Shown here: one piece after another, positions 1-64,000 of the stretch
Numbering within the stretch: the stretch's first letter is position 1
Layout of the letters: each line of letters begins with the position of its first letter
Assembly (NCBI GenBank): GCA_965116875.1
Contig: OZ220733.1
Coordinates: forward strand, 5,389,093 to 5,453,092
Direction: 5' to 3'
Source of the DNA: Candidatus Latescibacterota bacterium
GTDB taxonomy: Bacteria > Latescibacterota > UBA2968 > GCA-2709665
DNA length: 64,000 nt
The notes under the pieces: generated by a model
Told to the model about the DNA's origin: nothing
The model's database searches: none
What the model saw: only the letters and a program-made list of their open reading frames with translations
Program-made: the position numbers and the translations under genes

Positions 1-359
1 GGATCGCCGTGAAAGATGTTCCATGCATTGTTCGAAAAGGAGTATCCCGCATTCACGGCGACAAGAGCGTTGTATCTCCTTGCCATATCGCTTGTCGCCT
101 CCTGCCCGATGATCTGATTCATCGCCATGACCATCTTCAATCGGTACTTCCGCAGGTCTATCTCCGCGACGTGGACGTTCTGGGGAAGCCCGTCGCTGGT
201 CGAGTCCGCGGAGATATGCGTTCGAACCAATCCGGGTGCGACCTCGGTCACTGTCGCTTCCACATTGGCATTCAAGGGTGGAATCTCGTTCGCGCCGACC
301 GTAAATCCGCTCAACAATAGTGCTGCCAACAACAGCTGGATGCTCATTCGCTTGTTCAT
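1..359 (-). CDS. Phosphodiester glycosidase (NAGPA-like) family secreted protein; 5' part only, runs off the window
   Basis: My translation from ATG at 359: MNKRMSIQLLLAALLLSGFTVGA (signal peptide)...VHVAEIDLRKYRLK...GQEATSDMARRYNALVAVNAGY; frame open to base 1. Confidence 0.7.
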   Translation of the reverse strand, partial: MNKRMSIQLLLAALLLSGFTVGANEIPPLNANVEATVTEVAPGLVRTHISADSTSDGLPQNVHVAEIDLRKYRLKMVMAMNQIIGQEATSDMARRYNALVAVNAGYSFSNNAWNIFHGD

Positions 360-368
360 CTCGATCTC

Positions 369-414
369 CCAATACGATTCGCCGTGCCTGATGCTGGACA
401 CATACGTGTTATGC
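369..414 (-). repeat. Short/degenerate attC-like site
   Basis: Plus strand ccaatacgattcgccgtgcc...acatacgtgttatgc; ends in CGTGTTA like the other copies; lies between the GNAT stop and the next ATG. Confidence 0.45.
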
Positions 415-426
415 GGTGAGTTGACC

Positions 427-1218
427 TCAACAGTTTGTGTCCTCCGAATCTGAGATGGATTGCACTCGATACCAATACCGGTATAACGCGCTGAAACCAA
501 ACTTGCGTTGCAGAGCCAGAGCTGGCTCGTTGTTAGCCATCACCTGCAAGTATGCCAGACGCGCTCCCTGCTCAAATCCCCACTTTAGCCGTGCCTCAAG
601 GAGCCGACGGCCAAAGCCCTGTCCCCGATGCTCGGGATCTACCAGCAAGTCAAAGAGACCTATGATTGAGCCCGAAACAACTGCGCGGGCGCAACCTACG
701 GATTTACCATCAGTCCGGGCGATAACATAGGCCGACGGAGTGGAGATGGCGTTGAGCAGACTGCGAAATACCTCAGAGTGCTGATTGCGATCAGACAGAC
801 CTATCCAGGTTTCGAACCACTCATCAGTTGCACATTCGTATAGCGATACGACAGAGGAGCTATCGGGACTGGCCTCAAGTCGCTTGGTTTGAACCAGCGT
901 TTCGGCGTCACTGGAGTATTGACGTTGGGCCAATGTCTCGTCCAAATTCCCAGGTTTACAGGTTGGAAAAACCTTGAAAAGACAAGGTAGCGATGCCCGC
1001 GCGTACGCAGCTTCACAATGAACTAGCTTCTCCTGGAGCTGGGTTGTGGATCCGTACAGCGGGACTACACAATTGGCACGGCGACTGTATCCCTCAGACA
1101 TTCGAACGATCCAGCCGTCGTAGAACTCTGTTTGCAGCGCGGGTAGCCCGTTCAACGCGGCCTCTTCCAGCGTTGCTACGAGCTCTGAGTTGTTCGTTGA
1201 ATCAATAGCGTTCGTCAT
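427..1218 (-). CDS. GNAT family N-acetyltransferase
   Basis: GYSRRANCV N-terminal motif and acetyl-CoA motif LVDPEHRGQGFG; LQVMANNEPA. Confidence 0.9.
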   Translation of the reverse strand: MTNAIDSTNNSELVATLEEAALNGLPALQTEFYDGWIVRMSEGYSRRANCVVPLYGSTTQLQEKLVHCEAAYARASLPCLFKVFPTCKPGNLDETLAQRQYSSDAETLVQTKRLEASPDSSSVVSLYECATDEWFETWIGLSDRNQHSEVFRSLLNAISTPSAYVIARTDGKSVGCARAVVSGSIIGLFDLLVDPEHRGQGFGRRLLEARLKWGFEQGARLAYLQVMANNEPALALQRKFGFSALYRYWYRVQSISDSEDTNC

Positions 1219-1220
1219 AG

Positions 1221-1306
1221 GAATAACATCACGCCAGTTTGCAAACCTGCGAATGTGGATTGCCGATGGCCAGGCGCCGACAGGCGCGGAACTCGAATTG
1301 CTGCAC
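1221..1306 (-). repeat. attC-like site, subfamily A, degenerate
   Basis: gaataacatcacgccagtttgcaaacctgcg...ggattgccgatggccagg...; shares its core with the copies at 32758, 33689 and 39444. Confidence 0.6.
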
Positions 1307-1401
1307 GGCAGGACGTGGAATACTCTGCGTCTGATTGAACATATTTGGTTTCATTTGTTCCCAACCATTCGATCGAATGCGTCCCAACAAGGGGTGCGGT
1401 T

Positions 1402-2325
1402 TCAGGCATTCGTAACCGTTTCAAGATCGCGACACGCCTTCAGCAAAGCCTCCTGGATGTTCAGAAACTCTAGATATCCGGGTGGTAATGGATACCTTGC
1501 ACTGTCAAACGACTGAAGTGGATCGATGATCTTCTGCCTTGCAAAGGTGTAGAGAGCTTTCTGGTGCTCTGTCGCCTCCGGCGCCTGGTGAAAGGAGATA
1601 CGACAATTATTCCGCCACAGTCGAGAATCAACCGTATCGGCCATCGCCTGAATTCGTGAGTCTCGATTTTCAAACTTCGAGCTCAGGTATTTGGACAATC
1701 TCTCGGCCTGCACGTGTGGATTTCGCACGATATCTTCGTACCCGACAAAAAGCCGGTGCGCCGCGTATTCGGTGTGGCACAGGATCAGCGTCATCATGTG
1801 CTGCCAGCGCAGCAGATTCATCGCCACGAACGAAATCCGGGCTTTCAAATTGGACGGCATGATGAACTTCTGCCACGATACGGCTGTGTCCAGCGGGTGG
1901 CGAACTGTGATTATATAAATCGCATCTCCCCATATCTGTTTAAAAAACGGGAGATAATGACAGAGCGCAGGATCCTTCCAGAACCAGGGGCCGCCTGCGT
2001 CCATCTCTGACATCAGGGCAGCGGCTTTTGTTCGATACTCTGGGTCAGAGGCATAATTTCCGATTCGATGTTGAAAGTCACGGTCCCACCAGGTCGCACC
2101 GGAAGCAAAATCCCCTAACTCGGCCAGAAAGTCCCATAACGGCAGGTATTCCCAATAGCCGCGGGGCGCATGCGCATCTGCCGCGTGCAGCTTTTCGGAA
2201 GCGCCTGCATACGCGCCCCATGTGTGCACCATCTCGGCAACCACAGATGTCCCGCTGCGCTCTGCGCCAAGTACGATAATAGGTTGGCTTTCAGAGGCGG
2301 TCATTTCAAGTGCCCTTGGAGACAT
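1402..2325 (-). CDS. Sulfotransferase family protein
   Basis: PAPS-binding IIVLGAERSGTS, WKDP and VRHPLDTAVS motifs. Confidence 0.85.
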   Translation of the reverse strand: MSPRALEMTASESQPIIVLGAERSGTSVVAEMVHTWGAYAGASEKLHAADAHAPRGYWEYLPLWDFLAELGDFASGATWWDRDFQHRIGNYASDPEYRTKAAALMSEMDAGGPWFWKDPALCHYLPFFKQIWGDAIYIITVRHPLDTAVSWQKFIMPSNLKARISFVAMNLLRWQHMMTLILCHTEYAAHRLFVGYEDIVRNPHVQAERLSKYLSSKFENRDSRIQAMADTVDSRLWRNNCRISFHQAPEATEHQKALYTFARQKIIDPLQSFDSARYPLPPGYLEFLNIQEALLKACRDLETVTNA

Positions 2326-2336
2326 CCACTAATGAC

Positions 2337-2423
2337 GCATTACGTTTGGCCGCACCCGATTCGAGAGGAAGTAACGCGCAGGCGTCCCGACGTTGGAGCC
2401 GGGAACGAGTGCGCCTGCTGAAG
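2337..2423 (-). repeat. Degenerate attC-like site
   Basis: gcattacgtttggccgcaccc...gagtgcgcctgctgaag between the map stop and the sulfotransferase start. Confidence 0.4.
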
Positions 2424-3188
2424 TCAAGGACCTCAGGCCGCTGTCAGCAGGATCGGCCGGCCATCGGTAATGACAACGGTATGCTCATAATGAGCCGAGA
2501 GAGACCCGTTCGAGGTTTTCATGGTCCAACCGTCGCTGTCTTCAACGGCCCGGGCCGGATTCTCGGCAATCAATGGCTCGATCGTGATCACAAGACCATT
2601 CGTAAGCGGCGTCAAATCGAGCGGATTATAGGTATTGGCAACGATGGGGTCTTCATGGATGACGCGACCGACTCCATGCCCCGTAAGCTCACTGACAACC
2701 CGGAATCCCTGTCGCGTAACCTCTTGCTCTACGGCACGGCCGATGCAATTGATCGGTTTGCCTGCACGAGCGACGGCCACTGCCTTTTCGAATGCCGTTC
2801 GGGCGCACCGACACAATCCAACGGCTTTCGGGGAGCAGGGCTGAATCGGAATGGTTACTGCTGCATCCGCAATGTAGCCGTTCAGTTCCGCGGTGACATC
2901 CAGGCTTACAATGTCACCCTCTTCGAGCACTCGATCACCCGGAATACCGTGAACGATTTCGTCATTGACGCTTATAAGATTGAGTCCACTCCGAAAAGTC
3001 GAATTTACTTATTGCGGAAAAAGTACTAACCTGATTAATTCATGAATCGTCAGAAGATACAATTTAGGGAAGCAGAAGGAGCTTCCGTGTGATATGAGAA
3101 ACGACAGTGCCGCTGCCGTGACTGATTTGGCGTGTCCAAGCCTTTATTGTGGCGTCTGCTGGGAGCACGGTAGCGCCGTTGCGTCAGG

Positions 3189-3210
3189 TTGACCATCATG
3201 TGATGGTCAA
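3189..3210. other. Perfect hairpin downstream of the IS1380 transposase
   Basis: TTGACCATCA-tg-TGATGGTCAA. Confidence 0.5.
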
Positions 3211-3282
3211 GGGGACAGACGTCTCCATGGCCATTGTTCGTGTCGATCCAAACATGAAGGCGGGGTCAGCACGTCTAGGGAT

Positions 3283-4650
3283 TTATGGAACAACACCCGT
3301 TGCCAGATTATAGAGGATCTTGCCATAAAGGTGTTTGAGTGGAAACACCGTCGGTAGATGGAACTTGATCCTGGTTTTCAACTCACAAACGCGCGCAGCG
3401 ACTTTCAAGAGCCGGTTTTGCAGGGTATTGAACTGTGCGTGGGTCCACTTCGTGCCGCGCAACCCGATCGTCGCCAGGGAATGCATCAGGACATAGGCGG
3501 CGCTGTGGAGAAAGAGACGGAAGTGATTGGCCTGGAAGGTGTGACAAGAGGTGCGATCGGAACAGAGAAAGGTCTTGTGATTCTTGATGAAGTTTTCCAT
3601 CCTGCCGCGTGAGCAATAGACGGTTTTGTAGATGCGTGACGGTTGGGCGTGTTGCAGGTTGGTGACCACGAATCGGATATTATCTCCTTGAGGTGTCACT
3701 TCCGCCTTGCAGACGATGCGTTGTGGACAATCCCAGGTCTTCGCCTGATAGTTCCAGCAGCGATAAAGGCGCACGGTTTTTCCCGAAACGGCATACGACG
3801 TCTTGGCCTGGTCCATCAAGGACTGTGCCTTCCGCAGGAGTATGGGGTTGCTGTTCTGTCCGAGGACAAAATACACATCTTCTTCCTCACACAACGCGTG
3901 CACTTCCGGACACGAAAAATGCGCATCGCCACGTAACAGGATCGCCACGTCGGGCCAGGCTTTACGCAGGTAGGCGATCACCCGTTTAAGGATGGTGACG
4001 ATCTCTTTTCCCGTGGGCCGCCTGCCAGGGCGCAAGACCGTCGTGATCAACTTGCCGGTCCGGCCTTCATAGATATGCAGGGGCTGGTAGCAATACCCCT
4101 TGAAATACGCATTGAACAACGACAACTGTTGAGACCCATACACCTTGTCTTCGGTGTCATCGATATCCAACAGGATGGCTTCAGGCGGTTCCTCATACGA
4201 GGCGATAAACACGTCCGCAAAGGCCCTGGCGATCCGAAACAAATCGGTTCTGCTGATCCGGTTCTCGAACCGACTCATCGTGGGTTGACTGGCCAGCGCC
4301 GCACCGGAAAGCGGCAACCGATCACAGGCCGCCTTGAAACCGGGGTCCTCGCGTAACGTATTGCAATCGTTCGCATCCTCATAGCCGCAGGCCATCTGAA
4401 AGACACGTTGCTTGACCAGATCCACCGTGGCGTGATCCACGTAACTTTGATGCCGACGATCCGTGATGGCCTCAACGATCCCATACAAAATGCCGATTTT
4501 GGCCTCCACCTCACGAAGCAGCATCACCCCGCTGTCGCTGGTCAGGATGCCTCCATCGAACGTGGCTTCTACCTGTTTGCCAGAAAGACTTGCGAAAGAC
4601 ATCCTGTGATGCTTATCTTGACCTTCCACGGTAGTTTCCTCCTGTGTCAT
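3283..4650 (-). CDS. IS1380 family DDE transposase
   Basis: FDGGILTSDSG, GYEDANDC..LR.DP, LASQPTMSRFEN, LDIDDT, LRGDAHF, Y..RGRMENFIK motifs. Confidence 0.95.
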   Translation of the reverse strand: MTQEETTVEGQDKHHRMSFASLSGKQVEATFDGGILTSDSGVMLLREVEAKIGILYGIVEAITDRRHQSYVDHATVDLVKQRVFQMACGYEDANDCNTLREDPGFKAACDRLPLSGAALASQPTMSRFENRISRTDLFRIARAFADVFIASYEEPPEAILLDIDDTEDKVYGSQQLSLFNAYFKGYCYQPLHIYEGRTGKLITTVLRPGRRPTGKEIVTILKRVIAYLRKAWPDVAILLRGDAHFSCPEVHALCEEEDVYFVLGQNSNPILLRKAQSLMDQAKTSYAVSGKTVRLYRCWNYQAKTWDCPQRIVCKAEVTPQGDNIRFVVTNLQHAQPSRIYKTVYCSRGRMENFIKNHKTFLCSDRTSCHTFQANHFRLFLHSAAYVLMHSLATIGLRGTKWTHAQFNTLQNRLLKVAARVCELKTRIKFHLPTVFPLKHLYGKILYNLATGVVP

Positions 4651-4791
4651 TGTGTGATGGTTATGACCGTAACCATATTATAATACAATGACTTGGGTAT
4701 GGAAACTACCTTTTTTATGAATTATTCGGGCTAAATTCCAAGTGTGAACAGGATGCAGAAGGATAATGGTAGAGAACGGGGGACAGGACAG

Positions 4792-6318
4792 ATGTTTAAG
4801 AGAAGCGCGTCGCGCAGTCAACCGGATTTGTTTTCGAATTTCGAGTCACACTTCACGGATCGGAAACAGGCGCAGTTGAATGATGCGAAGTCGTGGCATA
4901 ATCAGTTTTACGAGCACCTCACGTCAAAGATAGACGAGGATGTGTTTTCGGTGTTGTTTGATGCCGACATCGGCCGTCCCAATGCGCCCATCCGTCAGTT
5001 GTTTGCCATGATGATCATGAAGGAGGGCTTTGGGTGGAGCGATGCGCAACTGTTCGAGCAATGTCGGTTCAACATACTGGCGATGCGGGCATTGGGATTG
5101 ATGAATCTGTCTGATGAGGCGCCTGTGGAGTCGACGTATTACCTGTTCAAGCAGGCCTTGTATGCATATCAACTGAACACCGGTCAAGACCTGGTTGGCG
5201 AGGTCTTTAGCAGCTTAACCAAGACGCAGGCCAATGCCTTCGGTGTGTTGGGTCAGCAAATCCGAATGGACAGTAAGTTGATCGGCTCGAACATTGCGTT
5301 GTGTTGTCGGTTGCAGTTGGTGGTGAGTTGCTTACACCGGTTCTGGGGATCGTTGGACGAGGACCTGAAGCGAAGATTATCGGCAAGAGATCGGCAGGTT
5401 CTGGACGCAATGCTCACGGTGAAACCCCATCAGGTTGTCTACCGACTCACCCGTGCTGAAAAAGGGGAGAAGCTACAGGAATACGGTGTGTTATTGAGCA
5501 GGCTTCAAGCGACCTATACCGAGCAAGACAGCGATCACTATGGTGTGATGGTGCGTGTTTTTGGAGACCAATATACAGTTATCTCGTCTTCTAAACAGGT
5601 GCTTCCCAAGCCGCCTGACGAGATCTCCGCATCCTCGTTGCAGTCCCCCGATGACGAAGATGCGGCTTTTCGCAGGAAAGGAGAGGATCAGGTAAAAGGA
5701 TATAGTGTCAACCTCACCGAGACCTGTGGTGGGGAGGGCCTCAACTTGATCACGGACATTGAGGTGAAATCCGCGACGGCACCCGACAACGGGTTTGTGC
5801 AGACGGCCATACAGCGCACACAGCAGGTGGTCGGACAGGTTCGAGAAGTATCGATGGATGGGGCCTATCATGATCCATCCAACGCCGAGTATGCAGAACA
5901 ACAGAACAAGCAATTCTATTACAGTGGCTTGCAAGGAACCCCGGGACGTTTCATCTATGAACGCACAGATGACGGCGTCACCGTCACGGATCGAAAAACC
6001 GGAGTGGTGCACATCGCCCAGGAATACAAACCGGGAAAATACAAACTCATCATCGATGGCAAACCCCGATACTTTAAAGAACAGCACATCGACAATTACC
6101 TCAAACGCAAACAGATTGAGGCCCTGCCTGAACACATCAGAAACCGACGCAATAACGTCGAAGCCAGTATCTTCCAGTTAAGCTATTACACCCGAAACGG
6201 TAAAACCCGCTATCGCGGATTGATGCCACATCAATGGTGGGCGCGCTGTCGCACCTTATGGGTCAATCTGGTTCGGATCCGGAATTACGTCGCAACACCC
6301 ACGATGCTTCCCGCATAA
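4792..6318 (+). CDS. Transposase (IS1182/IS5-like, DUF772-type N-terminus)
   Basis: GRPNAPIRQL, RMDSKLI, LQSPDDEDAAFRRK, DGAY, RRNNVEA motifs; lies within the TIRs. Confidence 0.9.
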   Translation: MFKRSASRSQPDLFSNFESHFTDRKQAQLNDAKSWHNQFYEHLTSKIDEDVFSVLFDADIGRPNAPIRQLFAMMIMKEGFGWSDAQLFEQCRFNILAMRALGLMNLSDEAPVESTYYLFKQALYAYQLNTGQDLVGEVFSSLTKTQANAFGVLGQQIRMDSKLIGSNIALCCRLQLVVSCLHRFWGSLDEDLKRRLSARDRQVLDAMLTVKPHQVVYRLTRAEKGEKLQEYGVLLSRLQATYTEQDSDHYGVMVRVFGDQYTVISSSKQVLPKPPDEISASSLQSPDDEDAAFRRKGEDQVKGYSVNLTETCGGEGLNLITDIEVKSATAPDNGFVQTAIQRTQQVVGQVREVSMDGAYHDPSNAEYAEQQNKQFYYSGLQGTPGRFIYERTDDGVTVTDRKTGVVHIAQEYKPGKYKLIIDGKPRYFKEQHIDNYLKRKQIEALPEHIRNRRNNVEASIFQLSYYTRNGKTRYRGLMPHQWWARCRTLWVNLVRIRNYVATPTMLPA

Positions 6319-6775
6319 GTGGAGATTTATTGCGAAAAACCGCCATACCATCGCCCTGAGCAACGTTGCACCTTGCCCCTGCTGCGTTAGGCCGCACCTA
6401 CGCGCCTTATCTCCGACACACGCTCCTTCTCAAGTTCCAACGTTGACCGCTCTAACGATGTCCCCATTACACCCGTTTTCGGAGGGGACTCAAGATTGAC
6501 GCGGGGAAAACCGTAAAACAGGCGGGGCGCGGGGGTTGCGCCGTACCAGTCGAGCACCGACTCGCCGGCGCGATCGACGTCCGCTGTGGTTACTCCGGCG
6601 CGGACGGAACCCGCCATTTCCCTCAATGTGGCGGCAACCACCCGCCCGGCCTTCGCAAGGCCTTCGAAATCTTCAGGACATTCTATCGACAACGTCATGC
6701 TCCCATTGGAAAGGATGACTCTCAATAATGACCAGCTTGAAGCAATAATAGGGTTTACGGGACAGTGCTCGGGTT

Positions 6776-6852
6776 GCCTGTGACGTTCCCGCTGTTTGCG
6801 AACCGCCGTAGCGATGCGCAGGAAGGTCCTCGCAGGCCAAGAGTGCTTTCGA
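6776..6852 (-). repeat. Partial attC-like site, subfamily A
   Basis: ctgtgacgttcccgctgtttgcgaaccgccgtagcg matches the left half of the 39444 copy. Confidence 0.5.
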
Positions 6853-6928
6853 CAATCTCAGGACTGGCTACGCGCCGATTCCCAAGTACAAATGTCATTC
6901 GACCGTGGGAATCTCACGCCGGGAATGT

Positions 6929-7759
6929 TCAGGGCTGTCGACCATCGACGTCTGCAAATCCGTACTCTAGGGCCAAATCGAGGACCTCCAGATATGGAGT
7001 TACTCCGACTTTGCCCATCACCTCCGGGTCGCCAGCCAACGCCGCGATCGCCCGGCCGGCGTATACTGGCGTAAACGTCTTCTCCAGATCTTCAGGTCTG
7101 GTGCTCTCGTCAGGCACCCAGGTTCGCATGTATTGGTGTTCGTCGCCAAGCGACAACAGGATAACTGCGATCCCGTTTTCGCGGCATTCCTCTGCCATTC
7201 CATGCGACATTCGATATATCGCGGACTTGAACGTGTCATAGAACAGATTCGGGTGGAACTTGCTGTCCGGATTGATCCCGCTCGTAGTATTGACGATCAG
7301 ACCGTGTCCCTGCTCCAGCATGATCGAAATCGCGCCCCGAGCAGCCGTCATATGGGATCTCAAACCGGCTCCGTACATGAGTTCCCACTGCCGAATTGGG
7401 AGTTCCCAGAACCGTTTTCGCCCCCAAAATCCATCGGCCATCTCGTAGCCGCCCCAGGCATTACTCACGAGCACATCCAGCCGTCCTTGCTCTTTCTTGA
7501 TTCGCCTGAAGAGTTCCTCAACCTGCTCATCTTTCGTGTGATCTATCCGGACAGGAATCCCCTCGCCGCCACCTTGAGTCACCGTTTCAGCCGTGTCTTC
7601 AATGGTTTCGCCGGGGACGTCCGTGGTCTGGTTCCCGCGGATGCTGCGTCCCGTCACATATACAGTCGCGCCGGCTTCACCGAGCGCAGTGGCAATGCCC
7701 TTCCCCCCGCCGCGACTTGCTCCCGTCACCACGGCTACTCTGTTTGGCAAAGTCTTCAT
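6929..7759 (-). CDS. Short-chain dehydrogenase/reductase (SDR)
   Basis: VTGASRGGG, LDVLVSNAWGG, YxxxK (YDTFK). Confidence 0.92.
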   Translation of the reverse strand: MKTLPNRVAVVTGASRGGGKGIATALGEAGATVYVTGRSIRGNQTTDVPGETIEDTAETVTQGGGEGIPVRIDHTKDEQVEELFRRIKKEQGRLDVLVSNAWGGYEMADGFWGRKRFWELPIRQWELMYGAGLRSHMTAARGAISIMLEQGHGLIVNTTSGINPDSKFHPNLFYDTFKSAIYRMSHGMAEECRENGIAVILLSLGDEHQYMRTWVPDESTRPEDLEKTFTPVYAGRAIAALAGDPEVMGKVGVTPYLEVLDLALEYGFADVDGRQP

Positions 7760-7889
7760 ATCCCGGATTTCCTGTCCTCCAACATCTCACATAGGCATCG
7801 CTTAAACGTCCATGCCAACCGCCGGCCCGCCGGAGCGTTGCGAATGTGCGCTTCAGCCAGGACGAAGAGAGCCCTGCGAAAGGCATAGG

Positions 7890-7975
7890 GTATGACGTTT
7901 TCAGTGCCCGCGATCCCGCGTAGCGGTCGCGCCTCAAGACCAGGCATCTGTGGCATGGATGGTACTCGTGTAAAG
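7890..7975 (-). repeat. attC-like site, subfamily B, degenerate
   Basis: gtatgacgttttcagtgccc..cccgcgtagcggtcgc...ggtactcgtgtaaag; shares CCGCGTAGCGGT with the 32012 copy. Confidence 0.55.
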
Positions 7976-8022
7976 AGCCGTGTTGTTTTTCCAGGCGATA
8001 GATGGGAGAAGCGATCGTTGTC

Positions 8023-8832
8023 TTATTTTTTTTGTTTCGCAAAGAAGGCGCGTACACTCAATAGCTGATTCGCATAAAACTCAGCATCCTGGTTCTCGCG
8101 TGATTCCAGGGCCGATACTGAGGCGCTGAACTCCGATTCGCCAACGTCTTTCTCGCCGTTCAGGATCCTTGTCAGCCCGATATAGCCCTCCAACATCTCT
8201 ATTTCCTCAGGTTTGGAGCCATGTGCCTTGCTGTGATCCCGCGCCTTCGCAAAGACCGAAAGAGCTTCGCCATAGGACTCCATTGCAATGAGGTGTGCGC
8301 CAAGAAACCAGTACGTAAACGCCAACTGAACGGCACTTGGATCAAGCTCGTGCAATTGCCGAACGCTATAACGGGCCATTGCAAGACCCTGTCGCATCTG
8401 GTCTGGCGAAATCGCAATCCCGGGCTCCTCCCAGCCGATCCAGGTACAGGATGCTGCGTCGGTCGCCATCCTCTTGGCAGCAAAACGAAGCTTTTTTGCC
8501 GCAACGTCATCCTTTCCATCATGCGTGGCTGCTCGACCCAGGCAGTAGTGGATGCCGGCATTTGCAAAGTGAAGCACCTGCTCCGTGGATTTGGCCTTCC
8601 AGTAACAGTCCAGAACAAGGTTGCCGTAAGCCCCAACAATCTCTGACTCGTCTTCAAGTCCAAGTACAAATTCGCTTGCAGCAAACAGGTCCTTTTCCCT
8701 TGAAAGAGATTGGACGGCTTTGAAAATGTCTTCACGTGTCATACCTGCTCCCTTGCTGCCGACTTCGCCAACGACTGGCAACGCAAGGCCGAGTACGAAT
8801 ACACCGGGGAGTATCCAGTCTATCTGAGCCAT
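8023..8832 (-). CDS. Hypothetical helical (TPR-like) protein, possible signal peptide
   Basis: Hydrophobic N-terminus, helical repeat-like C-terminus, RBS GGAGGA upstream. Confidence 0.65.
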   Translation of the reverse strand: MAQIDWILPGVFVLGLALPVVGEVGSKGAGMTREDIFKAVQSLSREKDLFAASEFVLGLEDESEIVGAYGNLVLDCYWKAKSTEQVLHFANAGIHYCLGRAATHDGKDDVAAKKLRFAAKRMATDAASCTWIGWEEPGIAISPDQMRQGLAMARYSVRQLHELDPSAVQLAFTYWFLGAHLIAMESYGEALSVFAKARDHSKAHGSKPEEIEMLEGYIGLTRILNGEKDVGESEFSASVSALESRENQDAEFYANQLLSVRAFFAKQKK

Positions 8833-8907
8833 CCCAATTGGTCCTCCTGTGCTGAGGATAATTTGCCGGCGGCACCCGCAGTTTGCAATGGAATGGCCGC
8901 GGCAGAC

Positions 8908-10116
8908 TCACGCACGCAGGAGCTCTAGGCATTCCTCATAGGCTTCGAATCGCTCGCCTTCGCGTTCCTCGGGATCCACCTTCTTGAGGAACAGTGCGCT
9001 GCCGGGTTTCTTTCCGGTAAACTCGCGGTGGCTCCTGATGTGCGCCGGGTTCTCACCGCTCCACTTGACCTCGCCATCCTGCAGATAGACGAAGTTTCCT
9101 CCGTGTTCCTCGATCATCGCCTGCATCCGATCGCGATAGAACAGTCCCTGCTCGCAAGCCGTCTCCCTCACCGTGGCCATGATTTCGGGCGGATCTTCCT
9201 CGACAGAGTCGAACTCGTTCAGTGGACCCTCGACCTCGCTCTCGAAGTCGATTTCGTCGAGATTGACCGTACCGAAACCACTCTGCGCGGCAACGAGGAG
9301 ATGGTTGCGGTCGCGACGGAATGGCGGCGTGGGCCAATCGGACGCGGGATCGTGCCCCATCAGGCTCGTGCCCACGGCATCGGTGGCGATGATCTGGTCG
9401 CCCGCGATGAGGGCGTTGCACACGCGTCCCTCGCCGTCCCACTCACGACCCCATTGACCGGTCGTGGCATCTACGATATTGAGACAAGGGTTGGTAATAC
9501 GCGCCAGATCGGGCAGCACGTAGGACAGCCGGATTGCGTGGTGGAAATAGCTGCGCACCCGACCCTCCGGCGGAATCGTGGGCGTGAGGCCGAACAGATT
9601 CTTGGTGCAAAGCGTGACACCCATGAAGAGGTGGTTCTTCAACTTGGCGACGGAAACGACCTCATCCGCTTCGCTGAAGCACCGGCTGAGCGTGTAGCGC
9701 TGGAACATGAAGCCGCCGCCCGGTACGTCATATTCTGCGAAGGGGGGATAATTCGATTCCGCGTGATCGACGTCGAATTCCTCGAGCAGCGGAAGATAGT
9801 TGAAATAGCCCGTCGCGGCCCCGGATGCGTCCCGGCAGAACGTATCGGCGGCGACAAGCGTCGCTGAGGTCCGTTCCCGCAATAGCCGAAGGACGGCGCG
9901 GAAGACAGCATCGTCGACGAGTTCTCGACGGCGGCCCTCGAAACGAGCCACATTCGTATGCCCCATGTTGAATTTGAGCGCGATGCGGCCCGCCTTTTCC
10001 AGCTTCTCCCAGGTGCGCACGAGGGGGGCGGTCGCCCGTACCAGGTTCTCGTAGACCTCCTCGTCGGAGGCCCGGTGATCGCAACGGACTGCACGTACGC
10101 TGAATTCACGGTCCAT
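8908..10116 (-). CDS. DUF362 domain protein with C-terminal extension
   Basis: LKFN, VAKLKNH, VTLCTKNLFG, IIATDAV motifs. Confidence 0.85.
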   Translation of the reverse strand: MDREFSVRAVRCDHRASDEEVYENLVRATAPLVRTWEKLEKAGRIALKFNMGHTNVARFEGRRRELVDDAVFRAVLRLLRERTSATLVAADTFCRDASGAATGYFNYLPLLEEFDVDHAESNYPPFAEYDVPGGGFMFQRYTLSRCFSEADEVVSVAKLKNHLFMGVTLCTKNLFGLTPTIPPEGRVRSYFHHAIRLSYVLPDLARITNPCLNIVDATTGQWGREWDGEGRVCNALIAGDQIIATDAVGTSLMGHDPASDWPTPPFRRDRNHLLVAAQSGFGTVNLDEIDFESEVEGPLNEFDSVEEDPPEIMATVRETACEQGLFYRDRMQAMIEEHGGNFVYLQDGEVKWSGENPAHIRSHREFTGKKPGSALFLKKVDPEEREGERFEAYEECLELLRA

Positions 10117-10207
10117 CTCTTAACTCTCCTTGTGTGATTCCGGCCTGATGCAGGAAATGGAAGAAGCCGCAGCCCGTCAGACCAGGCAGTCTTTTGGGGG
10201 CTGCCGT

Positions 10208-11230
10208 CTATTCGAGAAGCTTCAGCACAGTTGTCCGGTCCCAGCCTCCGGGCGTTGGCCCCTGGTACGCTGCGAGGATGTCCAGCACTCTTGCCAGGGA
10301 ATGTAGTTTCAGGACCCGTTCTTTTTCGGCACTCAACATTCCATAGGTCCGCCAGAAGCATTCGGCCAGTTCCGGCGTATTGAGGAATACGCTCAGATAA
10401 AGATCCCTGGAGTCGGTGAATGCCGGTGCAAATGCGACATTTCCGAAGTCAAGCACCGCCGCCAGATTCAGGGTCGCGGGGTCTACGCGAAGATTCTGAA
10501 ACTGAAAGTCATGATGTACAATTGCGTCTACTTCCGTCTCTCCCATCGAATCGACGAGGTCGGTCCAAAGCGCATCGCAGCGATCGAGGGTGTCTTTCCC
10601 AAGCCAGCCTTGCTTCCGGAGTAGCCCGACTGCCCGCTGGAATCTGTTCTCCTCGGACTTCCACCACTCGCTCCCGCTCATCGGGTCGCCGAGAATCGCC
10701 GCGACATCCGGCCCAATGGGAACTGAGTGGAGGTCTCTGAGGTAAGACGCGCATTGCGCAAGGATCTTCTCCCTGTCATCGAAGCCAATCTCGCTCCAAA
10801 ACCGGTCGCCATCGACGCCGTCCGCATATTCGATCAGTGCATGGGGATACGCAACATTCGAGTCGCCGGACGAGGCGTAGATCCAGTTTGGCGTTGGCAA
10901 CGCAGATTTGCGCTGGACGATTTTGACTACACCCTCTTCCCTTCGCATCACCTCGTCATCCGCGCATCTGACCCAGACCTTCAATACAAGTAAATCACCA
11001 CGGGTCGACTCCAACAGGAAAATCGCGTTCACCTCGCCGCGTTTCAACCTTCGTATCGCAGTCGGTTGCGGAAATCCGGCCTTTGAACAAATGGCCTGCG
11101 CGATCGGAAGCGAAATATCGTATTCGACGAATTCCCGGTACGTTAACAATGGTTTTGGCGCGGTCATAAACAAACACAAGATGAGAACCATCGGCCTGCA
11201 GTTGCCGCATAAAGGCCGTGGCACCTCCAA
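10208..11230 (-). CDS. Aminoglycoside phosphotransferase (APH)-like kinase
   Basis: RGEVN, VLKV, HHDFQFQN and LDFG motifs; true start may be near 11167. Confidence 0.85.
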   Translation of the reverse strand: MEVPRPLCGNCRPMVLILCLFMTAPKPLLTYREFVEYDISLPIAQAICSKAGFPQPTAIRRLKRGEVNAIFLLESTRGDLLVLKVWVRCADDEVMRREEGVVKIVQRKSALPTPNWIYASSGDSNVAYPHALIEYADGVDGDRFWSEIGFDDREKILAQCASYLRDLHSVPIGPDVAAILGDPMSGSEWWKSEENRFQRAVGLLRKQGWLGKDTLDRCDALWTDLVDSMGETEVDAIVHHDFQFQNLRVDPATLNLAAVLDFGNVAFAPAFTDSRDLYLSVFLNTPELAECFWRTYGMLSAEKERVLKLHSLARVLDILAAYQGPTPGGWDRTTVLKLLE

Positions 11231-11254
11231 ACTCGCGGAATGGAATTGAGCCCT

Positions 11255-12010
11255 CTAAATCCCATTCGGTTCTCGTTCCGATTCTTGATCCACGCGTCCG
11301 GACTCGGCAATTCTAAGCAGATGGCTTGCAAGAATAACCATCTCAGCCGCTTCCTCAGCGCCTAAAGCAACATTGCGATGGCTATGCGGATTCTTGTATA
11401 AGCCAATGGCTCCGGCAAACAAGCTTGAAAGGGCTTCACGCTCTGCGGTTTGTAGGTTTACATCGCGTAGTGGTCCAGACTGGTGGTGGAACGCTTTGCG
11501 CATCAGTTTTGTCCCAACATCATTCTCTGAATACTCACCGCGCTTGCGGACAGCGATCTCAACCTCTTTGAAGGCATTGAAGACGGCTGTGTCGTAGACG
11601 CCTCGACTGAAGGAAGGCATCGAAGCCTGCGCAATATTCGGATGTAACATCCTTCTTGGAAGTAAGTCATTACGTCGGTACGCCGTATAATCCGCGTGAC
11701 TCTTGAAGCTCTTACCGCGGCGTGTAACGAAGAACCAGCCTTCCTCACTGCCGGGTTTAGGCGCCAACAGTCCCTCTCGTTCCAGCCAGACCCATCCTTC
11801 CATCAGGACCTTCTTGATTTCATCTTCATTGCATTCCGGAGAGTATTCCCCGATCCAATCCGCAAGGCTGAAGTTGTAGCGACTCAACGCTTCCGTTTCT
11901 CTAGGATCCAGCGAGTTCAGATGTTCGAGGATAACGCCGCCAACTTCCTCAGGTTCCAGCGATAGCAGGAGTTCTGGATCTGGAACAATATCGGGAATAG
12001 ACTTGCTCAT
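11255..12010 (-). CDS. TIGR02391 family protein
   Basis: LLSLEPEE, EGWVWLEREGL, YDTAVFNAFKEVEIAVR, GAIGLYKNPHSH; start taken at MSKSIP. Confidence 0.85.
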   Translation of the reverse strand: MSKSIPDIVPDPELLLSLEPEEVGGVILEHLNSLDPRETEALSRYNFSLADWIGEYSPECNEDEIKKVLMEGWVWLEREGLLAPKPGSEEGWFFVTRRGKSFKSHADYTAYRRNDLLPRRMLHPNIAQASMPSFSRGVYDTAVFNAFKEVEIAVRKRGEYSENDVGTKLMRKAFHHQSGPLRDVNLQTAEREALSSLFAGAIGLYKNPHSHRNVALGAEEAAEMVILASHLLRIAESGRVDQESEREPNGI

Positions 12011-12074
12011 AGATGTGTACTCCCAGTAGGTAGAGTGGCAGCTGGAGTTCGACGATTTACGGTCGATCGGTAAT

Positions 12075-12800
12075 TCATGTGACATCAAGTTCGTAGAGTT
12101 TATAGATGGGTTCAATGTGATGCCACTGTAAAACGTTGATTAGCCAGAACCGCAAATCCCGTGTTGGAGCAGGCTCCGTCAGACGAAAGTTGGCCTGTTG
12201 CAAGAGTAAATCCTTATCTTCATCACCGTTGATTATTACATCAACCATGTGCTTAAGATTTGAACTGGGATCAGTACCATGCTCGGATCGCAAGGACCTG
12301 ATAGCAATATTGCTTGCCTCGATCAGGATCGGTGAAGGACATGCTTCCATAATGCCAAAAACCTTAGGATATCGGCGGTATAGTTCATCCGCCACTCCAG
12401 GAACTTCTCGGCGGTACAATTCTTCAAGGAAGTCAATCGTGTATGTCAACAATTCTGAGCCGAATCTTTTGCCTATGGCATACCGTATAGCTGTTGATTT
12501 TGCGGGCGACATGTAGGTATCTCCATGCTGCCAGTTCCAACTACCAGTTTCCTGGTTCGCCATTTTTGCGAAGGATCCACTTCTTACTGTATATAGGTGT
12601 GAGTCTCGTAAGTGTGTTTCACATAACGCCAAAACTTCGCGCGCGAGGCACAATAGGTTCCAATCTTTGACGGGATTCGTCCCTGCCAATCCATATTGCG
12701 AAATCCCATCTACAAAAACCGTGGAAGTACCATGATACAGCGGAACCAGCAGGCGGCCGTTATATGTTAAATCCTTCATATTGAAGGTCTCCTTTGTCAC
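12075..12800 (-). CDS. Hypothetical protein with ADP-ribosyltransferase-like motifs
   Basis: LYHGTS followed by YMSP...AIRYA, resembling H-Y-type ART folds. Confidence 0.55.
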   Translation of the reverse strand: MTKETFNMKDLTYNGRLLVPLYHGTSTVFVDGISQYGLAGTNPVKDWNLLCLAREVLALCETHLRDSHLYTVRSGSFAKMANQETGSWNWQHGDTYMSPAKSTAIRYAIGKRFGSELLTYTIDFLEELYRREVPGVADELYRRYPKVFGIMEACPSPILIEASNIAIRSLRSEHGTDPSSNLKHMVDVIINGDEDKDLLLQQANFRLTEPAPTRDLRFWLINVLQWHHIEPIYKLYELDVT

Positions 12801-12815
12801 AATTGGACCTCGCCC

Positions 12816-12895
12816 GGCTGACGATTGGCGTCTGTGACGGCTTCAGGTCCAGCTTGGCCGCGGTTGCGGCGAAATGCGAACCATGCTGGTACGGG
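12816..12895 (-). repeat. Degenerate attC-like site
   Basis: ggctgacgattggcgtctgtga...tgcgaaccatgctggtacggg; left half resembles the 47578 copy (gctaacgtttggcgtctgcga). Confidence 0.5.
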
Positions 12896-12904
12896 ACGAA
12901 TGCT

Positions 12905-13345
12905 TTACTTGCGTCGGTCCATCGACTCTCTCAGCCGGTCAATCTTGTCGTCGTATCCGGCAACGAGCCGAGGAAGCGCTCTGACATCGGCCCACAAGAA
13001 ATCGAACGGATGGATGAGAGATCCGTCCTCGGCGTGTTCTCCATGACGCCAGGATTCCCTTGTTGGCCCTTCGACAGACAGATGAAAGAACCAGCGATGC
13101 TGGAGTTCATCGCTCCCGCAGTCCCGCATGTCCCGTGTATCCCGGCCCAGGAATCGTATAAATCTGAGCTCCGATAGTCCCGTCTCCTCTTCTGCTTCCC
13201 GCATCACCGCATCCCGAGGCTTCTCCCCCGGCTCAATCGTCCCCGCGGGAACCTGAATGCCGGCTTCCGGCGCTCCGGGCTGCGTAAAGAGCAGCAGCCG
13301 GCGCCCACTTGTGATATAGGCGTAGGCTCTGTGGCGTGTTGTCAT
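12905..13345 (-). CDS. Nudix hydrolase
   Basis: Nudix box AGTIEPGEKPRDAVMREAEEETGL. Confidence 0.92.
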   Translation of the reverse strand: MTTRHRAYAYITSGRRLLLFTQPGAPEAGIQVPAGTIEPGEKPRDAVMREAEEETGLSELRFIRFLGRDTRDMRDCGSDELQHRWFFHLSVEGPTRESWRHGEHAEDGSLIHPFDFLWADVRALPRLVAGYDDKIDRLRESMDRRK

Positions 13346-13384
13346 CCGGGTAGGAATTGGTGAGACCCCTGTCTCACAAGCCGT

Positions 13385-13428
13385 GCAAATTACTCGGCAC
13401 CCCCGAAGCCGGAGGTGCCGTATTTGCC
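13385..13428 (-). repeat. Shortened attC-like hairpin (subfamily B remnant)
   Basis: tcggcacccccgaagccggaggtgccgta resembles the 36433 copy with its centre deleted. Confidence 0.35.
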
Positions 13429-13490
13429 GAAATGGAGGTCAATTGGATCCTGGTAGACTTCGAGTGGCATCATCTACGCCTTGTTGGTCT

Positions 13491-13805
13491 TCATTCATTT
13501 CCTGCCGGTGCTTCCGACCAACGGCCGGCCATTTTCCGCAATTCTTGCTCATGAACAGGCCATTCGTGAAGTGTGGCGGGATCGAAGTCGGCGCCATTCG
13601 GCCAGACGAGCGTATGGACCTCAGCGTCAATACGCACCTGATTGAAGAGCACTTCATCTACCAGCGGTCCGAACAACTCACCCGCAAGTACAGGTCGAAA
13701 GTCGATAACCTGGGTCGTTTCATCGTTGAAACTGACTTTGATCCGATGGGAACCAACAATCTCGAACGAAACGACTCGATGTATTGGATGACTCACGCTA
13801 TCCAT
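13491..13805 (-). CDS. DUF2442 domain protein (antitoxin-like), orphan
   Basis: IKVSFNDE...LFGPL....FNQVRID....LVWPNGADFDPATL. Confidence 0.85.
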   Translation of the reverse strand: MDSVSHPIHRVVSFEIVGSHRIKVSFNDETTQVIDFRPVLAGELFGPLVDEVLFNQVRIDAEVHTLVWPNGADFDPATLHEWPVHEQELRKMAGRWSEAPAGNE

Positions 13806-13865
13806 ATTTGTTGTGTACCGAACCTGAAGATTTGCAGTGAAGCAATTGTACCGATCGGCTTCCCG

Positions 13866-14014
13866 GGAGCGAGGGCATCCTGCCCTAGACGGCTGATTCG
13901 CGCGGCTCTGGCGCCATCATTTTCAATATGAATTCGGATGCGAGGGAAACGATAGGCCCCTAATTCGGGTTTTGATGGGGTACAGGAAGTTCGAGGGCAG
14001 GATGCCCTCGCTCC
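13866..14014. repeat. REP doublet (REPIN-like)
   Basis: Perfect 21-bp inverted repeat GGAGCGAGGGCATCCTGCCCT at 13866-13886 and 13994-14014. Confidence 0.8.
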
Positions 14015-14336
14015 GGATGTTCGTGGATCATGCTGTGACAGTGGGCAGATCGCCTTCGGTCGCAGGCCGCTCATGTCCGGTTCGAAATCCCGCGGGAAAT
14101 GTAACGAATTCTACCTCGGTAAGCAAAATCCGAATCGGGACCGGCGGGGGTCCATTGCTGCCCCTCGGAACTTCACGCGCGAATAACTACTCTGATCCTC
14201 CACGTCCATAAACGTCTACAGGTCTGCAAGCCTGGAACGTCGGTTGCCAAAAACGGAAAACGCGTTCGTGTCAACTCATTCTGTTTGTAAACGATAGGAC
14301 GTCGACATCCCTCCACCGCATCAGCCGTCGCCGGCC

Positions 14337-14660
14337 CGTTCGACCCTTCGACAATCCTTCAACATTTCGACGAGCTCAAAGCAAGCGGGCTTGCTTCGAC
14401 AGGCTCACTTCGGCAAGCTCAGTGCAGGAAGCACAAGCAGGACAGCGGCTCCGGGTCCGCAGGTTCAGGGCAGGTTATCGGTCTCCTGACAGCGGCTTAA
14501 TGACGTCCAATGAACCAAATAACGCGTGGTCATTGAGCATGCCTGCATTGAGCTTGTCGAAATGTCGAAATGCCCGCTATGTAACAGCCATTCGACGGAA
14601 CTCTGGGCGGCGCCTTCGACCCTTCGCCGGGCCCTTCGACAAGCTCAGGGACCGGCTCGG
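14337..14660. repeat. Cluster of nested CTTCGACAAGCTCAG-type REP-like elements
   Basis: Many TTCGAC left halves and GCTCA right halves in both orientations. Confidence 0.8.
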
Positions 14661-14830
14661 CTTCTGCCTGCCTCGCATGCTTCAGCAGACAGGCGACTCC
14701 CCTATGGTGAGTGATTGGACCGTTCATCCGATGGGCTTTTGATTCAAGCCGAATGCTGAGAGCTGACGGCAGATCGCTGTTTTTCCTGATTCCGGTCGGC
14801 CCAGCTTTGGGAATCGATCTACCTGACGTA

Positions 14831-15475
14831 CTACGGCCATTTGTAGTGCCGTATCTTCGGATCGCGGTACCTCGCCCGCGTATCCCACCACATTGCGATG
14901 CCGATGCCGCCTTCGTCGTACCTGGCATCGGTCACCTGGTTGACGAGCCTTCCGTCGATATAGGTGGTCAACGAACGGTGTCGCGCCGAGATGATGACGT
15001 GGTACTCTCGGCCCTTCTCCAGAGCGTAGTTGACGACACTGAGCTTGGTGACGCCGTGGATGCCCGGCTCGCGCAACGTGACGTTCATGGTTTGCCAGGC
15101 ATAATCGAATTCAACGAAGTAGAAGCCCTTTCTGTCGTCGGTGACGCGGAAGGGGAACTGCATGCACGAGCCCTTTTCCAGCGTCACGAAAAGCGAAACC
15201 TCGTAGTTCCTCCAGCCGGAATCACCCTGAAAAATATGGGACTTGCGTTTGCCGTCCAGCTGACCGAGAATGGCGTCTCCATCGCGAGACCACCCTCCGG
15301 AGGACGCGGTCGCCAGCCAGCCTTCCAGGCCCTTGCCCTGAAGAAGCGATCGCCAGGGGATGATCAGCCCGTCAGGACGGCTCCGGCCATAGTCGGAGTC
15401 GACGCCGCCGGAACCCGCGTTGACCGTCGATACCGCGAAACGAAGCGTGAGCAAGCAAACCAGGGGGAATTTCAT
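14831..15475 (-). CDS. DUF1080 (3-keto-disaccharide hydrolase-like) secreted protein
   Basis: Signal peptide, WRSLLQGKGLEGW, GGIGI, RYRDPKIR. Confidence 0.75.
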   Translation of the reverse strand: MKFPLVCLLTLRFAVSTVNAGSGGVDSDYGRSRPDGLIIPWRSLLQGKGLEGWLATASSGGWSRDGDAILGQLDGKRKSHIFQGDSGWRNYEVSLFVTLEKGSCMQFPFRVTDDRKGFYFVEFDYAWQTMNVTLREPGIHGVTKLSVVNYALEKGREYHVIISARHRSLTTYIDGRLVNQVTDARYDEGGIGIAMWWDTRARYRDPKIRHYKWP

Positions 15476-18400
15476 GTCGCCGTCCTATGACGATGTGATG
15501 GCATGTTTTCGGCGTTACGGCGCGTCGCGATGACTGCGTATGCGACGGGAGTGAGGCCCAGGAGGATCATCAGGATGCCGTTGAGCTTCCATATGTCGGC
15601 ATCGAATTCAAGGTACCAAGAACCCACAAACAGAATGGAACTCCAGCCGTTGACGACGTAAAAGAGCAGGTTGAAGCGGATATACTTCACAATGAGGTAC
15701 GCCGAGATCAGCCAGATTGGACCCTTCGTCGCGAGTAGTTCGCCCGCGTGGTCGAGGTCATTGGCCGGCGAGACCACGGACTGGAAGATGAGAACGACGA
15801 AGACACCGAGAACCATCAGGCTTGTCCTGCCCAGCACCCGCCACCAGACGAAAAGAAGACCAAGGACCCCAATGGGGCCGATGAGCATACCGCTGAATTC
15901 GTCAACAAACTCACCGAACGCGGGCAGGTAGGTATTGACGTTTGCAGGCACGCCGCCTCTTGTGCCCGGGTGGTACGAAAGAATGTTGAGACGCACGTAA
16001 GAGGCAAGAGCGCCGGCGCCTTCCGTGATACCGGAATAGCACGCCACCAGAAAGACGACCTGCCACCACAACGTCGCGCTGCCCGCCTTCAGGCGGAACA
16101 CGTCGATCCATTCGGAGATGCGCATTTCTCCGGGACGCTCGGTTCGAAACAGCGTATCTCCGAGGGCGCAGATCAACAGGGCGAAGACGGTCGCAAACAC
16201 GAAGCCCGGAACAACGTCGACAAGCTTGCCAAGGAGGAAGGTACCCATAGCCTGGCTTGTGTCAAAACCCCTGTAGAATGTGGGCAGTTCGTTGAGGCCC
16301 TCGAGTATGGAGCACACGCCAAAGAGGATGCCGAAACAGATGGGCAATCGCCACTCGATCAGACCGTTCCGATAGGCGCGCAGCAGGTAAATCACGGCCA
16401 GAACGAAGGTTACGATAAGGGCGATAGTGCGGATAGTGGAGACAATGGTGCTCTTTGCAGTCTTCTCTCTCTGTTTGCGCATGAATTCTTCAGGCGCCTT
16501 GTAGGCCTTATACGCAAGGCCGATCCGGTCGCCCTGTACAGAGGCGACGATGCGAAACTCGCCCTCTTCCACCTTAATGTCCGTGCGTTCCCACACAAAG
16601 CGGTGGTCCATCCGGTTTTCGCGCTTGAAAGACCGCGCTTCGAGACGCTTGTAGAGCGTCGTATCGGTTACATCCCGGTTCAGATGTCGGCGCAGAAAGG
16701 CTTCCGCCACTTCCTGCGCTTCTTCAATGGCGAGTTCCGCACCCTCCTGGCCTTCCGGTACTGCATGCGAGATGTAGGAGAGGCCGCCGTTGCCATCAAC
16801 GCTGATGGTGAGTTCCTCCTTTTCAAGAGGCTTGAACCATCGCACAATCCATCGCCATGAGTTCGTGTGCACCGCCGCAAGCGTATCCGCCCTCCCGACG
16901 TCAACGTTTCGCAGCAGGTGTTTAAAGTGTTTGGAACCGAGACTGCTTGAGAATCTGGTGGTGCGGCGATAGCCTTCGAGTTCGATTCCGAGTTGCTCCC
17001 GAAATCCTTCGGCTAACTCGTTGGCCTGCGCTCGCGTGGGGACTTCCTCTCGTGCGTATTCAGCAAAATCCCGCGTTTCGAAAGCGAAATAAGCGAACCA
17101 GCCCGATAGTCCGAGGACGCCAAAGACGAGGAGGCCCCTGCATGAGATGAGGTAGTCAGAGGGCCTCTTGCGTTCGATCGGAGGTTCAGGCGGCTCCGGG
17201 GGACGGTCAGACGACGCGGGTGCGGCCTCTGACGCCTCCGGGGCGGGTTCACGGGGCCGGTCATCGTAACGGCCGCGGACGGCGCTCCAGATGGCCGGAA
17301 GGGCTGGGATGGAGATGATGGCGACTGCGAGAATGCCCGATACCTTGAAATAGAGGCTGTCGGACTGAAGCATGGGATAGACGCCAAGGAAGCAGTTATA
17401 CACGTAGTGGGAAATGATGGTCGCCCAGACACCGAAGCGCAGGAAGACCATGCCGAGGACGACTCCCACTATGGTCAGTTCCAGGCCTCGGATGTAGATG
17501 GGTTCCTGCGGATAGCCGGCGTGGAGGAAGGCCCACACCACAGCGGGAACAAGAACGGCCAACCAGCTTCTCTTGAACCAGCGAAGGAGGAGGGAAATAG
17601 CCACCAACCGGAAGAGGAACTCCTCGAACGTGGCCGCCGCCAGACCCGTCAGGAGGGGATATATCCAGGGCAGGTACGTGCTGTAGGCATTGCTGTATTG
17701 GGTCATGGTGGCGGGCGACCAGACCCCGAAGGAATCGTGGCCCAGAATGTAGAAGAGGGTCACGTAACCCAGGTGCGCGAACGCCAAGCCGTAACCGACA
17801 AGGGTGACGCGTGCAAAACCCGCCGACCGCCAGCGCCGCAGAGCAACCCGCTCTAAGGGATTACGCCAGCCTCTAATGTCCTGTGCCGCGGCGCCGCCTG
17901 CCGTGCCGCACACGGCAACGACGAACGCCATTACCGCGGCGCCGAAGAGACCGTTGAAGATGAAGTCGAGAATAAAGGAGTCGAAGGACTCCATGGTGTC
18001 GTATCCGAACAGATTGATCGGATAACTGTTGACGGATCCGAGCAGGGTGGCGGCGCCCACGAGGATGCCGATAGATACAGCGACGCGCCACGTGAGTGCG
18101 CGCTGCCGGTACTTGCGCACCAGGACGACGACCATAACAAGACCCAGGGCGAGAGCGAACCCCCGGGCGACCTTAGCGAGCAGACCGGCGCGAGAGCGGG
18201 TCTCGCGGTAGTCGCGCGAGAAGGTTTCGGGGACCTTGACGTATTCGTAGAAGCTACCCACCCGGTCTCCCTGGACCCCGACGTACAGGCGGTAGTGTCC
18301 ATCATCCCCGACGATAAAATCCCGCTTGCGGTAGGCAAATGTGTGATCCCTCCGCTTGGGGCGGTCGATGCTGGAGGCCTCGATGGGTTCGTAATCGTCG

Positions 18401-18882
18401 AGTGAGAACCCCTGAAGGTCAATGAGGAAGGCCTCGGCGATGTGCCGGGCATCCTCTTCTGTCAGGTTGGCGCCTTCCACGGACTCGAGGATGCTGTGGC
18501 TGAACCCGACGACCCGTCCGCCGGGATCGATGCGAACGCGGAGTTCTTCCTTCTGCAGCGGCTTGAAATAGCGGATTCGCCAATACCATACCGAGACCCA
18601 ATCCCTTACGAGTCGGTTGGCCTCGGCCAGGCCCAGGGTGCGTTCAAGGAAGATCTGGGGAAGAGGCGCATAGGAGAAGACTTGAGCGCTCTCGTATTCG
18701 GTGAGGTCGTAGCCGAGGTCATGAAGATATGCTTCGGCAGACTGAAAAGCCTGTTCGCGGTCTACACGAAAGTTAAGCGAGGCAACGGGAAAGGCCCGGT
18801 CAAAGAAATGAACGTAACATGCGAGACCGAGTACGCCCAGGATCAGGAAAGAAAAAATCCACACAGCATCGCGTCGGTTCAT
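15472..18882 (-). CDS. Large CPBP (CAAX/Abi) intramembrane metalloprotease with duplicated extracytoplasmic domain
   Basis: EEFLFR, WAFLH, SHYVYN motifs; two similar W..R.FKPL.KEEL modules; many TM helices. Confidence 0.85.
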   Translation of the reverse strand: MNRRDAVWIFSFLILGVLGLACYVHFFDRAFPVASLNFRVDREQAFQSAEAYLHDLGYDLTEYESAQVFSYAPLPQIFLERTLGLAEANRLVRDWVSVWYWRIRYFKPLQKEELRVRIDPGGRVVGFSHSILESVEGANLTEEDARHIAEAFLIDLQGFSLDDYEPIEASSIDRPKRRDHTFAYRKRDFIVGDDGHYRLYVGVQGDRVGSFYEYVKVPETFSRDYRETRSRAGLLAKVARGFALALGLVMVVVLVRKYRQRALTWRVAVSIGILVGAATLLGSVNSYPINLFGYDTMESFDSFILDFIFNGLFGAAVMAFVVAVCGTAGGAAAQDIRGWRNPLERVALRRWRSAGFARVTLVGYGLAFAHLGYVTLFYILGHDSFGVWSPATMTQYSNAYSTYLPWIYPLLTGLAAATFEEFLFRLVAISLLLRWFKRSWLAVLVPAVVWAFLHAGYPQEPIYIRGLELTIVGVVLGMVFLRFGVWATIISHYVYNCFLGVYPMLQSDSLYFKVSGILAVAIISIPALPAIWSAVRGRYDDRPREPAPEASEAAPASSDRPPEPPEPPIERKRPSDYLISCRGLLVFGVLGLSGWFAYFAFETRDFAEYAREEVPTRAQANELAEGFREQLGIELEGYRRTTRFSSSLGSKHFKHLLRNVDVGRADTLAAVHTNSWRWIVRWFKPLEKEELTISVDGNGGLSYISHAVPEGQEGAELAIEEAQEVAEAFLRRHLNRDVTDTTLYKRLEARSFKRENRMDHRFVWERTDIKVEEGEFRIVASVQGDRIGLAYKAYKAPEEFMRKQREKTAKSTIVSTIRTIALIVTFVLAVIYLLRAYRNGLIEWRLPICFGILFGVCSILEGLNELPTFYRGFDTSQAMGTFLLGKLVDVVPGFVFATVFALLICALGDTLFRTERPGEMRISEWIDVFRLKAGSATLWWQVVFLVACYSGITEGAGALASYVRLNILSYHPGTRGGVPANVNTYLPAFGEFVDEFSGMLIGPIGVLGLLFVWWRVLGRTSLMVLGVFVVLIFQSVVSPANDLDHAGELLATKGPIWLISAYLIVKYIRFNLLFYVVNGWSSILFVGSWYLEFDADIWKLNGILMILLGLTPVAYAVIATRRNAENMPSHRHRTAT

Positions 18883-18945
18883 GGTGTCACCCGCTTGCTG
18901 CCGATAGTTACGGAAGGTATCGCCCGCGCCTCGTTCCGGACCGGC

Positions 18946-19950
18946 TTAATGCCCTGCCAATCCCGTGCGCCCGTATACCGTGCGAATCACGTCCTCGATA
19001 TCGGGCTCCTGGACGGACACGTCGCGCACCCGATAGCGGGCCGACAGTTCCGCGATGAGAGCCGATGCAGACACCTGGCTCCTCGCAAAGCGGATGCGGA
19101 CCACATTGTTCCGCCGTTCGAGGATCTCCGCGTGCGCATGCGCGAAGCCACTCAGCGGCTCTCCTTCGCCCGGATCGCATTCGACGATCAGATAGCGGTG
19201 CGGGGTGATGGATTCGACGAGCGCCGCCAGCGGCCCATCTTCGATAATGCGTCCCTGGTTGATGATGATGAGTCGCTCGCAGAGCTCTTCCACGTCGTCC
19301 AGGTCGTGCGTGGTCAGCAGCACGGTGGTGCGCCGGCGCCGGTTGACGTCCAGGATGAATGCCCGGATCGCCGCTTTCACCTCGATGTCCATGCCGATGG
19401 TAGGCTCGTCCAGAAACAGGATATCCGGCTCGTGCAGCATGGCGCCGGCCAACTCCCCGCGCATGCGTTGTCCCAGGGACAACTGCCGCACCGGTGTGTC
19501 GAGGAGGTCGCCGATGCCGAGTACCTCGCACAGTTCGGCGAGGCTCCTTTCGAAGTCGTCGCCGGCGATACGGTAGATCCGCTTGAAAAGCTCGTAGGAT
19601 TCGCCCAGGCGAAGGTCCCAGTTCAGTTGGCTGCGCTGACCGAAAACGGCGCCGATGCGTTGGACGACCGCGCGCCGCTGCCTCTGGGGCGAAAGGCCGA
19701 CGACGGAGACGCGCCCGGACGTGGGATAGAGGATGCCGGAGAGCATCTTGATCGTCGTCGACTTCCCCGCGCCGTTGGGACCGATGAATCCAACCAGTTC
19801 ACCCGGCTCGATCGCAAAGCTCACGTCGCGCACCGCGTGTACTTCGCGCCGGTTGGGCCGGAACAAACCCTTCACGGCGCCGGCCAGCCCCTTTTCCTTC
19901 CCGGTCACGCGGAAGGTCTTGCAAACCCTCTCCAATTCTATATGGGTCAT
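18946..19950 (-). CDS. ABC transporter ATP-binding protein
   Basis: GPNGAGKS, LSLGQ, LFLDEPT. Confidence 0.95.
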   Translation of the reverse strand: MTHIELERVCKTFRVTGKEKGLAGAVKGLFRPNRREVHAVRDVSFAIEPGELVGFIGPNGAGKSTTIKMLSGILYPTSGRVSVVGLSPQRQRRAVVQRIGAVFGQRSQLNWDLRLGESYELFKRIYRIAGDDFERSLAELCEVLGIGDLLDTPVRQLSLGQRMRGELAGAMLHEPDILFLDEPTIGMDIEVKAAIRAFILDVNRRRRTTVLLTTHDLDDVEELCERLIIINQGRIIEDGPLAALVESITPHRYLIVECDPGEGEPLSGFAHAHAEILERRNNVVRIRFARSQVSASALIAELSARYRVRDVSVQEPDIEDVIRTVYGRTGLAGH

Positions 19951-20766
19951 CTACGATCCTGCGCTTTCGTAGCGGCGAAGCCCGGCGGCAAAGACGGCCA
20001 GCGCCAGGGCGAGCATGGCCACACCCACAACGGGCGTCCACAGTGCCACGTCGAGGGGCAGAGACGTGTTCGCGCTCTGGCCGAGGAAGTCGCAGGCGGG
20101 GTAGAACCCGATGAAGCCGAGGGGCAGCACAAAGGTCAATAGCGCCTGCAGGGGCCACGGGTACACGGTCAGTGGGTAGAACGTGCCTCGCGCCATCAGT
20201 TCCATGCTGGCGTCCACGAGGGGCTGACTTCGCATCGTCCAGAACGCGATGGAGCTGATGAGGGTGAGATAGGACCAGTAGATCAGGGACCCGCCAGCGA
20301 TGACGAGGAGTACCTCGGTGACGTGCAGCGGCGTCCAGCCGAAGCCGCACAGCCGGGCCCCGTAAAGGAAGTAGCCTGCACCGATGCCCAGATGCACGAG
20401 GCCGACCACGTTGATTCGGTGGCAGGAAAAATGGAATGTGATCTCCAGCGGTCTGAGAAGCATCAGGTCGAACTCGCCGCGCGTGACAAACCGATCGATC
20501 TGCCGCGACTGAAATGACAGGATGGACATAACGCCGCGGCTCATCAGGCTCAGCCCGTACAGAAACGCAAGCTGTGGAAAGGTCCATCCCGACAGCGGCT
20601 GAAACCGTTCGACCAGCACGTTGAGGGCGACGCCAATCCAGATGTAGTTGAAGCCCAGTCCAAGGCAGATGCTCAGCAGCGAGAACGGATACTCCAGGGA
20701 CCGCTGCATCGACAAACGGCCGTACAGGGCGCCTACGGACAGGTGATGACGCAAGTCGGCGATCAT
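19951..20766 (-). CDS. ABC-2 family permease (ABC2_membrane_6-like)
   Basis: GEFDLMLLRP, YPLTVYP, LPLGFIGFYP, RYESAGS; start at MIADLR. Confidence 0.9.
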   Translation of the reverse strand: MIADLRHHLSVGALYGRLSMQRSLEYPFSLLSICLGLGFNYIWIGVALNVLVERFQPLSGWTFPQLAFLYGLSLMSRGVMSILSFQSRQIDRFVTRGEFDLMLLRPLEITFHFSCHRINVVGLVHLGIGAGYFLYGARLCGFGWTPLHVTEVLLVIAGGSLIYWSYLTLISSIAFWTMRSQPLVDASMELMARGTFYPLTVYPWPLQALLTFVLPLGFIGFYPACDFLGQSANTSLPLDVALWTPVVGVAMLALALAVFAAGLRRYESAGS

Positions 20767-20774
20767 GGGCTTAC

Positions 20775-21566
20775 CTATCCTCCCTGCACGAAGACCCGCC
20801 GCTGGGCGCGCTTCCAGACAAGACCTGTGAGTACGGCAAAGACGACGACCCAGAGCGCCTGCACGGAGAGCACGTGGACGACCTCCGTGGCAGAGACGCG
20901 GCCGATGTAGATCTCCAGCGGCGCCTGGAACATGTACTGGAAGGGCAGCCACCGCGATGCATCGGCGATGAAATCGGGAAAAAGCCACATGGGCACCAAT
21001 CGTCCCGAAAGGGCGAAAACGAGGCTGGTTTTCACCGTACTCACGTCCCCAAAGTCGGTGACCCAGAAGGCCGTCATGCCCACCAGGACGCTCAGCAGCC
21101 ACAGCAGCAGAAAGCTCAGCGCACAGCTCGGCAGGAACAGCAGCCACGCGCCCACGCCCGCCGGCAGCGGCGGAGCCACAAAGAGGAGCGAGATGGCCAG
21201 CAGGGGCAGGGCGAACTGCGTGACTGCCGCCAGCGAACGCCCCACGTCTTCGGTCATCCAGTACCAGACGAGGTTCACCGGCCGGATCAGATCGAGTGCG
21301 ATCTCGCCCGCGCGGATCTTGCTAAAGAGCAGGTCGTCGATGCTGACGGTAAAGCAAGCATTCATCAGCACGGCGACGACGGCGTAGGTGACCATCTGCG
21401 CTTCGTTGACCCCGGCGACCTGGTCGATCCCGCGATACGCGGTGCGCCAGAGGAAGACGGAGCCGAGGAGGAAGAACAGGTTCCGCCCGATTGACGACAG
21501 ATACTCGAAGCGGTAGGCCAGCGCGTTGAGCAGCTGGAGCTTCAGCAAGTAAGGGTACAGGTGCAT
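20775..21566 (-). CDS. ABC-2 family permease
   Basis: LAYRF, GEIALDLIRP, LSGRLVP..LFP, VQGG C-terminus. Confidence 0.9.
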   Translation of the reverse strand: MHLYPYLLKLQLLNALAYRFEYLSSIGRNLFFLLGSVFLWRTAYRGIDQVAGVNEAQMVTYAVVAVLMNACFTVSIDDLLFSKIRAGEIALDLIRPVNLVWYWMTEDVGRSLAAVTQFALPLLAISLLFVAPPLPAGVGAWLLFLPSCALSFLLLWLLSVLVGMTAFWVTDFGDVSTVKTSLVFALSGRLVPMWLFPDFIADASRWLPFQYMFQAPLEIYIGRVSATEVVHVLSVQALWVVVFAVLTGLVWKRAQRRVFVQGG

Positions 21567-21676
21567 GGATGACTGGATCCGGCTTGATGCGGAAGGAACC
21601 GAACGCGCATCGGTTCACCGGCCTGTTTATTACCCGTGGTACAGAATGAGAAAAGCACACGCCTTCGGTGTATTGC

Positions 21677-22573
21677 TTAATCCGGCGCTTGCGCAAAAGA
21701 CGCGACGGATGACGTGACCGCGTGGCCTCCCACCCGCCTGCGCTTCTCAAGACGATTTTGAAGTTCGTCGAACTCCCAGTTCCCGCTCTCGGCCTCTTCA
21801 CGCCACTTCATGTTGTAGGTCTCTCGCTTGCAAACGTCCAGGTTCTTCGGGGCCAGCGTGAGCCACGTCTTCCCTGAGGAAACGCTTCCGAAACCGTTGA
21901 AGCAGGGGGAGTGCAGGTAAAGCAGGTTCTTTGCCATGTACGTCAGATACTCTTCCGAGCAGTACCTTTCTCCATTGTAGCTTAGTTCGTCGTTACAGAG
22001 AATCGTCTTGTGTCGGCAAAGTCGGTCCCTGGTCTCCCATGGATTCAGGATCACTCCTTCCGAGTCATACAGATACGCATTGTACGTAGGATCAACCATT
22101 ATCCACTTCAAGCGAGAAGTACACCATACCGCCGTAACCAGATGATTGTCATAGTCGTATGGGTTCAATGGATTCAGAGACACGATTCGGCTCGGCATTC
22201 CCAGAGACATGCAGGCCTCCGTCAATACGATAGACAACATGTAACAGTTGATACCATAGTCCTCACCTTTGCAGAAAGAATATTTGAGAAGACCCAACGC
22301 GTTCATGGGCAGGGATTCGCAGACTTCGGGCAGCGCTTTGGTGATGTCGCCTCTGTGGCATACGCCTTCTGACATCCACTGCATCAGGTTCAGGACCCTG
22401 GACCATCCGTCTCCATTGCCTGCAACCTGATCCAGTCGATATGTTTCGCGCAGACGATCGAGTTCAGGATGTGACAGTTCATATTGGAAGTCCGGCGCCG
22501 ACTCATCCGGTATCGAATCAAGCTCGTCAAACATGCGCAAGAGCCCGCAGTACAGCCTGAACCGGGTATTCAT
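21677..22573 (-). CDS. Transglutaminase-like domain protein
   Basis: GINC, DNHLV, WIMVDPT catalytic-triad motifs. Confidence 0.85.
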   Translation of the reverse strand: MNTRFRLYCGLLRMFDELDSIPDESAPDFQYELSHPELDRLRETYRLDQVAGNGDGWSRVLNLMQWMSEGVCHRGDITKALPEVCESLPMNALGLLKYSFCKGEDYGINCYMLSIVLTEACMSLGMPSRIVSLNPLNPYDYDNHLVTAVWCTSRLKWIMVDPTYNAYLYDSEGVILNPWETRDRLCRHKTILCNDELSYNGERYCSEEYLTYMAKNLLYLHSPCFNGFGSVSSGKTWLTLAPKNLDVCKRETYNMKWREEAESGNWEFDELQNRLEKRRRVGGHAVTSSVASFAQAPD

Positions 22574-22588
22574 CGTACCTTCCGCGAA

Positions 22589-22626
22589 TTATGACGTTTG
22601 AGTGCCACCGGACTGCCAGGCACGAA
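22589..22626 (-). repeat. attC-like remnant (subfamily B)
   Basis: ttatgacgtttgagtgcc...ggcacg, 16 nt before the next ATG; matches the left end of the 7890 copy. Confidence 0.4.
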
Positions 22627-22916
22627 GCCCAGTACTTCCGGGCTCGCAACCTTCTCGAACTGCACCCCCACAATTGGTCTGGCCGAATCTGTCACCAGAT
22701 GCTTCAATACGGCGGGACTATTGTGCACGTGCGATAAATCGACCTTGTTTCCCCGAACCCTGCGATCGTTATTGCCCTTGTAGTAGCTCCAATCAATCGG
22801 TCGCACCGTTTCTCGGCAGGAAGCTACAGGTTCTGCGCCCGACTCTGATTCTCTGGAATGTGCTGGTCGAGATTCCGGTTTTGAGCCGTTTGCGTGGAAC
22901 TGAGGTTGCGCATCAC

Positions 22917-23495
22917 TCAAATTTCCCAGTTCGACACATATGACCGGCTCTGGAGCCGTTCCGCAAGTTCAATCAACACCGAAAGTGACTTATTCAACCT
23001 GGCCGTCGTCGCGTCGTCGAGTTCGTTTCCCTCACCCCAATTATCGCCGTGTGCATAGACATTGTACGGGCTGACAATGCACTTGAAATCCAGCATCAGG
23101 GACGTTGCGAGAGAAGCAAACGCCATATAGCTGTGCGGCAAGCTGGCCGAATTGACAAACATCACGACCTTGTCATAGAAAGCGCCTTTGAGCGATCCGC
23201 CTGGTGGCGTAGAGCCCATATATTCGACGAATTTTTTGAGCTCCGCGCAGCACGCCCAGTTGTATACCGGACTGGCCAATATGACCGCATCAGCTATCGC
23301 AATTCTTCTATGGCACGATTGGTAAACCTCGGAATTGTAGATCTCGTCGTCGTCGAAATTCGGCGGATCGAGTTGTCGAAGATCGATGAAGTCAACAGAA
23401 TGCCCCCTGTCCTCCAGGGCGGCACGGCACATGGCGGCAAGCACCCTGCTGCGACTGCGGGCGTCCAGACTGCTGCTGACGACTGAGATTCTCAT
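22917..23495 (-). CDS. NADPH-dependent FMN reductase
   Basis: SSSL..RSRS, ASPVYNW, LKKFVE; start at MRISVV. Confidence 0.88.
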   Translation of the reverse strand: MRISVVSSSLDARSRSRVLAAMCRAALEDRGHSVDFIDLRQLDPPNFDDDEIYNSEVYQSCHRRIAIADAVILASPVYNWACCAELKKFVEYMGSTPPGGSLKGAFYDKVVMFVNSASLPHSYMAFASLATSLMLDFKCIVSPYNVYAHGDNWGEGNELDDATTARLNKSLSVLIELAERLQSRSYVSNWEI

Positions 23496-23532
23496 TTGAG
23501 GCTTCTTTCTTGATTGTTCGTCTTCACATTGC

Positions 23533-23672
23533 CCGCAACGTCGTGGCCTCTTCCGAACCCACCTGGCGCAGCGAGGGTTGATTGCCGTAGGAAGGGTGAG
23601 CGAGCGCGACAGGAGCGCCGGCGGACCTGCCATTCGGAGCGTTTTTCTACCTGAGCCAGACTCCTGGTGGGC
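23533..23672 (-). repeat. Possible degenerate attC-like site
   Basis: ccgcaacgtcgtggcctcttccgaaccc...gggttg; right boundary uncertain. Confidence 0.35.
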
Positions 23673-23683
23673 AGATCTCTTCT

Positions 23684-24475
23684 TTATGCAAAGGCCAGAT
23701 TGTACAGCCTCGCGGCTTGTTCGAAAGCCAGCCTCACGAATTCTTTTCTCTCCTTCACCCTCGAATGTTCTGTCAGAACCTCAAGTGTTACTGGCCCACC
23801 GTAGTCGGTATTGCGGATAAACCCGCACAGATTCTCCCAGTCAATGAACCCCTCGCCGGGAATGACATGGTCAACATACTCCCGGACCCGATCTGACAGG
23901 TGAAGCGCCAGAAGCCGATCTGACATATTCTCAAGCAACGTGAAGGGCTTGGGACCTCCAATTTGATCATGTGAAGAATCATAGCAAAACCCGAAAATAT
24001 CACCAGGTAGATTGTCGAGAGCGAGTCGAACAAGATCCGTGGCGGGTCCGGGATGCACGTTCTCCAGTGCCAATTTAACTCCAATATCTCGAAGGATTGA
24101 AGTCAGAGCCTCGCAGGTGTCGAGAGACGCCTCCAGGTGTTCGTGGATATCCCCGGGATCGAGGTCGAATGGACCGGCGTGCACAACGACGATTGGTACT
24201 TCGAGAAAGGCCGCGGCTTCAACCGTGGCGGCAAGGGTCGAATCCGCTTGCGGAAGGTGAAGTGGTTTGCCGTGAATTGTATCCATATGCAGGTTGCAGT
24301 CAAGAAGGAGGTTCCGCAAACCGGATCTCCTTGCGTCTCCCAGGTAGCTGGAGTGCGATTCCTGTGCCCCAAGCGAAATATGCGTGAATCCAGCCTCAGC
24401 GATCAAGGGAAGCAAATCCTCAAGTGGGCAGTCATATGCAAAGGAGGTAGCTATGGACGTCTTTGGTCGGTTCAT
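23684..24475 (-). CDS. Sugar phosphate isomerase/epimerase (AP endonuclease 2 TIM barrel)
   Basis: LALEN, CYDSSH, LHLSD, HVIPGEG.IDW, LEV. Confidence 0.88.
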   Translation of the reverse strand: MNRPKTSIATSFAYDCPLEDLLPLIAEAGFTHISLGAQESHSSYLGDARRSGLRNLLLDCNLHMDTIHGKPLHLPQADSTLAATVEAAAFLEVPIVVVHAGPFDLDPGDIHEHLEASLDTCEALTSILRDIGVKLALENVHPGPATDLVRLALDNLPGDIFGFCYDSSHDQIGGPKPFTLLENMSDRLLALHLSDRVREYVDHVIPGEGFIDWENLCGFIRNTDYGGPVTLEVLTEHSRVKERKEFVRLAFEQAARLYNLAFA

Positions 24476-24573
24476 GTGTCCTCTCTACACGCTGTCTCCG
24501 TTCTACATTCCGGCAGCATTTGAAACTTCCCTCTTGATCGGCCCGCCTTGATCGGTCGGGTACGCCGTGCAGA

Positions 24574-24604
24574 ATCCCCACTGGAGAGCCTGTCCAGTGG
24601 GGAT
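24574..24604. terminator. Stem-loop, possible terminator
   Basis: 12-bp perfect stem ATCCCCACTGGA/TCCAGTGGGGAT downstream of the cyclodeaminase gene; weak U-tract. Confidence 0.45.
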
Positions 24605-24748
24605 CTTATGTGGTATCGGTCTTCTCAGAAGACCAGCATCACGGGGCAGCCCGATGGTGATCGATTCAGTATCTACCGATTCGTCGGTTCCGGTGCATAC
24701 AATCGTCAGCGGACGATCTCTCCTGGTAATCGCAACTGGACGCATTCG

Positions 24749-25807
24749 TCACAGTCGTACCCAATCTTTCAGGTCTGCATGCTCGAATATCATCTCGCGC
24801 TGTAGTTGCAGATTCTGTCCCACGCCCGCTTCGAGGGCTCTCTCATACATGGCAATGGCGATCCCAACGTCAACGTAGGCCAGACCCACCGCGTTGAAAT
24901 AGATTCTCTCGTCGTCGTTTTCCCGTCCCGGCCTGGCACCTCGCACCAAATCCACGAGATTCGCATACAGGTCGTCATCCGTCAGCAGACCTTCCTTGTA
25001 CATTCGACTCAGCGTCTGTGTTCTATGTTTCACGGTCTCCCAGTCATCGCAAACGATCTTGTCGCACTGTTTCGCCACGTTGTATTCATCTTCCCAGCCG
25101 CCAATATGACTGTAGAAAGCACCGGGTTTCATCCAATCCGCCTTGAGCAGCGGCGCCTGTGCACTTGTTGCCGTGACAATGATGTCCGCTCCGTCAACGG
25201 CGCGTTCGAGGTCTGAATTCGCGATCGTAAAATCCATGCCGGGAATGATCGCAGACATTTCCTTTGTGAACTGTTCTTCTTCAGCAACCAGTTTGGCGGC
25301 CACCCGACATGTCGTCAGGGACGGTATGGCAGCCTTCATCGCGATCAGATGCATCTTTGCCTGTTCACCGGCGCCGATGAATCCGATCGATGCTGCGTCC
25401 TGACGCGCCAGATATTTGGCGGCGAGTGCGCCAATGCTTCCAACCCGAATATTGGAACACAGCGTGCCTTCCATGAACGCGATCGGAAACCCATGGACAA
25501 TCTCCGACAGGATGATCACTGCCGAGAGATTCTGAATCCCATGTTTGACCGGGTTCGGTGGAAAGACCGAAACCCACTTCATGCCGCAAATCCCCTTACC
25601 CCGGAACGTCGCCGGCAGGCAGTTGATTCTCTCCTGGGTTTCATCGTTGAAGATCTGCACGATCTTGTCAGGAAACAGTACGTCTCCTTTATCAAAGGCA
25701 CGAATTGCTGATTCGGCAGCGTCCATCGCCATCCGGATATCCAGGCATCCGGCGGCAAGGAGGTCTTCCTGCGAAAAGAAATGACAATGAATGTCATGTC
25801 GAGGCAT
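24749..25807 (-). CDS. Ornithine cyclodeaminase/mu-crystallin family protein
   Basis: GMKWVSVFPPN, IGAGEQA, IIVTAT, FNAVGLAYVDV. Confidence 0.9.
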   Translation of the reverse strand: MPRHDIHCHFFSQEDLLAAGCLDIRMAMDAAESAIRAFDKGDVLFPDKIVQIFNDETQERINCLPATFRGKGICGMKWVSVFPPNPVKHGIQNLSAVIILSEIVHGFPIAFMEGTLCSNIRVGSIGALAAKYLARQDAASIGFIGAGEQAKMHLIAMKAAIPSLTTCRVAAKLVAEEEQFTKEMSAIIPGMDFTIANSDLERAVDGADIIVTATSAQAPLLKADWMKPGAFYSHIGGWEDEYNVAKQCDKIVCDDWETVKHRTQTLSRMYKEGLLTDDDLYANLVDLVRGARPGRENDDERIYFNAVGLAYVDVGIAIAMYERALEAGVGQNLQLQREMIFEHADLKDWVRL

Positions 25808-26124
25808 CGGTGATCCTTCCTCACGTAATTGGAAGTGGCCGATTGTTTTCTCGCATGCAATCGGACCGGCGGTTTGGGCAACGTATTGGAATTGCGCTAT
25901 TGCCAGCTATCGATTTAATATACAGACCGATAGAGGAATCACAAACGACGATCCGATTCTCCATATCCGATCTGCCGGGAGCCGAGCGATTGCCCCGATG
26001 CCGCCGGCGCGCGTGCTTTGCGTACCACCGCCCTTGAAGCATCCATTCTGCGTTGCGGTGCGGTATCGACGTCACCGAATCCTGTTGGCTCCCGCCGATG
26101 ACCCGACCGGGCGCCCTGACCGGC

Positions 26125-26580
26125 TCACGTAACGTCTCCCAGATATACCGTCGATGATCCGGGTCCAGCTTCAAGATGACGAATCAATGCTTTGGGGTAG
26201 AACCTCAACTCTTTGAGTTCACGAACGCGCATCCATTTCACCCCAACCTGCATCGTATCCCCATCCGGCGCCTGGGACGGATCATATTCTTCGGCAACCG
26301 AACATCGGAAGATGAAATCGACGAGATGGCCTCCCTTTGACCAGGAATCAGGATAATTATCTGTAATGTATTCGCGAACGTACTCCAAATCTTCAACTTC
26401 GACGTCCGCCCCGATTTCTTCCCTGCACTCCCGCTTGAGCGCATCCAGGAGTGTCTCCTTTCACGGTTCCATACCCCCTCCCGGCAGAATGTACCACAGA
26501 CCCTTGTCATCCGTATTCTCTGTAACGAGAATTTTGTCTTCTTTCCGGATCAGAGCCTTTGCCGCATTGCGCAAGCCCAT
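26125..26580 (-). pseudogene. Nudix hydrolase with premature in-frame TGA
   Basis: MGLRNAAKALI...LPGGGMEP*KETLLDALKRECREEIG; TGA at 26461-26463 inside the Nudix box. Confidence 0.85.
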
Positions 26581-26657
26581 ATCAATGTTATCTCCCGGAA
26601 ACAGATTCATATAATCGTTCGGTTTTGAAGAGAGCAGATTCCTTACGACACGTTCGT

Positions 26658-26728
26658 GTTATCGTCGTTACGCCTTTCGAACTCGCCAAACGAGTCGCGG
26701 ATGGCCAGGGCGGCTTAGCCGCCAGTCA
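26658..26728 (-). repeat. Degenerate attC-like site, subfamily A
   Basis: tcgaactcgcc..cgagtcgcggatggccagggcggc..gccgccag resembles the core GCGAACCCG..GGTTGCCGAAGGCCAGG.CGGC. Confidence 0.45.
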
Positions 26729-28240
26729 GCCTTGATTGTCATTTACGAGATTGTCCCTAGAATCCGAATTGTGCCTTCCAACAGAAACTCCCCGTGTTCG
26801 TCCTTCCTTTCTTGCCGCCAGGTATTCGGCGATTTCCATATGTCCCGCGTGCCGTGCCCAGTCTTCCGGCGTGGCATTGTGTCGATGATCTCTGATGGTC
26901 ACGTCGATCCCTTTGCGAACGAGATACGCCACCTGTTCCACGCGGCCGGCGAAGGCGCATTCGTGCAGGATGCTGGCCGGCTCGTGGGTACTCCATCTCG
27001 TGTTGATATTCGCGCCGTGATCCAAGAGATAGTCCGCGATCTCGTAATTCCCGTTCTGCACCGCCCATGCCAACGCCCTGTCGACGATCTCCTGAACGCT
27101 GGTCAATGGTGATTCCCCGGGTGGGCAGACATATATTGATGGATCGCCCAACCGCGGGAAGCCGTTGGCAAACCTCTTTTCGACCACTTCCATGTCGCCC
27201 AGACCGGCAGCGTGGGGCAAATCGTCAGGCACGGGCCAGATCTGCGAAAGGGCCGGAACATAGTCGGCATTCCCGTATTCGAGAGCATAGAGGATGGCAC
27301 GAGACGCCGGCGGATCATCCACCGTGGTGATGGCCGCGCCGCTGTTGATCACGGCTTCGATCACCGGCAGTTTTCCCTGGGAGCAGGCCGCGACAGCAAG
27401 CAGCATTTCCTGGGTCTCGAGATAGCGGGGGCCCTTGAGAAAGGGTTCGGTTGCGAGCAGATCTCGGATGGAGTCCGCGTCTCCCTCGTCCAAAGCAGCC
27501 AGCAGGCGCAATTCCACGGCTCGACGCCAGATCAGGCCGGGTTCGTCGTCCGCCTCCCGATACATGCACGCCTTTCTTCCCCCCTCCGGCCGTTTCTCCA
27601 GCAGGTAATCGACAAAGCCAGCATTTCCATGCGATGCCTCTACCCTCGCACGGAGATCATCGTCGAGCTGAAGACAACGATCCATCAGGAAATGGGCGAC
27701 GTTGCGATGACCCAGCCGGCAGGCATAGAGAAACGCATCTGTAACGACCAGCCGGTCATCCGCGGGATCGGGCCAATCGGTCTCAGCGCCGTTGTACCCG
27801 GTACGCAGTACCGGTTCCGGGCGTCCGATGTCTTTCAGGCCACCTGCAGGGTCGAAACATCCCCGCACAGGATCGAGATCGCCCCTCGCGGTCAACGTAC
27901 GCAGATTTTCCGGTAGTACGCCCTTTTCGTCAAACAGCGCCAGCATGCCGTGAGCGCCGGTGTCGATTGCCCTCAAGTAGACCCGGGGATCCATAGCCGC
28001 GCCAGCGTCGAGCAGCAGGCGGGCACATTCGGGCCGGTTGTAGACGCCTTCGTTCTCGGCGCCGGGAAAGTTAGCATAGGAGATGGTGGCGTAGAGCAGG
28101 ACGGGACACTCGCCATCCGGATAGCACCGCGTAAGCAGACCCGGATGCTCCGAAACGAGGCTGTCCAGGCGAGCGGTATCGTTGTCGTGGATGGCCTTCT
28201 CGGCTGCTTCTACCGCCCACTTCAACTCTGGGTCTGACAT
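26726..28240 (-). CDS. Ankyrin repeat protein
   Basis: ARLLLDAGA, ALAWAVQNG..EIADYLLDHGANIN, LHECAFAG. Confidence 0.88.
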   Translation of the reverse strand: MSDPELKWAVEAAEKAIHDNDTARLDSLVSEHPGLLTRCYPDGECPVLLYATISYANFPGAENEGVYNRPECARLLLDAGAAMDPRVYLRAIDTGAHGMLALFDEKGVLPENLRTLTARGDLDPVRGCFDPAGGLKDIGRPEPVLRTGYNGAETDWPDPADDRLVVTDAFLYACRLGHRNVAHFLMDRCLQLDDDLRARVEASHGNAGFVDYLLEKRPEGGRKACMYREADDEPGLIWRRAVELRLLAALDEGDADSIRDLLATEPFLKGPRYLETQEMLLAVAACSQGKLPVIEAVINSGAAITTVDDPPASRAILYALEYGNADYVPALSQIWPVPDDLPHAAGLGDMEVVEKRFANGFPRLGDPSIYVCPPGESPLTSVQEIVDRALAWAVQNGNYEIADYLLDHGANINTRWSTHEPASILHECAFAGRVEQVAYLVRKGIDVTIRDHRHNATPEDWARHAGHMEIAEYLAARKEGRTRGVSVGRHNSDSRDNLVNDNQG

Positions 28241-28254
28241 CGGACTTCAGCCTC

Positions 28255-29205
28255 CTACATGAGATAGCGTAGCGCATCCTTCGCCCGCTGCAGCCTGGTC
28301 GTATCATCAACCAGACAAGTCAACCTGTAGAAACCATAGAGCGTTTTAATCCGGTGAGTCAGCCTTGCGCGATCCCTCCTCAGGGCGTCGGATTCCCAAT
28401 AGACGGGGGTGCAGGGATCTTCTTCAGCCGGCGCTTCAGTCCCCAGTTCGTCCTCGACATTCGGCAGGGATCTCCACAGGCGAACATGACGATGGTGGGC
28501 CTCAAGTCCTTTCTGTGCCAGGTCGACGTGGCCACACTCAGACAGATCGATCAGCGACGCGGCATGGTTGATAACGTGCCACAATCCCCCGAATCCCTGT
28601 CTCCGTTCCGCAGCTGTCTCAATGAACTCGTCCAACACGGCTTCGATCATGTCCTCCAGATTGGAATACGGTGGAAAATCCGGATCTTCCGGCAACACGA
28701 TCGTGTCTCCGTCGATTCGACCTTTTTCCCTCCCGTAGTAGCCGCTGCCAGCTGATGCGTGGTCAAATTCCCCGATCAATCTGCATATGCCATCGATGAC
28801 AGACGCTGTTGCGTGCCGGGGGTACTTCTGGAGCGCCCGAATGGACAGAGAGGCGAAAATCACGTTGTGACCCGAGGAGCGTGTTCGTCCGATGTTCCTG
28901 GATAGGACCCGGGCAATACGGTCAATCTGGTCTACCTGAATGGCTTCGTCCGGATACGGCACAAACAGTTCCGACGTTGCAATGGGTCCACCTTCGCCCG
29001 GGTCAAATACCGACTCTCCATTCAGGACACGGTCCAGTTCTTTCTCTATGCCAACATGAACCTTCCTGTCCAGTTCACGGTGTTCCTCACTGAAGAGATA
29101 GCCAGCGACAAGGGTAGCGCCCAAATGTCCCGTCATGGTACCCACAAGGTGCGCTCGGCTTAGACCCAGCAGGCCCTTTTTCAGGTATTCCTGTCCAACC
29201 GTCAT
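28255..29205 (-). CDS. Conserved hypothetical protein (His-containing motifs GHLGA, SGHNVIF, HVINH, HRIK)
   Basis: Long protein-like ORF; RBS GGAG before MTVGQE; function unknown. Confidence 0.7.
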   Translation of the reverse strand: MTVGQEYLKKGLLGLSRAHLVGTMTGHLGATLVAGYLFSEEHRELDRKVHVGIEKELDRVLNGESVFDPGEGGPIATSELFVPYPDEAIQVDQIDRIARVLSRNIGRTRSSGHNVIFASLSIRALQKYPRHATASVIDGICRLIGEFDHASAGSGYYGREKGRIDGDTIVLPEDPDFPPYSNLEDMIEAVLDEFIETAAERRQGFGGLWHVINHAASLIDLSECGHVDLAQKGLEAHHRHVRLWRSLPNVEDELGTEAPAEEDPCTPVYWESDALRRDRARLTHRIKTLYGFYRLTCLVDDTTRLQRAKDALRYLM

Positions 29206-29280
29206 AGTTCTTCTCCACGCCCTGACGGAGTCAGTCAGGCGACTTTCATATGCCTTTCTGTCGCACCGCAATTAAATCGG

Positions 29281-29394
29281 CGCCTGTTCCTCTCCGGATT
29301 GCGAACCCGCGAAGGTGGTTGCCGGAGGCCAGGACACCCTTCGGCGGGCTCAGGACAGGCTCCGCAGCGCTGCGCAAACGTGCTTTTGTTGGGA
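29281..29394 (-). repeat. attC-like site, subfamily A, with REP-like insertion at 29337-29359
   Basis: ccggattgcgaacccgcgaaggtggttgccggaggccaggaca[cccttcggcgggctcaggacagg]ctccgcagcgctgcgcaaacgtgcttttgttggga. Confidence 0.7.
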
Positions 29395-29403
29395 GTAGCT
29401 CGG

Positions 29404-30171
29404 TTAAGCATGCGCCGTCACGACCGGCTGAAAATATCCGGACTGTTCAGGCGTATGCCAGGCGATTCTCGTGAATCCGGCGGACTCCAGGGCCAGAGTG
29501 AGCTCCTTGCGCCGAATTGCCCGGTAGCGAGTCTTAAACTCCCGTACTTGCCATCCGTCCTGTGTCCGGGACATGATGAAAAGCCGAATCAAACAGGTAC
29601 CTGATTCCTTCGACCAATCCCAGACCTGAAACGTCATGACTTCGCGCTCCGATGCACCCTGAAGGTTGGCGCCCATAAACGACGGTTTTTCCGCGAGCAA
29701 CCGATCGTAATCGCGAATGCTCGCAATAAACAGCCCATTATCCGCCAGTGTGCGCCTGATGCTTCGGAGAGCGAGGGTCAAGTCTTCATCCGTCAAGAGA
29801 TGAGGCAGTGAGTTGTCACAGCTTATCACAACGTCGAATTTTCGGGTGAAGGCACATTCCACCTCTCGAACATCGGCAATGGCGAATTCAATCTTCAGTC
29901 CCCGGTCAACTGCTTCCGATTTCGCCCTGGCAATCGCCTTCGGGCTGAGATCGGACGCGAAGACTTTATATCCTCGCTGCGCCAGGCCAATCGCCTGAGT
30001 GCCGATTCCACATGAACAATCCAGGACCAGCGATGCATTTGCTGACGACTCACATTGAATCAACCGATCCAGTACATACGACTGCCGTTCGATTGCCGAT
30101 TCCCAATTTTCGTAGACGTGATGGTAATCAGCAGCGAGGTCATCGTAAAATCGTCTGACGTCTTCGCTCAA
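29404..30171 (-). CDS. Class I SAM-dependent methyltransferase (glycine/sarcosine N-methyltransferase-like)
   Basis: VLDCSCGIGTQ, FDVVISCDNSLPHL, SIRDYD. Confidence 0.9.
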   Translation of the reverse strand: MSEDVRRFYDDLAADYHHVYENWESAIERQSYVLDRLIQCESSANASLVLDCSCGIGTQAIGLAQRGYKVFASDLSPKAIARAKSEAVDRGLKIEFAIADVREVECAFTRKFDVVISCDNSLPHLLTDEDLTLALRSIRRTLADNGLFIASIRDYDRLLAEKPSFMGANLQGASEREVMTFQVWDWSKESGTCLIRLFIMSRTQDGWQVREFKTRYRAIRRKELTLALESAGFTRIAWHTPEQSGYFQPVVTAHA

Positions 30172-30336
30172 CGTTTGTAACTCTCTCGAATGAATCTGTT
30201 TCCGAAATCGTTCGCTCGGGCGGTGAACTTGCCACCTGCAAGTTCGATCGGGCTACGCAGATGCCGGACCTTTAGTGCGACGTATAGGCGGAAGTTGCTG
30301 CTGCAGGCGTATTTCGCTCGGCGATGAGGGAGCGGA

Positions 30337-31152
30337 TCAAGTCCGGGTCATAGCTGACTTATCCTGCATCTGATCTTCGATCCATTCCATCCACTCAACC
30401 AGTTGAGACAGATATTCGTCTACCTCGCTCTCGCTCGGTTGGACGGGATGAACATAGATTTCAGAAGTTCTCCTCAGAAACCCCCGCCAATCCGGAGAGA
30501 CCTCTTCCAGCAGAGGAAGAACATCGGACCCATTGAGTGTATACCCTCCTCCCCTTGCCATGAGGAGATACCCGCCGCCCAGCACGGCCAGGCGTCCGAG
30601 CTTACGAAGGCGCAATGAGGGCTCCTCAGGAAGGGAGAAGTCGGTTGTATTCTCCTCCTGCAATCCCGCTGCATATCGGACCAGCTCCCTGGGGTAGCGG
30701 AACGCTCCGACGGGATCGGGGGGTGGAATCTCCATCCCTTTGGTCAGATCCTCTCCCCAGACGAGCGTGGCGTCGTAGGAAAGACGCGTTGCGACCTGGG
30801 ATACCCTGTCAACAGATCGCGGTCGCACAAGCCCATGAAGTGAGCGGAATTCCTCTCGAAGGGATGCCTCGGATTCCCGCAACCGGAACCTGTCCGCATC
30901 GGTGAAGGCGTCCAGGATAAACGAATGCAGGTCAAGATCGGAAACTCCGGGTACCGCTTCGTTCCGATGAACACTTCCCCACACATAGACTGAGACAAGA
31001 CGTTCTGCGAATACCTGGCAATACACCGAGACGTGGTTCACGACGGCGTCTCTGAAGTAGCCATCCGCAATGGAGTTGAGATTGACAAACCTGTCGGAAT
31101 CTGTCCCCGCCACGACACCTCCGTCACGCTCGGTTGACTCTGTCGCCGTCAC
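30337..31152 (-). CDS. Nucleotidyltransferase domain protein
   Basis: VYVWGSVHRNEAVPGVSDLD (GS...DxD). Confidence 0.85.
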   Translation of the reverse strand: MTATESTERDGGVVAGTDSDRFVNLNSIADGYFRDAVVNHVSVYCQVFAERLVSVYVWGSVHRNEAVPGVSDLDLHSFILDAFTDADRFRLRESEASLREEFRSLHGLVRPRSVDRVSQVATRLSYDATLVWGEDLTKGMEIPPPDPVGAFRYPRELVRYAAGLQEENTTDFSLPEEPSLRLRKLGRLAVLGGGYLLMARGGGYTLNGSDVLPLLEEVSPDWRGFLRRTSEIYVHPVQPSESEVDEYLSQLVEWMEWIEDQMQDKSAMTRT

Positions 31153-31188
31153 ACGAAAATGATCTCCGTCGATGCCAAATGGCGCCGT

Positions 31189-31956
31189 TCAAGTTGGCCC
31201 GTTCTTTTGCGCTTCAATCAAGAATTCCCTTGCCGTGAACGCCAACTCATCGCCACTATCGAGTCGGTGTTGCAGCCCTAACAGGTGCTCCACGTTCGTC
31301 TCAACTGAAAACCCGGGTACCAGCCAGGGAACGGCCTTCAAGTAGTAGACCACGGCGCCCACATCGGCGAAAGCCAGCCGGCCAGACCATTCTTCAGCAT
31401 TGAGAATGTTCAGGCCCGTCGTTCTCAATTGAACCACGTTCTTTTCGAGGGTGGATCCGGGCCATTGCGGTTCAACGTCAAACGCTGCAAGCAAGTCACA
31501 GGCCCATAACCCGTGAACCTGCTGGGTCAGGAATGTACCGCCAAGCCTGAGAATACGGGCAACTTCATCGGGATTGAAAGCGGAATGGCGATTCAGAACG
31601 AGATTAAACTCGCAATCGGAGAAAGGCACCGGATCGCAATCCGTTAATCGAACATCTACAACTTTCGCTCCGAATGGAACGAGACGTTCTGCTGCCAGCT
31701 CGAGGTTTGGCGCATATTCCTCCGTTGCCACAACCACTTCAGGCCAGTATTCCTGTAAGTCCAGGAACCGCTCACCCCCACCTGTTCCCAGGTCAACAAC
31801 AGATGAGCATCGACGCATGAGCTCGGCAGCCCGTGAAGAATAAGACCATGGAGCTTGCTCTTCGAACATCCTGCCATCCAGATAGGAAAAGTCCCATCCC
31901 GAGAAGAGCTGTTCCTCTTCACGTTTCCAACTATCGACAAGCTTGTCAGAACTCAT
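31189..31956 (-). CDS. Class I SAM-dependent methyltransferase
   Basis: FSGWDFS, VDLGTGGGE, LNRH, GGTFLTQQV; start at MSSDKL. Confidence 0.9.
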   Translation of the reverse strand: MSSDKLVDSWKREEEQLFSGWDFSYLDGRMFEEQAPWSYSSRAAELMRRCSSVVDLGTGGGERFLDLQEYWPEVVVATEEYAPNLELAAERLVPFGAKVVDVRLTDCDPVPFSDCEFNLVLNRHSAFNPDEVARILRLGGTFLTQQVHGLWACDLLAAFDVEPQWPGSTLEKNVVQLRTTGLNILNAEEWSGRLAFADVGAVVYYLKAVPWLVPGFSVETNVEHLLGLQHRLDSGDELAFTAREFLIEAQKNGPT

Positions 31957-32011
31957 ACTGGCCGCTATCTGTGTAAAGCACTTTCGATTGAATGGCCGGC
32001 GCCCATTTTTC

Positions 32012-32094
32012 GCGTGACGTGTTCCCGTGCCCAAACCGCGTAGCGGTTGCGTGAATGCACCCGAGTGCCGCAGCCGGGCACGGACGTGCTATGT
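32012..32094 (-). repeat. attC-like site, subfamily B
   Basis: gcgtgac-gtgttc-CCGTGCCC...GGGCACGG-acgt-gctatgt; perfect 8-bp arms. Confidence 0.75.
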
Positions 32095-32135
32095 GACGCC
32101 GAGTCCACTTCGAATGGTCTCGGTAACGTCGTGCG

Positions 32136-32660
32136 TCATCCGATCACGGAGGCCGTTTCGTGCGGGTTCACTGGCAGCATGAAGTACGCAGTGCAGTCAC
32201 CCTCATCCTCGTTGACAGCAGGTTGAATACCAAAACCCAGGGATAAGTTAAGTGCGTGGTTTTCAACGCTGCTTTAACTGCTGCGCTCTCGTACCTGGTA
32301 GCAGTCAAGATCACGTGCCCAGGAAACCGCCGTCAGCTTTAGACACCTCCCGATGCCCCGACGCCGATATTGAGGTTTGACGAAGATGGCCACGACCTTT
32401 GCTTCCAGTACTGGCCTTTCGTTACGCTCAAGGCCGGGCTTGTCTTCATCGATCCCAATCTGTTGCGTCCAAAACCTCAGGTAACCCACCATTTGATCGC
32501 GATCAAGCGCGACAAGGGTGAATGGCCCGGAGTGGTACTCGCACGTTTTGGCGTCGAGTCCGGCTCCTTCGCCTCTCTTGTCAGCGAAGGCCAGGAATCT
32601 CTGCCATGAGGTGTGCGTGGATTCCAGCCGCTCTATCCGAACGTTTTCAGGCAGTGGCAT
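32136..32660 (-). pseudogene. GNAT acetyltransferase with premature TAA
   Basis: VKPQYRRRGIG; ...QVRERSS*SSVENHALNLSLGFGIQP continues in frame past the TAA at 32274-32276. Confidence 0.8.
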
Positions 32661-32757
32661 TTCAAACTCCTGTCTGTGAGGTGGGTATTGACTGGACATT
32701 CCGTATTTACCACTGCACCGGATGCACCGACGTAGCCTCTTGGCTGGTTTCCATCTC

Positions 32758-32848
32758 ACATAACGTTTCGTCGGCTTGCGAACCCGACCAGCGGGTTGCC
32801 GAAGGCCAGGACGGCGATGGCGCCGCAGTGCAAAACGTGCTGTTATCG
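32758..32848 (-). repeat. attC-like site, subfamily A (best-preserved copy)
   Basis: Gene strand CGATAAC-AGCA-CGTTTTGC...GCAAGCCG-ACGAAAC-GTTATGT, 91 bp. Confidence 0.8.
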
Positions 32849-32885
32849 GACGACGCATCTCGGCCGCGCGTTACTATGCGGCCCG

Positions 32886-33494
32886 CTAACTCGACAGAAG
32901 CCTCTGCCAGCGATGACCTTCGGGATACAGAACCTCCAATCCGGTCCCCAACCATCTCTTTTCCTCTGCGGACATCAGCGGCAGGCACGTCTCAAAGTCC
33001 AGATCATCTTTAGATCGAGGATTCCTGGCTTTGTACAGCAGTTGGGCCTCAATCCGAATGCAGGGGACATTCCCGTATGCAACGATCAAGTCTCCTCGTC
33101 GCCCGCCAATCAGTCTGCTGCGCTTGCTGAACCATCTGTCGCCGTCGCTTTCAGTTAACATGATCTGAAGCTGCCATGACTGAATGTCGGTATGGCCCCA
33201 TATGTCAAATATCCCGTAAGGCAAGTACTCTGATTGCGCCCATGGTCGCAATGAGCCGGGCGGATCAGCCGCATACAGATGCCAATTTGAGAGCCAGCGC
33301 TGTACTTCAAGTTGCTGATCCCGGAACACGATGACGTCAATATCACCGTGGTCTCTAACGCGCTTTCCCACGAACTGCTCGACCGCATAGCCGCCCGCGA
33401 GTCCCCACTGGAAAGGAGCGTTGGCGAACAATTGCGTCAACTCCCGGACGGTCAAGGGTTGCCACCGGTTGATGGGAATTTCGGGAGTGGTCAT
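32886..33494 (-). CDS. Nucleotidyltransferase, aminoglycoside-2''-adenylyltransferase/Lnu-like
   Basis: WGLAGGYAVE...RDHGDIDV, QLLYKA, KDDLDF. Confidence 0.85.
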   Translation of the reverse strand: MTTPEIPINRWQPLTVRELTQLFANAPFQWGLAGGYAVEQFVGKRVRDHGDIDVIVFRDQQLEVQRWLSNWHLYAADPPGSLRPWAQSEYLPYGIFDIWGHTDIQSWQLQIMLTESDGDRWFSKRSRLIGGRRGDLIVAYGNVPCIRIEAQLLYKARNPRSKDDLDFETCLPLMSAEEKRWLGTGLEVLYPEGHRWQRLLSS

Positions 33495-33516
33495 TCAGTT
33501 CGCATTCTGCGCTTAG

Positions 33517-33676
33517 CAGCCCGTTGAAAAAGCCCATCCGGGCTACGGCCGGCCCTTGCGGTCGAAATACTGCGTTACGCTCCCTCGCCGAATCACAGGA
33601 TGGGACTCGGTCGCGCGCCTTGTCTTCGACCACAATGACTCGGCCTCGCCTGCAGAGCGACTTTATCAACGGACTG
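33517..33676. mobile_element. MITE family 1 (160 bp, IS5/IS1182-type ends)
   Basis: TIR CAGCCCGTTGAAAAAG / CTTTATCAACGGACTG (14/16), TTAG duplicated on both sides; partial copy at 54921. Confidence 0.8.
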
Positions 33677-33688
33677 TTAGACGATGTC

Positions 33689-33780
33689 CCCTGACGTTTC
33701 ACGGTTCGCGAACCTGCGATGCAGATTGCCAGAGGCCAGGACTCCTGATAGACGGCGAGGCGCAAACCGACGTGTCAGAA
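33689..33780 (-). repeat. attC-like site, subfamily A, with compensated TGAC/GTCA ends
   Basis: ccctgac-gtttca-CGGTTCGCG...CGCAAACCG-acgt-gtcagaa. Confidence 0.75.
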
Positions 33781-33796
33781 GACGTGCGTAACATAT

Positions 33797-34567
33797 TTAT
33801 GCGACAAGCAAATCGTAATTCTCTTGCAGCCACGTGTTTTCTTCTTCCAGTTCCGCAAGATCCCCGCGTTGGTAGAAGATGGACCATGGGAGGAGTCCTT
33901 GCCTGCCCAGAGTCTCCGTCCTGCGGTATTCTTCCAATTGCAGGTCGCTCAAGGTGTCCAGGATTGCGTTGGAGTCCGTGCCATAGGTGTCGGAAATTAC
34001 TGCCAACCTGGACCTGAGATCGGGCTTCTCGGAAAATCCGGCTCTTCTCCAGTGGTTTTCGCCACGGAGAGGTACCGCGAACCAGGCAAACTGACTGACA
34101 TCGTAGAGAGGATCGCCCGGCTCAGCAAAGTCCCAGTCGATGACCCCATTCAGGGTTCGCCCTTCCCAGACAGTATTCCAGGGTCCGAGATCCCCGTGTC
34201 GGATGATCATTCCCGGTCGCCAGGTCGCATTCGGGACAACCCATTCAGCATCCCCGGGCAGCTCGAAATCCCTCACGGCATTGTGATATCGGGACAGGAA
34301 TCGCGCGACCTCGGCAAGGCCCTCTTCCTGAAGCATCACCTCAGGCCATGGTCGCCGGGCGACTTCTCCAGGGATAAACGAAAGTACCTCGCGTCCGAGT
34401 TCGTCGAATCCGAGGACTCGAGGAACTCCTGAAAAGCCAACCGCCTCCAGGTGGCGCAGCAAGGAATGCACGGCTGGCGTCCACCTGTGGACAGGTCTGC
34501 GCACGGTGTCACCAATCCGTACTACGGGATTGACACTACCCCGGGCGGATTCACCCTCTTGCAGCAT
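33797..34567 (-). CDS. APH-like phosphotransferase
   Basis: VVRIGDTVRRP, HGDLGPWN, IDWDFA. Confidence 0.88.
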   Translation of the reverse strand: MLQEGESARGSVNPVVRIGDTVRRPVHRWTPAVHSLLRHLEAVGFSGVPRVLGFDELGREVLSFIPGEVARRPWPEVMLQEEGLAEVARFLSRYHNAVRDFELPGDAEWVVPNATWRPGMIIRHGDLGPWNTVWEGRTLNGVIDWDFAEPGDPLYDVSQFAWFAVPLRGENHWRRAGFSEKPDLRSRLAVISDTYGTDSNAILDTLSDLQLEEYRRTETLGRQGLLPWSIFYQRGDLAELEEENTWLQENYDLLVA

Positions 34568-34621
34568 CGTCAGATTCTCCCCAGCCTGATTCGTGATTGC
34601 CCTCTTGTCTAGCCGCAGGTT

Positions 34622-34713
34622 TTATCACATTGTGCCGGTTTGCGATCCGCGAAGGTGGCTGCCGACGGCCCGAACGGCGATGGCGCCGCAGCGCAAACAT
34701 GCTTTTGTCGGCT
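34622..34713 (-). repeat. attC-like site, subfamily A
   Basis: gccggtttgcgatccgcgaaggtggctgccgacggcc..cggcgatggcgccgcagcgcaaacatgcttttgtcggct; core close to the 29281, 32758 and 39444 copies. Confidence 0.7.
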
Positions 34714-34727
34714 GTCGCCGGGGACAT

Positions 34728-35600
34728 TCATCTAACCATCACGTCCGGTTCCGGAAGTCCAAGTTCCTGCACCGTCCAATGAAGACCTGCATTCAGGTGC
34801 GCCTTCTGTAGTCTGCGAACCAACGGCGTATGGGGCAGATCGGGCAATCCTGCACGCGAGGCGAAATACCCCGTAACGTACGACGCCAGGTGACCGGCGT
34901 CCGCAAGAATATCCTGTGGAGGCGGCCCGCCCTCGTGGCGAAGACCGGGCAGCCAGAACGCGACGTCGAGGTCGGGATTGCCAGAGCAGGCGTTGTTCCA
35001 ATCGATCAATACGGCACGGTCGGCGCGAAAGCAGATGTTATCGCTTCTCACGTCAAGATGGACAAGCGACTTGCCTTCGGTTTCTACGCGATCGTGTGCT
35101 TCCAGGAGGGTGGGCAGACACGCTGTCAACCACGATTCGCTTGCGACGCGTATCGACAGGAAGGCCTCCGGGTGCGCCGCGACTTCGTGCCAACCTCTGT
35201 GAGTGAAGATCTCGTGATATTCGGGCACACTTGCCTGGCTCTCGTGTATGATTGACAAGCTGTCAAGAACCATATCGACACGGGAAGCGGTCCAGGGCGG
35301 AGGCCACGGGTTCCCGCTCAGGTCCTCCAATACCAATAACGGAGGTTCCTCCTGATCCCACGCCAAAACGGCCGCCATGAAGTCTCCGGAAAGTTGGCGA
35401 TAGACCGAAATCTCGGAATTCAGCCACTCGCTGGTGAGCCGGTCCGTCGCACACTTCGCAAATGCCGTGTCTCCGTCACGGAATCTTACGATTCTTCGGC
35501 AGGCGTCTGTGTAACCTCCCTGAACCGGTAGCAGCCGGTCCACTGCTCGGCCGGTCAGGTCCGCAATTCGCGATTCCAGTCCGTCGCTGCTGGAATTCAT
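34728..35600 (-). CDS. APH-like phosphotransferase
   Basis: GGYT, FAK, HLDVRSDN, IDWN; start at MNSSSD. Confidence 0.88.
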   Translation of the reverse strand: MNSSSDGLESRIADLTGRAVDRLLPVQGGYTDACRRIVRFRDGDTAFAKCATDRLTSEWLNSEISVYRQLSGDFMAAVLAWDQEEPPLLVLEDLSGNPWPPPWTASRVDMVLDSLSIIHESQASVPEYHEIFTHRGWHEVAAHPEAFLSIRVASESWLTACLPTLLEAHDRVETEGKSLVHLDVRSDNICFRADRAVLIDWNNACSGNPDLDVAFWLPGLRHEGGPPPQDILADAGHLASYVTGYFASRAGLPDLPHTPLVRRLQKAHLNAGLHWTVQELGLPEPDVMVR

Positions 35601-35621
35601 GACCTGCCTCAATTCGATTGT

Positions 35622-35657
35622 CGACAACGTTACGCTTGGCAAGTGCTGCTGTTACAC
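35622..35657 (-). repeat. Centre-deleted mini attC-like site
   Basis: cgacaacgttacGCTTggcAAGTgctgctgttacac: both outer boxes kept; right end identical to the 39444 copy (gctgttacacg). Confidence 0.5.
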
Positions 35658-35740
35658 GCTGCCGGGACGATCGTGATTCTTTCCAGGGCGACCGAAGGCC
35701 GAATACCAGCTACATCCTCAGATCGAATGAGGTTCGCGTT

Positions 35741-36370
35741 TCATTTTATCAGGAAGTTGCTGCCATACTGATACGCGATCTCAAGATTCCTCGCCCTGTT
35801 GCTCGATGTCGCAAAGTGATCTGCCATTCCAGGGAGGAGTGCGAACTCACAATGCTTCACGCCTGCGTCAGGGCGGAGGCGATCATGGGTGTATAACCGT
35901 CTCATGGCTTCAGCAATTCCGGACTCATTCAATGCCTCCAATGAATTTCCCACGGGACAGAGTACGAGAGCCCGTTCGACCGAGAGTCGCGGAAACGGAT
36001 AGGTCTCCCTGGCGAATTGGTACTCGTACGCGTATCCGCAGACCCAGACCCGGTCGAACCATCCCTTCAACTTTGCCGGACAGTCGCTCCACCAGACCGG
36101 AAAGACAAAGGCCAGACCGTCTGCCCTGCTGATCTTCCTGTGTTCGGCTTCCACGTCTGACGGTATCGTGAGAGAGGAACGATTTCCCTGCACGTTCATC
36201 TCGCGGGTGTACTCATCCATGTTCATTTCGCATCTGAAGTCCATTTCATACAGGTCCCCGATCTCGTATGAATGTCCTCCATCGTCGAATCCTCGACACA
36301 GTTCGACCAGGACCTCCCCGGTAAAGGACGTCCTCGTCGGATGCGCAAAGACGATGTATGCGTGCATCAA
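35741..36370 (-). CDS. Flavodoxin-like NAD(P)H dehydrogenase (quinone) family
   Basis: FAHP, DLY, FPVWWSDCPAKLKGWFDRV. Confidence 0.9.
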   Translation of the reverse strand: MMHAYIVFAHPTRTSFTGEVLVELCRGFDDGGHSYEIGDLYEMDFRCEMNMDEYTREMNVQGNRSSLTIPSDVEAEHRKISRADGLAFVFPVWWSDCPAKLKGWFDRVWVCGYAYEYQFARETYPFPRLSVERALVLCPVGNSLEALNESGIAEAMRRLYTHDRLRPDAGVKHCEFALLPGMADHFATSSNRARNLEIAYQYGSNFLIK

Positions 36371-36432
36371 AACATCCCTTCATGAGCGTCACTATACGCT
36401 CCGTTCGAGTTTTCCATCTCAGGCGCGATGAC

Positions 36433-36516
36433 GCTTAACGTCTCGGCACCCACGAACCTGGGTAGTGAGGTTGGGCGGAGGCGGGATGGCCGGAGCCGTG
36501 GGTGCTCGTCTTACGC
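36433..36516 (-). repeat. attC-like site, subfamily B; upstream gene stop lies in the R'' box
   Basis: gcttaac-gtctcg-GCACCCACG...CGTGGGTGC-tcgt-cttacgc; the TAA of the upstream gene is at 36511-36513. Confidence 0.8.
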
Positions 36517-37554
36517 GAAGGTGAGTTCACGGGATACCCGATCCGGCTCCTTCGAGACCACCTCGGACCATATGGATGCCGTTCGTTCGAGTGACAACTT
36601 GAGTTGAGACTTGCGCAGATCCTCATTGAGGAGCCACGAACCCGTTTCACCATTGCGAACCGCGTACCAGGTGAAGGCATACAGGACGTCGCGTCTGTCA
36701 TCGAGCTCCGTGATCTCCTCGCCCACGGCCAGGCGGGATGGATACGATGTGATGTGCCGCTCCACAACATGGGCGGGCGCCTTCGCGTACCTTGCTTCTA
36801 CCTCATCCGCCGTAAGTGAGAACAGACGAATGAGGCGGTTCGCAATTCCTTCTTCATCGTGCTCGCGAGCCAGAACGCAAAAACGAGTGAAAACCCTCCC
36901 AAAGGACCGGTCTCCATGCCCCCATTTCTCCATCAGGAACGGGATTGTCAGGCGTGAGAGTTCCTGTACAGAAATCCCTGCCTCGATCAGACGACCTGCC
37001 TCCAGATGTGACTTTGCTCGATGGGCGAGCCCGGTTGCACGTCTGACTCGCTCGATTTGACGCGCCCGGACAACCGATGGATCAAATCGACCATCGGAGA
37101 GCAGGACAACGAACGCGGGAGTATCGCAATCCTCAGACGTGTGAACCGATTGACCGAGATGGCTCTTGTCGGTCGCATGAAAAATCCTCTCATTGGCCAT
37201 CAGCTCATCCTGGTTACGCTTGCCTTTGATCAGGTCGTCTGCCTCGTCGGCTGTGAAATGAAGTCGACCCGCGTCAACAGACGTTCGCCACGAGTCTCGA
37301 GTCCACTCCCCTGTGATGGATAATGAAAGCTCGTCCACGCTTTCTGGAAGACCGTTGTCCGCCTCCCTGGTTGTAATGTAGATGAGGTCTATGTCTGATA
37401 AGGGCCAGGCCGTTCCTCGCCCGACGCTACCCCCGAGAATCACACCCGCAACGCCAGGAACCGATGCGATCCGTTCGATGGCTTCAACGGTTCGCACCTG
37501 GAGAATGTGTTCCCAGTTCTCCAGGTGCGCCCGGAAGAGATCCGCTCTGAACAA
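36511..37554 (-). CDS. Nucleotidyltransferase domain protein
   Basis: ILGGSVGRGTAWPLSDIDL; start set at TTG 37554 after AGGGAG because the ORF-track start lies inside the palindrome. Confidence 0.8.
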   Translation of the reverse strand: MFRADLFRAHLENWEHILQVRTVEAIERIASVPGVAGVILGGSVGRGTAWPLSDIDLIYITTREADNGLPESVDELSLSITGEWTRDSWRTSVDAGRLHFTADEADDLIKGKRNQDELMANERIFHATDKSHLGQSVHTSEDCDTPAFVVLLSDGRFDPSVVRARQIERVRRATGLAHRAKSHLEAGRLIEAGISVQELSRLTIPFLMEKWGHGDRSFGRVFTRFCVLAREHDEEGIANRLIRLFSLTADEVEARYAKAPAHVVERHITSYPSRLAVGEEITELDDRRDVLYAFTWYAVRNGETGSWLLNEDLRKSQLKLSLERTASIWSEVVSKEPDRVSRELTFA

Positions 37555-37569
37555 ATCGAACTCCCTTTC

Positions 37570-37650
37570 GCAAAACGTACCCGCCGTGCCCAAACCCAGA
37601 AGCGGTTGCGCGAAGGGTGCAGCCCGTCGCCGGGCACGGTCGTATTACCC
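37570..37650 (-). repeat. attC-like site, subfamily B
   Basis: gcaaaac-gtacccg-CCGTGCCC...GGGCACGG-tcgt-attaccc. Confidence 0.75.
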
Positions 37651-37684
37651 GGGGTTTGGGCCTGCGCGCAAGGCACAAGATTGC

Positions 37685-39376
37685 TTAGGGTGGGAGACGA
37701 TTTTCGAAGAACCGGGTAGCTCTCTCGAATACTTCGTCGCGATGCTTTGCCAACCCGTGTGTATCGTCGGGGAACACGACCAGCGAGCAGTCTCCACCAA
37801 AATCGTTAATATGCCTCTCGACTTGTCGCATTTCGTCTGTAGTTGCTACAGAGTCAAGTCCACCATGGAAGAGTAGAGCCGGTCTCTTGATCTTTTCGGC
37901 CTGCCACAGCACGGATCTCTCTTCCAGTGCTTTCTCGCGTGCAATTGGGTTGGCCGGAAGGAATCTGTCACGGTGAAGCCGCAAGACTCGAAGACTCGTA
38001 CAGGTGCAGGTCGATACCGCACCCACGAATGGTGAGGAAGGATTCGCCAGGGCGAGAAGGCTGAGAAAGCCACCGTAGCTGTTTCCAAACAGCGCGATCC
38101 TTCTGCCCGAACCAAACTGCTGCTGCCAAAAGACGCCACAATCAACCACATCCTGAACGTCCGAAACTCCACAAACACCTTCATTGGCCCTCGCCAGATC
38201 ATCGCCAAAGCCGGTAGAACCTCTGTAAGCCACACGCACGACCTCGAAACCCTTGCGAACAAGCCACAGCGCCCATGAGTCGTTTCTATCCAGGGTACCG
38301 CCCGGACCGCCGTGCACGTACAAGACTGCGGTCTCTCGCGGGGAATGTGGAACCAAACGTTGTGCCGGAAGTTGCCAACCATCCGAAGCAGGAACTGTGA
38401 ATTCCTCCAGCTTGAAGCTCGGCCCGGCCTCCGTATGCTCAGCCACGGCTGTACATTTACGCGACTCATCCCAACGGTAGACCCTACCGTCCGTGGCCAG
38501 GAAGTAGACGATGTCGCTGTCCGCCACGATGGCGATTTGATGCCAGGTCAGGTTCTTCGAAACGCTGACGCCAGATGGAAGCTTGAGCCGGGCGTCGACG
38601 CGTCCCTCGGGAAACCGCAACCATACGAGTTCATCGGAAAGAACGCAGAGCAGCCTGTCTGTTTGAGCGGAGAATGCCCCTTCCTCGACCGAACGATTGT
38701 CGCAGGTCCACGCGGAGTCTCGTCCGGTAAGATCTATTACCCGAACGCACTCTCCTGCCTCGTCAACCTCCTGCAGTGAAAACCACCTTCCATCACGAGA
38801 CCACGGGTATCTACCAAATCGCTGACTATTCGCACCGGACAGGGGGGAGGACAATTCTCGTCGTTCCATATCATACAGGTAAACTTTCTTGGGGTTATTA
38901 TGTTCTTCGAGGTTCTGGCGATGAAATGCAATCCGGTCACCGGATGGTGACCAATTCGGAAACCTGTCTACAGCATCCGGCGAGGAGGTCAATCTCTCAA
39001 GCCTGCCATCGGCCAGTGTCAGGCGGAATACATCCGGTGGTCGTCCATCGGGTTGCCTGCCGTATGCAGAGAATACGAGCTCTAAACCGTCCGGCGACCA
39101 CTGACTGAAGCCAGCCTTCATGGACGGGTCTTCATACACGATCCTTGTGTTGTCCTGGGATACTTCATGGATACCAATACGACCGTCGTTACCGGAAAAT
39201 GTCAGGCGAAGACCAACTGACGCCCAGCGCGGATGATGCGGCAGGAACTCGGGTGGGATCTCCCCGATGGTTTCCCCTGAGGATTCCATAATCTTCAACC
39301 AGGCCTCACCCGAAATCCCACGGCACTGCAAGACAATTCGACCTGAAATCGGATCGACGTCGAAATCGCTTATCAA
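37685..39376 (-). CDS. S9 family peptidase with TolB/PD40-like beta-propeller
   Basis: WSPDG repeats, HGGP, GNSYGG nucleophile, HGGLD, DTHG. Confidence 0.9.
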   Translation of the reverse strand: MISDFDVDPISGRIVLQCRGISGEAWLKIMESSGETIGEIPPEFLPHHPRWASVGLRLTFSGNDGRIGIHEVSQDNTRIVYEDPSMKAGFSQWSPDGLELVFSAYGRQPDGRPPDVFRLTLADGRLERLTSSPDAVDRFPNWSPSGDRIAFHRQNLEEHNNPKKVYLYDMERRELSSPLSGANSQRFGRYPWSRDGRWFSLQEVDEAGECVRVIDLTGRDSAWTCDNRSVEEGAFSAQTDRLLCVLSDELVWLRFPEGRVDARLKLPSGVSVSKNLTWHQIAIVADSDIVYFLATDGRVYRWDESRKCTAVAEHTEAGPSFKLEEFTVPASDGWQLPAQRLVPHSPRETAVLYVHGGPGGTLDRNDSWALWLVRKGFEVVRVAYRGSTGFGDDLARANEGVCGVSDVQDVVDCGVFWQQQFGSGRRIALFGNSYGGFLSLLALANPSSPFVGAVSTCTCTSLRVLRLHRDRFLPANPIAREKALEERSVLWQAEKIKRPALLFHGGLDSVATTDEMRQVERHINDFGGDCSLVVFPDDTHGLAKHRDEVFERATRFFENRLPP

Positions 39377-39443
39377 CGAATCCTCCCTCCGATAGAACTG
39401 AATCGCACTCCTGGATGAAACGTACGAAACAGCCTCAAATTGG

Positions 39444-39534
39444 GGCTGACGTTCCGCCGGTTTGCGAACCGCGTAGTTGGTTGCCGAAGGTCAGGGCGGC
39501 GATGGCGCCGCAGCGCAACACCGGGCTGTTACAC
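39444..39534 (-). repeat. attC-like site, subfamily A
   Basis: ggctgac-gttccgc-CGGTTTGCG...CGCAACACCG-ggct-gttacac, 91 bp. Confidence 0.8.
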
Positions 39535-39649
39535 GAAAATGATCACTGTGCCCAACCGAGCCAAATCTTGTAAGGCGCACTCTTGACGCCCGAAGCTATT
39601 GGATATTCGTGCTTCGTCGTACCGAATTCAGTTTGCAAATATCAACCAC

Positions 39650-40804
39650 TCATCGATCGCTCAGAAACTCCACAATTCCAGCTTTGTCGTTATTCCGCGC
39701 GTGTTCAATGGGTTTCTTCCCGAGCATGTCTGTGGCTTCAATATCAGCTCCGTGGCCAATCAAGAGTTCAACGACCGTTGTGTTGTTGTTCCTTTCTGCT
39801 GCCAAATGAAGCGGTGTTCGACCGTCCGTCGTTCGGGCATGCACGGAAGCGCCCTGCCTTAGAAGCCAGGATACAGCTTGTATCTCTTCGTGATGGCTGA
39901 AAAGGTGGAGGCAGGTCCTGCCGCCATCAATCAACCCGTCGACTTCACATCCGCACTCGATCAATGCGTCGGCAACTGGATTCTCGGAGGTACGCTTCTG
40001 TTTGAAATGTCGCAGAGTTGACCTCAGCGCGTTTGGATGATTCGGTTCTGCTCCGCCACGCACCAGTGACTGAATAACAGAAACGACTCCGCCGCTCTGG
40101 CAACAAGACACCAGCGGCGTAATAGCTATCCCTATATTCGCCTCATGATTTGGATCGGATCCGGCTCCCAACAGGAGGTCGATTATCTCAAGTTGCCGCT
40201 CTTGATGTAACTCTGTCGCCCGTCCCAGCGCTGAACCCGCGCAATAGTGCAATCCTGTCAGTCCATTATCATCCGTCGCCTTGGCGAGAGACCTATCTCT
40301 CTTCAGGATCCGCCTTACCGCGGACAGATCCAGAATTGCAGCGGCACTGAAAAAGTCAACCGTCGCGCCTCCGTCAATGAGTACTTCAACCAAATCTGGT
40401 CGCCCAGTGTTTGCAGCAAGGGACAGCATTCGTTCTCCTTGCACCCGAGCGTTCGGATCAGCGCCTCTCAGGATGAGGAAGCGGGCGAGTTCGGAATGTG
40501 CATCTGTTTTTGGATGTGAAACATAGGGAGTCACGCAAGTTTTCAGGAGTTCGTCCAACGAACGGGTAGTCACCTTCTCGACCAGGACGTTCAGGCTATT
40601 CACGTCACCCTTTTTCACTAACGTCTTCAAATGTGTTCCAGTGCCCACAGGTGTTGCCAACTTGCTGCGGCGCTTCCTATTCACGCACGTGCGACAGCTG
40701 GGAGCATACCCGGTTTTCGATCTTGCACGTTGATGAAAGTGAGTTGTCGGCTTCGTTTCTCCGCAGGTCGTGCATTTCAGCCATTTCAGTGTTGCCTTAC
40801 TCAT
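39650..40804 (-). CDS. Ankyrin repeat protein with N-terminal CxxC...CxxC zinc finger
   Basis: KCTTCGETKPTTHF...GYAPSCRTC, then GRTPLHLAA-type ankyrin repeats. Confidence 0.85.
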   Translation of the reverse strand: MSKATLKWLKCTTCGETKPTTHFHQRARSKTGYAPSCRTCVNRKRRSKLATPVGTGTHLKTLVKKGDVNSLNVLVEKVTTRSLDELLKTCVTPYVSHPKTDAHSELARFLILRGADPNARVQGERMLSLAANTGRPDLVEVLIDGGATVDFFSAAAILDLSAVRRILKRDRSLAKATDDNGLTGLHYCAGSALGRATELHQERQLEIIDLLLGAGSDPNHEANIGIAITPLVSCCQSGGVVSVIQSLVRGGAEPNHPNALRSTLRHFKQKRTSENPVADALIECGCEVDGLIDGGRTCLHLFSHHEEIQAVSWLLRQGASVHARTTDGRTPLHLAAERNNNTTVVELLIGHGADIEATDMLGKKPIEHARNNDKAGIVEFLSDR

Positions 40805-41072
40805 GCGTGACACCAGTTAACCTTGATTCGTAAGTTTTCGGGGACGTTAATTCGAATATGTGCTTGTAAATAAAGGTGATTAAACGGCGGATTACCAGGA
40901 TACACCAGGTCACTGGCGGTGAAGGGAAAAAATGTCCTTCTATACGTCGATAACGCCCCGTTTCGGATGGTCTTATCGCGTCGCCGCGTTGCTGTTTTTT
41001 TCGGAATTAAGGTTAATTCCTGCGGATGTGACGATGGGTTTGCGATCCGGCATTCAGCGCGATGAGCATGGC

Positions 41073-41155
41073 GCTTAACGTTTTCGTGTCGCTGAATCGC
41101 AAAGCGGTTGGGCGAAGGGTCGAATTGCCCGGAGCCAGGCACGGTCGTGTTAGCT
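41073..41155 (-). repeat. attC-like site, subfamily B, canonical outer boxes
   Basis: GCTTAAC gttttcgtgtcgctg...ccaggcacggtcgt GTTAGCT. Confidence 0.8.
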
Positions 41156-41458
41156 GCGTGACGTAGCTACTCCTGCCCATATGACCTGACATACTCGTAA
41201 ACTCAATATTGCGATTGAAATCCGAGAATGAATGGTCCAGGATGACATTTTTACCTTCCAACCATCGACAAGCTTGGCCAAAATCAATTTACACGCCATC
41301 TGTGAACAATGCCGACCAATTGGATGACTAGTCCCTGACTATTTGTGTGTCGTTTTCGCCGATCCCAAACAGTGTAGCGTTTGTGCAATGGGCCGAATGG
41401 CCCGAAGTCTGGTGCACGGTGTTGGAGTCTGTGCGGGCAGGGAGGGCGGCGTGGTCGC

Positions 41459-41749
41459 TCAAGCGCTTAACGACCGTGCCACGGTTTCGGGATTTTCCGA
41501 AGCAATCTTGAGCAAAGCCCGAGCAGGACCCTCCGGACGGCGACGTCCCTGCTCCCAATTCTGCAATGTAGAGACGCTGACACCGATCATCAGGGCAAAT
41601 TCAGACTGGGATTGATTCAGTTTTTGCCGGATCATCCGAATGTCTTCAGGATCCATTTGGGTCGTTCGTCCTGGCTTCAACTTGCCGCGCTTGATCGCTC
41701 CGGCTTGCTTGACGCTGGCTGCAAGTTGGTCGAAATCACGCTCATTCAT
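41459..41749 (-). CDS. HigA/NadS-like HTH antitoxin
   Basis: SQSEFALMIGVSVSTLQNWEQGRRRPEGPA. Confidence 0.9.
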   Translation of the reverse strand: MNERDFDQLAASVKQAGAIKRGKLKPGRTTQMDPEDIRMIRQKLNQSQSEFALMIGVSVSTLQNWEQGRRRPEGPARALLKIASENPETVARSLSA

Positions 41750-42063
41750 GCCAGATACTCCTTTACGAGTTTACCAAGCAACTTACACTGCCGAGGGGTG
41801 AGATCGTCCTGTTGACTCTTGCGAAACACCCCCAACATATAAAAAACCTCGTTTGGCTTGTCCCAGTAGTAGATCACACGAACACCGCCCCGCTTGCCAG
41901 CGTGCGGCAATTTCCATCTCAGTTTTCGCAATCCACCCGTACGCTGAATAATCTTTCACAATTCTGGCCGGAACAGGAGCGCCGACTGTATTGCCCGATA
42001 GTCCTCATCCGATAGCAGGGTCAAGAGCTGTCTTGTGAAGATTGGCGTTTCGACGAAGACCAT
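41746..42063 (-). pseudogene. RelE/HigB2-like toxin with premature TGA
   Basis: MVFVETPIFTRQ...FRPEL*KIIQRTGGLRKLRW...GKRGGVRVIYY; TGA at 41956-41958. Confidence 0.88.
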
Positions 42064-42080
42064 ACGTCTAATATACGCCA

Positions 42081-42450
42081 ATGACGTATAGTGTGCAAGA
42101 TCCTCACGTTGGCCACGGCGTTCCGAAGGCGAGGATCGCCAGGCAGTTGGGAGTTTCGCGGCAGACGGTGTACAACCACCAGAGCCGTGACGATGTGTTC
42201 CTCGCAGTCAATGCACAGAGATCGTCGAAGGTGGATGCGTTTAGAGACACGATCCGGACGGGTCTGGAGCAGTTCGATGTGCCGTGCACGGTACTGTTGC
42301 AGGAACTGCGTTGGCAGGGCTATCAGGGTGGGATCACGGTCCTGTGTGAGTACATCCGACCGCAGTAAGCGTCGTCGGTGCGTTGTGTGACCGAGCGTTT
42401 CGAGACGCTGCCCGGGCGGCAGGCGCAGATGGATTGGGGCGAATGCGGCT
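42081..42450 (+). pseudogene. IS21 family IstA transposase N-terminal remnant
   Basis: IARQLGVSRQTV, GYQGG, stop, then RFETLPGRQAQMDWG. Confidence 0.85.
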
Positions 42451-42521
42451 GGCCTCGAACCGGATCGGATCGACTTCGGTCTTCGCGTGCATATACGGAA
42501 TCGACTTCGGGAAATGCCGCA

Positions 42522-43649
42522 TCAGGCCGGGGTTCCGCGCCAGAAATCGTTGTACGCCGCCAGCGGCCCTTCCCCGTGGGACCCGGTAGCCAGGTCCAGC
42601 CCCCCGAAGAGATAGACGGACCCGCCTCCCACTGTCATAACGGGGATTCGCTTCACACCGGGACGTTCGGCGCCGGCAGAGTAATCCTTCGCACCGTTGT
42701 GTGGATACAGACAGTCCCACCGGCCGGCTCGAAGATCGTACTGCCACAGATCGTTCAGTTGGGGGTGCTCCCTTTCCCCTCCTGCATATCCTCCGAACAG
42801 ATACAGGCGATCTCCGATCACAGCGTATCCCAGCCCGTACCGGGGGGAAGGCCGTGTGAGATCATCCGCCCGGTTTTCCTGAATGCAGGTCCAGGCGCCT
42901 CTGTCAGGATCGTATTCCCACAGATCGTTGTAGAACTCCGGCGCTCGACCCTGACTGTCCCGACCGCCCCACAGGTAGAGCCTGCCGTTCCAGCCTACGA
43001 ACGCGGGGCAGTATCGTTTCGGCGGCCAACCGTCGCGTCTATTGGATTCAGGCCCCAGGTACTCCCATTTTCCGGCCGGCGCCTTGTAGGTCCACAGCTG
43101 CGCGTGCGTCATCGCGCCATGTCCCCCCATCAGATACAGATTATCACCCAGAACGGCCGCCCCCATTCCGCCGAACCCGGCGGGACGATGCCCATCCGCC
43201 GTTTTTCCCGATGCGCGCCCGTCGCCGGGCTCTAACAGCTCCCACGAGGCCGTTTTCGGATCGTAGGCCCAGAGATCGTTCAGCTTGATCTCCCCCTTGC
43301 CGGGGCCCCGCACTGAGGACCCGCCAAAGAGATAGAGCCTGCCGTTCAGGGGCAGCCAGGTCGGGAGCTTCCGGGTACACGGTCTGACATCGGACGGTCT
43401 GAACCCGATACGCCCATCGTGGTCTTCCAGGTGCGTCCACCGGCCTCGGCCCGGGTCGTAGCGCCACAGGTCGTTCAATGAGCCCTGGACGGAAAGATCT
43501 CCAGGCCCTTTCGGCCGGCCGTACATCACTTTGATCCCCCCGAAGAGGTAGACGCATCCATCGTAGCTCAACATCCCGCCGAAGGCCGCCCGCCTGCAGG
43601 GTATATCCTCGTCTTGCTCCCGGTCCGGATGCAGCAGTTCCCACTTCAT
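42522..43649 (-). CDS. Kelch repeat protein
   Basis: Repeated LYLFGG...LNDLW.YD units. Confidence 0.9.
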   Translation of the reverse strand: MKWELLHPDREQDEDIPCRRAAFGGMLSYDGCVYLFGGIKVMYGRPKGPGDLSVQGSLNDLWRYDPGRGRWTHLEDHDGRIGFRPSDVRPCTRKLPTWLPLNGRLYLFGGSSVRGPGKGEIKLNDLWAYDPKTASWELLEPGDGRASGKTADGHRPAGFGGMGAAVLGDNLYLMGGHGAMTHAQLWTYKAPAGKWEYLGPESNRRDGWPPKRYCPAFVGWNGRLYLWGGRDSQGRAPEFYNDLWEYDPDRGAWTCIQENRADDLTRPSPRYGLGYAVIGDRLYLFGGYAGGEREHPQLNDLWQYDLRAGRWDCLYPHNGAKDYSAGAERPGVKRIPVMTVGGGSVYLFGGLDLATGSHGEGPLAAYNDFWRGTPA

Positions 43650-43693
43650 AACGGACCTCCGCACGGCCTGACTTGTGATTCTGCGAAATGGCT

Positions 43694-44104
43694 TCAGGAC
43701 GCATAAAGAGCATACAGCCTGGCGCGGTCCAGGTACACTTTGACATTTAAGCCGCCGCGAGCCTGTGAGACCATCTTCTCTTCGAGCCCGCCTTCGTTAT
43801 CCCCGACTGCGCCTTGGGGATCGCTTTTCCATTGTACCCGGTATTCTGTTTCATTCGCTGAGAAGGGTATGCAGTCTTCTTTGCCAAAACCCGGCACGAC
43901 CCGGTCAAACGGATCGACGATCTCCACTCGCAGCGACCCGCCGGTCGCATCGGCGTTGATCCACAATGCGTTGGGCTCGATACTCAACTCTTCGATCCGG
44001 TTTCGGGCGATCCACCCCTCGTGGAGCGTGTGAAATACAGACAGGAAGTCGATACGAAAGTCGCGATACGCCAGCGAACTCATGCCGTAGAACTCTCGGT
44101 CCTG
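43694..44104 (-). pseudogene. 5'-truncated, internally deleted copy of the 48092-49549 gene
   Basis: Near-identical to 48092-48384 and 48711-48826; net 324 bp missing. Confidence 0.9.
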
Positions 44105-44623
44105 GAGATCGGGGCGTACATACAGCGTGCGACATAGGTTTGGTTCCTCTCATCTGATTGGGATGACCTGAGATCCGATTCGAAAAAATGGTTTAGCCCT
44201 AGGCAATACCGAAGAGATCACGACATCTCTCCAAAAACTTCACGTCAGGACCAGCAAGGGCAGTGGCCCCTCCAAGCGGCACGCGAGCAAAGTGATCCCG
44301 AACTTAGCGGCACGCCCTCTGGGTAGGGGCGCAGCCTTCGGCATAGTCAAGTCATTAGCAAGTGAGCTTTTGGACAAGACGTAGGTGCATTCCGCCGGAT
44401 ATTCAGTTTTCTCCGTCGCCTTTTCGCCACTTCGATAGGTGTAAAAATCAAGCAACCGGTGTGACACAGGCCAATGTGTGGGTAGTGGTGTTGAGGTGGG
44501 TCCAGGAGCGCTTTATTTTGCGACGGCGCTCATGGCCCGACAATACAGATCTTCTACGTCGATGTCCGAGGCCGTCACTTCGGAGCACCACGCACGAAGT
44601 GTATGGGAGGCTCGATATGTTCG

Positions 44624-44884
44624 CTACGGCTCAAGTGATTCCTGATTGCGTTCCCGAATCCGCTTAGGTCTTCGAAATAAGAAATAGATAGACGCACCAA
44701 GGACATTGGAGCCAAGAATTGTAATGCCCCAACCCAACTTCTGCCCAGGCTACCACTGACATTGACGGGCGCCCAATGCCAGCAACAGCATGATGCGCTC
44801 GCAGGGGCAGATCAGAGACCCGAGGAAACGCGAGAAGACAGGACCAGGATGGCAACAAATGGTCAAGTCTCCCTCACGTGTCAT
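44624..44884 (-). pseudogene. Possible decayed small membrane protein (PLDc_N-like)
   Basis: One frame reads QKLGWGITILGSNVLGASIYFLFRRPKR; upstream frame broken. Confidence 0.35.
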
Positions 44885-45110
44885 ATCTCTCTGGACGATA
44901 CGTAAGGGGTCTCCTGATGTCAATGTGCCAGGGAGGAAACGCCAGCCGGGGATCAGGGCCTGTGGCGTCCGTTGCCAAGGGGTCGCGGCGGATCGGGCCT
45001 TCCGGCGCATTGGGTGAATCACGTTGTGATTAGCCGGTTCCTGGGGACGTCGATTCCCCGAGTCGGCGAAGCGACGAATCCCGCAGATAAGTCCCGCAAC
45101 GGGCGCATGC

Positions 45111-46487
45111 CTACCTGCTGAACGCGTCGGGCCTGGTGGAGTCCGAGGGCCAGTACCCGTCGCGGCTCGGGTGCCAGCGCTTGCCGCACAGGTCGGAGAT
45201 CACGCTCCATTCGGGGGCGCTCAGATCAGGGTCCGGCTGGAACAGGAAGCGCTGCAGGCCGGCCCGCTCGGAGGCGGTCAGGATGCCGTGCAGGTCGCGG
45301 GCGGTCATGGGCTCGCCCCCGTGCGGACGGCGCCCCGTCGACACCCAGGCGATCACCTTGTTCACATCCCCGATGGCCTCCAGCGCTCGGCGCGTCTCGT
45401 TGTACACCAGCTCCGAGAAGAACTCCTCGGGGAACCCCAGTTCCATGTCCGCCAGGGTCTGCACCCCGGGAAGCTCCAGCCCCAGGAAGGCCTTGACCAC
45501 GGCGAAGCCGTCTGCCTCCAACAGGGTCGGGTTCCAGTCCAGGACCTGCTGCACCCAGCGGGCCATGGTGCCGTAGAGGCCGTCATTCCCGCGGTGCCAG
45601 AAGTAGTGCTTGGGGCAGACGTAGTCGAAGTACTCCGCCATCTCGCCAAATTCGTGCCCGGTCAGTGACGAGAAAGCGGCGGTGCGCGGAATGCCCCCCA
45701 GCTCCACCTTCCCTCCCACTCTCTGCATCTGCGCGTGCACGGCGCGCATGAACCCCCGCGCCGCTTCGCGGCGGGCGCGCAGCCAGTACAGGGCATCCTC
45801 GTTCAGGTCGAACAGGTTCAGTGCCCCCAGCATGCCGCCGGACGCGTGGTAGCGCACCAGATCCGGAGTCAGGTTGTGGAAACGCTCGTTCAGGTGCGCC
45901 ATGCCGCGGGCGACGCGCTCCACATCGGCGCCGATGGCTTCCAGGCGGTGCCGCATGCGACCGTCCAGTTCCAGTAGGGCCTGACCCCGATGGAAGGCAA
46001 GTTCGTAGAAGGTCTCACCGGGCTGGTCCAGGATGACGCCGTGGGCCTGGGGATAGGCACTGGCCAGGTCGTGCACCCCGGCGGCCACCTCGATGGCCCC
46101 GAAAGGGTCCTCCTCCTCGGCTAGGCCGCTGGTGGTACCCTGGCCCCGCTGGTAGAGCAGCCGGAGCCCGTCTCTGGAGTCGAAGATCATGATGTGCCAG
46201 CCCCGGGAGGCGGCGTTGTCGAGGAGCGCGTGGAGCTGCTTCTCCCTCTCGGGGGTGCGGGCCGTTTCCGGGGGCGGCTTGATGCCGAACGCGGCGTACA
46301 CCTTTGGGTCCGCCGCAAACGAGGGGGTGAGGGTGTCCCCCCACAACGGCATGCCGGCCTCGTTCCTGAGCCACATCCGTCCCACCACGATGCCGCCCAC
46401 CCCTCCCGCCTCCCACGCGTCGAAGATGCGCGGGTAATCGTCCAGCCAGTGCTCCAGGGGATTGTGCACGAAGATCCAGGGTACCAT
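45111..46487 (-). CDS. Conserved hypothetical protein (putative TIM barrel), paralogue of 53591-54904
   Basis: Shares PKHYFWHRG.DG.YGT and VIAWVSTGRRPHGG.PM.ARDLHGILTAS with the second copy. Confidence 0.85.
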   Translation of the reverse strand: MVPWIFVHNPLEHWLDDYPRIFDAWEAGGVGGIVVGRMWLRNEAGMPLWGDTLTPSFAADPKVYAAFGIKPPPETARTPEREKQLHALLDNAASRGWHIMIFDSRDGLRLLYQRGQGTTSGLAEEEDPFGAIEVAAGVHDLASAYPQAHGVILDQPGETFYELAFHRGQALLELDGRMRHRLEAIGADVERVARGMAHLNERFHNLTPDLVRYHASGGMLGALNLFDLNEDALYWLRARREAARGFMRAVHAQMQRVGGKVELGGIPRTAAFSSLTGHEFGEMAEYFDYVCPKHYFWHRGNDGLYGTMARWVQQVLDWNPTLLEADGFAVVKAFLGLELPGVQTLADMELGFPEEFFSELVYNETRRALEAIGDVNKVIAWVSTGRRPHGGEPMTARDLHGILTASERAGLQRFLFQPDPDLSAPEWSVISDLCGKRWHPSRDGYWPSDSTRPDAFSR

Positions 46488-46645
46488 CGCGTCACCTCTC
46501 TCTGGGGTTACCCCAGTTTAGTGGACGGTTCCTTAACAGCACATTCAATGAGCATCCACAGCCAGAAACCTATCATGCCCAAGAGGAGGACAAGCAGGAT
46601 TTCCCAAAGACCTATTCCGAACATTCTCGCCTCCCTTGTTTTCGG

Positions 46646-46990
46646 TCAATCGAATGGTTGATAATTATCTCGAGCTTTGGATTTAGGGAAGATCTGACTC
46701 GGGATTTCTCCGCTGTCGCATAAATCCAAGTATTGGTGTGTAGGCACGTGACGGATGTATACTTTGCCCCGGTTGAAGTGAATAGATACAACAAGACGGT
46801 ACTTGCTGCCGGCGATGTTGAAAACAACGAATTCGCCGACCTTGTCGGCCGAAGGAAAGGTGTGGCGCAATGCCGCGAAACTCCCAAACTGAGTTTGCCG
46901 CATGATCTTGAACCAGCGACTCAGAGGCTTCTCACTGTCGGGATGCTGTGCCCAAAACGCTCGGAGGGCTTTGCGTGAGATTACATGCAC
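46646..46990 (-). pseudogene. HigB-like toxin with aberrant 3' end; no adjacent antitoxin
   Basis: MHVISRKALRAFW..HP, FPSADKVG..VVFNIAGSKYRL, YIRHV then divergent tail. Confidence 0.75.
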
Positions 46991-47081
46991 CTACATAATA
47001 TATCGTAGTAAGCGATATGCCGCAAATATCCTGCCCCGCGTCCCAATCCACGGGCCTGACTCGACGCCATTGCTGCCTTTC

Positions 47082-47180
47082 GTCTAATCTTCTGGCCATT
47101 CGCGCATCCGCGTAGCGGGTTGCCGAATGGCCGAAGGAGCGTCGCGACTGAAGCGCTCCCCGATAGAGCGAAGCATTAGA
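47082..47180 (-). repeat. Degenerate attC-like site
   Basis: ccgcgtagcgggttgccgaatggcc core. Confidence 0.45.
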
Positions 47181-47577
47181 GCGGCTGACCTTCAACGCAC
47201 ACCATTAGAATTTTGTCTCGCTCTGAAATTATCGCTGTACCCTGACATTGCCGATCGACACCCCAAAGGACTCAAATTCGGCTCCTGCATTGTTGAAAGT
47301 TCCTTGTGCGCCGACTTGCAGAGGTTGTGGATGGTCCTTAGTCGGAAGTCGGCACGTTCCAGATGGTACCTGTAACACCTCGGATACTCTCTGGCAAACC
47401 TACAGAACTCGCCATACTTATCCGCATCCTTCCCTTCGAGTTCTCGCCAAATTGTATCCATGGTCAAGACGACCCCAGGGGATCCCCGACGCATTGAATG
47501 CAAGCCGAGAATAGGATGGATTCCCGTGCTGTAACCTGGAAGGCTCATGTTGTCAGATTGGCTCGGAGTCTGATTGC

Positions 47578-47638
47578 AGCTAACGTTTGGCGTCTGCGAA
47601 GGGGACTGGCCCGGCGAAGCCGGATTGGCGCATTGCGA
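47578..47638 (-). repeat. Half attC-like site abutting an IS21 remnant
   Basis: agctaacgtttggcgtctgcgaa; other half replaced by istB sequence. Confidence 0.5.
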
Positions 47639-47706
47639 CGAGGTCGTGAAGGGTGATGAAGTAGACGCGATGGCCGGCTTCGAGTGCTTTAAGTGCCAGT
47701 CCGATA
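47636..47706 (-). pseudogene. IS21 IstB ATPase fragment
   Basis: LAIGLALKALEAGHRVYFITLHDLV, the segment after Walker A in IstB/DnaC-like ATPases. Confidence 0.7.
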
Positions 47707-48001
47707 GCCAGGTCGGGAGCTTCCGGGTACACGGTCTGGTATCGGACGGTCTGAACCCGATGCGCCCATCGTGGTCTTCCAGGCGCGTCCACCGGCCTCG
47801 ACCCGGGTCGTAGCGCCACAGGTCGTTCAATGAGCCCTGGACGGAAAGATCTCCAGGCCCTTTCGGCCGGCCGTACATCACTTTGATCCCCCCGAAGAGG
47901 TAGACGCATCCATCGTAGCTCAACATCCCGCCGAAGGCCGCCCGCCTGCAGGGTACATCCTCGTCTTGCTCCCGGTCCGGATGCAGCAGTTCCCACTTCA
48001 T
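47706..48001 (-). pseudogene. 3'-truncated duplicate of the kelch gene
   Basis: Near-identical to 43354-43649. Confidence 0.9.
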
Positions 48002-48091
48002 AGCGGACCTCCGCACGGCCTGAACTCAATTCGGCAGAGAAAGTTCGGCATATGCCGTTCATAGCCAAAAAAGTTGAACCCCTGAATGGCT

Positions 48092-49549
48092 TCAGGACGC
48101 ATAAAGAGCAAACAGCCTGGCGCGGTCCAGGTACACTTTGACCTTTAAGCCGCCGCGAGCCTGTGAGACCATCTTCTCTTCGAGCCCGCCTTCGTTATCC
48201 CCTACTGCGCCTTGCGGATCGCTTTTCCATTGTACCCGGTATTCTGTTTCATTCGCTGAGAAGGGTATGCAGTCTTCTTTGCCAAAACCCGGCACGACCC
48301 GGTCAAACGGATCGACAATCTCCACTTGCAGCGACCCGCCGGTCGCATCGGCGTTGATCCATAATGCATTGGGGTCGATACTCAGCGGGACCGTGGTCAC
48401 CACCCCCTGCGCCTCCGCCTTCAGGCAGATCAGCCGGTCTTTTTCGATTTTTGCCAGGTTGATTCCCCGCCGGGATTCTTCGCCGTAGCGCGTCCCCTCG
48501 CCGTGCAGTTCGTTTGAGCAACTGTGATAGAGCCAGATTTCGCCGCCGCGGACAAAGGGGGAATGAGACGGATAGACACTGCCACTGTCGTGGCTGCCAC
48601 GGGGGCCGCATTCCAGAATGGGTTCGCGGTTGCCCGCCCGATGCCACGTCCGGCCGTCCTTAGAGTAGGTCAACTGAATGTCCATCCGGTTCATCCATTC
48701 GGGCATCCAGTCTTCGATCCGGTTCCGGGCGATCCACCCTTCGTGGAGCGTGTGAAACACGGACAGGAAGCCGATACGAAAGTCGCGATACGCCAGCGAA
48801 CTCATGCCGTAAAACTCCCGGTCCTGCGGGGGATCGTGCTCATCGGGCGCGACGATGATCTTGCGCGGGGTCCAGTTTTCGAAATCATCGCTTTCGGCCA
48901 TGCAGATGATGCGCACGTTCGGCCGGCCCCGCAGATAAACGACGTAGCGGTGGATTCTTGCATCCCAATAGGCGACCAGATGGGTATCCGAGCCCTGTGG
49001 AATGACCGGGTTCAGCCAGCGCTGGGGCACGTTCCAATGAATTCCGTCGGCAGAATACGCCACACACACCGGCTGGACAATGCCGGCGAAGATCATGTCT
49101 CCACTCTGAAACATAAAGAGCATCTTGTAGCGCTTGCCGGGGTCTGTTTCGGTAGGGTCTTTCATGACGCCTGTCCCGGCCCCCCACCTCAAAAAGGGAA
49201 AGACCAGGTTATTCGCTTTGCTGCCGCCGTCCTCGACGAGGTTCAGGACAGGTTTTTCCCAGTGGATCCCGTCCCGCGACACGGCGTAGGCCAGTCCGTC
49301 CGCACTTTCGCCGCGCGCTTCGCTCAATCTCCGGCTCACGCCGTACCACATCTTGAAGATGTTTTCGTCGTCGTCATACAGGACGTTGACGTAACCGCCA
49401 ATCAGCCACTCCTCTTCCCAGGCCCGATCCTTCTCCAACAGCGGCTGTTGCGAGACCTTCTTTGCGGGCACGACCCCTTGCAAGACGCCGTCGAGACTCT
49501 CGACAAACGTATTGTCAATGAACAGGAAGGCCGATTTCTCGTCCGTCAT
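48092..49549 (-). CDS. Putative five-bladed beta-propeller glycosidase-like protein (GH32/43/130-like)
   Basis: FKMWY, YAVSRDGIHWEKP, AYSADGIHW, YSKDGRTW Asp-box-like repeats. Confidence 0.75.
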   Translation of the reverse strand: MTDEKSAFLFIDNTFVESLDGVLQGVVPAKKVSQQPLLEKDRAWEEEWLIGGYVNVLYDDDENIFKMWYGVSRRLSEARGESADGLAYAVSRDGIHWEKPVLNLVEDGGSKANNLVFPFLRWGAGTGVMKDPTETDPGKRYKMLFMFQSGDMIFAGIVQPVCVAYSADGIHWNVPQRWLNPVIPQGSDTHLVAYWDARIHRYVVYLRGRPNVRIICMAESDDFENWTPRKIIVAPDEHDPPQDREFYGMSSLAYRDFRIGFLSVFHTLHEGWIARNRIEDWMPEWMNRMDIQLTYSKDGRTWHRAGNREPILECGPRGSHDSGSVYPSHSPFVRGGEIWLYHSCSNELHGEGTRYGEESRRGINLAKIEKDRLICLKAEAQGVVTTVPLSIDPNALWINADATGGSLQVEIVDPFDRVVPGFGKEDCIPFSANETEYRVQWKSDPQGAVGDNEGGLEEKMVSQARGGLKVKVYLDRARLFALYAS

Positions 49550-49796
49550 TGGTGTCTCCTGGTGTTGTTTTGCTCCCTAATCTTCGCGTGAACTCGCAGA
49601 GCTTACAATGAGTTCAAACGGTGAATCCATTCGCTGTGCAGAAATCAGAATGGAGTGGTTGTTGATTCTTGTGCGGGTCTTCCGGGTGGGGGTGTCGGGT
49701 TTGGTGCGCTGCGGGCATTTGTTGTTATTAGCGGGAGCAGTAAGTAGTTGACATCTGTTGTGCCTGTTACTGCGGAGAGGAACTTGCCCAAGCTGG

Positions 49797-49884
49797 GACG
49801 CTGAGCTTGTCGAAGCGCCCGCGTTTCGGCGAGCTTTTCCTTCGCCGACCCTTCGACAAGCTCAGGGAGCGGCTCAGGGTGGCC
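49797..49884. repeat. REP-like inverted pair with nesting
   Basis: ctgagcttgtcgaag ... cccttcgacaagctcagggagcggctcaggg. Confidence 0.75.
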
Positions 49885-49986
49885 CGTCAATGTTCTGAAA
49901 AAGTAGACTATCGGGTGCTGCCCGTAATCTGTGTTAGTATGGCCGACATGGTGGTTCGAGCTTTCAGGACGCTAGACTTGGGAGTC

Positions 49987-50850
49987 TTATATCAATGTTT
50001 CCACAGCCTTCAAAAGGGTATCAGAGGCTACTGAGTAGCCCTGGTGGGCTTCAAAATTGAGAATTGCAACTCGCGTTTTCCAAAGTCCATCCAGAGTTTC
50101 AGCCGCTTCATATGTTGTCGTACAGTCGGTTACAACGATAGGCATGTAACCCATGCGACTCATATTTCTTATGCCATGAGGTTTATTCATCAGACATTCA
50201 TCGGTCTCAAAGCCCATATAGAACAGAATCTTGATACGCTTTTCAGCAAGCAGCCGATGAAACTGGTCCCCGGAATACACCAGTAAATCGCCCTCCCGGG
50301 GTTCAACGGGTTCAGGTATCGATATTTGATGATAGAGTTTCCCATGAATATTCGCCCAATCCTTCATGCGGAATATCAATTCGCGATGCTGATTTTTCCA
50401 ATTATCCACCCACTCTTGAGGAGGCCATTGACTGTCTCGATCTTCGTTTGAACTCTCAGAAGAAGCAGAATTCGCGGACAGGCTTTGGCGTTCTTCAACG
50501 GTTGTTGACCGATTCCATTGAGGGTAGTCTTTCAGAAAATCCGCTTGATTGCAGTGAAAAATCTGGAAATCCATCTCCCGGAGCCTATTTACCAGTGGCC
50601 CGACTTTTGTCTCCGTAATTCGGCGTTTTCGTTCTGCGTGGGAGCGACCTCGTTCAAAACTTCGATCGCCAAGTTCCTCGTCGAAGGGGCCATCATCCCA
50701 ACCAAAATTCCAGAAATCGACCAACGCAATCCCCACTTCCTTGACGTCAAAGGTAAATGGGATGCTACGCCGGGAAAATGTCTCCTCAGTGTACGGCAAT
50801 CCATCCTGGGGGCTGCGTGGCGTATATTCAAGATCGACCGTGAAACCCAT
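49987..50850 (-). CDS. Isochorismatase-like (cysteine hydrolase) protein
   Basis: ALVDFWN, YMGFETDEC, VVTDCT; start at MGFTVD. Confidence 0.75.
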   Translation of the reverse strand: MGFTVDLEYTPRSPQDGLPYTEETFSRRSIPFTFDVKEVGIALVDFWNFGWDDGPFDEELGDRSFERGRSHAERKRRITETKVGPLVNRLREMDFQIFHCNQADFLKDYPQWNRSTTVEERQSLSANSASSESSNEDRDSQWPPQEWVDNWKNQHRELIFRMKDWANIHGKLYHQISIPEPVEPREGDLLVYSGDQFHRLLAEKRIKILFYMGFETDECLMNKPHGIRNMSRMGYMPIVVTDCTTTYEAAETLDGLWKTRVAILNFEAHQGYSVASDTLLKAVETLI

Positions 50851-50960
50851 GGGATGTCCTTTTTTTGGCGCAGGACGTGACGTCTGGCGTTTGGGGCAGC
50901 ATTGCACGAATCGTCACGCCGCTTCCCGAACCTGGTTGGGGGTATGTTGTTGAATGAGTA

Positions 50961-51611
50961 CTAAGTTTGCATCAGTTGATGAATCAGCGGCGGGACCTGA
51001 CGGATGTCGCTCAGTTGCCGCAGGGCGCCGGTGAAATCCAGACCCCGCGTCAGGCCGTACGGAATGACGATGCAGCGCAGCCCGGCCGCCAGTGCGGCGC
51101 GCAGCCCCCGGTCCGAGTCTTCGATAACGACGCATTCGGCGGCGCTGAGGCCGTTCTGCCGCATGGCCGTGAGGTAGGGCTCCGGGTCGGGCTTGGAATG
51201 CCGGTAGTCTTCACGCATCAGCGTGAAGTCAATGTAGTCCAGCATGCCGGTGCTGGCGTGGATGATCTCAAAGTGCTCCCGCCGCGAACTGGTGACGATG
51301 CCCATGCGCACCGTGCCGTGAAGTTGGCGCAGCACCTGGCGCGCGTCGCCGATGACGGGCACGCCGGCCCTCACGAGTTCGGTGAAGCGGGCGTTGCGCC
51401 GGTTGCGGGCGGACTCCAGCGTCTGTTCGTCTATGCGGTGTTCCGTGCCGATTCTCCTGAGGCCGTCGCTGGACTTGAGGAAGAACTCGATGAAACGGGC
51501 TTCGCTCAGGTGGACGCCGAGGGGTTCCAGGGTTTCGCGGCAGGCCTGGAAGTACAGGCCCTCGGTGTCGACCAGGACGCCGTCGTTGTCCCATAGAATG
51601 GCTTTCAGCAT
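50961..51611 (-). CDS. HAD family phosphatase
   Basis: WDNDGVLVDTE, SKPDPEPY, IEDSDRG. Confidence 0.92.
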   Translation of the reverse strand: MLKAILWDNDGVLVDTEGLYFQACRETLEPLGVHLSEARFIEFFLKSSDGLRRIGTEHRIDEQTLESARNRRNARFTELVRAGVPVIGDARQVLRQLHGTVRMGIVTSSRREHFEIIHASTGMLDYIDFTLMREDYRHSKPDPEPYLTAMRQNGLSAAECVVIEDSDRGLRAALAAGLRCIVIPYGLTRGLDFTGALRQLSDIRQVPPLIHQLMQT

Positions 51612-51714
51612 GGCGCTTTATATCCTTTCCGCCGCCTGGTTGACCGCTGTCAGCCCCATCACGGCGAAACCTGTCACGGGCAGAGCAAAAGCGCGTACCA
51701 TCTGGCTACCGTTT

Positions 51715-52470
51715 CTACGTGACCGGCCTGAATCTGGCTTGAAGGATCCTCTGGGCCGACAACTCACCAAACGGCGCACCACAACCCCTGAGATCCTCCG
51801 CAACCTTGTGGTAATCGTACCTCAATCTGTGATTTTCCACGTGCCATTGCTGCCCGTCCCACCACACGCTGGCATATCCCGCTCGATGATCCCCGTCATA
51901 CGGAAACCCAACCGAATCGATGATGCTGTATCGCTGACCGCACGGAACGCCACAGGACGCGTAGTGAAGGTGTCCCGCCACAATCCGATCGGCCTTCACA
52001 TCCCCCAGCAGTGTCCTGGCCTCCGCTTCCGGAGTTATCGGCCGAAGACTGAACGGAACAGGTTGAAGCACCAACATACCGTTCACATCAGCAGGCGTTG
52101 CGTGCACAATGAGAAGATCATCCTCCGGAGACTGCCCTCCCGGCGGCGTTATCCGGTGCTCGAAGGGCAGACCCTTCAGATAGCTCAAGCCATCCGTTCC
52201 CAATTTCTCTCTCACCCAGTCCAGTCGTTCCTCGGAATGCTGTTCATCGAAGACCAGCAGGTCCGTGTTCCCGTAGATCGTGGAAACACCCAGATTCCGT
52301 ATTGCGTCAAGACTCTCGGCGGGACGGGGTCCGCTCAGCACCAGGTCGCCGGCGACCACCAGACTGTCACAGGGTCGGTTTCGCAAATCCTCAAGAACGG
52401 CGTTGAGCGCAGCCGCGTTGCCATGAATATCGGAAATTACCGCAACTGAGTATGACTGCGCATCATTCAT
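51715..52470 (-). CDS. Metallophosphoesterase (calcineurin-like)
   Basis: ISDIHGN, AGDLV, GNTD, GHLH. Confidence 0.92.
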   Translation of the reverse strand: MNDAQSYSVAVISDIHGNAAALNAVLEDLRNRPCDSLVVAGDLVLSGPRPAESLDAIRNLGVSTIYGNTDLLVFDEQHSEERLDWVREKLGTDGLSYLKGLPFEHRITPPGGQSPEDDLLIVHATPADVNGMLVLQPVPFSLRPITPEAEARTLLGDVKADRIVAGHLHYASCGVPCGQRYSIIDSVGFPYDGDHRAGYASVWWDGQQWHVENHRLRYDYHKVAEDLRGCGAPFGELSAQRILQARFRPVT

Positions 52471-52567
52471 ATCACGTCTCCAGTATCAGGATGTGGCGGT
52501 GAACGGTAGCAAGTCGAAGACCAATAGTCCGCGCCGGGTCGAGGCCGATTCCTGGCGCCTGAACAGC

Positions 52568-53443
52568 CTATATCTCAACCGTCGTAAGCTCGTCAGGATG
52601 CACGATACAACCGCTGTATCCATTCCCACGGTAGCCCCGGCGGAGCCTGCCGACGACGTCCTCACTGCGCGGCGAACCGCAGTGGATGACAACGACCCTC
52701 GATATTCCAGCTTCATTGGCGATGTCAACGACCTCTGAAATGTCCGCGCTGACGCCCCGGATCGGATGCGAAGCATCTTCGTCACTCTCTTTGAAATTGC
52801 GTATAGAGAGCCCCGTAACGAATGTATCAACCCCCCTGGCCAATGGCCTCAGTTCGGGACAGTCTGCTCCATCGCACAGAAAGAGCACGCTGCCGTTATC
52901 CGTATCGATCCGGTACGCCAGCTCGGTCAGGTAGGGCTCGACATGAGGAACCTGTACAGCCGTCGCCTTCCAACCTTTCCCCTCGACAACCGCTCCTGAA
53001 CCGATGTCGGATACATCCACCTTTATGCCCGGACGGGGCAGCGTCCCGCCTCTCCCCACGTGCCCGTGGTGACTGATGTGGTGTTCCCGACGCGCAACGA
53101 CGTCGGAACGGAAGGCGCCGTCCTTGCCAAAAAGCCGATCGACGAATTCGACAGTCGGAGGTGGGCCAAAGACTCTGAGGGGAGGAAGATCGCCGGGGTC
53201 GAGATCGAACCGCAGCAAGGCAAAGCACGGGAAATCAACGATATGATCCGAATGATGGTGAGTCAGGAAAACCGAATTCACCTGTGCAGGGCTCATTCCC
53301 ATGCGTGCCATCTTGTAGGTTGTGCCGGGGCCGCAATCAACCACGATGCGATCGTCACCGAGATCGAGAATGCAGGAACACCCGTACCGTTCACCCATTC
53401 GGCTGGGACGCGGACCACCGTTACCGAGAATGTGTAGCTTCAT
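52568..53443 (-). CDS. MBL-fold metallohydrolase (RNase Z-like)
   Basis: DCGPG, THHHSDH. Confidence 0.9.
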   Translation of the reverse strand: MKLHILGNGGPRPSRMGERYGCSCILDLGDDRIVVDCGPGTTYKMARMGMSPAQVNSVFLTHHHSDHIVDFPCFALLRFDLDPGDLPPLRVFGPPPTVEFVDRLFGKDGAFRSDVVARREHHISHHGHVGRGGTLPRPGIKVDVSDIGSGAVVEGKGWKATAVQVPHVEPYLTELAYRIDTDNGSVLFLCDGADCPELRPLARGVDTFVTGLSIRNFKESDEDASHPIRGVSADISEVVDIANEAGISRVVVIHCGSPRSEDVVGRLRRGYRGNGYSGCIVHPDELTTVEI

Positions 53444-53590
53444 TTGACAGTCACCGGACAGCCTTTCACGTATTATGCGCTCATGTTGGTCTTCTCGCCG
53501 CCAACTCTCGATTATGCGGAAAAATCCGGTCGAAAAGACTCCGTATGGCTCGTTCGCTGTAGAACAAGTCCATCAAGAAAAAGACCCTGC

Positions 53591-54904
53591 TCAGATTCGG
53601 CCCTCTTCGGGCACCTCGCGCCCGCCGTCCCAGAAGCCTGGCTTGTCCGTCCCCGACGGCCAGTACCCGCCAGCGTCTTCATCCCACTGATTTCCGCACA
53701 TCGACGAGATGATGTTCCATTCCGCCGCCCCGAAATCCGGCTCGGGATGGTACAGGAAGCGCTTCAACCCCGCCTCTCGCGAAGCAGTCAGGATACCGTG
53801 GAGATCGCGCGCCTGCATCGGGTCGCCTCCATGGGGGCGGCGCCCGGTGGACACCCAGGCGATCACCTTGTCGGGATCGCCTATGGCCGCCAGTGCCCGC
53901 CGGGTCTCGTTGTAGACCACCCCGGAGAAGAATTCGTCGGGAAAGCCCATCTCCATGTCCATAAGCGAGTTGACGCCGGGCAGTTCGATGCCCAGCAGCG
54001 CCTTCACGACGGCGAAACACTCCGCCTCGCTCAGGGACGGATTCCACTTTCGCAACCGTTTTACCCAGCGGGATATGGTTCCGTACATACCGTCCATGCC
54101 GCGGTGCCAGAAATAGTGTTTGGGAAAAATATAGTCGAAATACTCCGTCATCTGACAGTAATTCTGTCCGGTGAGCGATGACCACGCCGCAGCCCGCGGG
54201 ATACCGCCCAGCTCCACCTTGCGATCGACGGCGTCGACCTGTTGCCGCATGTACTGCCAGTCGAAGCGAGAACGCTCCTGCCGCTTGCGCAGCCAGTAGA
54301 GTACGTCCTCGTTGACGTCGAACAGAAGCATTGCCCCCAGCATCCCGCCATCGGCGTGGTACCGCACCAATTCCGGTGTCAGATTGTGCAAACGCTCCCG
54401 CATGTGGTTGATGCCACGTTGTATTCGATCGATCTCGGCGCCGACCTGGGCGAAGCGGGCCGCCTCACCGGGTCGGACCTCCAGGAGCTCGCCCCCGTGG
54501 TGGAAGGCCAGCTCGTAGTGGTTTTCGCCCGGACCGTCGACAATGACGCCGTGTACCTGAGGGAAAGCGTTCATCTGGTCCTGCACGTGGGCGGTTGGGC
54601 CGCCTCCAGCGAAAATCAGCAGTCGCCAGCCCCGTTTTGCGGCGTTGTCCAGCATGGCGTGCAGCTTCTTCTCTTTTGTGAGGTCGCGCGGACGCTGTTC
54701 CGGGACTTCCGCCCCCAGGGCCTCGTACACCTTCGGATCGGGAGCCCACGCCGGAATGGTGGTGCCATCGTCCTGGAGGAATGTCATGCGACCCACGGCC
54801 AGACCGCGCACGCCACCGTCCTCCCAGGCGTCGAACCGCTCCTCGAATCCGTCGAGCCAGTGTTCGAACGGGCTGTCACTGCAGGTGAATACCCAGAGTT
54901 TCAT
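53591..54904 (-). CDS. Conserved hypothetical protein, paralogue of 45111-46487
   Basis: Same conserved motifs as 45111-46487. Confidence 0.85.
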   Translation of the reverse strand: MKLWVFTCSDSPFEHWLDGFEERFDAWEDGGVRGLAVGRMTFLQDDGTTIPAWAPDPKVYEALGAEVPEQRPRDLTKEKKLHAMLDNAAKRGWRLLIFAGGGPTAHVQDQMNAFPQVHGVIVDGPGENHYELAFHHGGELLEVRPGEAARFAQVGAEIDRIQRGINHMRERLHNLTPELVRYHADGGMLGAMLLFDVNEDVLYWLRKRQERSRFDWQYMRQQVDAVDRKVELGGIPRAAAWSSLTGQNYCQMTEYFDYIFPKHYFWHRGMDGMYGTISRWVKRLRKWNPSLSEAECFAVVKALLGIELPGVNSLMDMEMGFPDEFFSGVVYNETRRALAAIGDPDKVIAWVSTGRRPHGGDPMQARDLHGILTASREAGLKRFLYHPEPDFGAAEWNIISSMCGNQWDEDAGGYWPSGTDKPGFWDGGREVPEEGRI

Positions 54905-54920
54905 TTTCCCCTCCTTTGGG

Positions 54921-54966
54921 GCCCGTTGAAAAAGCCCATCCGGTCTACGGCCGATCCTTGCGGCGA
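54921..54966. mobile_element. Truncated copy of MITE family 1
   Basis: gcccgttgaaaaagcccatccggtctacggccgatccttgcgg matches 33519-33561. Confidence 0.75.
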
Positions 54967-54991
54967 ACCGTCACTAACTCATTCGGACTGA

Positions 54992-55402
54992 TCAACTCGG
55001 CTTAGACACATCAGGCCTATCATTGAGCTTGTGGATTCCGATCTGATTCCCGTCCGGGTCCTTGATGACGGCGATGCTGCAGCGGGCGCTTTCGAAGGGT
55101 CCCAGTTCAAACGATACGCCACAGCTTTCAATGTGCGCGACGGCCGCTTCGAAATCCTCCACTTCCACCGAGAGTCCCGCGCTGAGGACGGCCGGCGGTT
55201 TCCCTTGAAACCAGGTCGTGGTGACCGCGAGCGTATCGTGGGGCCCGACGGCGTACTCGATAAAACCGTCATCCCCGTCGGGGCCGCGCGGAGGGTCAAT
55301 GACTTCAGGTTCCGGCAGGCGCAGAACCGTCTCGTAGAATTCACGCGCGCGCTTGAGACTCGTCACCGGGTGGCCGACGAAAGCGAATCCTCTGATTTTC
55401 AC
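54992..55402 (-). CDS. VOC (glyoxalase/bleomycin resistance) family protein
   Basis: AREFYETVL, VEDFEAAV, KDPDGNQIGIH. Confidence 0.9.
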   Translation of the reverse strand: MKIRGFAFVGHPVTSLKRAREFYETVLRLPEPEVIDPPRGPDGDDGFIEYAVGPHDTLAVTTTWFQGKPPAVLSAGLSVEVEDFEAAVAHIESCGVSFELGPFESARCSIAVIKDPDGNQIGIHKLNDRPDVSKPS

Positions 55403-55420
55403 GCGACTTTCCTCTTCTGT

Positions 55421-55977
55421 TCATTCTTTCAGATTGTCAGTTCGTTGCAGATGCGCCAACATATGTTGTCTGACTTTTCTCTTCAAGTTCCTCTTTCTGT
55501 CCCGCTCTTCCTTTTTTTTCTGCCGTTCCTCTCTTCTTGTTTTGCGATGCTGTTGTCTTTTTTTTCTTTCTGAATCCATTCTGCTCTATTGGCTAAGAAG
55601 TTGTTTTAAAATTACCGGTGAGTTCCCGAGCGCGAGCGAAGAAGTGGCGGTCAAGGCGGGAAAATCCGCGCATATTTGTCTATACGGGTGGGTTTGACCA
55701 ACGCCGACCGGCGCTTTTGCAGCCGCGCGAAGACCGCTGGGAATTTTAAGACAGCTTCTAAGATTTCAGGGCTGCTCTTTTCGCCATATGAAAGGTCGCT
55801 GAGAAAATCTATGATTTCATGCTGTCTTCCTCCAATGAAATCTGTGGCCCCGGGCCGAGTCAGTCCTCCCTCAAGTTCCCAATGATACCTGTGAATCAAG
55901 GTGTCTATGAGGACCATCTTCTCTCTTGGAGAACTCGCAGTCCGGTATTTCAGCTGGACCTGCAGCCTGACGTGCAA
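55421..55977 (-). pseudogene. C-terminal remnant of a hypothetical gene interrupted by MITE family 2
   Basis: Excising the MITE joins SSPEIL to ANRAEWIQK in frame. Confidence 0.6.
55597..55758. mobile_element. MITE family 2 (162 bp)
   Basis: TIR GAAGTTGTTTTAAAATT / AATTTTAAGACAGCTTC, TAA duplicated on both sides; partial copy at 61670. Confidence 0.85.
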
Positions 55978-56022
55978 TCTGACTCGGCAGCCCGGGTGGT
56001 GTGGGGTTCTCAGCGCCCGGCA

Positions 56023-56811
56023 TCAGGCCCTGGTCTTGACAAGTGCACCTGCGTCGTCGTCACCAAACAGCCACCCAGTGTCATCATTCCCGAATCGTTC
56101 ATTTATCTCATTGGCATTGGGTAACAACGCGTAGGATTCCGGAGTATTTATCTTTGAAGTTCGAGGATCGAGGTGGTAGTCCAGCTCATCACACGTGGCT
56201 AACTCAAGCCCCAGGAATTCGAAGATCTCCCTGGCGGCAGCACGATTCGTCCCGAGGTCGTCGGTGTAGAGATTCTCGTAGTAGACCTTCAAGTAAGTAC
56301 CGGTTGCGCGCCGTTCAATCACATTGTTGTAGTAGACCCTGAGCTCTTTCGCGTATTCAAGACCGTCGGCGATCTTGTCTACGGAGACAGGCTTCAGACT
56401 CCGATACCTCTGCCTGGTCTGCTCATTCAAGTCCGAAATCTGCCAGACTCTCGTTTGTTCGGCTATGCATCCGGAGACTTCGGCCCGTAGCAGATTCGCC
56501 CTTCGCAGGAAAATGACGGTGACCTCAGGAGAAAGCAACAGATGGGTGTACAACTTTTCTGGTAGTTGGTAGCTGAGGATCTTGATCCCGTTGTACTTCG
56601 CAAAGAGTTCGTCAAGGGCTTTTTCAAGCGACGGAACGTCCTCAATGAAGTCTACGTAGTTCCTCTCACCCGGGTTTTCCTTTGCATATCCGTGCCAGAA
56701 CGGTTCCAGCGCGACGTTCATCAGGGGATGCAGTTGCAAAATGCGGTAGAGCGTCGTACTTCCGCTTCGCGCATGTGCAAAGATGACGGTTCTTTCCGGA
56801 GGATCTTCCAT
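56023..56811 (-). CDS. Sulfotransferase-like protein (Stf0-like)
   Basis: AHARSGST, IFLRRANLL...S, YYENL. Confidence 0.8.
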   Translation of the reverse strand: MEDPPERTVIFAHARSGSTTLYRILQLHPLMNVALEPFWHGYAKENPGERNYVDFIEDVPSLEKALDELFAKYNGIKILSYQLPEKLYTHLLLSPEVTVIFLRRANLLRAEVSGCIAEQTRVWQISDLNEQTRQRYRSLKPVSVDKIADGLEYAKELRVYYNNVIERRATGTYLKVYYENLYTDDLGTNRAAAREIFEFLGLELATCDELDYHLDPRTSKINTPESYALLPNANEINERFGNDDTGWLFGDDDAGALVKTRA

Positions 56812-56867
56812 CTCGTAACTCTGACAACCAACGAGGCAAAACCGGTCAGGGTCCTGGCTGGCATTTC

Positions 56868-57013
56868 AGGTAACGTTTTCGCCACTTGCGAACCCGCCCG
56901 GCCTTTTCCGGCGGGTTGCCGTCAGGCCAATGAGTCCTTCGACATTTCGACAGGCTCAATGCAAGCAAGCTCAGGATGAACTCCGCGACGCTGCGCAAGT
57001 GGACAGTTTATGC
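56868..57013 (-). repeat. attC-like site, subfamily A, with nested REP-in-REP insertion at 56936-56980
   Basis: aggtaac-gttttcg-CCACTTGCG...CGCAAGTGG-aca-gtttatgc. Confidence 0.75.
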
Positions 57014-57089
57014 GTCTGCACAGGTTTTCACAGCTCAAGCGGCCAAACGGGCACCCTGAATGGGTTTGTCCGATTCTTGACTTTCGGTC

Positions 57090-57662
57090 TCATTCCCCCG
57101 CGCGAGCCAAGTACTGCAGCGCCAGCGAAACTGCTGCGGCCCACGACAGGACTTTGAACTCCCCGGTCCTTAGCGCATCCTCCAGCTCTTCGCGAGCAAG
57201 ATGCAGAAGCTCCTGGTCCTCGATGTCATCACTCGAAGGTTCCGCTACCCGTTGAGCGCCGCAAGCTAAGAATAGATGCCGAACGCCAACGCCGCGATTG
57301 GGATCGACTTTGTAACTGCCGAGATCTATCCATTCGGTCGATTGAAATCCGGTCTCCTCCAGCAGTTCACGCTTAGCGGCGTCAAGAGGATCTTCTCCAG
57401 GTTCGATCATTCCTCCGACTGGAGCCAGGGATGTTCCCTCCACTGCATACTTCGTCTGTCGAAAACAAAGGAACTTTCCGTCCAAAGTGACTGCGAGAAC
57501 AATCGCAGCATCAGGGCCAACTATCCATGGCCAGTCAGAGATAACCTGTCCGTCCGGCCACTCCACCGTGTGACTCTCCACGATCAGGTACGGACCCTGA
57601 TCGATGATAGTGCGACGGGAGAGGGTCCTGAACGGTCGCAGCTCCATACCTTCGGGTCCCAT
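57090..57662 (-). CDS. Nudix hydrolase (ADP-ribose pyrophosphatase-like)
   Basis: GGMIEPGEDPLDAAKRELLEETGF. Confidence 0.92.
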   Translation of the reverse strand: MGPEGMELRPFRTLSRRTIIDQGPYLIVESHTVEWPDGQVISDWPWIVGPDAAIVLAVTLDGKFLCFRQTKYAVEGTSLAPVGGMIEPGEDPLDAAKRELLEETGFQSTEWIDLGSYKVDPNRGVGVRHLFLACGAQRVAEPSSDDIEDQELLHLAREELEDALRTGEFKVLSWAAAVSLALQYLARAGE

Positions 57663-57723
57663 CTGTCCTCCGACGTTTACGCCCTGTTTCGGGAGGTTTT
57701 ATCACGACGCCCGGTTGCCGTTT

Positions 57724-58173
57724 TTATCGTATTGGGGTTAACTCTTTGAACAGGAAAAGCTCCCCCAGCTCGTCCTCAAACGGGAAACCTGCCAGAAACC
57801 CGCACTCGGAAAACCCCATGTGTCTATGCCATGTCTGCGGCTCGTATTCATTGACAACGCACGAACTCAACAGGATCCTGTGGCCTCGGCGCCGCAGATC
57901 ACCTTCTACGAACGCCAACATAGCCTTCCCAACACCTTTTCGCTGGTGCTCACGCAATACGTTTATCAGGCTGATGAATGCGGTGCCGCCATCATGTCCT
58001 GGCCACAAAAAGCACAGGTGAAGCACTCCCACGAGTTCACCCTGCAGTTCCGCGACGATCACTTCGTTTATGCCGGAAATCTGCTCAGCAAATCGATTCG
58101 AGTCAAACGTGGCATTCTTTACACACCACTCGACGTCTGCCTTGCCAGCAAGTCTCACCAGTATGTCTGCCAT
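57724..58173 (-). CDS. GNAT family N-acetyltransferase
   Basis: VLREHQRKGVG, WHRHMGFSECG. Confidence 0.9.
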   Translation of the reverse strand: MADILVRLAGKADVEWCVKNATFDSNRFAEQISGINEVIVAELQGELVGVLHLCFLWPGHDGGTAFISLINVLREHQRKGVGKAMLAFVEGDLRRRGHRILLSSCVVNEYEPQTWHRHMGFSECGFLAGFPFEDELGELFLFKELTPIR

Positions 58174-58267
58174 GGTTCACCGTATATCGCGGGACAATCA
58201 AGGCTTTCGCTCAACGGCGCGGCCGTTCCTGAACCGCGCAGCTGTTTTCTGCTCCGTCCAACGCAGC

Positions 58268-58303
58268 GGGGCTTACGTCGCACGACGTAAGCCCCTTTTG
58301 TTT
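58268..58303 (+). terminator. Intrinsic terminator-like hairpin (U-tract on the plus strand)
   Basis: GGGGCTTACGTCG-ca-CGACGTAAGCCCC-TTTTGTTT. Confidence 0.6.
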
Positions 58304-58416
58304 CACCTCTTCGACGAGGTCCAACCCACGCCACCCTCATCGGCCCTGCCCCTTCCGGCACGCCATCGCCCGGAAGGACGAGGAGAAGGGCAGTGTCGAC
58401 CGGCTCCTGTTTCGGT

Positions 58417-59469
58417 CTATAGCAGATGGTCCAGGATGAGATTGGTTGATTCAACGATGCGTTGATCGCGAGGCCGTAGATCCGGCTCGAATGCCTTGCC
58501 CGTTAGATGCTGCAGACCCTGAATGTAGCGGACAGCGATTTCGGCAGCCTGCTCGTCCGTGAACTGCTGGTCCTTCTCGGTAACCATTCCTCGCGCGAAT
58601 TCTTTCGAAAACGAAACCGGTTTGCCATCCCGCGTCAGCGGCTGTCCGCCGCCGTCCATACGCCAGAAGCGGCTCGAGTCCATCGTGTACAATTCGTCTG
58701 CCGCCACGATCCGATCTTCTGTGTTGACCCCGTGTTCCGTTTTCGTGTCCACGAGGATCATTCCGCGCTCGGCGAGATACTGGGAGACCATCCCGAAAGC
58801 CATGATGGATGCGTTGCGGAGCTCGTTGTATTGGCCGGGCGTGCAAACATTGTTGTCAAAGAGATACTGAGGATCGATCGTACGATCCACCTTGTCCTTG
58901 GTGCTCGGCGTATCCATCAGGTATGGCAGCACGCCGTTGGCGGACAACTGGTCCACGTCGATCTGATGGCCCGCATAGTCAAGCGTCTTTTCACCCGCAT
59001 CCCTGGCTTGCAGCCAGTGCTGATAGAGGGACGTCGAGGTGCTGCTCTCGGCGTTATACATCCGAAGGACGTTCTCCACCATGATCAGCTTCAGATTCTC
59101 TGCCGGAATCACCGTCGAACTGGCCTGTAGACCAGGCACCTTGAACTGAGAACTGCCCAATACGTGTTCCACCAGACGCAGCATGTGGTCATGATTGTTA
59201 GCCAACACTTGATCTTTGAACGGGATGGCCCCTCGATTCACATCGTGCGTCGATATCCGGTTGTTCCGGAACATCAGCCGGATCGGCTGGCCTTCGCTGG
59301 TCGCGAGGTTCTCGCCAAACACCGAGTCCGATACCTTCCCCTCCAGGATGGTGCAACCATCGAGACGCGGAAGATCACCATCGGCGATAATCTGCTTGAT
59401 CGGACGCCCCTCATTGACGTGTGCCCCGTACTCGGCCACCAGTTCTCTGATCTGGGTTTCATTCAGCAT
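58417..59469 (-). CDS. purC: SAICAR synthetase (long form)
   Basis: EGKV, RISTHD, IPFKDQVL, TPSTK, ILVDTKTEHG, DELYTMDSSRFW, SKEFAR. Confidence 0.85.
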   Translation of the reverse strand: MLNETQIRELVAEYGAHVNEGRPIKQIIADGDLPRLDGCTILEGKVSDSVFGENLATSEGQPIRLMFRNNRISTHDVNRGAIPFKDQVLANNHDHMLRLVEHVLGSSQFKVPGLQASSTVIPAENLKLIMVENVLRMYNAESSTSTSLYQHWLQARDAGEKTLDYAGHQIDVDQLSANGVLPYLMDTPSTKDKVDRTIDPQYLFDNNVCTPGQYNELRNASIMAFGMVSQYLAERGMILVDTKTEHGVNTEDRIVAADELYTMDSSRFWRMDGGGQPLTRDGKPVSFSKEFARGMVTEKDQQFTDEQAAEIAVRYIQGLQHLTGKAFEPDLRPRDQRIVESTNLILDHLL

Positions 59470-59924
59470 GGATATAGTCCTGTTCAGGTGAAGGCCTCTG
59501 GGGGGAGACACTCAAGGGAGCAGCGATGGTCGTAGAGGCTGGGTTTCAGAAGCGGATCGTTGTCAGCGGGATGCCTTGCGGGGGGAGTTTTCGGGCGTCG
59601 CAATTACCAGTCGGCTTGTTACAAACCGTAAAATACAAGTTGTGCTCGTGCAGAGCAAGGAAATCCGGCACTCGGACGTGGATTGGGTTTGGTAGTGGAT
59701 TATAGACCTGGTGCTTACCGTTTTCTTGAGTGGATAAATAAGGCCGTCGGTAATCCTTTTGCCAGAGCGTCAGCGGGGGCGACTGGGGTGGGCAGCCCGA
59801 CGCTTTTGAATTTCCTATACTTTTCCCGCGATATAGATCGCCAAAGGTCATCAGGGGCTCGTGTCCTGTCCCAAAAATTCCTCACCATTCGGCCGCCGAT
59901 TCATCCCGTCTCGCTACGTTCCCT

Positions 59925-59944
59925 GTGCTGAGCTTGTCGAAGTA
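59925..59944. repeat. Single REP-like element
   Basis: gtgctgagcttgtcgaagta. Confidence 0.7.
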
Positions 59945-60026
59945 CCCTCGCTCGCCGACCATACGCAGGTCGCCTGCGCTCGGGCGCCTTGCGAGACGGG
60001 CGACTCAGCGGCCGAATTTAGGCAAC

Positions 60027-61571
60027 TTATTTCCGGGACAGAACACTCGGTTGCGCCGCCTCGCGCTCCGGCCGCCGTATATTGGGTCCCGCTTTGGTGT
60101 TGACGAAGCGCCGCTCGCGATTGGGGTTGCGCCAGCTGCGCACGCCGTGCGTCGTCGTGCCCGGGTACATGATCACCGTCCCGGCAACCCCCTGCATATG
60201 CTTGACCTGCGGCAGGTCGCAGCTGGTTTGCTTCGGGCGCGGCAGCGGAAGCCGTGCTTTGTGGCTTCCGGGGACTAACATCAGTCCGCCGTCGCCCGTC
60301 GCCGTCTCGACGTCCTGGAGCAGCCAGCCGATGTTCACCTGCTCCGTACGAGGCTGTCCGTCCCGGAATTGATAGTTAGGGCCGGCGCCGTAAAACCAAC
60401 CGCCATGCAGGGGCTGGCCGGCCGCCCCGTCGCGGCTGACGATGGTGTAGCACGTCGTCATGACGAAGCCCGGGTCGATCATCCACTTAAGCCGCGCGTT
60501 CACGAGCGGATTGTCGATCATGCGTCGAAAGCCGTCGCTGAAGGGTGGGGGATGGGTCCAGGTCTGCGAGACGCGCTCTTCGGTGCAGCGCGTGCCCGGG
60601 GCCGGGGCAATCGTCTGCGAACAGCCCTCGTAGTCCGGGTACTCGCCCACGACACTGCTCGAAAAGCCCACCGGCCGACGGTTGGCTTCGGCGAAGGGCG
60701 AGTCGAGCGCTGCATTGCACTGCGCTAACCACTCGCGGTCCATCACGCCAGGCAGCACCAGGTAGCCTCTCAGGTCCCAGAACCACACCTCCTCGTGGTT
60801 CGGAGCGTCAGGCCGCGTGTTGACGCCCAGCAGCGACGGCGCCAGTTGCTGCTCGTTGCTGAGAGGCTGGCCGTCGTGGCCTAGGCCGCGTGGTGGGCCG
60901 GCCACCAGCGCTCGGCGCGCCGGCGTGAGCTCATCCAGCCAGCTGTCCACACCCGTCGCGCCGTGGCCGAAGGCCCCCCCAGGGTATCGGGTGTCGTCGC
61001 AAAAGATGCACTCCTGCAGCGAGGAGCCTGGGGCGGCGCCGACCAGCGTGGTGGCAACCGCGAGCAGGCAGTCGCCAGCGCGGAGCTGCACGCGCTCCGT
61101 CGCCCCGAGCTCCTCGGCGCGCGCCATGCTCGGGGGCGGCTGGACGTTGGCTTTGTGCGACGCGGGGCACACCACCACGCAGCTGTCGCCCACGGCCCAC
61201 AGCGCGCGCAGCCCCCAGACGCACACCCGGTCGGGCCGGCTGGTCGTGTCGTAGCCCAGCCGGCGCTGCTCATCCACCGTCAGATCATTGGCCCACTGCC
61301 CCTCTTTGGTCAGGCGGCGCGACGGCCGGTCCAGCTCAAACTTGATCGTGTGGAACTCCTGTTCCTTCCCTTCAGTACCGTCGTACGCAGCGCGGTGCCA
61401 CAGTGGTAACTCCCCGCCAGCGAGCTGATCAATCGCAGCCAGCAAGTCCGGATGCTCAGCCAGAGCGGCGGGTGTGGCGTGCGCCGCTGCCGGCGCGCCG
61501 AGCAGGCTCGGGAGGAGGATATAGCCGTCGAGCTCGAACGCCCACCTCTGCTCCTCGGTCATCAGAGCCAT
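60027..61571 (-). CDS. Tandem-domain phytanoyl-CoA dioxygenase (PhyH) family protein
   Basis: Two modules beginning WAFELDGY and WFWDLRGY; PASHKA and PGSHKA; LHGG and THG in the second. Confidence 0.85.
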   Translation of the reverse strand: MALMTEEQRWAFELDGYILLPSLLGAPAAAHATPAALAEHPDLLAAIDQLAGGELPLWHRAAYDGTEGKEQEFHTIKFELDRPSRRLTKEGQWANDLTVDEQRRLGYDTTSRPDRVCVWGLRALWAVGDSCVVVCPASHKANVQPPPSMARAEELGATERVQLRAGDCLLAVATTLVGAAPGSSLQECIFCDDTRYPGGAFGHGATGVDSWLDELTPARRALVAGPPRGLGHDGQPLSNEQQLAPSLLGVNTRPDAPNHEEVWFWDLRGYLVLPGVMDREWLAQCNAALDSPFAEANRRPVGFSSSVVGEYPDYEGCSQTIAPAPGTRCTEERVSQTWTHPPPFSDGFRRMIDNPLVNARLKWMIDPGFVMTTCYTIVSRDGAAGQPLHGGWFYGAGPNYQFRDGQPRTEQVNIGWLLQDVETATGDGGLMLVPGSHKARLPLPRPKQTSCDLPQVKHMQGVAGTVIMYPGTTTHGVRSWRNPNRERRFVNTKAGPNIRRPEREAAQPSVLSRK

Positions 61572-61669
61572 GGATCCGCTCCGTGGACATCGAAGAGGTG
61601 TTTTTCCGTTTCGGTCATGAGGCAACCCTTTCTCTCACAGATCGTCGCATTTGCGATTTGAGTTTGTTA

Positions 61670-61764
61670 GAAGCTGTTTTAAAATTACCGGTGAGTTCCC
61701 GAGCGCGAGCGAAAAAGTGGCGGTCAAGGCGGAAAAATCCACCCATATTTGTCTATAAGGGTGG
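61670..61764. mobile_element. Truncated copy of MITE family 2
   Basis: About 95 bp near-identical to the left part of 55597-55758. Confidence 0.8.
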
Positions 61765-62123
61765 GGCGGAACTCTCATATCCGTCACGCCGTTCGTCCCA
61801 CCATTGGCGTGTCCAGGTCCGCTTTGCAGCCATCTCGGGCTCTGTACGTGTTTCGTAATGGAAACTGGGAATAGATGTCTCGATGTAGACCTTAGGGATC
61901 ATTATATATCATATTGTTTTTAATATGGTAAAGACGGTTCAATCCTGCTGCGATTGGTCACCTGTTGACCTGCTGCAAATTTACATATCTTAATCAAGTA
62001 CTTCAAGCGAATTTTCCGCTACTGAAAAACGTAGTGAGATTCTCTGGGGCGGCCAGGGCGGCCGCCTGCTTTCGGAGGAAGGCTGGCATGGCCCATAACG
62101 GTCTGGCCAGGTCGATCATTGAA

Positions 62124-64000
62124 TCAGAACTCAGCGGCAATCATCGCGTACTGTCCGATGTTCGTTAATGTGGTTTCCAAGTGGTTTCCGTCGAACGTGA
62201 CCTCCAGGTCATCTCCCGTGCAAACGTCCCACACGCGACGAGGAGTGCCCCGCTCCGTGAGCCGCCAGCGCAGGTTCACTTCGGGTATCGTGGTCACATA
62301 GTCAAACTGTGGGCTGAAGCGCGGCCAGATCTCCGGCAGATGCTCGACGCGCTCGCCGGTGTGATTGATCAGAAACAACACTTGGCTTCCTGGTTTTTCA
62401 TTCGGAATCATCACGAGTTGGTTCGGACCATCGGTCATCAGAGGCCGGCCCTCCGGGTAGAGCCAATCCACCACGGCGCCTAGAAGATCGCGGACGACCA
62501 GCAGGCGATATTCGAAATGAAGCTCCTCCACCGGCGCGGCCAGATAGACGACGCGCCCCTTGCCGACCGTCCGGCAGGTGACGGCGGGACAAAGAGCGTC
62601 GTCCGCGCGCCCACCGAAGACAATGTTCGCCACCACGTCGGTTCCCGGCCGCGCCTGGACGAACTCGAACCGATTGAGCGGCCACAGCTCATGCGAGTAC
62701 CCCTCGGCCAGCCATTGACCCGGAACGCAGCGACCGTACGTGTCGAACGTCCCCGCAGCCCAGAGGTGCTGTTCGTAATCAGCGAATTGGTCGGGGTTCG
62801 GGTCCACGCGGTCCACGCCCAGAAGGTCCGCCAGGGCGAAGTTATCGCGCATCTCCTCGGGCTCGGCACCGTACAGGCTCGTCCGGTACGTTGCCAGGAG
62901 CCGTCCGCCCACCTTCACATATTTCGTGATGCCCTCGACTTCCTCCCGCGTGAGATGGCCGACGTTGGGCAGAAACAGAACAGGATACTTTGCCAACGCC
63001 GCTGGATCGGAGAGAACCCGCTCCTCGATCACCGACGTCGGCAAATGGTTGGCCAGCATGGTCGAGAAAGCCCCGCGACGGCAGGATTGCTGCGGGGGCG
63101 TGCGCACGAGATAGCCCGCCTCGGAGAGCGGGGCCTCGAGTTCCCCCGGACAGTCGGCGAGGTCCTGCTTGAACTGGCCGATGACATCGCGCGGACGATC
63201 GCGCATCACCAGGGGCTCGGCGCGGAACCGCAACCGCTCGAGCATCTCATACACCCGCACCGGCAAAACAAATGGAATGGCAACAAACGGTGACGGGTGG
63301 AGATCTTCGAAGAGTGATTCATTCGTCTCCAGGATCTCAAGGAACTCCACCAGCTCACGATTGGCTTTGTGGGGAGGCGACAGCCAAAGGTTCACGCCGC
63401 ACGCCACCAGGACGCCCCCTCCGGAAGCAAAGCTGGCTGCCGCTTCCTCGACGAGTTCCATGCCGAAGCACTGCGTCCGCGACCAGCCCGTCAAGGCGCC
63501 GACGTATTGCCACATAGCCCAACCCGACGACTCGGCCAGACTGGCCGCTTCGAGCCGATGAAGGAAGTCGCCCCCGGCCTCGTAGAGAAATCCATTGTGC
63601 ACCTCCACGATCCTGCGTTCGGGCCAGTTGCCCACACCCAGGCCGTGCGTCAGCACCGGGATGTCCTTCTTCTTTCGCGTCGCGGCGGCGAATTCGAGAA
63701 AGACATCGCCGACGATCCTGCCGTACTTCAGGCTCCACTCTTCCAGCATCTCCTGGTCTTCCCGAGGCAGGCTGTGCGGATCGGGTGCATACGGCATTGG
63801 GCAGCCGAATTGCCTATTGAACTTCTCGAGGCAATAGTCGCAGTAGCACAGGGGTGACTGCGGGGTGTGGTGCGAATGGTAAGGACAGGCGGAATCGGTG
63901 TAGATCGCGTCGACGTTGTGGTCCACCACTTGTGCAATGAAAGCGCAGATGGCCTCCCGGTATGGTGTGTTAAAGCAGACGTGCCGGTGAAATCCGCCGC
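62124..64000 (-). CDS. Glycoside hydrolase-like protein (GHL6/GH42-like) with beta-galactosidase trimerisation-type domain; 5' end outside the window
   Basis: Frame open to the window end (GGFHRHVCFNTPYRE...), CYCDYC, VLFLPNV, GGRLLATYRTSLY, GKGRVVY. Confidence 0.8.
   Translation of the reverse strand, partial: GGFHRHVCFNTPYREAICAFIAQVVDHNVDAIYTDSACPYHSHHTPQSPLCYCDYCLEKFNRQFGCPMPYAPDPHSLPREDQEMLEEWSLKYGRIVGDVFLEFAAATRKKKDIPVLTHGLGVGNWPERRIVEVHNGFLYEAGGDFLHRLEAASLAESSGWAMWQYVGALTGWSRTQCFGMELVEEAAASFASGGGVLVACGVNLWLSPPHKANRELVEFLEILETNESLFEDLHPSPFVAIPFVLPVRVYEMLERLRFRAEPLVMRDRPRDVIGQFKQDLADCPGELEAPLSEAGYLVRTPPQQSCRRGAFSTMLANHLPTSVIEERVLSDPAALAKYPVLFLPNVGHLTREEVEGITKYVKVGGRLLATYRTSLYGAEPEEMRDNFALADLLGVDRVDPNPDQFADYEQHLWAAGTFDTYGRCVPGQWLAEGYSHELWPLNRFEFVQARPGTDVVANIVFGGRADDALCPAVTCRTVGKGRVVYLAAPVEELHFEYRLLVVRDLLGAVVDWLYPEGRPLMTDGPNQLVMIPNEKPGSQVLFLINHTGERVEHLPEIWPRFSPQFDYVTTIPEVNLRWRLTERGTPRRVWDVCTGDDLEVTFDGNHLETTLTNIGQYAMIAAEF

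What the first reader, a model, noticed from the sequence alone, without database searches (positions are those of the whole stretch)
32012..41155. Non-canonical site geometry: 4-nt vs 6-7-nt spacers, covarying arms, usually no extrahelical base
Seen on the gene strand: 32758 TAAC-AGCA-arm...arm-ACGAAAC-GTTA; 36433 TAAG-ACGA-GCACCCACG...CGTGGGTGC-CGAGAC-GTTA; 32012 and 37570 CCGTGCCC/GGGCACGG; 33689 CGGTTTGCG/CGCGAACCG; 56868 (outside this span) CCACTTGCG/CGCAAGTGG. Arm sequence changes between copies while pairing is retained. The internal loop is consistently asymmetric (about 4 vs 6-7 nt). Only 39444 shows a clear bulged G. Known: classical attC sites have roughly symmetric 5-6 nt spacers and an extrahelical base in L'' that sets strand choice. 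Inference: selection acts on single-stranded structure, and orientation may be read from loop asymmetry, implying a divergent integrase or a different hairpin-recognising recombinase. This is my best candidate for an undescribed system here.
Basis: partly seen in the sequence, partly recalled or inferred. Interest (0 to 1): 0.78.

Follow-up and report, generated by a model that had tools for sequence, protein, structure and literature searches.

The report
Odd-shaped integron sites, integrase deleted
These repeats are the recombination hairpins of a very large gene-cassette array whose shape differs from textbook integron sites, and related genomes show that such arrays are headed by an integrase-like enzyme lacking the domain that defines integron integrases, a gene this genome has lost.

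Summary
The sites belong to one repeat family, all on the minus (gene) strand. The array is about 86 kb long and runs across the record's origin. The stem arms covary strongly. The spacers are always unequal: about 4 nt on the 5' side and 6-7 nt on the 3' side. The classical extrahelical base at position 16 is rare (9 of 112 sites across the genus).

One refinement: two spacer bases on each arm also covary, so about 40% of sites have a cryptic one-base bulge at position 11.

The sites behave like true integron attC sites:
- R'' pairs with the R' of the preceding site, across each cassette.
- Homology between species breaks inside R'.
- The bottom strand folds better than the top strand.

No integron integrase (IntI) exists in this genome or in 14 genus relatives. 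IntI-linked arrays in the same phylum carry a different, classical site type.

In 15 of 17 loci from relatives, family sites lie beside an IntI-related tyrosine recombinase that lacks IntI's additional domain. In most of these it sits just upstream, followed by a conserved attI-like site. Here that gene is deleted. Its last 12 nt and the attI-like site remain, just past the window's end.

Best reading: a distinct integron lineage, not tested at the bench. Interest is high.

The parts
1221..1306 (-). attC-type site, the last one detected at the 3' end of the array
   Evidence: Model R2, 46.9 bits.
29282..29360 (-). attC-type site with a decayed R' end
   Evidence: R2, 37.9 bits; alignment.
31146..31190 (-). 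Cassette junction without an attC: an R''-like heptamer overlapping the stop codon is joined directly to the next cassette
   Evidence: Sequence; shared synteny break in several relatives.
32012..32094 (-). attC-type site; 8-bp L stem, spacers 4/6
   Evidence: R2, 62.6 bits; geometry.
32758..32848 (-). attC-type site; L stem with one mismatch and one wobble, spacers 4/7
   Evidence: R2, 60.4 bits.
33512..33689 (.). Multi-copy MITE-like repeat inserted between an attC and the next cassette gene
   Evidence: Many copies at 96-98% identity in this genome and the genus; depth spike and loose ends.
33689..33780 (-). attC-type site; 9-bp L stem, spacers 4/6
   Evidence: R2, 68.7 bits.
34638..34698 (-). 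Decayed attC-type site; only the core is recognisable
   Evidence: R2, 26.8 bits, model positions 14-66.
36433..36516 (-). attC-type site; perfect 9-bp L stem, spacers 4/6
   Evidence: R2, 72.6 bits.
37570..37650 (-). attC-type site; 8-bp L stem, spacers 4/7
   Evidence: R2, 62.8 bits.
39444..39534 (-). attC-type site with a bulged G at position 16 counted from the start of R''
   Evidence: R2, 58.6 bits; insert column 18 of A6.
40816..41019 (.). Second multi-copy MITE-like repeat
   Evidence: Dozens of copies at 90-94% identity across the genus; depth spike.
41073..41155 (-). attC-type site with decayed L arms
   Evidence: R2, 51.4 bits; fold.
47087..47155 (-). Weak, decayed attC-type site
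   Evidence: R2, 27.9 bits.
56868..57013 (-). attC-type site with a long branched terminal structure; 9-bp L stem
   Evidence: R2, 44.4 bits; fold.
32274..40813 (-). Cassette genes between the sites: GNAT acetyltransferase, aminoglycoside-2''-adenylyltransferase-like, two APH-type phosphotransferases, flavodoxin-like reductase, nucleotidyltransferase, S9 peptidase, ankyrin-repeat protein
   Evidence: Pfam scans.

Best explanation
The repeats are the attC-type recombination sites of a sedentary chromosomal gene-cassette array. The array is about 86 kb long, holds at least 19 recognisable sites, and spans the record's origin. It belongs to a distinct integron lineage found in genomes whose record titles read Candidatus Latescibacterota.

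Each site folds as a single strand into these parts:
- an R-box helix (..TAAC / GTTA..);
- a strongly asymmetric internal loop, A8 opposite a 5-nt RRAAC stretch;
- often a 2-bp helix and a one-base bulge at position 11;
- a covarying 9-bp L stem;
- a branched terminal structure.

Shown: cassettes were moved by crossover inside R', so the attC travels with the gene upstream of it. This is the position used by bottom-strand recombination in classical integrons.

Inferred: the cognate enzyme is not a canonical IntI. It is an IntI-related tyrosine recombinase that lacks IntI's roughly 35-40-residue additional domain, here called Y-rec A. In relatives it sits, mostly co-directionally, upstream of a conserved attI-like site of about 150 nt, and the first cassette is inserted at the end of that site (..TAG|TTA..). 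In this genome the gene has been deleted. Its last 12 nt, the attI-like site and the array remain, so the array is now an orphan (a CALIN by current definitions).

Inferred more weakly: the different hairpin shape is the counterpart of the missing domain, because that domain reads the classical extrahelical bases in IntI.
For: Family and covariation.

Geometry.

Integron-type genetics:
- The three distal bases of R'' pair with the R' of the preceding site at a mean of 1.84 of 3, and perfectly in 24 of 57 cases. The same site's own R' gives 1.09, and shuffles give 0.95 +/- 0.11, with 0 of 2000 reaching the observed value.
- R' positions 5-10 follow the next site's R''.
- In the three printed comparisons with 98-100% identical attC cores (two independent attCs) and two further pairs at 91%, all sharing the upstream gene, homology stops inside R'.
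- The bottom strand is more stable by 0.94 kcal/mol on average: 73 sites against 33, Wilcoxon p = 3e-5.
- By GC skew the bottom strand lies on the leading-strand template, as in 25 of 30 sedentary integrons (PMC5371416, passages).

No IntI:
- The best TIGR02249 match in this genome scores 96 bits against a cut-off of 265.
- The genome has only two PF00589 genes, XerC-like and XerD-like.
- tblastn with a relative's IntI finds only those two.
- 0 of 14 genus relatives have IntI, and 17 of 168 genomes of the phylum do.
- In 29 loci flanking IntI genes the family model found one site, 19 kb from an IntI, and one weak hit.

Y-rec A:
- Family sites lie in 15 of 17 Y-rec A loci.
- An IS91-type transposase lies beside it only in G020 and G017.
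- Its best NCBIfam match is the integron-integrase model, at 197-241 bits in two stretches that skip about positions 179-235. XerC scores 175-194.
- PF00589 spans about 160 aa in Y-rec A against 200 aa in IntI.
- The nearest solved structure is VchIntIA (2a3v), E 1e-41, matched in two stretches that skip residues 173-239.
- In the alignment only IntI carries the 31+10-residue insertion. The catalytic residues are kept, and the C-terminal tail is shared with IntI but not with Xer.
- In a 22-row tree the IntI and Y-rec A families group apart from this genome's XerC and XerD at 100/100 support.

attI-like site:
- It is conserved in G000, G011, G013, G044 and G047, and the conservation ends at TAG|TTA.
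- The junction R' is a perfect 7/7 complement of the first attC's R'' in 4 of these 5 genomes, this one included.

Turnover:
- Cassette order is shuffled between species.
- Cassettes are 84-91% identical, and up to 99.3%, to genomes whose array-flanking core is 79-81% identical.
Against: - No experiment supports this. The link between Y-rec A and the sites is by position only.
- Y-rec A belongs to a very large family found in many phyla: 5423 proteins at E<=1e-40 among the 8000 candidates scored. Most of these are not known to sit by cassette arrays.
- One subclade is part of a multi-copy IS91-type element. Y-rec A could therefore be a mobile-element integrase that lands at array heads.
- 2 of 17 Y-rec A loci had no family site (L313, L314). 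1 of 5 attI junctions did not match the first detected attC (G047).
- Many copies are decayed, and most genomes with arrays lack the gene. 25 of the 47 relatives without a strong homologue still have family sites.
- When attC homologues were called at 85% or more core identity, 8 pairs shared only the upstream flank and 6 shared only the downstream flank. Only the near-identical pairs are clean.
- The 'no bulge, no domain' link is weakened by the covarying bulge at position 11.
- The tree has only two Xer rows, a midpoint root and an unresolved backbone.
Confidence: 0.62

Rival explanations
1. This is an ordinary orphan cassette array (CALIN) left by a canonical IntI that was lost. The site shape is only a lineage-specific flavour within the tolerance of IntI. 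Y-rec A is an unrelated mobile-element integrase, linked to IS91-type elements, that tends to insert at or near array heads.
For: - All integron signatures are present.
- CALINs without IntI are common, and IntI tolerates diverse attC sites (PMC4889954 and PMC2095811, passages).
- An IntI1 point mutant recombines sites without extrahelical bases (PMC2095811, passages).
- Canonical IntI exists in the phylum and in the same family: G017, 52.7% identical to IntI1.
- A Y-rec A subclade travels with an IS91-type transposase, and in G017 copies sit right after both IntI genes.
- The Y-rec A family is huge and spans many phyla.
Against: - None of the 13 IntI loci examined with flanks has the family beside it, apart from one site 19 kb away. 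The arrays beside IntI carry a different, classical site type.
- Y-rec A is followed by a conserved attI-like site where the first cassette is inserted with a perfect R'/R'' match in 4 of 5 genomes. These span two families of the order.
- Most array-head copies have no IS91 transposase nearby.
- 0 of 15 genus genomes have IntI, yet cassette order differs between them and cassettes are more alike than the flanking core.
Confidence: 0.25
2. The host's XerC/XerD pair, the only tyrosine recombinases in this genome, recombines the hairpins in the way Xer handles the folded single-stranded site of a filamentous phage.
For: - XerC-like and XerD-like genes are the only PF00589 genes present.
- Cassettes look exchanged between species without IntI.
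- The phage precedent is recalled, not checked here.
Against: - Nothing links Xer to the sites.
- The sites carry the IntI-type AAC/GTT core and an attI-like partner that sits beside Y-rec A, not beside Xer.
- Xer is universal, but the arrays are patchy: 37 of 61 relatives.
Confidence: 0.04
3. The repeats are not recombination sites at all. They are intergenic hairpins such as terminators or REP-like elements.
For: They lie after genes, fold stably and are intergenic.
Against: - No run of T follows them.
- They have conserved AAC/GTT ends.
- R boxes are complementary across cassettes.
- Synteny breaks exactly inside R'.
- Cassette order is shuffled between species.
- An attI-like junction is present.
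- No Rfam family matches.
Confidence: 0.02

Closest known systems
Classical integron attC sites (class 1 cassettes, Vibrio VCR)
   Same: - RYYYAAC / GTTRRRY-type ends.
- An imperfect hairpin with a covarying L stem.
- R boxes that are chimeric across cassettes.
- Crossover in R'.
- A bottom strand that folds better than the top strand.
- An attC at the 3' end of each promoterless gene.
   Different: - Classical sites have an unpaired spacer of 5-6 nt per arm with unconserved sequence, and extrahelical bases at positions 16 and 23/24 (PMC5027507, passages; class 1 sites).
- Here the spacers are 4 against 6-7 nt, or 1 against 5 nt once the covarying 2 bp are counted.
- The spacer sequence is conserved here (A8..AAC before GTT).
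- A bulge at position 11 occurs in about 40% of sites, and a G at position 16 in 8%.
- A three-way junction follows directly after a 9-bp stem.
CALIN (cluster of attC sites lacking an integron integrase; Cury et al. 2016)
   Same: The array in this genome has many attC-type sites and no IntI anywhere on the chromosome.
   Different: - It is far larger than the typical CALIN, which averages about 5-6 sites (PMC4889954 and PMC9024848, passages).
- It sits at a locus conserved across the genus.
- It retains an attI-like site and the stub of a non-IntI recombinase gene.
Integron integrase IntI (TIGR02249; structure 2a3v)
   Same: For Y-rec A, IntI is the best-scoring curated family and the closest solved structure. 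The two share the N-terminal SAM-like domain, the catalytic residues and the C-terminal tail.
   Different: - Y-rec A lacks the IntI-specific additional domain and scores below the family cut-off: 197-241 bits against 265.
- It is mostly co-directional with the cassettes.
- Full-length forms carry an extra N-terminal domain of about 70-100 residues.
[quoted passage not shown]
   Same: The integrase gene and the cassettes are co-directional. PMC4889954 mentions such a group (passage).
   Different: Those integrases are reported there as IntI, inside the monophyletic IntI group. Y-rec A lacks the defining domain.
IS91-family elements that carry a tyrosine recombinase
   Same: A Y-rec A subclade (46-48% identity) lies directly upstream of a Y2/IS91-type transposase in multi-copy elements of G020 and G017.
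   Different: The array-head copies in G011, G013, G016, G038, G044, G047, G057, G058 and G060 have no such transposase within the fetched loci. Instead they are followed by the attI-like site (shown for G011, G013, G044 and G047).

Membership tests
Integron attC site | Inverse core (..AAC) at the 5' end and core (GTT..) at the 3' end | tested here: met
   Of 112 sites, 99 have C at position 7 and 95-97 have A at positions 5-6. G, T and T at R' positions 1-3 occur in 104, 100 and 84 sites.
Integron attC site | Imperfect hairpin whose L arms pair whatever their sequence | tested here: met
   8 of 9 L pairs change on both sides; 89-90% of cells are paired against 26-39% when slid.
Integron attC site | Unpaired central spacer of about 5-6 nt on each arm | tested here: not met
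   The commonest spacers are 4/7. The 3' side is longer in 53 of 53 clean sites. With the covarying 2 bp counted, the loop is 1 x 5.
Integron attC site | Extrahelical bases on the R''-L'' arm at about positions 16 and 23/24 | tested here: not met
   Position 16 is bulged in 9 of 112 sites. A different bulge, at position 11, occurs in 41 of 111. The control set of 17 IntI-linked and class 1 sites has the bulge at 15-16 in 16.
Integron attC site | Chimeric R box: R'' is complementary to the R' at the start of its own cassette | tested here: met
   Mean 1.84 of 3 against 1.09 for the same site and 0.95 for shuffles; 0 of 2000 shuffles reach it. Per-position counts.
Integron attC site | Crossover in R' (bottom-strand AAC), so the attC moves with the upstream gene | tested here: met
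   Homology stops after GT or GTTA of R' in the near-identical pairs. At looser identity the counts are mixed: 8 upstream-only against 6 downstream-only.
Integron attC site | Passes the IntegronFinder attC covariance model | not testable with these tools
   The model is not on hand, and Rfam holds no attC family.
Complete integron | intI gene with the IntI-specific domain next to the array | tested here: not met
   No IntI in the genome and no relic near the array head.
Complete integron | attI site where the first cassette is inserted | tested here: inconclusive
   A conserved attI-like region ends at TAG|TTA and gives a 7/7 R'/R'' match to the first attC in 4 of 5 genomes. Its function was not tested.
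CALIN | Two or more attC sites without a nearby IntI | tested here: met
   19 sites on the chromosome and no IntI.
IntI (applied to Y-rec A of relatives) | PF00589 plus the ~35-residue additional domain near patch III; TIGR02249 score at or above 265 bits | tested here: not met
   The insertion is absent in 7 of 7 aligned Y-rec A proteins and present in 2 of 2 IntI. Scores are 197-241 bits.
Xer recombinases (applied to Y-rec A) | Scores over the XerC or XerD family cut-offs and groups with Xer | tested here: not met
   XerC scores 175-194 bits (cut-off 335) and XerD 166-186 (cut-off 330). The tree separates this genome's XerC and XerD at 100/100.

The most novel reading that the evidence does not exclude
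This is a second kind of integron. Its platform has an integrase from the stem of the IntI lineage that never had, or has lost, the additional domain. That integrase reads a differently shaped attC hairpin: a 1x5 asymmetric loop, a bulge at position 11 and a three-way junction. It also uses its own attI. If so, many arrays now filed as integrase-less CALINs may have unrecognised integrases, and the additional domain is not a prerequisite for cassette recombination.
Probability: 0.45. Interest if true: 0.9.

Novelty: new variant of a known kind. Interest (0 to 1): 0.8.

Why it matters
Integrons are defined in practice by an integrase that carries a unique extra domain, and by attC hairpins whose extrahelical bases that domain reads. 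[quoted passage not shown]

Here a whole clade of genomes carries large, shuffled cassette arrays. Their sites lack the classical features, and where a neighbouring recombinase survives, it lacks that domain. If that enzyme works on these sites, three things follow:
- The integron concept widens.
- Part of the CALIN puzzle is explained.
- There is a natural experiment on how strand choice and synapsis can be achieved without the classical extrahelical-base contacts.

It would also offer a new structure-specific recombination system for engineering. If the enzyme does not work on them, the sites still show how far attC geometry can drift.

Tried and rejected
An energy-ranked scan was unspecific in this GC-rich DNA. 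I replaced both with nhmmer and covariance models.
- MAFFT plus RNAalifold on 11 sites gave no useful consensus, because the L arms were misaligned. I used a hand-set structure on a 6-site alignment instead.
- Rfam: 0 matches.
- Mapping BLAST HSP ends to attC positions was too noisy to place breakpoints. Explicit pairwise junction alignments replaced it.
- The ORF at 45111-46487, 99% conserved between species, was checked as a possible hidden recombinase. It has no Pfam family, is single-copy with a 70% paralogue, and looks enzyme-like, so I treat it as a cassette gene.
- Scan of genome contigs with a 19-base motif: most of the 80 listed loci were chance matches. Only the loci titled Candidatus Latescibacterota held several model hits.
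- Metagenome scan: 6 of 80 loci had a model hit, and none held an IntI.
- blastn of two sites against plasmids: no match.
- I did not build a third covariance model from IntI-linked sites. MAFFT put R'' one column out of register between groups, and a surrogate 'standard model' would not have been decisive.
- Public runs: two runs hold the stretch at 0.96 of its sampled words. Two metagenome runs hold only short cassette pieces. The joints seen lie at the two MITE-like repeats or between two look-alike attC sites (37617 to 32068). I read these as repeat artefacts of contigs, not as excision products. No cassette excision or circle could be shown or excluded.
- Supplementary files of the papers were not seen. 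These include the attC logos and alignments of PMC4889954 and the data sets of PMC5371416, which may show whether 4x7 loops occur among known attC sites.

Full report
**1. What is there**

The window is the last 64 kb of a one-contig, 5.45-Mb genome. Its genes lie on the minus strand. After many of them comes a repeat that reads, on the gene strand, as follows:
- a heptamer ending in TAAC;
- about 4 nt, usually ACGA or ACGT;
- an 8-10-nt arm;
- a variable middle part;
- the complementary arm;
- 6-7 nt ending in AAC;
- GTTA plus three more bases.

The array therefore runs across the record's origin and spans about 86 kb.

I built a covariance model (R1) from a hand-set structure: a 7-bp R box plus a 9-bp L stem on six sites. 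A second model (R2) was built from 20 matches. Together they give 12 sites in the window and 7 beyond it.

The genes between the sites are typical cassette cargo: methyltransferases, GNAT acetyltransferases, APH-type and ANT(2'')-like enzymes, a flavodoxin-like reductase, a nucleotidyltransferase, a peptidase, and ankyrin and Kelch proteins. No recombinase is among them.

**2.

Covariation of the arms is strong. In this genome, 8 of 9 L-stem pairs change on both sides and 90.2% of cells are paired, against 26-38% when the partner is slid. On 111 distinct sites from nine genomes of the genus the figure is 89.1% against 29-39%. In both cases 0 of 500 shuffles reach the observed score. The alignments were fitted to the model, which favours the structure.

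The asymmetry is universal. Among the 53 of 109 sites with an uninterrupted run of at least 6 Watson-Crick pairs, the commonest spacers are 4/7 (24 sites) and 4/6 (7 sites). The 3' spacer is longer in every one.

A bulged G at position 16, as at 39444, occurs in 9 of 112 sites.

One refinement came late. Spacer positions 9 and 10 covary with the first two bases of the 3' spacer. They are Watson-Crick in 61% and 60% of cells, against shuffled means of 38 and 36 cells of about 100 (36% each). 0 of 2000 shuffles reach this, and neighbouring registers give 2-25%. Both pairs form in 44 of 111 sites, and 41 of those leave one base at position 11 unpaired. The loop is then one base (A8) opposite five (RRAAC), followed by 2 bp, a bulge, and the 9-bp stem.

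Unlike classical spacers, these are conserved in sequence. Folding puts a three-way junction directly after the L stem.

**3. They are integron-type sites**

Four independent signatures say so.
- The variable outer three bases of R'' pair with the R' of the preceding site, that is, across the cassette. The mean is 1.84 of 3, with 24 of 57 perfect. Their own site's R' gives 1.09 and shuffles give 0.95 +/- 0.11, with 0 of 2000 as high. R' positions 5-10 follow the next site's R''. Even a variant GAT/ATC core is matched across a cassette.
- Where two genomes share a near-identical attC (98-100%) and its upstream gene but differ downstream, homology stops inside R', after GT or GTTA. The attC thus travels with the upstream gene, as in classical bottom-strand recombination. 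At a looser threshold the counts were mixed: 8 pairs shared only the upstream flank and 6 only the downstream flank. One of the latter is a hybrid attC broken in its middle, which looks like homologous recombination.
- The bottom strand folds better by 0.94 kcal/mol on average: 73 sites against 33, p = 3e-5. This is the same direction as in mobile-integron attC sites (PMC5027507, passages).
- By GC skew the bottom strand lies on the leading-strand template, as in 25 of 30 sedentary integrons (PMC5371416, passages).

**4. No canonical integrase**

The integron-integrase model reaches only 96 bits here, against a cut-off of 265, and only on the XerC-like and XerD-like genes. These are the only PF00589 genes in the genome. 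tblastn with a relative's IntI finds nothing else.
- None of 14 genus relatives has IntI. 6 of 61 relatives and 17 of 168 genomes of the phylum do.
- The site family is found in 37 of 61 relatives and in 13 of 14 genus members.
- Loci that carry several family sites come from records titled Candidatus Latescibacterota.
- In 29 loci flanking IntI genes the family model found one site, 19 kb from an IntI, and one weak hit.

The arrays that do lie beside IntI in this phylum hold short sites with spacers of 2/3 to 5/6 nt and a bulge at position 15-16. Class 1 sites read from a plasmid record look the same. 16 of these 17 control sites show the bulge under the same script that classifies the family.

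**5. Turnover without IntI**

In all 15 genus genomes the array abuts the same core flank, a peptidoglycan-binding protein gene and a family-B polymerase gene.

To G001, G007, G009 and G012 that flank is 80-81% identical. Shared cassettes are 84-91% identical, and one gene reaches 99.3%. Their order is shuffled, with duplications. I infer that cassettes were exchanged after these species diverged. This is an inference from identity levels, not a dated event.

**6. The lead that changes the reading**

A tyrosine recombinase inside an array of G016 has homologues of 44-73% identity in relatives. I call it Y-rec A.
- I fetched 17 loci that hold Y-rec A or a fragment of it. Family sites lie in 15 of them. 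In most they begin 0.8-4.8 kb downstream on the same strand. One locus is divergent and two lie inside arrays.
- An IS91-type transposase accompanies Y-rec A only in G020 and G017, where it belongs to a multi-copy element.
- Y-rec A's best curated family is the integron integrase, at 197-241 bits. The match comes in two stretches that skip the region of the IntI-specific domain.
- Its catalytic domain spans about 160 residues, against 200 in IntI.
- The closest solved structure is VchIntIA, matched in two stretches that skip residues 173-239.
- In an alignment only IntI carries the 31+10-residue insertion. The catalytic residues, and a C-terminal tail shared with IntI but not with Xer, are kept.
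- In a small tree the IntI and Y-rec A families separate from this genome's XerC and XerD at 100/100 support. IntI is monophyletic, next to an unresolved Y-rec A polytomy.
- The family is very large and named inconsistently by its sources.

**7. An attI-like site, and the deletion in this genome**

Downstream of Y-rec A, G011, G013, G044 and G047 share a conserved region. This genome has the same region, preceded by only the last 12 nt of the Y-rec A gene, just after the stop codon of the flanking gene. It lies at bases 23,700-24,010 of the record, past the window's end.

Conservation among the five genomes ends at ..TAG|TTA... The heptamer at that junction is a perfect complement of the R'' of the first attC in 4 of the 5 genomes, this one included. 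That is the footprint expected of cassette insertion at an attI.

Many Y-rec A copies are decayed, and most of the genus has lost the gene.

**8. Mechanism**

Shown: the hairpin is under selection; crossover is in R'; cassettes are inserted at the attI-like junction; canonical IntI is absent.

Inferred: Y-rec A is the cognate recombinase. It binds the R box and L stem of the folded bottom strand, and the attI-like duplex. The asymmetric loop bends the hairpin one way and, together with the bulge at position 11, sets strand choice. In IntI the spacer and the extrahelical bases play this role (PMC2095811, passages).

The tidy pairing of 'no additional domain' with 'no classical extrahelical bases' is attractive but weakened by the bulge at position 11.

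In this genome nothing on the chromosome could now move the cassettes, unless an enzyme acts in trans.

**9. Comparison and novelty**

Current practice treats tyrosine recombinases without the IntI domain near attC sites as not IntI (PMC4889954, passage). A classification of tyrosine recombinases notes that the insertion 'is not fully conserved' in its integron-like subgroup (PMC8138268, passage).

My searches found no paper that joins Latescibacteria with integrons and attC. They also found none that describes domain-less integrases heading attC arrays. These searches cover only the held library.

I rate this a new variant of a known kind.

**10. Limits**
- There is no experiment.
- The standard attC model was not available.
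- Supplements were not seen.
- The association with Y-rec A rests on 17 loci from related genomes, which are not independent.
- The tree is small.
- Read-laying gave no usable evidence of excision.

Noticed in passing
window 33512-33689 and 40816-41019: Two different MITE-like repeats of about 170-200 bp, with dozens of copies at 90-98% identity in this genome and across the genus. One sits between an attC and the next cassette gene. Both give depth spikes and many loose ends in public contigs.
   Followed up: partly
window 45111-46487 (minus); paralogue at 53591-54904: A 458-aa cassette protein with no Pfam family. It is 99.2-99.3% identical at DNA level to G007, G009 and G012, whose array-flanking core genes are about 80% identical. 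This looks like a recent transfer between species.
   Followed up: partly
window 31146-31190: A cassette junction with no attC. An R''-like heptamer overlapping the stop codon is fused directly to the start of the next cassette. A relative (G001) has a full attC after the homologous gene.
   Followed up: partly
L022:4021-6069, L023, L016:900-2954: A multi-copy element made of a Y-rec A-type recombinase plus an IS91/Y2-type transposase. In G020, four of six copies lie 2.4-3 kb upstream of cassette arrays. In G017, copies sit directly after both IntI genes.
   Followed up: partly
L170, L020, L180, L168, L018 (IntI-linked arrays of the phylum): The classical-type attC sites beside IntI in this phylum carry a bulged G or T on the gene strand at position 15-16. 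Class 1 sites carry C there. On the bottom strand the extrahelical base would therefore be C or A rather than G.
   Followed up: no
L206:166-247, L222:2028-2116, L250:855-942, L263:1254-1332: Metagenome sites of lower G+C (0.48-0.53) with the same spacer sequences and a 3/7 geometry around a 9-bp stem. The site type may therefore occur outside the high-GC genomes studied here. No integrase lies in those short loci.
   Followed up: no
L312:6101-7231, L311:7643-9004, L313:5845-7062: Full-length Y-rec A proteins have an extra N-terminal domain of about 70-100 residues. It is missing from the G011, G013, G016 and IS91-linked forms. Its role is unknown.
   Followed up: no
window 31900-41300 in runs X1 and X2: Short contig pieces (150-310 nt) of single cassettes occur in a sponge and a coral-reef metagenome run, some without any difference. 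Each run holds only a small share of the stretch.
   Followed up: no
L306 (G013), oriented positions 1827 and 4270: G013 has two copies of the attI-like core and a second fragment of the Y-rec A gene. This suggests a duplication at the array head.
   Followed up: no
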